A DNA stretch of 35,613 nucleotides from an uncultured Chthoniobacterales bacterium (GTDB lineage Bacteria > Actinomycetota > Acidimicrobiia > Acidimicrobiales > SHLQ01): contig CAXMRH010000073.1 in NCBI GenBank assembly GCA_964196045.1, forward strand, positions 1 to 35,613, read 5' to 3'. Below, piece by piece: positions 1 to 35,613 of this stretch. The notes under the pieces were generated by a model that searched no databases, had not been told where the DNA came from, and saw nothing but the letters and a program-made list of their open reading frames with translations. Positions within the stretch are counted from its first letter, which is position 1; each line of letters opens with the position of its first letter. The translations under genes and the position numbers were made by a program.

Positions 1-410
1 CCATGCACATTCTGTGCGGCGTCATCTGGAACGAATACGGGACGGCGGTGACGGGCGGAAACATGGAACCGCTGAAGGGGCGGATGGACTTCGAGTTCGA
101 TCCACTCCCGGAAGGTTTCACGGAGCGTGTTACCGAGATCGTCAATGCCGAGATAGCCGCTGATCGACCGATCGAGGTTTCGGTTCTTCCTCGTGACACC
201 GCTCTTGAAGACGCAGATCTCATCCGGACCAAGGTCAATCTGATTCCGGATTTCGTGAAGGACATCCGCATCATTGACATCGTCGGGCTCGACAAACAGG
301 CCGACGGAGGCACCCATGTCCCCTCCACGGGCGAAGTCGGCACCTTCGCAATCGCCAAGACCGAAAGCAAGGGCAAAGGCAACAAACGCATCCGCATCGA
401 GCTGACGTAA
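1..410 (+). CDS. alaX: Free-standing alanyl-tRNA editing protein (AlaX family), C-terminal part, 5'-truncated by the window edge
   Basis: MHILCG (second His of HxxxH), GRMDF, IRIIDIVGLDKQADGGTHV..TGEVG and C-terminal KGKGNKRIRI match the AlaX/tRNA_SAD editing domain; stop at 408-410. Confidence 0.85.
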   Translation, partial: MHILCGVIWNEYGTAVTGGNMEPLKGRMDFEFDPLPEGFTERVTEIVNAEIAADRPIEVSVLPRDTALEDADLIRTKVNLIPDFVKDIRIIDIVGLDKQADGGTHVPSTGEVGTFAIAKTESKGKGNKRIRIELT

Positions 411-433
411 CCATCTGTCGCAATCCCTCGCGG

Positions 434-450
434 GCAACCCTTCGGGTTGC
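434..450 (+). terminator. Short GC hairpin after alaX, possible terminator
   Basis: gcaaccc-ttc-gggttgc, a perfect 7-bp stem 23 nt after the stop; no strong U-tract. Confidence 0.3.
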
Positions 451-483
451 TGCTCCTCGATGCTCGACGGCAACTTACGGCGT

Positions 484-500
484 AAGGGGTCAGGCCCCTT
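484..500. repeat. REP-like palindrome AAGGGGTCAGGCCCCTT, copy 1
   Basis: 6-bp stem around TCAGG; the 15-mer AGGGGTCAGGCCCCT recurs exactly at 6798-6812. Confidence 0.55.
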
Positions 501-513
501 TCAGGCCTGGGGA

Positions 514-560
514 AAATTCGTAGGTTTGCGCGCGCCTAGCGCGCTCGGACCTACAAATTT
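514..560. repeat. Imperfect inverted repeat with GTAG...CTAC (GTAG-type REP-like hairpin)
   Basis: aaattcGTAGgtttgcgcgcg-cctag-cgcgctcggacCTACaaattt; 17 of 21 positions Watson-Crick paired, plus two G:T wobbles. Confidence 0.55.
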
Positions 561-598
561 CGGGCGTGCGTGGAAGAGGGGGGTGAGCCGGAGGCGAT

Positions 599-1015
599 CG
601 ACCATGGGTTCCGCGGATCTCGACCGGAAGTGTCGAGCGTGAGACAGCTAACAAGGTTCGTCGAATCGCGGGTCGACCCAGTCGCCGCCTTCGGTCGCCT
701 TGATGATGGTGACTGTCGAGATCGTCGAATAACGAGCGACACCGGTCGTTGTTGCTCGATTCTGCTCGGTATTCGTCCAAGACTTCGCCGCCGCGCTTTT
801 GACGCCGCGCGGTTTGTCGGCCACTCTCAGAGAAGTCGCGCGTACGTTCGACCGGCCCAGATAGTGCTCTCGCAGTATTCGAGCTCCGTAGGGACGGAAG
901 AGTGGCGTGACGCCAGCCAACCGCATCGGCGAAGCTTTAGGGGGAGCGAAGCTCGCGTAGCGACCATGAGCTCTTCCACGAGTGTCGACCGGCAGTGTCG
1001 ACCGGCAGTGTCGAC
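599..1015. repeat. Imperfect ~40-bp direct repeat (599-636 and 961-1001); the second copy extends into a 13-bp tandem repeat (agtgtcgaccggc x2.7, 981-1015)
   Basis: cgaccatgggttccgcggatctcgaccggaagtgtcga vs cgaccatgagctcttccacgagtgtcgaccggcagtgtcga. Confidence 0.6.
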
Positions 1016-1022
1016 AAATGAC

Positions 1023-1044
1023 TGTCACACCCCATCCCTAAGTT
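1023..1044 (+). promoter_or_regulatory. PafBC/RecA-NDp-like DNA-damage promoter upstream of the MTase operon
   Basis: TGTCAC-N10-TAAGTT matches the TGTCRG-N10-TANNNT layout with exact spacing. Confidence 0.5.
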
Positions 1045-1191
1045 GATCCTCAGCAGTTCGTAGCATGTCCCCGAGCGGTCGGAGACTGGTTACGTACCAG
1101 AGGACCCCCATCTCAAAGTCCATCTCCGAAAGGCCCACTAGTGGACCCCATCGCTTCAATAAAAAATACTCCGGCCGCTCCCGAAGAGGGA

Positions 1192-2766
1192 GTGTCAAGC
1201 CTTCGAAAAGGCGCCACGTCAACCCAGGCCTTTGGTGCGGGTAGGCGAGAGAGCCACGACGCCAGTGAGTTCTACGCCCGGTTTACCCCACCTATCGTCT
1301 CCGACGATGAGACGGTCAACCCGCTGCCGAGCCTCAAGTCGGTCGGCCTCGATGATTGGTGCGTCCATGGAGACGCTCGCAACATGTCGGTCGTACCCGA
1401 TAACTCCGTTGCGTTGGTGGCGACGTCGCCGCCGTACTTTGTCGGCAAGGAGTACGAGCAGGCGGTCGTCGGTGACCGAGATCGGCTACCCGCCATTCCC
1501 ACCACATACCTCGACTACCTGCAGATGTTGCGTGACGTGTTCAGCGAATGCCTGAGGGTGCTCGAGCCCGGCGGCCGCATGGCCGTCAACGTCGCCAACC
1601 TCGGTCGCAAGCCGTACCGCAGTCTGTCCGCGGACGTGATCAACATCTTGCAAGACGACCTCGGCATGCTGTTGCGCGGCGAGATCATCTGGCACAAGGC
1701 CGAGGGCGCCACTGGTTCACTGGCCTGGGGTTCATACCGGTCTGCGACCAACCCCGTACTCCGAGATATCACGGAGCGAGTGATCATCGCGAGCAAGGGT
1801 CGGTTCGACCGGGCCCAGAAGCCAGCGAAACGTGAAGGCGAAGGCCTTCCCCACAAGAGCAGCGTCAGCGCAGATGAGTTCATGGAAGCAACCCTCGATG
1901 TCTGGCGTATCGACCCCGAGAGTGCTCGACGCGTCGGCCACCCGGCGCCGTTCCCGGTCGAGCTGCCACGTCGTTTGATCGATCTGTACACCTTCGAGGG
2001 CGACGTCGTCCTCGACCCCTTCCTCGGCTCCGGGTCGACCGTTGTTGCTGCCGAACGCACGGCACGCACCGGCGTCGGCTTCGATCTGGACGCCGACTAC
2101 ATCGAATTGGCCCGCGAACGGGTCGCCGCAGAACAGGCCCGGCATCGCCACCGGCCCGTCGAATCACAAGGAGATGAACCATTGCCAACACTTCAGGTTC
2201 CCGAAAACATCGACGAACGCGTCGAACACTTCCAGGCTCGCGCCACCAAGGAAGGCAAGAAGGCGCAAGACCTCGCCAAGGAGGTTCTCACCGACGCAGG
2301 CTTCGAGATCATCGCCGAGAAGGTGAAGGTCAAGGGCACGGGGTTGCAGCTCAACTTCGAGATCACCGATCTCGAGGGTGAAAACCGCTACTACGTCGAT
2401 ATGTCCGGCGCATTCACGAGCAGTCGGCCGGGCCTCATGCGGACCGACACGTTGTGGAAGATGCTCGGACGCGCCAACGTCTTGAAGACCACGCATCCAG
2501 ATACGCGGCTACTCGTGCTCACTTCGCATCTCCCCCGGCCGAACAGCGAAGGCGACCGTGCGATGCGGGCCGTTGGTCCGTGGGCACTGTTCGATGCCAT
2601 CGAGATCTTCGACGATCCGGGTGATGGCCTCGATTTCGGCGATTCGGGAACAGCTGCGGGGGTGCAACGACTGCGCAGCTATGCCATACGAGGTGCCACT
2701 GAACCACTCGCGGGATTCTGGTCCGAGGCCGACATCAGCGACCGGTTCAGCACCCGGGGAGCATGA
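1192..2766 (+). CDS. Beta-class N4-cytosine/N6-adenine DNA methyltransferase fused to a C-terminal restriction-endonuclease-like domain
   Basis: Catalytic TSPPY precedes SAM-binding DPFLGSGST; also HPAPFPVELP. Extra ~185-aa C-terminal domain. Start placed at GTG 1192 after GAAGAGGGA (ORF-track start 1141). Confidence 0.9.
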   Translation: MSSLRKGATSTQAFGAGRRESHDASEFYARFTPPIVSDDETVNPLPSLKSVGLDDWCVHGDARNMSVVPDNSVALVATSPPYFVGKEYEQAVVGDRDRLPAIPTTYLDYLQMLRDVFSECLRVLEPGGRMAVNVANLGRKPYRSLSADVINILQDDLGMLLRGEIIWHKAEGATGSLAWGSYRSATNPVLRDITERVIIASKGRFDRAQKPAKREGEGLPHKSSVSADEFMEATLDVWRIDPESARRVGHPAPFPVELPRRLIDLYTFEGDVVLDPFLGSGSTVVAAERTARTGVGFDLDADYIELARERVAAEQARHRHRPVESQGDEPLPTLQVPENIDERVEHFQARATKEGKKAQDLAKEVLTDAGFEIIAEKVKVKGTGLQLNFEITDLEGENRYYVDMSGAFTSSRPGLMRTDTLWKMLGRANVLKTTHPDTRLLVLTSHLPRPNSEGDRAMRAVGPWALFDAIEIFDDPGDGLDFGDSGTAAGVQRLRSYAIRGATEPLAGFWSEADISDRFSTRGA

Positions 2767-3080
2767 GCGCAGTCGCCTATGCCGTCGTGCGGGACGAGCC
2801 GCCAACGGTGTACGCCGCAGACACGATCGACGTGCTCCAGCGCCTGCTGGCGCTCGAGGTCGTGGCCCGATCGTTGCCGGTCGACCTCGACGTCAAGGCT
2901 CGCGAACGAATGCGAAAAGCGCTCCTTGACGAGCGTTGGGCTGATGCCGTCGTCGAGTGGATCGACGCCACGGGCGTGGCCATAGACGTGTACACCCACC
3001 TTCACGTCTATTCCGACGACGACCTTCCGAACGACCTGATCGGTGCACAACTGCAATTCGCACCGCTCTACCGAGACTGA
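2763..3080 (+). CDS. Small acidic hypothetical protein (105 aa), translationally coupled to the MTase
   Basis: ATGA overlap with the MTase stop; gene-like codon usage. Confidence 0.75.
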   Translation: MSAVAYAVVRDEPPTVYAADTIDVLQRLLALEVVARSLPVDLDVKARERMRKALLDERWADAVVEWIDATGVAIDVYTHLHVYSDDDLPNDLIGAQLQFAPLYRD

Positions 3081-3094
3081 TGTCGGTCGGGTAG

Positions 3095-4093
3095 ATGGCA
3101 TCATCACGGACCAAGATCACCGAGATCGTCACTGGCCTTGCGATGCTCGGGTTTCCCAACGTCGACCGGGCGCTGTCTGTCCGGCCAGGCTGGTTCCACA
3201 ACGTGTCCGATGACGAATATGACCTCCTCGCCGATGAGCTCGCTGCTGGTGACTCGGACGAAGAGTTTGCAACGGCGTGGGAGCACGGGCAACGGTTCCT
3301 CGCCTCCGCCGATGGCCTTCGGGGTCGAGTTCCCGATCGCGTGGAATGGCAAGGCCCTGGACGGCCGCCGGGATATGACCAGATCCCTGCCGACCTTCGG
3401 GTCGATCACGTCTATCTGATCAGCTGTAAATACGGGTCGGACATCTTGTTCAACGTGTCGCCAGCTCACGTGTTCGACCGGCTTCTGGCCGAGAGGCGCG
3501 GCGACCGGACCGATTGGTTCCTCGAAGTGGCACCAGAGGCGTACCAGGACCTCTACGAACGCAGTGTGGCGTACGCCGACGTTACCGAGATGCCCGTAGC
3601 TGTGTCTGACCTCGACGGCGAGTCGCGCCTGCGCCTCAAGGATGCGCTGCCCACACGGGGGGCCTGGCCCGACGAGCTCACGAGCCCCTACCGCGACTTC
3701 GTCAACGCCGTATCTGTCGCGACAGCGCACCGCTGGAAGGACAACCTCTCCGACAAGACCAAGGAAGAGGAGATGCTTTGGCGACTGTTGCGATTCCAGC
3801 CAGCTCCCTACTTCGTGCTCGGTGCATCGTCAGACGGGACGCCGCTCCGCTTTCGGGTTGGGACACCGAGCGATTTCCGTCGGCAGTTCTCGATTAGGTC
3901 ATTCGATGTGTGGGCGGATGCGATGGGTCAGCCAATGGTCCGGTGGCGAGCCGAACTCGTTGGAGCGCGTCGTCCGATCGAAGGCCACATCGAGGTCCGC
4001 TGGAGCCGAGGACGCTTCGGCGGTGTTCCCGAGGCAAAGGTGTATCTCGACACTCCTCATCACCAGGTCGCGAACTACCACGAGATCAGCTGA
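3095..4093 (+). CDS. Putative PD-(D/E)xK-fold endonuclease (type II REase-like)
   Basis: IPADLRVDHVYLISCKY resembles the D...SxK active-site variant of type II REases; third gene of the MTase operon; function inferred. Confidence 0.55.
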   Translation: MASSRTKITEIVTGLAMLGFPNVDRALSVRPGWFHNVSDDEYDLLADELAAGDSDEEFATAWEHGQRFLASADGLRGRVPDRVEWQGPGRPPGYDQIPADLRVDHVYLISCKYGSDILFNVSPAHVFDRLLAERRGDRTDWFLEVAPEAYQDLYERSVAYADVTEMPVAVSDLDGESRLRLKDALPTRGAWPDELTSPYRDFVNAVSVATAHRWKDNLSDKTKEEEMLWRLLRFQPAPYFVLGASSDGTPLRFRVGTPSDFRRQFSIRSFDVWADAMGQPMVRWRAELVGARRPIEGHIEVRWSRGRFGGVPEAKVYLDTPHHQVANYHEIS

Positions 4094-4102
4094 CAGCATC
4101 TT

Positions 4103-4705
4103 TCAGAGAGCGTCGATTGCCAAAGCTGCCGTCGGCCATCGGCGAAGGGCGAGTTCGCGGGCCAAGATCGCGTCGCTTGCGACATACGCCTCGAGCTCTG
4201 ATGCGGTGAGTTCGTGAATCGCAGTGCGATCCACCTCCACGGGTTCGAGGCGCAGCAGGCGAGACAATGGTTTCAGTCCACATGGCACGCCAAGCGATGC
4301 TCCGACGTCCGCGCGATAGACGGCATAGGCGTCGAGGTGGCGGTGATCGTGCCAGCGAGCCAGGTAGCCGCCAAGGTGACCAGGTAGAGGGTCTCGACGT
4401 GTACGTGAGCGTTCGTCGGCCACGAGCTGCAACCCGAGGGAAACGCCACCTCTGCTGGCTCGATCGGTCAGGAACGGGAGGTCGAAACGTGCGCCGTTCC
4501 AGGTGACGAGCACCCCGGGAGGCAAGTCGGCGATCGCTGCATCGAGGTCGCTCAGAAGCTCGAGCTCATCGCCGTCGAAAACTTGGGTCCAACCGTCGCC
4601 GGCAAGGGCCACCGCGACGATGGCCGCGAGGTTCGGGTTCAGCCCGTCGAGGGCGGTGTCCGTCTCGATGTCGAGTCCGTAGACGGCAGCGGGGTCGGTG
4701 AGCAC
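4103..4705 (-). CDS. DEDD/DnaQ-like (PolB-type, RNase H fold) 3'-5' exonuclease
   Basis: ExoI GLDIETD, ExoII VTWNGARFDLPFL, ExoIII YVASDA. Confidence 0.85.
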   Translation of the reverse strand: MLTDPAAVYGLDIETDTALDGLNPNLAAIVAVALAGDGWTQVFDGDELELLSDLDAAIADLPPGVLVTWNGARFDLPFLTDRASRGGVSLGLQLVADERSRTRRDPLPGHLGGYLARWHDHRHLDAYAVYRADVGASLGVPCGLKPLSRLLRLEPVEVDRTAIHELTASELEAYVASDAILARELALRRWPTAALAIDAL

Positions 4706-4717
4706 GTCGATGTGTCG

Positions 4718-4739
4718 ACCCTAGCGGCAGGGTCTGTCA
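4718..4739 (-). promoter_or_regulatory. PafBC/RecA-NDp-like promoter for the exonuclease gene
   Basis: Minus strand TGACAG-N10-TAGGGT, 12 nt before the GTG start; one mismatch to TGTCAG. Confidence 0.4.
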
Positions 4740-4742
4740 GCA

Positions 4743-6728
4743 TCAGGTGCGTTCGCAGGCTCGTTTCGTGTCGCCGGTGTTGTTTGGGTTGCCGAAGGTG
4801 CTGCCCGCGCACCGATCTCGGCCGACACCGCCGTCGATGGTGTCTCGTCCGCTTCCGCCTTCGACCTTGTCGCGTCCGAATTGGCCGTACACGCGATCGG
4901 TTCCGGAACCTCCCTGAACCCGGTCCATGCCGCCACCTCCGTAGCCAAGGTCGTTGCCATCATCGCCCTGAAGCCAGTCCGCACCACGCCCGCCGCGCAG
5001 CTCATCGTCCCCGGGGCCGCCGATCAAGCGGTCTTTCCAATAGCCGCCGCGCAGATCGTCATCGCCGAATCCGCCAATGAGGGTGTCTGCCCCCTCGTTG
5101 CCGAACAGCAGATCGTTTCCGATTCCACCGCGGATCACATCGTTGTCTCGACCGCCACAGATCGTGTCGTTTCCGTCCAGCCCGTCGATCTGGTCTGCGC
5201 CAGGCCCGGCGAGGATGACATCGTCACCGTTGGTCCCCATCAGCGTGTCGTCACGAGTAGTGCCCGTGATGGTGGGTTCAAGTCCGTTGCAGAGCCCGAC
5301 GACTGGCTGGTCGATAAAGATGGAGTTGTCCTGCCGATCTGGTCGTGTCACATCGAAGAATCCGTGACGACCAACGTTCCACGCGCGGCGCGACTCTCCA
5401 TCACGTCCAAAAAAGGTTCCGTCATGACCGACGAGGAGGCCACGGTCGATGACCTCGATCGATTGCACACCTTCGAGACCGTCACTTCCAGGATCCCAGA
5501 GGAGGGCATGACCAGTCGCCGGGTCGAGGGCCGCCATCTGGTCGCGGTTCACGACCTCGGGAGCAAATCGGCTGGCGGGTGTGTTGCCAAAGCAGCTGTT
5601 GTTGTTCGTGAATTCACCGTGGCCCGGCCAGGGGTCGGCCGCCAGTTCGCTCTCGACCCAACAGAAGTGGCCACCGATGAATACCGCATCGTCGGAGATG
5701 CCGACTGAATAGGTGCTATCGAAGTTTCGTGCGATCCACAGCGGGTCTGCGTCGTTGTCGTTGATGTTCGTGAGTGAGAAGGCCACAGCTGCGTCTCGCC
5801 CGAGGAACGGGAAGTCGCCGCCGTTGGCGGCCAACACGACGTACGTTCCGTCCGGGGAGACTTCAGCATCGACTGTGTGGATTGATTGCTCGCCAGTTCC
5901 CCAGAAGTTGGTCTTCCACGGGAGCAAGCTGTTGTCGGTGAGGTCGATGAGAGCAAGTCCGCGTCGTTCCTCCGTGCCGATGAAGCGTCCACGATGTGCA
6001 ACGACCAGAACGTTCGCAGGAGTAATGCCGAGATGTTTCGGTCCGAACGGTTCTCCCGCGGACCTCGTCGATCCGGTGATGGGGTGGTCGAACGATGGAT
6101 TGACGTCGCCGGTCACGGGATCCATTTCGGCGAGTCGACCTCGGGCGACGCCGTTCACGGTCTGAAATTCGCCGCCGACGAAGAGACGATCGTTCGACAA
6201 GACGATGTCTCGTACCGGCCCATCGACGTCAGCCGCGAAGTTTGTGTCGACTTCGCCCGTGCTGAGCGTCACTTTGGTCAGGCGACGATGATTGTGTCCG
6301 TTTGCCGAGCCGAACTTTCCGCCGAGCAGAACCGAGTCGGGGCCGGCCGGTTCGACGGCGAGCACGGTGGTGGCGGCGCCGCTCGCGCGCACGAGGGTAG
6401 GGGTGAACGACTCCAACATCTCGCCCGAGTCGATGTGATAGGCGAAGGCGCCCGTCACGGAGGCCACGGTGCCATTCGACCGCCGCACGCTGGTGAAGTC
6501 TCCCGCGACCACGATGTAGTTTCCGACGCGGGCACCGTCGAACACGGTGCCGTTGAGAACCTTCGGCAGGTGTCGGCGTGGAGCTTGCGGGGGAAGTGGG
6601 TCGACGGCTGCCTCCGCTGGTTCTTCCTGTGCGGACGAGATCGCAACCGTGGCGACGACCCCCACGAACACGAGGAACATGGAGGCAACGAGGCCAAGTA
6701 CGGTTGCGCGGCGGCGAAGAAGACCCAT
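4743..6728 (-). CDS. Secreted/surface protein with a beta-propeller-like region and C-terminal RTX (GGxGxD) calcium-binding repeats
   Basis: Arg-rich plus hydrophobic signal/anchor; repeated VAGDF/LGGKF/VGGEF/IGGHF blades; more than a dozen GGxGxDxL-type nonapeptides at ~4790-5260. Confidence 0.8.
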   Translation of the reverse strand: MGLLRRRATVLGLVASMFLVFVGVVATVAISSAQEEPAEAAVDPLPPQAPRRHLPKVLNGTVFDGARVGNYIVVAGDFTSVRRSNGTVASVTGAFAYHIDSGEMLESFTPTLVRASGAATTVLAVEPAGPDSVLLGGKFGSANGHNHRRLTKVTLSTGEVDTNFAADVDGPVRDIVLSNDRLFVGGEFQTVNGVARGRLAEMDPVTGDVNPSFDHPITGSTRSAGEPFGPKHLGITPANVLVVAHRGRFIGTEERRGLALIDLTDNSLLPWKTNFWGTGEQSIHTVDAEVSPDGTYVVLAANGGDFPFLGRDAAVAFSLTNINDNDADPLWIARNFDSTYSVGISDDAVFIGGHFCWVESELAADPWPGHGEFTNNNSCFGNTPASRFAPEVVNRDQMAALDPATGHALLWDPGSDGLEGVQSIEVIDRGLLVGHDGTFFGRDGESRRAWNVGRHGFFDVTRPDRQDNSIFIDQPVVGLCNGLEPTITGTTRDDTLMGTNGDDVILAGPGADQIDGLDGNDTICGGRDNDVIRGGIGNDLLFGNEGADTLIGGFGDDDLRGGYWKDRLIGGPGDDELRGGRGADWLQGDDGNDLGYGGGGMDRVQGGSGTDRVYGQFGRDKVEGGSGRDTIDGGVGRDRCAGSTFGNPNNTGDTKRACERT

Positions 6729-6770
6729 ACGTGCTCATCGGTCACGACTGAGTCCGTTTGGTAGTCCGAA

Positions 6771-6827
6771 CGACCTATCTCTAGGCGACCTATCTCTAGG
6801 GGTCAGGCCCCTATCTTTGGGGTCAGA
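6771..6827. repeat. 15-bp tandem duplication (cgacctatctctagg x2) followed by two GGGGTCAG motifs, including palindrome TAGGGGTCAGGCCCCTA (copy 2)
   Basis: 6771-6785 is identical to 6786-6800; palindrome at 6797-6813; the second GGGGTCAG overlaps the ltaE stop. Confidence 0.6.
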
Positions 6828-7827
6828 TGCTCAGCGCGGCTACGAGGCGCGCTGGAGTGTCGGCGGGGAGGTCCAGGTGGGTCACCATTCGGCTCGAGTC
6901 GGCCTGCACCACGGCCAGGATTCCCGCCGCCTGGAGCGCCGCTGCGGCATCGCCTTCGTAATTGGCGAAGCTCAAGAACACCATGTTGGTCTGCACGCCG
7001 AGTACATCGACACCGTCGACGTCGGCGAGTGCGGCCGAGATCGCGGAGGCCATGTGATGATCGTCCACCACGCGCTCGCGGTGGTTGTCGAGCGCATAGA
7101 CGCCAGCCGCGGCGACGATTCCGACCTGTCGCAGCCCCCCGCCCAACATCTTTCGCCAACGGATGGCACGATCAACGAGCGCTCGGCTGCCAACGAGCAG
7201 GCTGCCCATCGGCGCCCCCAACCCCTTCGACAGGCAAACGGAGATGCTGTCGAATGGGGCAGCGATGTCCGAAACGTCGACATCGAGGGCTGCCGCTGCA
7301 TTCCAGATCCGAGCGCCGTCCAAGTGCATCGACAAGCCCGCTTCATCGACGAGTTCACGCGCCTCGTCGAGGTAGGCCATGGGCAGGACCTTGCCGTCGT
7401 GAGTGTTCTCGAGGGCAAGGAGTTTGGTGCGCGGGAAATGTGGCTCGTCCGGCTTGATCTTCGAACGGACCATGTCGAGGTCGAGCGTGCCGTCCGCTTC
7501 CATCTCGATCGGTTGTGGCTGGATGCTGCCGAGCACCGCCCCGCCACCCGCCTCCTGCTTGTACATGTGTGCGTTCTGGCCGACGATCACCTCTTCGCCG
7601 CGTTCACAGTGTGAGAGCAGAGCGCACAGGTTTGACTGGGTCCCTGACGGGACGTAAAGCGCCGCCTCCTTTCGGAGTAGCGCAGCAGCCTTCTCCTGGA
7701 GCTCTATGACCGTCGGGTCGTCTCCCAAAACATCGTCACCCACGACGGCACTCGACATTGCTTCGCGCATTTCCGGGCCCGGTCGGGTGACGGTGTCACT
7801 TCGAAGGTCGATCACATCTGATGTCAT
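6823..7827 (-). CDS. ltaE: Low-specificity L-threonine aldolase (PLP)
   Basis: [55 protein letters not shown]; start placed at ATG 7827. Confidence 0.93.
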
Positions 7828-7917
7828 GGACTGATTCTGCTCGAACTTTTCGAAGAAGCACGCGAATCGTGGTCTCATCTTCGGTCGAAACCGGGTCTCG
7901 CTTCTAGGCTGCACGTC

Positions 7918-9348
7918 ATGCCTGAAACCGACCTGGGCCTCGCAACCGCCGTCGAAGCCTTCATCGACCAGTTGATGGCGACCCTCGAACCGGTCGCCGA
8001 CTCCTTGCTACGACGTTCTACCGGCCAGCTCCGCGAAGACCTCGCTCTGGACGCGTTCAACTGCTCGGCAGCGTTCATCGATTGCGACGACAGTCATTCG
8101 GACATCGAGCTCGAGGCCTTCATCGTTGCTCTGGAACAGCACTTTCCTGACTTGCTGCCTCCCGAGACGAAACCAGTCGATGTTCGAACTGCAGGTCTCC
8201 TCACCGGAAAGCGATCGTGGCTGCGCGAACCCTCCGGCCTGTTCAACTCGCTTGTTGCGGTCGATCAACAATCTGGCACCGCGTACTCGAGCGTGTATTA
8301 CGAACATGCACTCCGAGTTGCTCACACTGCGATCGGGCTCGATGACTACACCTCCCGCTTCGAACTGAGCGGCGTCGAACAATACCGGTCGATGCTGCTC
8401 AGAACTATGAAGTCGGGCAAGGTCAACTCTGGCGCGTCGGTGGCGACCAGCGGTGGTCCCGCGCCGCAAGGACCGCTAGCCGACGAAGAACTGGCACCGG
8501 AACGTCCACTCGATGAACTTCTCGCCGAACTCGACCAACTGATCGGGCTCGACGCGGTCAAGGAAGAGGTGAAGCTCGTCGCGGCCCTCTTGAAGGTGCA
8601 GCAGTTACGCGCCGAGCGTGGGTTGTCCGTTCCCGACTCGAGCCGCCACCTGATCTTCGTCGGCAACCCCGGCACCGGAAAGACGACGGTTGCGAGGCTC
8701 CTTTCGCAGATCTACCGAAGCCTCGGGGTTGTCGATCGCGGCCATCTTGTCGAGACCGACAGGTCGGGCCTGGTCGCCGGATTTGTTGGTCAGACCGCAA
8801 CAAAGGTCAACGAAGTGTTCGACCGAGCCGACGAGGGTGTGCTGCTGGTCGACGAGGCGTATTCGTTGACCAGAGGCGGTGAGAAAGACTTCGGTCGCGA
8901 GGCAATCGACACGCTGGTCAAGCTCGTCGAGGATCGACGCGACAGCATCGTCGTCATCCTGGCCGGTTACCCCGACGAGATGGCTGCGCTCGTGCAGGCG
9001 AACCCGGGGATGCACTCTCGGTTCCCGCGCACAATTACGTTCGACGACTACGACGACCAGGAACTGCTCGAGATCTTCGGCTTGATCGCGGGAGGCCAGG
9101 AGTATCACCTCAACGAGGCGGGCGAAGCAGCGGTTCTTGCGTTCTTTGCGCGGCAAGACCGGGGCCATGGATTCGGCAATGGCCGCGCGGCGCGGAACCT
9201 CTTCGAAGCCAGTGTGTCTCGACACGCAATCCGGATGGTTGAGGTGGCGGATCCAACCAACGAGCAACTGATGACGCTGACCGGGCACGACGTCGAAGCG
9301 GCGAAACTTCCCGAAGACGACCTTCCGAAAGAAGAGCAAACGTCGTGA
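7918..9348 (+). CDS. AAA+ ATPase of the CbbX/SpoVK/EccA-like family with an uncharacterised N-terminal domain
   Basis: LIGLDAVK, HLIFVGNPGTGKTTVAR, LVAGFVGQTA, VLLVDEAY, FGNGRAARN; TAGGCT -10 element 7 nt before the ATG (leaderless). Confidence 0.88.
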   Translation: MPETDLGLATAVEAFIDQLMATLEPVADSLLRRSTGQLREDLALDAFNCSAAFIDCDDSHSDIELEAFIVALEQHFPDLLPPETKPVDVRTAGLLTGKRSWLREPSGLFNSLVAVDQQSGTAYSSVYYEHALRVAHTAIGLDDYTSRFELSGVEQYRSMLLRTMKSGKVNSGASVATSGGPAPQGPLADEELAPERPLDELLAELDQLIGLDAVKEEVKLVAALLKVQQLRAERGLSVPDSSRHLIFVGNPGTGKTTVARLLSQIYRSLGVVDRGHLVETDRSGLVAGFVGQTATKVNEVFDRADEGVLLVDEAYSLTRGGEKDFGREAIDTLVKLVEDRRDSIVVILAGYPDEMAALVQANPGMHSRFPRTITFDDYDDQELLEIFGLIAGGQEYHLNEAGEAAVLAFFARQDRGHGFGNGRAARNLFEASVSRHAIRMVEVADPTNEQLMTLTGHDVEAAKLPEDDLPKEEQTS

Positions 9349-10322
9349 GCCACCTGCGCGTGAGCGCGTTGGGCTGTCTCGCGCTAGCCACCTTCACGGT
9401 GGGTTTGTGGCCAGCGCATGTTGCTGCGCAGACGGCGACAAGTACGGCTGCGCAGACGACGAGTTTGCAGGACGACGTTGTCGAGCAAGTGCTTCAACGA
9501 GGTTGGTGGGATGAATCCGGCGCACTCTCCGAAGCGGAGATGGGCTCCTTGGTCGAACGCTGGGGAGACGACGTCGCCTTTGCCTATACCGACCGGAGTT
9601 TTGACGTAGTCGAGGATTCGGCACTCAGTGCTGCACCCCTCCTTGCTCAATCGGCGCTCAAACAACTCGAGCTGGCTGGCGGTCCAACCACACTTCTCCT
9701 GATCGCCGGAGATGACGCGGGCGGTGCAAGTACGAGGTTCCCGTACCCGAACGTGGTGCTCGCATTACAGGACTTCGATCGAGACCACGTGGAGGACTCT
9801 TTCGACCAAGCTGCGTCGTCGTTGCTTGATCTTGGGGACACGGTGGCGCAAGACTCGTTGGCTCAGGGGGGATTCTTCGACAGCGCCGCGCTCTTCGTGG
9901 CGCTTGGCGGGGCGACCGGGTTTCTCGCTCTGGCGTCCGTGCGATCAGCGCGCAAGAAGCGGGCTCGTCAGACCCACACCGCCCATGCGCGAGGAGACAC
10001 GAAGTACGAGATTCAGGAGATGAGCAACCTGATCCTGGACCTCGAACCTCGCGTGACGATCGCCAACGATTCTGCGCTGAAGGCTCGGTACGTGGACGCA
10101 AGCAAGACCTACAGTGAGGTGCTCGAGCACGCAGACTTGGTCGAGACCGGTCATGAGGTCGCGGATCTTCGCCTCGAGATTGCACAAGCACGCTGGAAAC
10201 TCGACGTGATCGACGCTGAGCTCGACGGTCGAGCGCCGCCGCCCGAGCCATTTCGACGCGATACGGGCGGATCCGCTTGGGATTCGACGCGCGGTGGGGG
10301 AGTCGATCGTTTCGACGATTGA
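9345..10322 (+). CDS. Membrane protein: signal peptide, extracytoplasmic (TPM-like) domain, TM helix, cytoplasmic helical tail
   Basis: GTGA overlap with the AAA gene; AVAA-Q-like signal; hydrophobic ALFVALGGATGFLALASV followed by RSARKKR. Confidence 0.65.
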   Translation: MSHLRVSALGCLALATFTVGLWPAHVAAQTATSTAAQTTSLQDDVVEQVLQRGWWDESGALSEAEMGSLVERWGDDVAFAYTDRSFDVVEDSALSAAPLLAQSALKQLELAGGPTTLLLIAGDDAGGASTRFPYPNVVLALQDFDRDHVEDSFDQAASSLLDLGDTVAQDSLAQGGFFDSAALFVALGGATGFLALASVRSARKKRARQTHTAHARGDTKYEIQEMSNLILDLEPRVTIANDSALKARYVDASKTYSEVLEHADLVETGHEVADLRLEIAQARWKLDVIDAELDGRAPPPEPFRRDTGGSAWDSTRGGGVDRFDD

Positions 10323-10431
10323 CAGCCGTAGGGGGTGTCCACTGCACATAGCGTGACCTCATCTACACTTTCAAGTGCGGAGCGGGGCTACCCCTGAATG
10401 TTTAGTGCGCCTTTTTGGGCGCGGAGGTCCC

Positions 10432-11688
10432 GTGCGTCACATCTTTTTCGCCGCAGTTTGCACGCTGTTTGCGATAACTGCCCTGCTTTCATTGCCGCCG
10501 ATCGGCGAGCCGCACGCGCTTCTCGTTGCGCAGCCTGCCGGCGATCGGCTGTCGATCGCCGCACCAGCCGTGGCGAACACGGCTTCTCGCATGCTGAGGT
10601 CACCGATCTCGTCGCCGGCCATGGACGTGCAGGTGTTGGGCGTTGTCGAGCTACCGCTTTCCGAGCGCGCCCCCGAAGGTGAGGTCGTAGAAGTCTCGCG
10701 GAGCCTCTCGGTGGACGCCACCGACGGTCCTGCCGCTTCGATCATCGCCGAGACGTCGACGACGGTGGCCCCAAGCACCAGCACTACCTCGACCACGACG
10801 ACGACAACCTCGACTACCACCACGACCGAAGCCCCGGTGACGACGGAAGCCCCGATCGAGGTCGTAGACCAATCCGCAGACGGCGGCGTCATCATCAGCG
10901 ATCGCGGGATTGTCCTACCGGTCATCGGGCCTGCTTCTGCTGGCGGATGGCGGGCCACGACTCCCTGTGGGAACGAGGTCACGCTGAAGTCAGGGCAGCG
11001 GGTCCTGTCGGTCGACTTCGTCCTCGACCCAGGGCACGGCGGCGATGAGAGTGGCGCCCCTGGACCAAACGGTGCCGTGGAGAAGAAGCTCAACTTGCGG
11101 ATCGCCGAGATCGTGGAGTGGTACCTGGAAGAGGCGGGGTACTCAGTACTTCTCACGCGCCGCAGCGACTTGCGCCTGCCTCTTCGTTCTCGAGCCGAGA
11201 TCGCCAACGCACTGTCACCGCTCGCGTTGGTCTCGATCCATCACAACGGCGGTGCGACCCGGGCGCAATCGACCCCTGGCACCGAACTATTCGTCGACGG
11301 CGGCAACCCAGAGGCGAAGCGATTGGGCGGCATCCTCTTCGAGGAGATCACGGAACGCCTGTCGGCGTACGATGCGAATTGGGTGGGGTCGTGGCGTAAC
11401 GGTGTGTCGGCTCGCCTGACCAGCGAGGGGGCCGACCTGTACGGAATCCACCGCTTCACCCCAGGTGTCGTCTCTGTCATCACGGAAGCCGGCTATCTGT
11501 CGAATGAATCCGAGGCCGCACTCTTCGTGGACAACGAGGTCCAGTGGTCCCACGGTCGTGCCATCGCCGAGGGTCTGATGCGTTGGGACCGAAGCGCCGA
11601 CGCTGGCTCGGGCTTCCTGACAGACTTCGTAGACGATTCCTCGAGCGGAACTGGCGGCTTCGACGGCTGCGTCGACCCCTCGATATAA
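10432..11688 (+). CDS. N-acetylmuramoyl-L-alanine amidase (Amidase_3) with a Thr-rich linker
   Basis: VLDPGHGG, EKKLNL, SIHHN, VITEAGYLSN; GGAGG RBS before GTG 10432. Confidence 0.9.
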   Translation: MRHIFFAAVCTLFAITALLSLPPIGEPHALLVAQPAGDRLSIAAPAVANTASRMLRSPISSPAMDVQVLGVVELPLSERAPEGEVVEVSRSLSVDATDGPAASIIAETSTTVAPSTSTTSTTTTTTSTTTTTEAPVTTEAPIEVVDQSADGGVIISDRGIVLPVIGPASAGGWRATTPCGNEVTLKSGQRVLSVDFVLDPGHGGDESGAPGPNGAVEKKLNLRIAEIVEWYLEEAGYSVLLTRRSDLRLPLRSRAEIANALSPLALVSIHHNGGATRAQSTPGTELFVDGGNPEAKRLGGILFEEITERLSAYDANWVGSWRNGVSARLTSEGADLYGIHRFTPGVVSVITEAGYLSNESEAALFVDNEVQWSHGRAIAEGLMRWDRSADAGSGFLTDFVDDSSSGTGGFDGCVDPSI

Positions 11689-11738
11689 CGTGATGCTGGG
11701 CTAAGGGCGCCCGACGTTCGACGAATCGGAGTCGAGCG

Positions 11739-13082
11739 TCATCGGGGCGACCACAGCGCGATATCCCCGCCGGCAACCCGAACCGCATCCTTCTCGTCGT
11801 CTACGAGATCCACCCAGATCCCCGCTTCACCCCCGATCGCCCCCGAGATGACCAGTGCGCGCGAGTCGGGAGACCACCAGGACGAGGAATGGTTGTACTG
11901 GTCGGCGAAGGGCATGTACGAGGACGCGAACTCGTCACTCGGAAGGAAAGGTGTGGTCTCTGTCGTCTCATCACCCGTGACGAGTACCCACCGGAGGTCT
12001 TTTTCGCTCGCCTGAAGCATCGCCAGCGTCCCCCCATCGGGGCTCCACTGGGTGGCGATGATTCTGGGTTCATCGAGGATGGAGACCTCACCAGTCGTGA
12101 GGTTGACGATCGAGACTCGCCCGCTCGGAAGTTGCGGCAGCGGATCAACTTGGAAGCTGATTACCTGCGACTGTGGAGCGGTCTCGGCCACAAGAACGGC
12201 GAGTCGGTCATCGACCGGGTTGATCGATGTGGAGAGCGGTCCGTCCGTAGTGGCGATCATCGTCTCGAGACCGTCCGGTCCGAGAACAGCGACGTCGTTC
12301 GAACCGTCGCTGTTCATCGCGAGAACGATCTTGTCGCCGCCGAGAGCGGCGGGTGTCTGGAAGACACCAAGTGGGTTGTCCGTGTTGATCTCCGAGGGAG
12401 CTAGGTCGGGTGAAGCGGGGATATTGACCAAGGTCGTCCCGTTCACGGCTGCGACGAGAGAGGAGTCGTCGCTCCAGTCGAAATAAAAGGGCTGGCCAGC
12501 CCCAATAGGGCGCACCGACCCTTCTGCTGATTCGACAATCAGGAATTCGATGCCTGTGCTGGTCGGTCGAAGCCCGCCCAGCCACGTGTCGTCTTTCGAC
12601 CATGACAGGAAGAATGGCGGACTTTCGATCCTCGTTTCGATCCCCGGAGTGCCATTGGACGGGGCGATCTCGAGGTTCGCGCCGGCTGGGCTGAACGACG
12701 ACCACGCGATCCGGTCTGCCGCATGAGACCACGTCGGCTGGCTGTTTCGCCGTGCACCGCCGTCCCCCAGGACAACAGCGCCCCCACCATCGGCCCCGGC
12801 CACAACGATGTTGCCCTCGTCCGATCGAATGACGAGCTTCCCTGCGAGACCTGCGACGTCTTCTAGAAGAGCCGGTTCGTTGGTTCGGATCGGCGGCGCC
12901 GTGGTTGCGTCGGGTCTCTCCCCTTGGGCACCTGTTGGTGACGTCGTGGTTGTCGCAGCAGTGGTCGGTGTTGGCTGGGCCGCGGGGCCAGCGTCTGGTC
13001 CGGACGACGAACATGCTGCAATCACGACGCACAAGACGGCGCCAAGCAGCGCGCCCCGAGCCAATGACCAAATGTTGCCCAT
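11739..13082 (-). CDS. Lipoprotein with a TolB-like (PD40) beta-propeller
   Basis: Lipobox IAAC; repeated QPTWS/LSWSKD/QWSPDG/WWSPDS motifs. Confidence 0.75.
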   Translation of the reverse strand: MGNIWSLARGALLGAVLCVVIAACSSSGPDAGPAAQPTPTTAATTTTSPTGAQGERPDATTAPPIRTNEPALLEDVAGLAGKLVIRSDEGNIVVAGADGGGAVVLGDGGARRNSQPTWSHAADRIAWSSFSPAGANLEIAPSNGTPGIETRIESPPFFLSWSKDDTWLGGLRPTSTGIEFLIVESAEGSVRPIGAGQPFYFDWSDDSSLVAAVNGTTLVNIPASPDLAPSEINTDNPLGVFQTPAALGGDKIVLAMNSDGSNDVAVLGPDGLETMIATTDGPLSTSINPVDDRLAVLVAETAPQSQVISFQVDPLPQLPSGRVSIVNLTTGEVSILDEPRIIATQWSPDGGTLAMLQASEKDLRWVLVTGDETTETTPFLPSDEFASSYMPFADQYNHSSSWWSPDSRALVISGAIGGEAGIWVDLVDDEKDAVRVAGGDIALWSPR

Positions 13083-13154
13083 GGTCGACGTTACCGAGCG
13101 GGGTCGACACACGAGTGATCGACAGCTCAGGCACCCTTGTGGCTTCAGGCGCCC

Positions 13155-14381
13155 TCAGCTGGAGGCGTCTTGGTCCTTCGTCCGCTTGAGGTACGTCTTT
13201 CGGGTCGGCCGATTCGTTCGATCGGGAAACTCGAGGACGAGCACATCTGCTTGCGCGACCCACTCGTCGCGTTCGATCCGCCCAGGAAATTCTTGAAGCG
13301 CATCGTCGACGGCGGCAACGTCAGACTTGTCGAGTTCTGCCAATTGTTCCCACGAGGTGATTCCGAAGCTATTGAGTAGCTCTTCCATCCGAGGGCCAAT
13401 TCCCCTGATCACCTTGAGATCGTCGATGTGGCGCGCACCCGCGGTGCCCAATGTTGTCGTCTCGCCGGAGCGCCAATCCTCGCCAGGGCTTTCCGCCTCG
13501 CCGTCGTGTTGTTGAGACGCCGCTAGCTCCTCCCTCGCTTGGGCAAGCTCGGCCTCGAGTGATGCGAGCCCGGCTATCTGGGAGTGCGCTCCCCCGATCT
13601 CGCCTTCCAGCTCACTGACGCGAGCATGCGCGGCATCGAGGTCGGCGCTGGTCGTGGACAGGCGGGTGTCGAGATCGGCGATGCGACCTTGAGACACGTC
13701 GAGTTCGGTGCGAGCCGCAGCAAGCGCCGATTCGAGCTCTGTGGTCTTTGTGTCTGCGACATCTATCTGTGTCGAGACAAGGGCGGTTGCGGCCGCGTCG
13801 CGTTCGACCTCGCCGATCCGTTCCGTGGCGTTCGACAGTTCAATCGACTTCTCGCTCAGCTCAGTGCCCACTGACGCAAGCTCGTGCTCGAGGGACTCGA
13901 TCCGAGACGCTGACGAGGCGACCTCGGAGCGCAAGTCCCGATTATCGCCTTCCAACGACACATACCCCGAGATGATGGTTTGCGCTGCTTGGAAGTCTTG
14001 CTCGAGGGACGTGCTCGCATCCTTCGCGACCTCGACCTCGCCACGTATCGCCTTAAGTTCTGCTCGCAGCGTTTCGGTCTCACCAACGAGTGCTTCGTTC
14101 GATTGGGTAGTGGCGCGAACTGCGATTTGTGCGGCGTCGAGATCGGTGGTGAGTGAGGCAACCCGGCCGGACAAGACGCCACGCTCGTTCTTTGCTTCCT
14201 CGTAGGCAGCCCGAACCGAACCGAGCTCATGCTCCGCGTCGCTCGCATTATTGGCCAGTTGGTTCCACTCATTGGCGTGTAGCGGGCGGCGCCGCCACCT
14301 GAACAAGAGCCATCCGATCATGAGACCCAGCAAGATCGCCAAGATCAGCGGAACGAGAATTTCGAGAAATGCCCAGATCAT
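13155..14381 (-). CDS. Membrane-anchored coiled-coil protein with a C-terminal helix-hairpin-helix (COG3743-like) domain
   Basis: N-terminal TM followed by RWRRR; long heptad region; DDLKVIRGIGP..LNSFGITSWEQLA..GRIERDEWVAQA. Confidence 0.75.
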   Translation of the reverse strand: MIWAFLEILVPLILAILLGLMIGWLLFRWRRRPLHANEWNQLANNASDAEHELGSVRAAYEEAKNERGVLSGRVASLTTDLDAAQIAVRATTQSNEALVGETETLRAELKAIRGEVEVAKDASTSLEQDFQAAQTIISGYVSLEGDNRDLRSEVASSASRIESLEHELASVGTELSEKSIELSNATERIGEVERDAAATALVSTQIDVADTKTTELESALAAARTELDVSQGRIADLDTRLSTTSADLDAAHARVSELEGEIGGAHSQIAGLASLEAELAQAREELAASQQHDGEAESPGEDWRSGETTTLGTAGARHIDDLKVIRGIGPRMEELLNSFGITSWEQLAELDKSDVAAVDDALQEFPGRIERDEWVAQADVLVLEFPDRTNRPTRKTYLKRTKDQDASS

Positions 14382-14419
14382 CAGACAGCATCCTTTGGGG
14401 AAAACGAGCGGGGCTTCAT

Positions 14420-16000
14420 TTAGAACCCCTCCTTTGCGGTGAACTCGACGCGGCGGTTCTGTAGGCGACCCTCGTCGGTCGCGTTGTCCGCCAGTGGTTG
14501 GGTCTCGCCGAAGCCGACCGATCGAAGGCGACCAGCTTCAATTCCACCCGACTCGATGTACGCGACCACTGCATCTGCTCGACGCTGGGAGAGATCGAGG
14601 TTGTACTCATCAGCGCCGGCCGAGTCGGTGTGACCCCCAGTTTCTACGACCGGACCTGGGTAGCGGTTCATCGCTTCGATGACCTTGTCGAGAGTGGCCG
14701 CTGCCGGGTCGCTGAGCGTGTTGGAGTCGCTGCCGAACACGACTGTTTCTCGAATCTCGTCTTGCAACTAATCGAGCTCAGCCTGGAGCAAGTCGATCTC
14801 CTGTTGAATCGTGAGTTCGGGCTCTGGCGGATCGGCGATCGCGATCTCGCCACCTGGCCGCAGATTTGCCACGCCGGTCGCGGCCACAGCGCTCGTCGTC
14901 GCTAGTTGGCCGACCGAGTCGAGCGCGACACCGTTGACGGTCAGATCGGTGTCGTTCATCGTTGCATCGGCCGATGCGAGACCTCCGAACGTCGAAATGA
15001 CGGACGCCAGGGCGTCGATTCGTTTCTCGGACCCCGGCACCGCTTCGTCCAAATCCACAACCGTGAGATTGGCAATTACGTTGTCGCCTCCAACTACCGC
15101 CGTTGCTGCATCCGTGAGGGTCGAGACATGTTCTGTCGACAGGACGGTCCCGTTGAGGACGATTCGTGTTCCGTCGTATGTTGCTGCGGTGTCGAGGCTG
15201 CCAAGGACTGGTGGGGCGAGGACCTCGACCGCATCGCCGGCCGCGGCGTCGAGAACTGCGGCGCTGTCTGCATCGGTTGCACTGATCGAGCCCGAAACCG
15301 GGCCCTCGTCGGAAACGATCAGCTCCGCGCTGTCGAACGACCCGATCAGGAGGCCTCCGACGATCGAGCTGAATTTCTGAATCTGTGCCGCGCCGTCGGA
15401 CGACACTGGCTCGAGTCCGGAGACCGTGAGGTCGTCGGCCACTCTGAGGCCTGTGGCGGCCGCTGCGGCCAAGACCTCGTCCTTCCATTCCTGCGACGGG
15501 ACGGAGCCCGTGAGCGTGAGCGTCTCGCCATCGGACCTCGCGTCGAGCGCAATCGCGCCGAGTGCTGCGGGTGCAGCAGCTTCCGCCGTGACTGTCGCGC
15601 GGCGAATGTCTTCGTTCTCCTCTCGGCCCTCGGCTTGCTCGAGGAGTTGTTCGAGCTCCGCCGCCGAGACCCCGGCCGGCATGGTTCCGCGAACCTCGAC
15701 ATCCCGATAGTTGGCGTAGAAGGTGAGCAGCGACGTGTCGACGCCACTGTCTTCGAGCACCTGTCTGCTTGCCGTTTCGACGTCCCCCTCGACGTGATCC
15801 ACGCCCCACCACAGTGCGAGCGCCAAGAAGGGGATGGCCATCAGCGGGGTGAGCCACAGTAAACGTCGACGACTCCAGGGCATGGCCCCTCGAGATGTTC
15901 CTTCGAGAAGTGCCGTTCGACGCCAATCGACTGTCGCTGGCTGACCTGAGGCTGTGTCATGTGTAGCGCCATGGTCAACTTGGCGATCGTTCGCCATCAC
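14420..16000 (-). pseudogene. Multi-BON plus OmpA-C-like peptidoglycan-binding protein interrupted by one in-frame TAG (14768-14770)
   Basis: ...QAELD-TAG-LQDEIRETVVF continues in frame into the OmpA domain (GHTDS, NLDLSQRRA, GFGETQP, NRRVEF). Confidence 0.75.
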
Positions 16001-16107
16001 CTCACCTCTTTCCGAGCAGCCAAGCTGTGATGGGTCTGCTCTGCGCTACGAATACAGAAAGTTTGTTGCAGTTGGCGACTCGTTCGCAAGTACGGCGGGC
16101 GAAACCG

Positions 16108-16956
16108 TTAGCCGACGATGAGAAACTCGATGCGGCGATTCACGGCTCGGCCCTCTTTAGTGATGTTTGGCTGGAGTGGTTTCGATTCACCGAAGCCGAC
16201 TGCGATCAGTCGCGCAGCTTCGATTCCTCGTTGGGCCAACGCGACGACAACGGCCTCAGCTCGGTCCTGGCTGAGGACCTCGTTCCGGGTGGCGTCTCCA
16301 TCGGAGTCGGTGTGTCCGTGGACTTCAACAGGGGTCCCCGGAGACTGGTTCAGGAGCGACGCGACGGAATCGATGATCGCAGACCCTTCTGGCGTGAGAT
16401 CTGCGCTTCCGGTTTCGAATGTGACCTGGCCCACGTTAGCCAGCTGTTGGTCGAGCGATCCTGTCGAGACTGGCGCCACCGATGCTTGCGTGGCGCTCTC
16501 CACTGCACCACCCACGACCACGACGCGGTTGTCCACCCGTTGTGTTCCTTCTACGGACCGAGCCACAGCACCGATCGAGGCGGCTGCGAGCGGATCCCGG
16601 GCCTGCCCTTCGACGATCACCGACCCGTCATCCTCGGTGATCGTCAGATCGTCGAAGCCCGCCCGAAGTTCGGCGTCTCGTACGGCGAGTGCGAGCTCCG
16701 ACTGGACCTGGATCTCCTGGCCGTTCGCGCCATCGTCGGTCTGGTTGCCCGAGCGGACGGCCATTCCGATCACGAAGACTGCGGAAAGGAACAAAAGCAG
16801 GGGAATAATGAAGCGAGGGTCGGTCCAGGAGGCACCAGACGTACGCGGGTCAGGGGGCGGAGAAGGGCGCCTCGGTCGACGTACGGGGCCGGGGCCGCCA
16901 CGGTCGAGGTCATCGAGATCGAGAACATCGATGTCATCAGGCGGCAGGACTGACAT
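16108..16956 (-). CDS. Membrane protein with BON and OmpA-C-like domains (ArfA/Rv0899-like architecture)
   Basis: TM helix; BON ending in VDNRVVV; FETGSA, GHTDSDG, LSQDRA, GFGESKP, NRRIEF. Confidence 0.88.
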   Translation of the reverse strand: MSVLPPDDIDVLDLDDLDRGGPGPVRRPRRPSPPPDPRTSGASWTDPRFIIPLLLFLSAVFVIGMAVRSGNQTDDGANGQEIQVQSELALAVRDAELRAGFDDLTITEDDGSVIVEGQARDPLAAASIGAVARSVEGTQRVDNRVVVVGGAVESATQASVAPVSTGSLDQQLANVGQVTFETGSADLTPEGSAIIDSVASLLNQSPGTPVEVHGHTDSDGDATRNEVLSQDRAEAVVVALAQRGIEAARLIAVGFGESKPLQPNITKEGRAVNRRIEFLIVG

Positions 16957-17094
16957 GAAAACACGCTACGACGGCCGAGTTGCCAGTTGGTGGACGCTTG
17001 GTCTGGGCCGTCAGAATCATCTCGCTGGGCTATCGGAATCGAATGTGCTCTTAGCCCTTCTTCCGCCACGCGGAAGGATCTACCTTCATGGTCG

Positions 17095-18135
17095 ATGCAG
17101 CAGAACTTTTCCTTAGACGACCATGCCCGACTTGCGTTGGAAGTCGCCCAACATGCCGCTCTCGCGAACGGCGACTCGCGGTGCGGCACCGAATATCTGC
17201 TCTACGGGCTCGTCGCGACAGCTCGCGGCGAGATCGTCGAACTGATCGAGCTCTTCGCCCTCAACACGTTGCGCGTGGATCGAGCCATCGAGCGGATACT
17301 CGAGACTCGCGCGGCGGAAGATCCGGGGGCGCCACGAGAACCTGAGCTGACAGAGCGTGCCATCGCTGCGCTCCGCATACCTCGTATTGACGGCGGTGGC
17401 CCAACGGGATCCTTCGAGCTCTTGCATGGTCTTTTGCTAGACGACGATTCGGGCGCATGTGTCGTCCTACGCGATCTCGGCGTGTCACCTGCGGAGGCGA
17501 GGCGGTTGGTTTCGTATGGGATTCGTCATCTGAGTCGCGAAGAGATCGATGACTTATTGGCCAGGCTCGACCGCCGCGGAGAGGTTCATTCCCCATGGTG
17601 GGGTCCTGATCCGACCTCGCGAATGTCGTCCATCCGCACTCCAGGCCTAGCTCCACTGCACGTGGGATCGAGTGAGAGCGCTCGAATCGATCTGACCGCT
17701 CTCGGCACCGATGGGTGCGGGTTCGGGTTCACGCTCAGCGTCCGATCGCTCCGTACGTGGGTTCTCCCACCGGTGTTCGCTCCAGAAGAAGCGCTGATTC
17801 CAGGTCACGGTGCTCGGTACAACGACGGTCCCGACTTCTTGCTCCTGCAAATCGTGCTGCCCGACGGAACCGTCCTCGACAACAGGTCCGTTTCCGACCG
17901 GTTCACAAGCGATCAGCCCTCCGCTGCGCGTCTGCTTCGTCTCGGCCAACGCGACCAACACATCAACCTCAACGATCGCCGCCAACACGATCAGCACGTG
18001 ATCACCGGTGATTGGTGGGTGTGGCCACAGCCGAGCCCGGGCCCGATCGAGATCAGGATCGACTGGCCAGCAGAGGCAGTGTCCGGTGCTGCGTCCTTCG
18101 ACACGTCTCTGGTGCTGCCTGGCGAACATCGCTGA
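17095..18135 (+). CDS. Clp N-terminal (repeat) domain protein without an ATPase, with an unknown C-terminal domain
   Basis: ALEVAQHAA..CGTEYLLYGL and ELLHGLL..VLRDLGV repeats; TACCTT -10 element 8 nt before ATG 17095. Confidence 0.7.
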   Translation: MQQNFSLDDHARLALEVAQHAALANGDSRCGTEYLLYGLVATARGEIVELIELFALNTLRVDRAIERILETRAAEDPGAPREPELTERAIAALRIPRIDGGGPTGSFELLHGLLLDDDSGACVVLRDLGVSPAEARRLVSYGIRHLSREEIDDLLARLDRRGEVHSPWWGPDPTSRMSSIRTPGLAPLHVGSSESARIDLTALGTDGCGFGFTLSVRSLRTWVLPPVFAPEEALIPGHGARYNDGPDFLLLQIVLPDGTVLDNRSVSDRFTSDQPSAARLLRLGQRDQHINLNDRRQHDQHVITGDWWVWPQPSPGPIEIRIDWPAEAVSGAASFDTSLVLPGEHR

Positions 18136-18148
18136 TTTCGGTCGCTGA

Positions 18149-18565
<417 letters not shown>

Positions 18566-18633
18566 AGAACCCGTTATTGCAAAGCAGCAAGCGACAGATG
18601 AGCGAAGGTTCGCTCACGAAGAGAGGACATCAC

Positions 18634-18990
18634 ATGGCGAAGGTCACGATCTACCACAACCCACATTGAGGTTCGTCGAAGAATGCCTTGGCGGTCGCCG
18701 AGGATTTGGGTGTCGACCACGATGTCGTCTTGTACATGAAAGAGCCGCCTGACCAAAAGACGCTCGAAGCGATTGTGGCTGGCCTCGAGGATCCAGTAGA
18801 AGACCTCGTTCGTAAGGACTCACAGTTCAAGAAGCTCGGCCTCGATCCAGACGATTACGTCGGGAACCCGGACGCGGTCATTGCTCTTTTGAGCGAGCGT
18901 AAAGCGTTGCTGCAACGGCCGATCGTGGTCAAAGGCAAGAAGGCCATCATCGGTCGCCCAAAGGACAGGATCCGCGAGTTCATCGGCTGA
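18634..18990 (+). CDS. arsC: ArsC-family arsenate reductase, probable selenoprotein (UGA at codon 12)
   Basis: MAKVTIYHNPH-TGA-GSSKNAL aligns with E. coli ArsC TIYHNPACGTSRN; in frame with LVRK, LLQRPIVV, IIGRP; GAGAGG RBS. Confidence 0.85.
18683..18706 (+). promoter_or_regulatory. Putative bacterial SECIS element
   Basis: aat-g-ccttggc-GGTC-gccgagg-att stem-loop; the G-initial apical loop starts 23 nt after the UGA. Confidence 0.65.
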
Positions 18991-19040
18991 CCCCTGAAAG
19001 CCCACGTTTGCGGCGTCTGCGATGCTGTTCTATCCATGGG

Positions 19041-19802
19041 ATGGTGAAGGTTCGTGGAAAGGCTCTCGTGGTGCCCGTCGTGGCGCTCGCCGTGTGGGCC
19101 TTCCCCAGTAACCAGCCCGAGGTTGAGGTGGCCGGCGCGACGGAGATCGCGCCGGAGATCGCCACTACGAGCGTCGCAGCGGACGTGGGCCTCGAATCCG
19201 CTTCGTCGATCTTCGAACCGTTGGCCGATGCGACGCCGAGGTCTGCCTCCAGCAGTACAATTTCGGCACCTTCAGTAACGACGGAAGTGGTCATCTCGAC
19301 GACTTCGTCGGAGCCCGAGCCCGACCCGGTCGATGTTTCCACGACCCTGACGACCATTGCGCGGCTATCGCTCGGAGAGCAGGCGTTCGAGCGTGTCACG
19401 TTTGACTGGCGCACACCCTTCCCGACCTGGCAGGTCGAGTTCCGGGGTGCCCGTGACGGCATACGAGCGCTCACGTATCCGGCAGAACGTCGGATAGAGA
19501 TCTTCATTAGGCCTACGGATACGGCGGTCACACTTCACCGGGTCTTTGCTCATGAGCTGGGTCACGTCGTGGACGTGGAACTCAACTCCGACAGCGATCG
19601 CGATCGATGGTTGGATCAGCGAGCTATTCCGCGGTCGACGCCATGGTGGCCGACTGCTGAGTCACCGGACTTCGCGACGGGTGCTGGCGACTTTGCCGAG
19701 GCGTTCGCGGTCTGGGAGACCGAAGTGTCGACGCGTTCGACGATCGGTGATCAACCTGATTCGGCCGACATCGAGCTACTGAGCGAGCTCGCGCAAGGCT
19801 GA
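19041..19802 (+). CDS. Secreted/anchored zincin-like metallopeptidase domain protein
   Basis: Signal/anchor, S/T-rich linker, FAHELGHVVD motif and downstream DFAEAFA. Confidence 0.7.
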   Translation: MVKVRGKALVVPVVALAVWAFPSNQPEVEVAGATEIAPEIATTSVAADVGLESASSIFEPLADATPRSASSSTISAPSVTTEVVISTTSSEPEPDPVDVSTTLTTIARLSLGEQAFERVTFDWRTPFPTWQVEFRGARDGIRALTYPAERRIEIFIRPTDTAVTLHRVFAHELGHVVDVELNSDSDRDRWLDQRAIPRSTPWWPTAESPDFATGAGDFAEAFAVWETEVSTRSTIGDQPDSADIELLSELAQG

Positions 19803-19803
19803 A

Positions 19804-20001
19804 TCAGCAGACTGGGTCGAGATCGTCGTCATCGAAGAGATCATCGAGCCACGCCCGCCCTGCAGCAGGGTGATAGCGGTACCTGCGCCGAATACGTTCG
19901 CTCTCCAGATCGACCACGTTCGTCTCTTCGGAGATCTCTGAGGCCTCTTCGGCTGGGAGGAGATCTTCGCCCGCGGGAACAAGGTGCAGATGTCGAGCCA
20001 T
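19804..20001 (-). CDS. Small acidic hypothetical protein (65 aa)
   Basis: ATG after GAGGG; fills the gap between flanking genes; actinobacterial-style RHLHLV and VVDL..RRR..HPA motifs. Confidence 0.5.
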   Translation of the reverse strand: MARHLHLVPAGEDLLPAEEASEISEETNVVDLESERIRRRYRYHPAAGRAWLDDLFDDDDLDPVC

Positions 20002-20062
20002 GCCCTCACTATCGGCGGGGGAGGTCCATTCCTGAAGCGTTCGACTTCGTACACTTGGCGCG

Positions 20063-20671
20063 ATGGCTGACCTTGTTCGATGTGCGTGGCCCACGAGCGA
20101 CGAAAATTACGTCAACTATCACGATCACGAGTGGGGGCGTCCCACCACGAATGATCACCGACTGTTCGAGAAGATCTGTCTGGAGGGGTTTCAGTCGGGT
20201 CTGTCCTGGTTGACGATCTTGCGGAAGCGTGATCGATTCCGCGAAGTCTTCGAACAATTCGACTTCGCTCTTGTTGCTTCGTTTGGGGAGGCGGACATCG
20301 AACGCCTACTCGACGACGCAGGGATCATTCGGCATCGAGGCAAGATCGAAGCGACGATCAACAATGCGCAGCGTGCCTGTGAGATGGTCGAGGCCGATGG
20401 TTCGATCGTGGACTGGGTTTGGCAGTGGGCGGTAGCCATCCCCGAGCGCCACGATGGAGGTATCCCTACCCAAACCGATCGTTCGGCCGCATTCGCGAAG
20501 GAACTCAAACGTCGGGGTTGGAGGTTCTTCGGGCCGACGACGGCCTACGCGTTCATGCAGTCCGAAGGGTTGACCAACGACCACGACGAAGCGTGTTTTG
20601 CGCATGGTGCGTGTGAGGCGGAGCGGCTCGAATTCCTCGAGGGACGAGAGCTTCGGTCAGGGGACGCGTAG
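20063..20671 (+). CDS. tag: DNA-3-methyladenine glycosylase I
   Basis: RCAW, YHDHEWG, LFEKICLEGFQSGLSWLTILRKR, GIIRHRGKI, FFGPTTAYAFMQ, NDH..C; TACACT -10 element 7 nt upstream. Confidence 0.95.
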   Translation: MADLVRCAWPTSDENYVNYHDHEWGRPTTNDHRLFEKICLEGFQSGLSWLTILRKRDRFREVFEQFDFALVASFGEADIERLLDDAGIIRHRGKIEATINNAQRACEMVEADGSIVDWVWQWAVAIPERHDGGIPTQTDRSAAFAKELKRRGWRFFGPTTAYAFMQSEGLTNDHDEACFAHGACEAERLEFLEGRELRSGDA

Positions 20672-20743
20672 CTGGAGTGGTTCGCGCTTGCCCGGATAGA
20701 TTCTTGGCAAGCTGTTCTTTTACCCGTCGAGGAGTCACCACAG

Positions 20744-21229
20744 ATGAAATTGTCCGACGAACCCTCCGTGGCTGTCGAAACCACGATCAAGGTCGAGCCG
20801 CAGCGTGTGTACGAGCTCGTGTCGGACCTCGACGCAATGGGAAGTTTCGGGACCGAATTCCAGGGTGGTGAATGGGTAAGCGGGCGTCCCGGGACGGTTG
20901 GCTCGACGTTCGTTGGGCGTCAGCGCCTGGGCGACCGCGAGTGGGAGACGACATCAACCGTCATGTCCGCCGAGCCCGGGCGGGAGTTCAGCTGGACGGT
21001 AGGCGATCTCGACGATTCGACCGCGACATGGACGGTGAACCTTCGGTCGGTGCCCGATGGATGCGAAGTCCGGTATTCCTTCGTTCACGGCCCGGGGCCC
21101 TCAGGACTACGTTTGCGAATCGAGGCTCAGCCGCACGATGAAGCCAAGTTCATCGACGCGCGTCTGTCCACTTTGCAGCAGAACATGATCAAGACACTCG
21201 AAGGCATCCGGCGCAGAACGGCGCGCTGA
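20744..21229 (+). CDS. SRPBCC (polyketide cyclase/START-like) family protein
   Basis: PQRVYELVSDL, GSTFVGR, WETTSTV..AEPGREFSW, C-terminal helix TLEGIRR; AGGAG RBS. Confidence 0.85.
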   Translation: MKLSDEPSVAVETTIKVEPQRVYELVSDLDAMGSFGTEFQGGEWVSGRPGTVGSTFVGRQRLGDREWETTSTVMSAEPGREFSWTVGDLDDSTATWTVNLRSVPDGCEVRYSFVHGPGPSGLRLRIEAQPHDEAKFIDARLSTLQQNMIKTLEGIRRRTAR

Positions 21230-21245
21230 CGCCGCACCGTCAAGC

Positions 21246-22625
21246 TCAAACGGGCGCCGGTTCGTGCGCCTCGGGTGCGTCACCCGGCTCGCGCTCAGCG
21301 TCGCCTGAGTCGAGCGGCACGAGCCGATCCCGTCCGGCCTCTGCCTGACGAACTCCAGCGGCGATCGCTGTCACGATCGCGATCAACACGAAGACGCGGG
21401 GTGCCCGGGTGAACTTCTCGAGTAGGTCATCGATCCCGAGCGTGGTCTCGAAGATTCGCTCGACCGCCCAGATCCCTGCGACTACCCCGAGAACCATCGA
21501 TCCGAGCCGGAGGAACCGGGGGTAGAGAACGGTTCGTCGAAGCATGTAGAGGGCCGGGAAGAGCAACGAGATGATGAACGCCTGTCCGATCTCGACACCG
21601 ACGTTGAACCCGAGTAGCGAGATCAACCGTTGTCCCCGGCCGACTCCGAGCTCGGACAAGAGCCCCGCGAAACCGAATCCGTGGAAGATGCCGAACGCAA
21701 AGGCGATCAGGTGCTCTCGGTTCGCAAAGATCGGTTTCATGTTGTGAAGCGCAGTCGCAATGATCGACACAGCGATCACCGTTTCGACCAGCCTCGACGG
21801 CAGCTCGATGATTTCGAGACCGCCGAGTGTCAATGTGATCGAGTGCGCCAAGGTGAACATGGTCGCGATCTTCAGAACGCGCCACAGGCCGGCTCGGAAA
21901 GTGGGTACTGGCTGCCATGATTGCGTCGCCGAGTAGAGCATCACCGCTGGAAGAAGCAGAACGAGCACGAACAAGATGTGATCGGTGCCGATGAAGATGT
22001 GTTCCATGCCGAGCGAGACCGTTCCCGTGAAGGCCTTCCACACATCCGGGTCGTCGAGGTTCACCGTCGAGGTCGGGTCTGAAGAGGTGAGGAGATCGGG
22101 TTGAAAGTTTCCTTCGTTGAGAAACACCCCAGTGACCGGGTCCGTCCGGATCACGACGAAGCCCGAGTGACCTGCGCGCTCGTCGAAGATGCCCGAATAG
22201 GTGACGTCGAACTCCCGAGGTGCTTCGTCGAACGTCCGGTCGACGGTGAACTCGAACGCGGCGTACAGACGGTTCTCTGTCTTGACGATTTCGGTGCCAT
22301 CGAATGTGATCGGCCACCGAACACCGTCTGGCCCGACGATCGAGAGACTGTCGGTATTGAACGGGATCATCTGATCTTGGACGGTCTCGATGTCCTCGGG
22401 GGTTGCCAGATCTGGATCGAGGTCGAAGCCGAAAAACTCGTTCAGAAGAACGACGGGGTGTTCCACCTGACCTTGCGCAGTTCCATCGGGGAACAGGTCC
22501 AGGTACACGACCGAACTCTGACCATCATGGGCTGATGCGGCGCTCGTTAGCAGCAGACCGAACAAGGGAATGAGCAGAACACCGAGAAGCGCCATGATCT
22601 TGCGGGGAGACAGTTGGACTTTCAT
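21246..22625 (-). CDS. HupE/UreJ-family membrane protein with an N-terminal extracytoplasmic domain
   Basis: Signal peptide ASA-HD; GMEHIFIGTDHILF, FTLAHSITL, FGIFHGFGFA, GFNVGVEIGQ. Confidence 0.88.
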   Translation of the reverse strand: MKVQLSPRKIMALLGVLLIPLFGLLLTSAASAHDGQSSVVYLDLFPDGTAQGQVEHPVVLLNEFFGFDLDPDLATPEDIETVQDQMIPFNTDSLSIVGPDGVRWPITFDGTEIVKTENRLYAAFEFTVDRTFDEAPREFDVTYSGIFDERAGHSGFVVIRTDPVTGVFLNEGNFQPDLLTSSDPTSTVNLDDPDVWKAFTGTVSLGMEHIFIGTDHILFVLVLLLPAVMLYSATQSWQPVPTFRAGLWRVLKIATMFTLAHSITLTLGGLEIIELPSRLVETVIAVSIIATALHNMKPIFANREHLIAFAFGIFHGFGFAGLLSELGVGRGQRLISLLGFNVGVEIGQAFIISLLFPALYMLRRTVLYPRFLRLGSMVLGVVAGIWAVERIFETTLGIDDLLEKFTRAPRVFVLIAIVTAIAAGVRQAEAGRDRLVPLDSGDAEREPGDAPEAHEPAPV

Positions 22626-22688
22626 CACTTCACGTTCTTTCACTACCAAGTTCTCGGAGTATCTACGCACTTATCTTGATGTGCGGAT

Positions 22689-23906
22689 TCAGGCCGGAAG
22701 GCCCAATAGTCGGGCGATGATGTTCTTCTGTATCCCGGAGGCGCCGCCGTAGATCACCCCGCCACTCAGGTTTCTGAGGTCGCGCTCGACCCCGTATTCC
22801 GACACATATCCTCGTGCGCCATGAATCTCGACCGAGGCAAGGGCACCTGCGAGCGCTCCTTGACTTCCGGCGAGCTTGCTGAGTGCTGCGGCCATCATCG
22901 AGCTCTGGCCGCGTTGTTGCAGGGCAGCGGCCTTGTACATCAGCAGCCTGGCGGACTCGTGGGCCAACTTCACGTCGCTCAGCGCATGAGAAACGCCCTG
23001 GAACGATCCGATTGGCTGGCCGAACTGCTCGCGGCTTCGTCCGTACTCGACAGCGTCGAGGAGAACCCGTTCCAGGGCGCCGATGCTGCCGACGAGGAGG
23101 AACCCTCGCTCCGCCTCCATCGAAGAACTGAAGATGCTGGCGCCTGCACCTTCTGCTCCCATCCGAGCCGATTCTGGAATGTGGCAGTCGGTGAAGTTGA
23201 CGTTCGAGAATGGTGTCGTACGCAGCCCCATCTTGGGTCGATTGGCGCCCACGTCGAGCCCCGGGGTGCCTGCGGGGATGCAGAACGCGCTGATTCCCCA
23301 GCGGCCAACTTCCGGGTTTGTCGTCGCGAACACGATGAACACATCCGCGACGGGTGCCATAGTGACCCAGGCCTTCTCTCCGTTCAGGACGTAGCCGTCT
23401 GGAACTCGTGTCGCTGTGGTCGTCAGCGAGAAGGCGTCGGACCCCGATTCGGGCTCAGACATCGAGAACGAGCCGATTGCCTCTCCTGAGATCAGCTTTG
23501 GCATCCACTCCTTTGCCTGTTCGGGAGTGCCGAAACGCTCAAGCGTCATTCCAACGGTCAGAACTTGTGCGGTGGTGGCGAAGACCAAGCCGTCATCTCG
23601 GCACCCGAGGCCGAGCCCTTCCAGCTCGAGAAGGGCCGAGGTCAGGCTTCGTCCCTGGCCTCCAAACTCTGGTGATGCGAGGAGGCTGAAGAGCCCGCGT
23701 TCGCCGATCCTGTCCCAGCCTTCACGCCAAAAGGTGCAGTTCAGGTCACGATCCAACAGTGTGTCATCGGCAAGGTTCGCTCGGGCCCAGTCGGCAATGG
23801 CCAGTTTGCGAGGATGGGCTTCGTTGAGGAGGGCCTCGAGCATCTCGATATCCGATACGGACGCGACGATGGAAAGCTCCTCCGACCCTGCATCTACCGC
23901 TTTCAT
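22689..23906 (-). CDS. Acyl-CoA dehydrogenase of the L-prolyl-PCP dehydrogenase (PltE/RedW/CloN3) clade
   Basis: FWREGW..GLF..PEFGGQG, LEGLGLGCRDDGLVF, MSEPESGSD, MEAERG, R.QFGQPIGSFQ, IYGGASGIQKNIIARLLGL. Confidence 0.85.
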   Translation of the reverse strand: MKAVDAGSEELSIVASVSDIEMLEALLNEAHPRKLAIADWARANLADDTLLDRDLNCTFWREGWDRIGERGLFSLLASPEFGGQGRSLTSALLELEGLGLGCRDDGLVFATTAQVLTVGMTLERFGTPEQAKEWMPKLISGEAIGSFSMSEPESGSDAFSLTTTATRVPDGYVLNGEKAWVTMAPVADVFIVFATTNPEVGRWGISAFCIPAGTPGLDVGANRPKMGLRTTPFSNVNFTDCHIPESARMGAEGAGASIFSSSMEAERGFLLVGSIGALERVLLDAVEYGRSREQFGQPIGSFQGVSHALSDVKLAHESARLLMYKAAALQQRGQSSMMAAALSKLAGSQGALAGALASVEIHGARGYVSEYGVERDLRNLSGGVIYGGASGIQKNIIARLLGLPA

Positions 23907-24067
23907 TGGCTTCGTACCTCTCCCAAGCGGTGACTCGCCGATTCGCCGCATCTACGACACGAGTACCACAACGTCACACATATGCAATTCGACATGAGAA
24001 CTCCGAACTCCAAAAGGACTATTTGCTCGGGCTACGTTCCGAGGCACCCTGTTGGATGCGTTGCGTT

Positions 24068-25723
24068 ATGCCGGAGCAGGGACGAGCAATAGAAGTGGGA
24101 AGTTCGTTGGGATCTAGCGAGTTCGGGGAGCGAGTCGGATCGTCGCGCATACGCACGCTCAGCGGGCTTCTCGCCGATCAGGCCAGCATTCGGCCGGATG
24201 CTGGCGCCGTCGTCGACGTTGCTCGCACGTGGACGTGGTCCGAGATCGCTGTGGCGTCAGGCCAAATGATGGCCGCGCTGATCGACTGTGGTGTCCAACC
24301 CGGTGGACGGGTCGGCGTGCACCTGAACAAGTCAGCCGAGGGTTTCGCCGCGATGCACGCTGTTGTTTCGGTCGGTGCAATCGCTGTGCCACTCGACCCT
24401 GGTTCTCCGGCAGCGCGGGTGGCCCGGATCTGCGATCGCATGCAGATCGCCGTCGTCGTGTCACATGCGCCTCGCAAGCGAACGCTCCTCGCCATGCACG
24501 AAATCCGTCCGCTCGCCGCGGTGATCGGAGTCGACCTCGCGGCCGAGCTTCGATCGATCGACGTGGACGAACTCGCGAACTTCGAGCCGGCGGCACCCCG
24601 TCTGGTCGATGTCGATGCACCGTCGTACATCATCACGACGTCAGGCTCCACTGGCGAGCCGAAGGGAATGGTGCACACGCACCGAAGTGCCTTGGCGTAT
24701 GCCGACATGACCCTTCGTACGTATGGGCTTCGATCTGACGACCGAGTCTCTGATATTGCTCCGCACCATTTCGACATCTCGACACACTCGTTGTGGTCGG
24801 TACCACTTGCCGGCGCTACCAACGTCATCATCTCCGAGCCCTATCAGCGGCTCCCTGCCAGTCACTCGCAACGTTTGCAGGACGAACGCGTGACGTATTG
24901 GTACTCCGTGCCGTTCTTGCTGCACCAACTCGTCCTCAGAGGTGACCTCGAGAACCGTGACCTCTCCGCCCTTCGCTGGGTACATTTCGGCGGCGAGGTC
25001 ATCTCGCCGCTGGTCATCGCGGACTTCATGGCGGCCGCACCGAACGCTCGATTCGCGAACATCTTCGGCCCGGCCGAGACGAACCAATGCTCGGTGGCTA
25101 TCTTCGACGGCCCTCCCGATCCGAAACAGATGTTGTCGGTCGGGCGGCCCCTCGACCACACGGCCATCCGAATCATCGATCCAGATGCCGACACACCAGA
25201 TCTCAGGAATGTCGTCCAGAGCGGCGAGATGTGGGCCTCGACGCCACAGCTCATGGAGGGGTACTGGCAACAACCCGAGCTGAATGCTCGAGTCATCGTC
25301 GAGTTGGATGGAAAGTATTGGTACCGGAGCGGCGACCTTGTTTCAGTCGCGGACGATGGGAACATGACATTCCACGGTCGCCTCGATCACCAGGTCAAAG
25401 TGCGCGGCTACCGCATCGAACTCGAAGGTGTCGAAATGGAACTCGAGCAGCTCCCTGACGTTGACCACGTTGTCGTAGCCGTCTCCCGTCTGGCGACCGG
25501 TGAGGATGAGCTGGTCGCTGGGCTTCTTGGTACGACGTCCGACTTCGACGAGTCGAGTTTTCTCCACGCAGCTGCATCCGTACTACCCACCTATGCCGTA
25601 CCTACACGCACAGTGACAATCGATGCGGCGACCTTCACAGGCAGCGGGAAGCTCGATCGTCGACTGTTGCGAGAGCACATTCTCGATGCCCTGAGAATCG
25701 AAACCCTGAAAGTTGAAAGCTGA
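24068..25723 (+). CDS. Stand-alone amino-acid adenylation enzyme (PltF/RedM/CloN4-like carrier-protein ligase)
   Basis: YIITTSGSTGEPKG, APHHFDIS, TYWYSVP, NIFGPAETNQC, YRSGD, GRLDHQVKVRGYRIEL, SGKLDR; start uncertain. Confidence 0.88.
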   Translation: MPEQGRAIEVGSSLGSSEFGERVGSSRIRTLSGLLADQASIRPDAGAVVDVARTWTWSEIAVASGQMMAALIDCGVQPGGRVGVHLNKSAEGFAAMHAVVSVGAIAVPLDPGSPAARVARICDRMQIAVVVSHAPRKRTLLAMHEIRPLAAVIGVDLAAELRSIDVDELANFEPAAPRLVDVDAPSYIITTSGSTGEPKGMVHTHRSALAYADMTLRTYGLRSDDRVSDIAPHHFDISTHSLWSVPLAGATNVIISEPYQRLPASHSQRLQDERVTYWYSVPFLLHQLVLRGDLENRDLSALRWVHFGGEVISPLVIADFMAAAPNARFANIFGPAETNQCSVAIFDGPPDPKQMLSVGRPLDHTAIRIIDPDADTPDLRNVVQSGEMWASTPQLMEGYWQQPELNARVIVELDGKYWYRSGDLVSVADDGNMTFHGRLDHQVKVRGYRIELEGVEMELEQLPDVDHVVVAVSRLATGEDELVAGLLGTTSDFDESSFLHAAASVLPTYAVPTRTVTIDAATFTGSGKLDRRLLREHILDALRIETLKVES

Positions 25724-25971
25724 TGACTAATGCACTCTCTCAGGCGCTGACACGTTTCATTCAGGAAGAGATCGTGTTCGACGATGTCGTCGTCGATGGC
25801 GACATCGACCTGTTGTTGACCGGGTTGGTCGACAGTCTTGGCGTCATTCGGATCACACATTGGATGGAAGAGACGACTGGCGTGGTCGTGGACCCGGGTG
25901 ACGTCACTCTCGAGAACTTCCAGACGGTTGACAAAATGGCCGCCTACCTCGATTCGCGAGCGAAGGTCTGA
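25723..25971 (+). CDS. Stand-alone carrier protein (PltL/RedO-like ACP/PCP)
   Basis: LLLTGLVDSLG phosphopantetheinylation motif; ENFQTV; TGATG coupling to the upstream gene. Confidence 0.9.
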   Translation: MTNALSQALTRFIQEEIVFDDVVVDGDIDLLLTGLVDSLGVIRITHWMEETTGVVVDPGDVTLENFQTVDKMAAYLDSRAKV

Positions 25972-25973
25972 GC

Positions 25974-28900
25974 GTGTCCAACACGGTGCATTTGCAGCCA
26001 CGGAGGCCGCTGACGCCCGCCCAAGAGCTGATCTGGACGTCGCAACGTCTCCAGCCAGATTCGCCGCATCAGAATATGGCACTTCTGACGACGTTCGGTG
26101 CGCCAATCGATGCCGATCGGTTTCTCGAGGCGGTCGATGCGGTGGTGCGAACGAGCGATGCGCTGCGCACAACGGTTCGCGAGATCGACGGTGTCCCGCA
26201 CCCAATCTTGTCAGCGGTTCCACCGTCGACGACGAAGGTGCTGCGGCTCGACCGTGAAGACCTCGATGAGTGGATGCACACCCGAATCAGCCGACCGATC
26301 GACCTCGACAAGGCCGCATACGAGTCCGCGCTGATCGACCATGGCAACGATGAGTGGTCGTGGTTTGTCAACGTCCACCACATCGTCATCGATGCCGCGA
26401 GCTCCGCGAACTTCTTCAACGCTGTTGCAAATCAGTATCACGGCCAAGACTACGAACTGCCTAAGTACGCGGACGTGTGGGCGGAGCTGTCCGAGATGCA
26501 GAATGCGGCACGACTAGACAACGCACGCGATCACTGGGCGCTGACCGAGGGCGATGCTGCTCCGACGAGCATGTACCGGCCGGATTCTGGTCCCACGAGC
26601 CTCGCTGACCGTGTCAACATCGACATGTCCGCGGGGCGCCAGCACGCGCTGGATGCTCTTCTCGAGGACCGGTTTCGGCTCCTTAGCCCAGGTCTCTCGT
26701 TAACGGTGGCGCTCGCAACCGCGCTGTCCGCCTACCTGGCGAAGCTCGGAAACGACGACGTCACGATCGGGATTCCGATCCATCACCGTTCGACAAAGAA
26801 CGCGAAGCGGGTCATCGGTCCACTCGTAGAGTTGTTCCCACTCCGGATCGATGTGCTCGACGACGACACCTACGTGTCTCTGCATGAACGAATCGGCAAG
26901 TCGTTGTTCGAGTTGCTTCGGTTCGCCATTCCGGGAACCAGTCCTCGGCAGTCGTTCGACGTTGTTCTCAACGTCCACGGCGCAACACTGGGGTCGTTCG
27001 GGCCAATCCCCGCCTCGACTCGATGGATCCACCCCGGCCACATCGATCCGCATCACCGTCTACGAGTCCAGGCCCTCGACTACGACGGCAGCGGAACCCT
27101 TGAACTTGGTCTCGACGTCAACCACCGGATCGCGGACGGTGACCATCGTCGGCGCGCCGGGGTGCACTTCTCGACCGTGATCGACGCGATGACGAGCGAT
27201 CCAATGCAGACGGTTCATTCTGTCGGACTGCTCACGCCTGACGAGTCGCTCCTGCTGGAGTCCTTCACGAGCAGCAGCCATGGTGTTCCAATCGACGGAG
27301 TCGCGCCCGAGATCGTTTCACAACGGTTGTTAGCTCATGCCGACCACATCACGATTCAGTCGAGCGACGAGGTGCTCACCGCAGCAGAGCTCGACGCCCG
27401 AATCGACGAGGTCAGCCGAGCACTGAAGGCGAGTGGCATCGGTCGCGGCGACCGCGTGGGAATCGAGATGCCGATCGGCATCGACGCCGTCGTTGCGATT
27501 CACGGAGTCCTGCGGTCGGGCGCGGCGTTCGTGCCGATCGACCCCGCGTATCCGGCTGCTCGCCGTGAACACATTCGCGATGATTCTGGATGTGCGTTCA
27601 CCGTCACCTCCCTTGCGGAGTTGCGCGTCGGGGTCACGGCCGATCACCAGATTTATCCCAGCGACCCGATTTCTCTAGAGGACCCAATCTCTTTGGATGA
27701 CACCGCGTATGTGATCTACACCTCGGGCTCGACCGGCTTACCAAAGGGTGTGCCGATCACCCACCGCGGGTTGTCCGAGTATCTCGGGTTTGCTTACTCG
27801 ACCTACGTCGGTGCGACTCCTCCAGTAATGCCGCTCTTCACCTCGTTGTCCTTCGACCTGACGATCACCACGCTGTTCCTTCCGTTCCTTTCCGGTGGGC
27901 GTATGACCGTGCACCCGGGTGGAGGACTCTCCGCGCTTCGAGAGATTGTTGAGCAGCGCGAGGCGACCCTTCTCAAGGCGACACCTTCACACCTCGAACT
28001 CTTGGTGCGAATGCTCGATGTGGATCACCCACTCCGCGGCCTCATCGTCGGTGGCGAAGCGTTCATGGTCGATCTTGCCGAGCGGCTGCAGAACGTTCTC
28101 GGGCCGGAACTCTCGATCTTCAACGAGTACGGACCAACCGAAGCGGTCGTTGGGTGTATGGAACACCACTTCGACCCCTCGAGCGATCATGGCCCCGAGG
28201 TTCCGATTGGCCGAGCCGCGCCAGGCGTCGCTCTCCACATTCTGGATCGATTCGGGCTGCCCGTCCCGTTGGGTGTCGCTGGAGAACTCTTCATCTCGAG
28301 GCCCGGTATGACGTCTGGATATCTGGGACGCCCTGATCTCAGCGCAGAGAAGCTCGTCGTCGTTCCACCGTCGGGAAGTGATGCCCTGTTGTATCGCACC
28401 GGCGACCTCGTGCGAATGCTCGATGCCGATCGCATGGTCTACCTCGGGCGAATCGACGAACAGATCAAGGTCGGTGGAATCCGCCTCGAGCCAGGTGAGA
28501 TCGAACACGTCGCTCAGCAGATGACTGGAGTCGAGCGCGCCGTTGCCGGCCTGTGGACTCCAGACTTGGCACAAAGAATCGAGAACTGTGTGCGTTGTGG
28601 GCTCGGCTCCGACGTCCCGGGGACCACCATCGATGGGGACGGGGTCTGTTCGAGCTGCCATCAATACGACCTCGTCGAACCCCAGGCTGCCGCATGGTTT
28701 CGAACCGAGGACAATCTTCGCGAGGCGATCGCCCACGCGCGAGCGAGGTCAACAGGGGACTACGACGTCATCCACCTGATCAGTGGCGGCAAGGACTCGA
28801 CCTACGCGTTGTACAAGCTGGTCGAGCTTGGAGCGAAGGTATTCGCGATCACTCTCGACAACGGATACATCGCTGAAGTGGCGAAGGCGAACGTTCGTCG

Positions 28901-31900
28901 TGCGACCGCCGCTCTCGGCGTCGACCACGAGTTCGTCACGGTCGACGGCATGGACGAGATTTTCAAGGACAGCCTCGCCCGTTTCTCGAACGTGTGTAAC
29001 GGTTGCTACAAGGCGATCTATACCATCGCGCTTGCGAAGGCCGAGGAGCTCGGAATCGGTGCGATCGTGACCGGCTTGTCTCGAGGTCAGTTCTTCGAAA
29101 CTCGCCTGGTTCCAGGCATGTTCGACTCGGACCGGTTCGACCCCGAGTCCATCGACGACATGGTGCGGGAAGCTCGCCACGTGTATCACACGACGCCTGA
29201 TGCGGTGTCGGAACACATGGACGTCGAGTTCTTGGCCGACGACACGATCTTCGACCGCATCACATTCATCGACTTCTACCGTTACGTCGATGTGCCACTC
29301 AGCGAGATGTATGAGGCGCTCGAAGGCAGCGGCACCTGGCAGCGCCCACCTGACTCCGGTCGATCGACGAATTGTCTGATCAACGCGGCCGGAATTTTTG
29401 TCCACAAGATCGAGCAGGGCCATCACAACTACGCCGCCCCGTACAGCTGGGATGTCCGCCTCGGACACAAGACCCGCGACGAAGCAATGTTCGAGCTCGA
29501 CGATCCAATGGACGATGAGGAGATGGCCGCGATCACGACGATGCTCGCCGAGGTTGGGTACGAACCGCGTAGTCCCGAGATGCTGACATTGTGGGTGGAA
29601 GCCGATGATGGACTCGACGTGGAAGCACTTCAGAGCCTTCTTGCGGAGCGGTTGCCCGCCCATGCCGTTCCGCATGCCATCGAGGTCGTCGACTCGGTTC
29701 CGCTCACGGCGAACGGGAAAGTCGACACCGCCGCGCTGCCAGCGCCCGCTCGTCGACGAAACGAGGCCGTAACCGGCGAAGGACGAGTCGCAGAGACCCC
29801 AACTGAGTTGCTCATCGCGTCCACCTGGAACACGGTGCTCGGTCTTTCGGAGGTACGCGCAAACGATGACTTCTTCGCCCTCGGGGGGACATCACTACAT
29901 GCCCTCGAAATGATCGTTCGTGTGAGCGATCACTTCGACATCGTCGTTCCTGAATCGATCGCGTTCACGAAACGGACGGTCGAGGAACTTGCAGAGCACG
30001 TGGACGAATTGCTCAGCGACACCTCACCGTCGACCATCGACGCACGTTCGTCCTACGACATACCCAAGCTCGACGACGAACTCCTGCCACTCTCCGCGGG
30101 CGAGGAATCGATGCTCTATGAATGGCGCCGGGACCCGACCGATCACCGTTATAACGTGGCGCGCCTGTACCGCCTCCCGGACAACGCCGATGTCGAACGG
30201 TTCAACGGTGCCGTTCGTTCTGTAGTCGCTCATCACGAGACGCTTCACACGTCCTATGGCCCGAGGCGGCAGACGCTCGATGTGGACGCTGCGCTCTGGA
30301 TTGGCGACGTCTCCTCGGAGGAAGCGTCGCTCGTTCACCTTGCCGAGAAGCTGAACGATACGCAGTTCGATCTGGTCAACGGCCGCTTGATCACTCTCCA
30401 CCATCTCCGGAGTGGCCACCCCGATGATGTCGGTCAGCGAGGAGCACTGATTCGGACCCACCACATCGTCAGCGACGCTGGGTCGCTCGATGTCTTATGG
30501 AACCAGATCGACCTCGCTTATCGAGGTGAGGATCTTCCTGAACTCGACGTCTCCTACGCGGAGCACGGCACATGGCAACGTCGACGATCGGCCGATCCGG
30601 CAGCGGTCTGGAGCCCTAGGACTGCTCCAGCCGAACTTCTGGTGCGTGGTGTGGGTGCTGAGCCTGACGGCTATGTGCATACGGCTTCATCGATCTCGAT
30701 GACCCAGCTCCGCAAGGCCCCGGGCACCACGCCGTTTGCAAACGCCCTGACAGCTCTCGCTGCGGCGCTAGCGCCGTATCACGACGGGCAGAACATGGAA
30801 CTCACCATCACCTCGTCCGTCCGGGATCATCCTGCGATCGCGGATGTCGTCGGGTACTTCTTGAACCCGTTGCCGCTGCTCATCGACGTGGATCCTTCGA
30901 AGACGCTGCGTGCACTCTCGATGTCGGTGAGCGACACCTTGGCCGAAGGCCTCGAACATCGTGCTGTTCCTTTTGGGTCGGTCGTGCGCTCGGCGCGCGA
31001 GCGTGAAATCGCACCGCCAACAGGTCGAGTCATGTTGGCCGTCGAGGATTTGGCGCCCGCAACGCTCGACGGCGCCTCTGTGCCGCACTCCATCTTGTCC
31101 TCGGGGACCGCGGTGAACGATCTCACGTTTTTCGTGCAGATTCGCGACGAGCTGATCGAGTTGGGGTGTGAGTATCGGGGCTCCACTATTGGGCGAGCCG
31201 CGGCAGAACGGCTGCTCGACGCGTTCAGTAGAGCGTTGCACACGTTGGTCGGGCGTTCCGGGGACATCGTCGAGTCCGTCGCTCTGCGCCCTGCACCACT
31301 CACAGGCGGCGAGCTCACTCACCCGGCACAACTCGTTCCAGACCTGCTCGCGTCCGCGATCGCCGAACATGGAGCGCGATTTGCCGCTCGAGCTGGCCGC
31401 GAGAAGGTGACCTACGAAGAACTCGATGCAAATGCGCGATCGTTGGCTGCACGACTGCGCGCGGTTGGTGTCGGACCTGGCGACAGGGTCGCAGTTGTGC
31501 TCCCCAGGTCCGTCGACCTGCCGATCGCGATCTGGGCCACCTGGATTCTGGGCGCCAGCTACGTGCCGATCGACGTCGCTCAGCCAGCGGCTCGCGTCAC
31601 CGAGTTGATCTCTGCTGCCGGAGTCCGTGCCGCAGTGTCCTCCAGAGGTGGCCACGCTGGCCTCACCGAGGTCACGACCGTCCAGCTCGACGAGAACGAC
31701 GCTGCGGTCCTGCCGATTAGTCGAGTCCACGCTGTGACGCCTAAGGACGAGGCGTACGTGATCTTCACTTCCGGATCAACGGGTCGCCCCAAGGGTGTTC
31801 CGGTCTCCCACTGGAATCTCGCGTCATCGTTGGCTGCTCGGCTGCAGTGGTACGCAGATCCTGTCAAGCGCTACCTGCTCGTCTCGAGTGCCGGGTTCGA

Positions 31901-33896
31901 TTCATCGGTCGCAGGCCTGTTCTGGACTCTGGCAGACGGAGGTGAGCTGATCTTTCCCACCGAGGACGAGGTGCACGATGTTGACGCTCTACTCTCGCTG
32001 ATCGAGCGAGCCAAGCCCTCGCACACCCTGATGGTTCCATCGCTCTACGGGACACTCTTGGCTCGCAGTGCTGGACCCGTGCCGAGCCTGACGACGGTGA
32101 TCGTCGCCGGTGAGGCCTGTCCCTCGGCTGTGGTCGTCGATCACATGGCCCAGTCCGCTGATGTAGAACTCGTCAACGAGTACGGCCCAACGGAAGCAAC
32201 GGTGTGGTCGACAGCACATCGATGTACGCCAGCCGATGTCATGGCTGTACCGATTGGTGGACCTATCCCGGGTATGTCGCTGGAAGTGGTCGACAGCGCG
32301 GGGTTGCCTCTGCCCATCGACGCGGCCGGCGAGCTCTGGGTCTCTGGGCCTGGCGTCGCCGACGGCTACCTCGGCGATGCTGAGTCCCCGAGTTTTCTGC
32401 ACGATCGCGGGTTCGGACGGACCTACAAGACTGGTGACCTGGTCGTGCGCCGAGACGACGACACCGTGGATTTCCTGGGCCGCGTGGACGCACAACTGTC
32501 GGTCGGAGGCGTTCGAATCGAGCCGAGTGAGATCGAACAAGCGCTGACCATCGTTACCGGGGTCTCCGGCGCGCTCGTCGGCCTCCGAGGACGAGAGTTG
32601 TTCGCCTGGATCGAGGTGTCGTCAAGCCTGGCTGAAGCGGCTGTACGTCACGAAGTTGGCGAGCTCCTCCCACCCACCCATGTGCCGAACCGTGTTGTGA
32701 TCGTTGAATCGTTGCCTCGGAATTCGAACGGAAAGGTTGACCGCAATGCGATCGACTCGCTTCCGTCTCGCTCGTCCGGCGCAGAAATTGTCGTGACCAG
32801 CGATGCCGCCGACCCGGTCGTCAGCTCCGTGACCGCGCTCTTCCGGGCAGCGTTCGATGGTCGCGAGATCAGCCCGGACTCGGACTTCTTCGAGGTGGGC
32901 GGAGACTCACTCCGGGCTGTAGCGCTCGTGACGTTGCTCGAGAACGAGTTCGGACGTCGGGTTGCCATCGGTGAATTGATCGACGCGCCGACTCCGAGAC
33001 AACTTGCTGAGCGGCTACGTGTCGTCGTCGACGCAGGAACGACTGAGCCCTCAATTTCGTCAGCCGAACGCGTCGCGCTAGCCGAAGGCGGGTTGGTGGA
33101 ATGGCTTCGATCGAGCGGTTCACAGGCGCCGTTGATCGTGTTGCCACCTGGGGGAGGAAATCTGCTCAGGTACGCGCCACTGGTGCGCGCGCTCGACACC
33201 GACATCCCCGTCATTGGTATCCGGTTGCCAGGCGCCGATGCAAGAAGTGAGATCGTCACGTCGATCGCGGCTCAGGCCGAACGGATGCTCGAGGCTCTCG
33301 ACGAGGCCGTCCCGTCCGGACCGTACCGCCTGCTCGGTTGGTCGACGGGTGGACTCCTCGCCTGGGAGATCGGACGTCTGCTCCAGGATCGAGGCGACGA
33401 AGTCGAGCTTGTCGCGCTGGTCGACACGGTCATGGCGGGGCTGCGAGTCGACGACACCGGATCGATCGCGAACAAGTACGCGGACATGCTCCAGAACGAG
33501 GGTGCACGAGCCGCCGTTGGTGAGGGCCTGTCACGGGTTCGTGAGCGCGTGACCTTCGCCCTTGCACGACGCCGATATCGGGCCGCCAGAGAGGCGGGCG
33601 AGACCCCATCCATGGAGGACGCTGAGCGTCAACTCGGTCCGGTGATTCGGCGAGCCGCCCTGGGATACACGCCGAAACGACTCGACATCCCGCTCGTCTA
33701 TTTCTCGGCGAGCGAATCCGACAACGCCGTCACAGTTGACCCCTGGACTGATGTCCAAGACGATCTTGGCCTCGAGGTGGTGTCGATCGAGGGCGTACAT
33801 TTCCTGCCCGAGGATCGTTGCATCATCGGCGAGAGGCGAGCAACCGAATTGGTAGAACACGTGCTGCGACGATTGCCAGCTTCACCCCCCAGCTAG
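25974..33896 (+). CDS. Dimodular NRPS C-A(Asn code, interrupted by PP-loop AMDH-like domain)-T-C-A(His-like code)-T-TE, 2640 aa
   Basis: C1 HHIVIDA (26376), A1 FDLTITT (27855), insert ~28560-29575 with SGGKDS (28782), T1 GGTSL (Ser 29892), C2 HHIVSDA (30459), A2 FDSSVAG (31899), T2 GGDSL (Ser 32907), TE GWSTG (33336). Confidence 0.95.
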   Translation: MSNTVHLQPRRPLTPAQELIWTSQRLQPDSPHQNMALLTTFGAPIDADRFLEAVDAVVRTSDALRTTVREIDGVPHPILSAVPPSTTKVLRLDREDLDEWMHTRISRPIDLDKAAYESALIDHGNDEWSWFVNVHHIVIDAASSANFFNAVANQYHGQDYELPKYADVWAELSEMQNAARLDNARDHWALTEGDAAPTSMYRPDSGPTSLADRVNIDMSAGRQHALDALLEDRFRLLSPGLSLTVALATALSAYLAKLGNDDVTIGIPIHHRSTKNAKRVIGPLVELFPLRIDVLDDDTYVSLHERIGKSLFELLRFAIPGTSPRQSFDVVLNVHGATLGSFGPIPASTRWIHPGHIDPHHRLRVQALDYDGSGTLELGLDVNHRIADGDHRRRAGVHFSTVIDAMTSDPMQTVHSVGLLTPDESLLLESFTSSSHGVPIDGVAPEIVSQRLLAHADHITIQSSDEVLTAAELDARIDEVSRALKASGIGRGDRVGIEMPIGIDAVVAIHGVLRSGAAFVPIDPAYPAARREHIRDDSGCAFTVTSLAELRVGVTADHQIYPSDPISLEDPISLDDTAYVIYTSGSTGLPKGVPITHRGLSEYLGFAYSTYVGATPPVMPLFTSLSFDLTITTLFLPFLSGGRMTVHPGGGLSALREIVEQREATLLKATPSHLELLVRMLDVDHPLRGLIVGGEAFMVDLAERLQNVLGPELSIFNEYGPTEAVVGCMEHHFDPSSDHGPEVPIGRAAPGVALHILDRFGLPVPLGVAGELFISRPGMTSGYLGRPDLSAEKLVVVPPSGSDALLYRTGDLVRMLDADRMVYLGRIDEQIKVGGIRLEPGEIEHVAQQMTGVERAVAGLWTPDLAQRIENCVRCGLGSDVPGTTIDGDGVCSSCHQYDLVEPQAAAWFRTEDNLREAIAHARARSTGDYDVIHLISGGKDSTYALYKLVELGAKVFAITLDNGYIAEVAKANVRRATAALGVDHEFVTVDGMDEIFKDSLARFSNVCNGCYKAIYTIALAKAEELGIGAIVTGLSRGQFFETRLVPGMFDSDRFDPESIDDMVREARHVYHTTPDAVSEHMDVEFLADDTIFDRITFIDFYRYVDVPLSEMYEALEGSGTWQRPPDSGRSTNCLINAAGIFVHKIEQGHHNYAAPYSWDVRLGHKTRDEAMFELDDPMDDEEMAAITTMLAEVGYEPRSPEMLTLWVEADDGLDVEALQSLLAERLPAHAVPHAIEVVDSVPLTANGKVDTAALPAPARRRNEAVTGEGRVAETPTELLIASTWNTVLGLSEVRANDDFFALGGTSLHALEMIVRVSDHFDIVVPESIAFTKRTVEELAEHVDELLSDTSPSTIDARSSYDIPKLDDELLPLSAGEESMLYEWRRDPTDHRYNVARLYRLPDNADVERFNGAVRSVVAHHETLHTSYGPRRQTLDVDAALWIGDVSSEEASLVHLAEKLNDTQFDLVNGRLITLHHLRSGHPDDVGQRGALIRTHHIVSDAGSLDVLWNQIDLAYRGEDLPELDVSYAEHGTWQRRRSADPAAVWSPRTAPAELLVRGVGAEPDGYVHTASSISMTQLRKAPGTTPFANALTALAAALAPYHDGQNMELTITSSVRDHPAIADVVGYFLNPLPLLIDVDPSKTLRALSMSVSDTLAEGLEHRAVPFGSVVRSAREREIAPPTGRVMLAVEDLAPATLDGASVPHSILSSGTAVNDLTFFVQIRDELIELGCEYRGSTIGRAAAERLLDAFSRALHTLVGRSGDIVESVALRPAPLTGGELTHPAQLVPDLLASAIAEHGARFAARAGREKVTYEELDANARSLAARLRAVGVGPGDRVAVVLPRSVDLPIAIWATWILGASYVPIDVAQPAARVTELISAAGVRAAVSSRGGHAGLTEVTTVQLDENDAAVLPISRVHAVTPKDEAYVIFTSGSTGRPKGVPVSHWNLASSLAARLQWYADPVKRYLLVSSAGFDSSVAGLFWTLADGGELIFPTEDEVHDVDALLSLIERAKPSHTLMVPSLYGTLLARSAGPVPSLTTVIVAGEACPSAVVVDHMAQSADVELVNEYGPTEATVWSTAHRCTPADVMAVPIGGPIPGMSLEVVDSAGLPLPIDAAGELWVSGPGVADGYLGDAESPSFLHDRGFGRTYKTGDLVVRRDDDTVDFLGRVDAQLSVGGVRIEPSEIEQALTIVTGVSGALVGLRGRELFAWIEVSSSLAEAAVRHEVGELLPPTHVPNRVVIVESLPRNSNGKVDRNAIDSLPSRSSGAEIVVTSDAADPVVSSVTALFRAAFDGREISPDSDFFEVGGDSLRAVALVTLLENEFGRRVAIGELIDAPTPRQLAERLRVVVDAGTTEPSISSAERVALAEGGLVEWLRSSGSQAPLIVLPPGGGNLLRYAPLVRALDTDIPVIGIRLPGADARSEIVTSIAAQAERMLEALDEAVPSGPYRLLGWSTGGLLAWEIGRLLQDRGDEVELVALVDTVMAGLRVDDTGSIANKYADMLQNEGARAAVGEGLSRVRERVTFALARRRYRAAREAGETPSMEDAERQLGPVIRRAALGYTPKRLDIPLVYFSASESDNAVTVDPWTDVQDDLGLEVVSIEGVHFLPEDRCIIGERRATELVEHVLRRLPASPPS

Positions 33897-34855
33897 AGCG
33901 GCGCGCCGTACCGACTGATCCTGTCCACAAGTCCGCCGTAACGCGCTTCGAGCTCCCGTTCGACGTGCTCCGGCTCGGCCACAACCGCGAACGTCGCCAG
34001 CATCTCGTCATCGATCACGTCGGCGAGTTCGTTCCACCGACCGGATTTGGTGAGTGTGTTCAGCTCGGTCTGCGCATCGCCCCAGCCATGGAAGTCGAGC
34101 ACGTCTCGATAGGCGGGCGTCGATCCATAGAAGCCGATCTGCTGCTTGATTCCGCGTGCAGCGCGTGACATCTCGTCTTCGTCGTCGCCGGTCACAACGA
34201 AAGCAGGTAGCGCGACCTTGACGGAGTCGTGCGTTCTGCCTGCCTCATCCATGAATCCCCGCATGCGGGGAAGTGCAACGCTCGAGAAATGTTGTGGTGT
34301 GGTGAACGGGTGCACCATCCAGCCGTCACAAATCTCGGCCGTCAGCCGCACCATCAATGGTCCCACGGCGGCTAGATACACGTCTGGCTTGCGGTGTTGC
34401 GCCGGCCCAGGGTTGAAGAAGTCGGTCATGAGGATGTGGGTGTAGTGGTCGCCTTTGAAACGCAGTGGCTCACCGGTGTCCCAGCAGTCCCAGATGGCGT
34501 GCATAGCGCCGATGAACTCTCGCATTCGGGCCGCAGGTGCCGACCACGGCATCGAGAACCGTTTGGTGATGTGGGGTTTGATTTGGCTTCCCAGCCCCAG
34601 GATCATTCGGCCCTCCGAGAACTCGTTGAGGTCTCGCGCCGTGTGCGCCAGCGTCATGGGGTTGCGGGCAAAAGCGACCGCGATCGACGTTCCGAGCTCG
34701 AGGCGATCCGTGGTCTGGGCTGCGACGACCAGTGGGAGGAACGGATCGTGAGCGGTCTCGGCGGTGAAGGCACCGAGGTATCCCTCCGATTCGAGTTGGG
34801 CGGCTTGGGCGCCGGCGGTTCGGAGGTCGGTGGTGAGGTAGCCATCGGACTGCAT
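33893..34855 (-). CDS. F420-dependent LLM-class oxidoreductase (TIGR03617-like)
   Basis: AETAHDPFLPL, LGTSIAVAFARNPM, LGLGSQIKPHITKRFSMPW, AAVGPLM, FYGSTPAY; start placed at ATG 34855. Confidence 0.88.
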   Translation of the reverse strand: MQSDGYLTTDLRTAGAQAAQLESEGYLGAFTAETAHDPFLPLVVAAQTTDRLELGTSIAVAFARNPMTLAHTARDLNEFSEGRMILGLGSQIKPHITKRFSMPWSAPAARMREFIGAMHAIWDCWDTGEPLRFKGDHYTHILMTDFFNPGPAQHRKPDVYLAAVGPLMVRLTAEICDGWMVHPFTTPQHFSSVALPRMRGFMDEAGRTHDSVKVALPAFVVTGDDEDEMSRAARGIKQQIGFYGSTPAYRDVLDFHGWGDAQTELNTLTKSGRWNELADVIDDEMLATFAVVAEPEHVERELEARYGGLVDRISRYGAPL

Positions 34856-34861
34856 CCTCAG

Positions 34862-34871
34862 ATCGTAGAGT
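34862..34871. promoter_or_regulatory. Overlapping divergent -10 elements (bidirectional leaderless promoter)
   Basis: Plus-strand TAGAGT at 34866-34871, 6 nt before ATG 34878; minus-strand TACGAT at 34867-34862, 6 nt before ATG 34855. Confidence 0.6.
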
Positions 34872-34877
34872 TGGGAG

Positions 34878-35613
34878 ATGCGCGTAGGGGTGTTCATCGA
34901 TGGACAGAACATCACGATCGGGGCCAGGTACGCGTTCGGCTCCGGCAACATGCACCCGCTGCTACTTGGCAGGGCGATCGCCGGCGATTGTGACCTCGTG
35001 GAAATTCGCTACGCGACCGGGATACCCGACCACGACATCGACCCGGATCATCACGTGATCGAGCGTCGCCGTCACGACCTGATGCAGGCAACCGACGTCG
35101 TCGTCCTCGAGAAGACCCTTCGGTATCGATGGGAGTGGGACATCCGCGATCGTGATCTCGGCGATCCGAGAGATCACAAGGGCGAGACGACGAAGGCCAG
35201 GGTGAAATCTCGAAATCGAGGGCAGGAGAAGGGCGTCGACGTGTGGCTCGCCCTTGATGCGATCACGATGTGCGCTCGTTCGGACCTCGATCGAGTGGTG
35301 ATAGCGACGGCCGATTCCGATCTGGACATGGTGCCAACCCACCTGCGCATGATGCCCGGGCAAGAAGCAACCGAGGTCATGCAGGCACGGATCCTGCCCG
35401 ACGGTCGGTCCCTGCGTATGAACGATGCGTACGACGGCACCGTGGCGATCGATCGCGCGATGTTCGACTTGACACGGGACGACTTCGATTACACCAAGCC
35501 GCTTGACGACGGCGACATCGCCGCGTTCGTACAACGCATCGGCGCCGACACGGATGGCATCCGTGACGAGGGCGGTACCGTCGAGGGAGCAAGTCCGCGC
35601 GACCAAACAACAG
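34878..35613 (+). CDS. NYN/LabA (PIN-like) domain protein, 3'-truncated by the window edge; absent from the ORF track
   Basis: Manual translation MRVGVFIDGQN...IRYATG...QEKGVDVWLALD...VVIATADSDL gives the conserved NYN acidic motifs; frame open to the window end. Confidence 0.85.
   Translation, partial: MRVGVFIDGQNITIGARYAFGSGNMHPLLLGRAIAGDCDLVEIRYATGIPDHDIDPDHHVIERRRHDLMQATDVVVLEKTLRYRWEWDIRDRDLGDPRDHKGETTKARVKSRNRGQEKGVDVWLALDAITMCARSDLDRVVIATADSDLDMVPTHLRMMPGQEATEVMQARILPDGRSLRMNDAYDGTVAIDRAMFDLTRDDFDYTKPLDDGDIAAFVQRIGADTDGIRDEGGTVEGASPRDQTT

What the first reader, a model, noticed from the sequence alone, without database searches (positions are those of the whole stretch)
21246..33896. 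Candidate new NRPS pathway: pyrrolyl-type starter plus modified Asn plus His, next to a HupE/UreJ protein
Seen: a dehydrogenase-HupE/UreJ unit divergent from a tightly coupled A / carrier protein / C-A-T-C-A-T-TE operon. Known: ACAD, stand-alone A and carrier protein trios (PltE/F/L, RedW/M/O, CloN3/4/5) make pyrrolyl-2-carbonyl-S-PCP, and an N-terminal C domain can accept such a starter. Inference: the product is a small acyl-dipeptide, roughly (pyrrole-like)-CO-[beta-cyanoAla or isoAsn]-His, released by the TE. I know of no characterised cluster that combines a pyrrole cassette, an AMDH-interrupted module and a His module. This is the best candidate for an undescribed system in the window.
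Basis: partly seen in the sequence, partly recalled or inferred. Interest (0 to 1): 0.92.

Follow-up and report, generated by a model that had tools for sequence, protein, structure and literature searches.

The report
Conserved Acidimicrobiales peptide cluster with metal permease
An uncultured Acidimicrobiales bacterium carries a widely conserved, uncharacterised gene cluster predicted to build a small proline-derived-acyl / modified-asparagine / histidine peptide, always beside a histidine-tipped metal-uptake permease, so it may be a new kind of copper or nickel scavenging system.

Summary
At 21246-33896 lie a HupE/UreJ-2 membrane protein and an acyl-CoA-dehydrogenase-like gene, divergent from a translationally coupled free adenylation enzyme, an 82-aa carrier protein and a 2640-aa NRPS. 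The NRPS is C-A(interrupted)-T-C-A-T-TE.

- Module 1 has the Asn/3-cyanoalanine code DLTKIGEVGK. Its A domain is split by a ~360-aa PP-loop domain of the CysH/AlbIV "AMDH" type.
- Module 2 has the His code DSALIAEVWK.
- The dehydrogenase matches prolyl-carrier-protein dehydrogenases best. The free A domain's pocket segment matches a proline ligase best.
- The free A pocket is non-canonical, and the dehydrogenase scores below the curated equivalog cut-offs.

New findings:
- The host is an uncultured Acidimicrobiales MAG, not a streptomycete.
- The five genes recur, rearranged, in several families of the order.
- All 18 NRPS orthologues keep the Asn and His codes.
- The HupE protein has the recently described "anglerase" layout: signal peptide, invariant N-terminal His, beta-sandwich, permease. 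That layout is linked to Cu/Ni capture.

I read this as a new variant of known NRPS parts, plausibly an X-X-His (ATCUN-like) metallophore. Product and function remain untested.

The parts
21246..22670 (-). Anglerase-type HupE/UreJ-2 metal permease (P0004; probable start 22625, 459 aa). It has a signal peptide, then His1 (codon 22527-22529), then a beta-sandwich of about 160 aa, then the PF13795 TM domain (21531-22019).
   Evidence: Pfam PF13795, E 7e-44. AxA|H is invariant in 16/16 orthologues and 25/25 homologues. H-x5-DH, AHS, HN and FHG are invariant. The AF2 model has pLDDT 81.9, with strands 38-189 and then helices. The architecture matches Ang-HupE/UreJ-2 as described in PMC12537917. It is the only PF13795 gene in the genome.
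22689..23951 (-). FAD-dependent acyl-carrier-protein dehydrogenase of the prolyl-PCP dehydrogenase clade (P0003; probable start 23906).
   Evidence: Three ACAD Pfam domains. NCBIfam RedW 341.8 bits and PigA 329.5 bits, both below cut-off. Best PDB hits are 4irn, 5zw0 and 6af6. The Glu in SMEAERG aligns with the residue that differs between 5zw0 and 6af6.
23907..24067 (.). Divergent promoter region between the ACAD/HupE unit and the A/PCP/NRPS operon.
   Evidence: Conserved blocks across in-genus loci: GTACCACA...TGCAA, and CTACG-N3-CG(T/A)(A/G)G...GGATGCG. No regulator site was identified.
23906..25723 (+). Free-standing adenylation enzyme, PltF-like (P0002; probable start 24068, 551 aa). Specificity code DIHYHGIQCK.
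   Evidence: AMP-binding, E 2.4e-68. The pocket segment's best PDB hits are proline--prolyl-carrier-protein ligases. Code read. More than 120 homologues of at least 40% identity were found; the four that carry an organism name are Acidimicrobiia or Acidimicrobiales MAGs.
25723..25971 (+). Free-standing 82-aa carrier protein (P0005). Phosphopantetheine Ser38 lies in the motif GLVDSLG (25834-25836).
   Evidence: PP-binding, E 3.7e-07. Sequence. Its start overlaps the A stop by 1 nt.
25974..27293 (+). NRPS C1, a starter/aryl-acceptor-like condensation domain. HHIVIDA lies at residues 135-141.
   Evidence: Pfam Condensation 12-312. Best NCBIfam models are MxcG 61.9 bits and EntF. PDB hits are 7c1k/7c1h and CDA synthetase I. 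HHxxxD is kept in 18/18 orthologues.
27294..28586 (+). NRPS A domain of module 1, N-terminal part (cores up to A8, which ends at residue 844). Asn/3-cyanoalanine code DLTKIGEVGK.
   Evidence: Motif positions. Code DLTK[IV]GEVGK in 18/18 orthologues. PMC12283262 passage.
28587..29650 (+). AMDH-type PP-loop domain inserted between A8 and A10. It contains CxxC (872-875), CxxC (892-895), SGGKDS (937-942) and CNGC (1008-1011).
   Evidence: Pfam QueC/ThiI. NCBIfam TIGR03573 WbuX, E 4.5e-25, below cut-off. The AF2 model (pLDDT 82.1) has as best fold match 8wex, an N-acetyl sugar amidotransferase, E 5.6e-09; further down is 9lei, nitrile synthetase. Atlas lead. Definition of AMDH from PMC7966384.
29651..29760 (+). 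C-terminal remainder of the module 1 A domain (A10 Lys in NGKVD, residues 1247-1251).
   Evidence: AMP-binding_C 1207-1249. Motif position.
29800..30010 (+). T1 carrier domain (LGGTSLHAL, Ser1307).
   Evidence: PP-binding, 2 stretches. Motif.
30060..31330 (+). C2 condensation domain (HHIVSDAGS, residues 1496-1504).
   Evidence: PF00668 match at 30090-31250. Motif kept in 18/18 orthologues.
31359..32770 (+). A domain of module 2. His code DSALIAEVWK.
   Evidence: AMP-binding 1796-2133. Code DS[AV]L[IV]AEVWK in 18/18 orthologues. PMC12283262 lists DSALIAEVWK among His codes.
32820..33020 (+). T2 carrier domain (VGGDSLRAV).
   Evidence: PP-binding 2295-2348. Motif position.
33129..33896 (+). Thioesterase release domain (GWSTGG, residues 2455-2460).
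   Evidence: PF00975, E 1.3e-21 and E 4.7e-23 on the segment alone.

Best explanation
This is a five-gene biosynthetic unit of an uncultured Acidimicrobiales bacterium.

Shown by sequence:
- a free adenylation enzyme, a free carrier protein and an ACAD-family dehydrogenase;
- an NRPS with the order C-A(Asn code, split by an AMDH-type PP-loop domain)-T-C-A(His code)-T-TE;
- a permease with the anglerase-HupE/UreJ-2 layout.

Inferred mechanism:
1. The free A enzyme loads proline, or a close analogue, on the carrier protein.
2. The flavin dehydrogenase oxidises it to pyrrole-2-carbonyl (4 electrons) or pyrroline-carbonyl (2 electrons).
3. C1 transfers this acyl group to Asn held on T1.
4. The PP-loop domain activates the Asn side-chain amide with ATP. 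No hydroxylase is encoded here, so the most likely outcome is beta-cyanoalanine.
5. C2 adds His, and the TE releases an acyl-dipeptide of about 344 Da.

The peptide gene set travels with an extracytoplasmic His1-tipped Cu/Ni-binding permease across several families. The product places His at position 3. I therefore infer that the peptide acts in copper or nickel acquisition or handling together with that permease.
For: Domain order and motifs.

Specificity codes. DLTKIGEVGK and DSALIAEVWK are conserved, as DLTK[IV]GEVGK and DS[AV]L[IV]AEVWK, in 18 of 18 orthologues. Passages of PMC12283262 give the first as compatible with 3-cyanoalanine and the second as a His code.

AMDH domain.
- PMC7966384 defines it as a 38-kDa SGGKD-containing domain inserted in Asn-specific A domains. 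It dehydrates Asn to beta-cyanoalanine when no hydroxylase acts.
- Here the insert has SGGKDS and best matches TIGR03573 (E 4.5e-25).
- Its model's best fold match is 8wex (E 5.6e-09). A nitrile synthetase, 9lei, also matches.

ACAD. Its best PDB relatives are prolyl-ACP/PCP dehydrogenases, and the aligned catalytic Glu is kept.

Free A. The pocket segment's best PDB hits are two proline ligases. More distant family members have DILYLGVACK, close to the DLLYLALVCK that I read from 6o6e.

C1. Its best models are C domains that take aryl or acyl groups from free carrier proteins.

Linkage to the permease.
- HupE lies beside the cluster in 11 of 11 in-genus loci that have upstream sequence.
- It lies in 10 of 12 out-of-genus loci, in at least four different gene orders.
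- In a 301-genome sample of the order, 16 of 16 AMDH-NRPS genomes have a strong HupE homologue, against 5 of the 285 others.

Permease. His1 is invariant. The architecture matches the Ang-HupE/UreJ-2 proteins, for which Cu2+ Kd values of 62-74 nM and a Ni2+ Kd of 220 nM were measured.

Precedents and context. Chalkophomycin is a Cu(II) metallophore built with the same Pro A/PCP/dehydrogenase cassette. The genome has a Ni-SOD gene and a NiFe-hydrogenase-like gene.
Against: - No product has been seen and the organism is uncultured.
- The ACAD is below the RedW and PigA equivalog cut-offs.
- The free A code here (DIHYHGIQCK) has His, His and Gln where the 6o6e chain has Leu, Leu and Val. These positions vary between clades, so the starter may not be plain proline.
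- The ACAD's best PDB hit, 4irn, is by my recollection AnaB, a two-electron enzyme. If so, a pyrroline starter is as plausible as a pyrrole.
- AMDH can also make isoasparagine. Its nearest fold relatives make amidines.
- HupE-type proteins are described as ion permeases, not chelate transporters.
- No exporter, regulator or recognisable metal-regulator site lies in the cluster.
- Strong HupE homologues without any NRPS neighbour exist: L110, L112, L113, and the second copies L116 and L117.
- One orphan NRPS copy (L098) and one degraded locus (L106) lack HupE nearby.
- The fold match of the Ang-like domain to a zinc-binding protein is weak (E 0.012).
Confidence: 0.55

Rival explanations
1. The assembly line is the same, but the peptide is an antibiotic, protease-type inhibitor or signal; a nitrile can serve as an electrophilic warhead. 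The HupE/UreJ-2 protein then either only supplies a metal needed by the pathway enzymes or serves in export or self-protection. It would not be a partner of a metallophore.
For: The only characterised AMDH products, the cystobactamids and albicidin, are antibiotics. CysH purified dark brown, which suggests a metal cofactor in AMDH. Three conserved CxxC pairs are present here. Distant variants carry a PhyH Fe(II) dioxygenase. No metal-regulator site was found.
Against: A metal-supply role does not explain why the permease follows the cluster through at least four rearrangements, nor why 16 of 16 AMDH-NRPS genomes carry it. HupE-type permeases are not known exporters. The position-3 His is invariant in 18 of 18 orthologues, as expected for a metal ligand.
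Confidence: 0.25
2. The starter is not pyrrole-2-carbonyl. One possibility is that the dehydrogenase stops after two electrons, giving pyrroline-carbonyl as in anatoxin-a biosynthesis. The other is that the free A enzyme of this genus loads a polar proline analogue or another amino acid.
For: The best PDB hit of the ACAD is 4irn, 'Prolyl-ACP dehydrogenase', at 285.7 bits against 255.8 for 5zw0. That 4irn is AnaB, a two-electron enzyme, is my recollection. The ACAD scores lie below the RedW and PigA cut-offs. Pocket positions 239, 299 and 330 are His, His and Gln in this genus, whereas distant clades mostly have hydrophobic residues at 239 and 299 and Ala, Met, Gln, Trp or Glu at 330.
Against: RedW and PigA, which form pyrroles, are the best NCBIfam models. 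The conserved pocket frame D-x-x-Y-x-[GA]-x-x-C-K matches both proline ligases in the PDB. The pocket positions vary between clades while the rest of the pathway is strictly conserved. This fits a small substrate that makes few contacts.
Confidence: 0.3
3. The PP-loop domain yields isoasparagine or an amidine rather than a nitrile, so residue 2 is isoAsn or an amidino amino acid.
For: CysH AMDH also performs aminomutation to isoAsn. The nearest family and fold relatives are N-acetyl sugar amidotransferases: TIGR03573, 8wex and the Atlas lead. That these enzymes make amidines is established knowledge that I recall.
Against: In the CysH work, isomerisation was efficient only after beta-hydroxylation by CysJ. 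Without CysJ, dehydration to the nitrile prevailed. The window clade has no hydroxylase gene. The exact code DLTKIGEVGK is reported for the 3-cyanoalanine position.
Confidence: 0.25
4. The gene neighbourhood is chance or decaying, and the cluster makes nothing.
For: One related locus looks degraded: L106 has a split free A gene and a 1067-aa NRPS ORF. 4 of 24 same-genus genomes lack any strong orthologue of the free A enzyme.
Against: All ORFs are intact, with all catalytic motifs. Strong orthologues occur in 18 of 24 same-genus genomes and in several families of the order, with the codes conserved.
Confidence: 0.03

Closest known systems
AMDH-containing Asn modules CysH (cystobactamid) and AlbIV (albicidin)
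   Same: An Asn-specific A domain is interrupted by a PP-loop domain of about 38 kDa carrying SGGKD. The Stachelhaus code DLTKIGEVGK is reported as compatible with 3-cyanoalanine.
   Different: CysH and AlbIV are stand-alone A(AMDH)-T proteins. They act in trans in para-aminobenzoate oligomer antibiotic pathways of a myxobacterium and, for albicidin, of Xanthomonas (the latter recalled). Here the domain sits in cis in a C-A-T module of a dipeptide line in Acidimicrobiales, with no CysJ or CysQ partners. Direct sequence identity to CysH or AlbIV could not be measured.
Proline-to-pyrrole cassettes (PltF/L/E, RedM/O/W, PigI/G/A, CloN4/5/3) and the anatoxin AnaC/D/B trio
   Same: A free A enzyme, a free carrier protein and an ACAD-family flavoenzyme lie together. 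The best PDB and NCBIfam relatives belong to these enzymes.
   Different: Scores are below the curated equivalog cut-offs, and only 4 of 10 pocket positions are identical to the 6o6e code. The product is handed to an NRPS C domain rather than to a PKS or a coupling enzyme. The protein names behind the PDB codes are recalled.
Chalkophomycin (chm) cluster of Streptomyces sp. CB00271
   Same: An NRPS-made Cu(II) metallophore whose ligand set includes a pyrrole made by a free A/PCP/prolyl-PCP dehydrogenase cassette.
   Different: It is a hybrid NRPS-PKS with N-hydroxylation, graminine and MFS/ABC transporters. It has no AMDH domain, no His module and no HupE-type permease.
Anglerase (Ang-1/Ang-2)-HupE/UreJ-2 metal capture permeases (PMC12537917)
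   Same: Signal peptide, invariant His1, beta-sandwich ectodomain and PF13795 helical domain. Ang-2 is restricted to Actinomycetota.
   Different: No link to NRPS genes is mentioned in the main text: 0 occurrences of 'NRPS' or 'non-ribosomal'. The supplements were not seen. Sequence likeness to Ang-1 or Ang-2 was not tested, and no PDB sequence match was found.
N-acetyl sugar amidotransferases (WbuX/PtmG/WbpG; PDB 8wex)
   Same: These are the best family (TIGR03573) and best fold match of the inserted domain, with the PP-loop and CxxC pairs.
   Different: They are free-standing enzymes acting on sugar acetamido groups. The score is below the family cut-off (88.8 < 203.2).
ATCUN (X-X-His) Cu(II)/Ni(II)-binding peptides
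   Same: His sits at position 3, and a nitrogen donor sits at the position of the residue 1 amine (inference from the predicted product; ATCUN chemistry is recalled).
   Different: The N-terminus would be a pyrrole or pyrroline nitrogen rather than a free amine. Nothing was measured.

Membership tests
Modular NRPS (type A, linear) | C, A, T and TE domains in collinear order with intact core motifs (HHxxxD, A3-A10, GGxS, GxSxG) | tested here: met
AMDH-interrupted Asn module (CysH/AlbIV type) | Domain inserted inside an A domain that has an Asn Stachelhaus code | tested here: met
   The insert lies between A8 (ends at residue 844) and A10 (residue 1247). Code DLTKIGEVGK. Criterion from PMC7966384.
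AMDH-interrupted Asn module (CysH/AlbIV type) | ATP-binding SGGKD motif (core region 1) and a size of about 38 kDa | tested here: met
   SGGKDS at residues 937-942. The insert is about 360 aa. The motif is kept in 18/18 orthologues.
AMDH-interrupted Asn module (CysH/AlbIV type) | Sequence similarity to the CysH/AlbIV domain and its other six core motifs | not tested
The motifs are in supplementary figures, which are closed.
AMDH-interrupted Asn module (CysH/AlbIV type) | Amide dehydratase or aminomutase activity on T-bound Asn | not testable with these tools
   Needs intact-protein MS, as in PMC7966384.
L-prolyl-[carrier protein] dehydrogenase (RedW/PigA equivalogs) | Score above the NCBIfam equivalog cut-off | tested here: not met
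   NF045652 341.8 bits against a cut-off of 650. NF053553 329.5 bits against 500. I therefore file it as 'works like', not as an equivalog.
L-prolyl-[carrier protein] dehydrogenase (RedW/PigA equivalogs) | Catalytic Glu, and closest solved relatives within the clade | tested here: met
   The Glu of SMEAERG aligns with the residue that differs between 5zw0 and 6af6. The top three PDB hits are prolyl-ACP/PCP dehydrogenases.
L-prolyl-[carrier protein] dehydrogenase (RedW/PigA equivalogs) | Encoded beside a free A enzyme and a free carrier protein | tested here: met
PltF-type L-proline--carrier-protein ligase | Specificity code of proline ligases | tested here: inconclusive
   DIHYHGIQCK against DLLYLALVCK (6o6e) and DLFYIAWVCK (7thn): 4 of 10 positions identical, and the frame D..Y.[GA]..CK is shared. 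Distant homologues have DILYLGVACK.
PltF-type L-proline--carrier-protein ligase | Closest solved relative over the pocket region | tested here: met
   6o6e E 1.8e-16 and 7thn E 2.5e-12 are the two best hits.
Anglerase-HupE/UreJ-2 | His as the first residue after the signal peptide, 100% conserved | tested here: met
   A-x-A|H is invariant in 16/16 and 25/25 sequences. The cleavage site was judged by eye; no signal-peptide predictor was run.
Anglerase-HupE/UreJ-2 | Non-cytoplasmic beta-sandwich domain followed by a PF13795 helical domain | tested here: met
   PF13795, E 7e-44. AF2 gives strands 38-189 and then helices 195-431.
Anglerase-HupE/UreJ-2 | Sequence or fold likeness to Ang-1 or Ang-2 | tested here: inconclusive
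   No PDB sequence hit. Foldseek's best hit is ZrgA at E 0.012. The N-domain has no Pfam family. The Ang sequences were not at hand.
Anglerase-HupE/UreJ-2 | Binds Cu2+ or Ni2+ | not testable with these tools
   Needs TSA, ITC or EPR, as in PMC12537917.
N-acetyl sugar amidotransferase (TIGR03573) | Score above the family cut-off | tested here: not met
   88.8 bits against 203.2. It is a homologue, not a member.

The most novel reading that the evidence does not exclude
The cluster makes a previously unknown class of NRPS metallophore: an oxidised-Pro / cyanoalanine / His acyl-dipeptide. Its pyrrole or pyrroline N, two amide N atoms and imidazole N would form an ATCUN-like square-planar Cu(II)/Ni(II) site. 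The peptide would work with a dedicated histidine-brace 'anglerase'-HupE/UreJ-2 permease. That would be the first small-molecule partner for this newly described uptake machine and the first metallophore system of Acidimicrobiia. Variants with a hydroxylase, a methyltransferase or an extra module occur across the order.
Probability: 0.3. Interest if true: 0.8.

Novelty: new variant of a known kind. Interest (0 to 1): 0.62.

Why it matters
Acidimicrobiia are abundant and mostly uncultured, and almost nothing is known of their specialised metabolism. This cluster is conserved in 18 of 24 sampled genomes of the genus. It recurs in several families of the order, which points to a physiological role rather than an occasional antibiotic.

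It joins three things not seen together before:
- a proline-oxidation starter cassette;
- an in-cis AMDH module, a domain whose many homologues have no known products (PMC7966384);
- a His module.

It also ties them genetically to the anglerase-HupE/UreJ-2 permeases described in 2025, whose physiological context is still open.

If the peptide is a Cu/Ni ligand, three things follow:
- a compact, synthesisable ATCUN-like natural product;
- a test bed for how His-brace permeases receive metal;
- a genetic marker for trace-metal acquisition in environmental Acidimicrobiia.

If it is not, it is still a new nitrile- or isoAsn-bearing peptide family.

Tried and rejected
F420-dependent LLM oxidoreductase (33893-34951, TIGR03617) as a tailoring enzyme: rejected. 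It is adjacent in only 4 of the 7 in-genus loci with at least 1.7 kb of downstream sequence. It is adjacent in none of the out-of-genus loci.

SRPBCC/Polyketide_cyc2 gene (20744-21229) as a cluster member: rejected. It is syntenic only within the genus and absent from out-of-genus loci.

All-versus-all comparison of ORFs from 14 loci. Only NRPS/A, HupE, ACAD and the carrier protein, with their shadow ORFs, are shared widely. A PhyH gene is added in 5 distant loci.

Metal-regulator operator in the divergent promoter: not established. Conserved blocks exist, but I could not match them to any regulator box that I recall.

Sequence search of the HupE protein against the PDB found nothing meaningful. 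The fold search gave only a weak ZrgA match. Pfam and NCBIfam found nothing for the N-terminal domain.

Neighbours of NRPS-free HupE homologues are an SBP_bac_5 protein, alpha/beta hydrolases and proteins with no family. They do not indicate which metal is handled.

Nickel context of the genome:
- Ni-SOD found.
- NiFe-hydrogenase-like gene found.
- Urease and CbiM not found in the 84%-complete genome.
- A weak NicO hit.
This is suggestive only.

MbtH was not found. One ACPS-type PPTase was found.

Pyrrole-imidazole alkaloid (oroidin-type) biosynthesis was considered from memory and dropped. The line has three building blocks, there is no halogenase, and nothing was tested.

Paper search was wasted, because prefix matching on 'hupe' flooded it with unrelated words. 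MIBiG, antiSMASH and BiG-SCAPE are not available here.


Full report
**What is there**

The window is one contig of a 3.2-Mb, 84%-complete MAG. Related records are titled Acidimicrobiales or Acidimicrobiia MAGs. GC content is about 61%.

- 21246-22670(-): HupE_UreJ_2.
- 22689-23951(-): ACAD.
- 23906-25723(+): free A enzyme.
- 25723-25971(+): 82-aa carrier protein.
- 25974-33896(+): 2640-aa NRPS.

The A stop overlaps the carrier-protein start by one base. The NRPS GTG follows the carrier-protein stop after 2 nt. Database forms and a conserved start/RBS block suggest later starts at 22625, 23906 and 24068, which leaves a ~161-bp divergent promoter. The two C domains of this NRPS are the only Condensation matches in the genome.

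**The assembly line**

Motif positions give this order:
- C1, with HHIVIDA.
- A domain up to core A8, which ends at residue 844.
- An insert of about 360 aa carrying CxxC, CxxC, SGGKDS and CNGC.
- A10 at residue 1247, then T1.
- C2, with HHIVSDAGS.
- A domain, T2, and TE with GWSTGG.

Reading the ten Stachelhaus positions from the core motifs gives DLTKIGEVGK for module 1 and DSALIAEVWK for module 2. [quoted passage not shown]

**The inserted domain**

Passages of PMC7966384 define AMDH as a 38-kDa domain inserted in the Asn-activating CysH. It is 69% identical to its counterpart in AlbIV and carries SGGKD. It dehydrates T-bound Asn to beta-cyanoalanine, and it isomerises beta-hydroxy-Asn to isoAsn after CysJ has acted. 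[quoted passage not shown]

The insert here meets the positional, code, motif and size criteria. Other results:
- Pfam sees only QueC/ThiI-like PP-loop similarity.
- NCBIfam's best model is TIGR03573, N-acetyl sugar amidotransferase: E 4.5e-25 over profile positions 22-321 of 344, below the cut-off.
- The protein-atlas features point to the same families.
- An AF2 model built on 19 orthologues has pLDDT 82.1. Its best fold match is the Legionella N-acetyl sugar amidotransferase 8wex (E 5.6e-09). It is followed by [4Fe-4S] LarE, QueC and asparagine synthetase, and at rank 50 by the nitrile synthetase ArtA.
- By sequence, 9leh/9lei 'nitrile synthetase' also matches, at E 2.2e-4.

[quoted passage not shown] With no hydroxylase in the window clade, the CysH data make the nitrile the likeliest outcome. 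IsoAsn and an amidine remain open.

**The starter cassette**

The ACAD:
- Its best solved relatives are 4irn 'Prolyl-ACP dehydrogenase' (285.7 bits) and 5zw0/6af6 'L-prolyl-[peptidyl-carrier protein] dehydrogenase' (255.8 and 253.1 bits). Generic ACADs score about 216 bits.
- The Glu in SMEAERG aligns with the one residue that differs between 5zw0 and 6af6.
- NCBIfam ranks RedW (341.8 bits) and PigA (329.5 bits) first. Both are well below their equivalog cut-offs.

The free A enzyme:
- Over the whole length, LgrA entries lead the PDB list only because two A domains are summed.
- The 151-aa pocket segment best matches the two proline--prolyl-carrier-protein ligases, 6o6e (E 1.8e-16) and 7thn (E 2.5e-12).
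- From those printed alignments I read DLLYLALVCK and DLFYIAWVCK. The window enzyme reads DIHYHGIQCK.
- More distant members of its family read DILYLGVACK. Orthologues in other families read DQFYLGVQCK, DMLYLAIQCK, DVLYLGVWCK and similar codes.
- The frame D..Y.[GA]..CK of proline ligases is therefore kept, while three or four positions drift.

I take proline as the most likely substrate, at about two in three. I cannot decide between a pyrrole and a pyrroline.

C1 best matches the C domains of MxcG and EntF. Among solved structures it best matches 7c1k/7c1h and CDA peptide synthetase I. By my recollection these are starter or aryl-accepting C domains.

**Conservation**

Strong orthologues of the free A enzyme (E <= 1e-150) occur in 18 of 24 same-genus genomes. 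Two further genomes have a divergent or fragmented copy, and four have none.

- In 10 related loci, HupE-ACAD-A-PCP-NRPS is syntenic with the window.
- In a 301-genome sample of the order, 16 genomes (the window's included) carry an AMDH-NRPS at E <= 1.9e-94. One more has only a weak free-standing PP-loop hit.
- After fetching flanks, the same gene set appears in other orders. HupE lies between the carrier protein and the NRPS in L022. It lies divergent from the NRPS in L101 and L102. It lies downstream of the ACAD in L103 and L111.
- All 18 NRPS orthologues aligned keep DLTK[IV]GEVGK, DS[AV]L[IV]AEVWK, both HHxxxD motifs, SGGKDS and the CxxC pairs.

Variants exist:
- a PhyH dioxygenase between the ACAD and the A gene in 5 distant loci;
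- a C-terminal methyltransferase after the TE in L102 and L105;
- a further C domain in L101;
- an AMDH-less NRPS in L111;
- split NRPS genes in L107/L114 and L108/L115.

Exceptions: an orphan second NRPS copy (L098) and a degraded locus (L106) have no HupE nearby.

**The HupE protein**

In 16 of 16 orthologues and 25 of 25 wider homologues, the hydrophobic leader ends in A-x-A followed by an invariant His. An ectodomain of about 160 aa comes next, with no Pfam family. Then comes PF13795, with invariant H-x5-DH, AHS, HN and FHG.

The AF2 model (pLDDT 81.9) shows a beta-rich domain followed by a helical bundle. Foldseek gives only a weak match to the zinc-binding ZrgA (E 0.012).

Passages of PMC12537917 describe exactly this layout as 'anglerases' (Ang-1 and Ang-2) fused to HupE/UreJ-2:
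- His1 is 100% conserved.
- Ang-2 is restricted to Actinomycetota.
- Measured Cu2+ Kd values are 62-74 nM, and the Ni2+ Kd is 220 nM.
- The proposed role is metal capture for the permease.
- The main text does not mention NRPS genes.

Genome-level co-occurrence:
- This is the only PF13795 gene in the genome.
- In the 301-genome sample, all 16 AMDH-NRPS genomes have a strong HupE homologue.
- Only 5 of the other 285 genomes do. One of these, G216, has the AMDH-less version of the cluster.
- Relatives are not independent, but the hits span at least six families.

**Function**

The steady coupling of the peptide genes to a His-brace Cu/Ni-capturing permease is the main argument. Added to it are an invariant His at position 3 and a nitrogen donor at the position of the residue 1 amine. 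Together they suggest an ATCUN-like Cu(II)/Ni(II) ligand. The ATCUN chemistry is recalled, not tested.

Chalkophomycin shows that a Pro A/PCP/dehydrogenase cassette can feed a Cu(II) metallophore. The genome encodes a Ni-SOD and a NiFe-hydrogenase-like protein.

Against this reading:
- there is no exporter, regulator or recognisable metal box;
- HupE proteins are known as ion permeases;
- HupE homologues without an NRPS exist;
- the known AMDH products are antibiotics.

**Verdict**

All parts belong to known kinds. The new elements are the combination, the in-cis AMDH module, the host lineage and the link to the permease.

Noticed in passing
L100:5136-6143(-), L114:11459-12487(-), L111:7657-8715(+); also L103 and L115: Distant versions of the cluster carry a PhyH-family Fe(II)/2-oxoglutarate dioxygenase between the ACAD and the free A gene. 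The window clade lacks it. By analogy with CysJ, it could switch the AMDH outcome from nitrile to isoAsn, or it could hydroxylate Pro or His.
   Followed up: partly
L102:2528-4327(-), L105:15645-17444(+), L101:3287-5086(-): Some orthologous NRPSs end in TE plus a methyltransferase domain. One ends in T-C, with a further NRPS gene beside it. The family has therefore diversified around a conserved Asn-His core.
   Followed up: partly
window 20672-20743, compared with L011:4312-6606(-): Relatives have a 764-aa molybdopterin oxidoreductase gene between the 3-methyladenine glycosylase gene and the SRPBCC gene. In the window these two genes are only 72 bp apart, so that gene is missing here.
   Followed up: partly
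window 23907-24067 and orthologous regions: The divergent promoter has conserved blocks: GTACCACA...TGCAA, which is a perfect TGCAAATTTGCA palindrome in L011, and CTACG-N3-CGTAG just upstream of a conserved GGATGCG. No regulator could be assigned.
   Followed up: partly
L098 (G039:C22): One genome has a second, orphan copy of the NRPS, 49% identical to the window's. It has no HupE, ACAD or free A within 5 kb upstream. The same genome's complete cluster lies on another contig (L105).
   Followed up: no
L012: This record's title says Verrucomicrobiales. Its cluster genes are nevertheless 66-78% identical to the window's and syntenic with them, so the label is probably a binning or naming error.
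   Followed up: no
window 4743-6728(-): A 661-aa protein with four RTX calcium-binding repeats and a beta-propeller-like hit. It is probably a secreted protein.
   Followed up: no
window 1141-2766(+) and 7918-9348(+): An N6/N4 DNA methylase gene and an AAA ATPase gene lie upstream. They are unrelated to the cluster.
   Followed up: no
window 14768-16956: Two genes with BON and BON-OmpA domains, then a Clp_N-domain protein and an ArsC-family protein. All are syntenic within the genus only.
   Followed up: no
G000:C32:2584-2958 and G000:C77:20011-21150: The genome encodes a nickel superoxide dismutase and a NiFe-hydrogenase-like large subunit, so the organism has a nickel demand.
   Followed up: partly
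L110 and L113 (G222, G262): HupE/UreJ-2 homologues that are not next to an NRPS lie beside an alpha/beta hydrolase and proteins with no family. In L110 a family-5 solute-binding protein is also nearby.
   Followed up: partly
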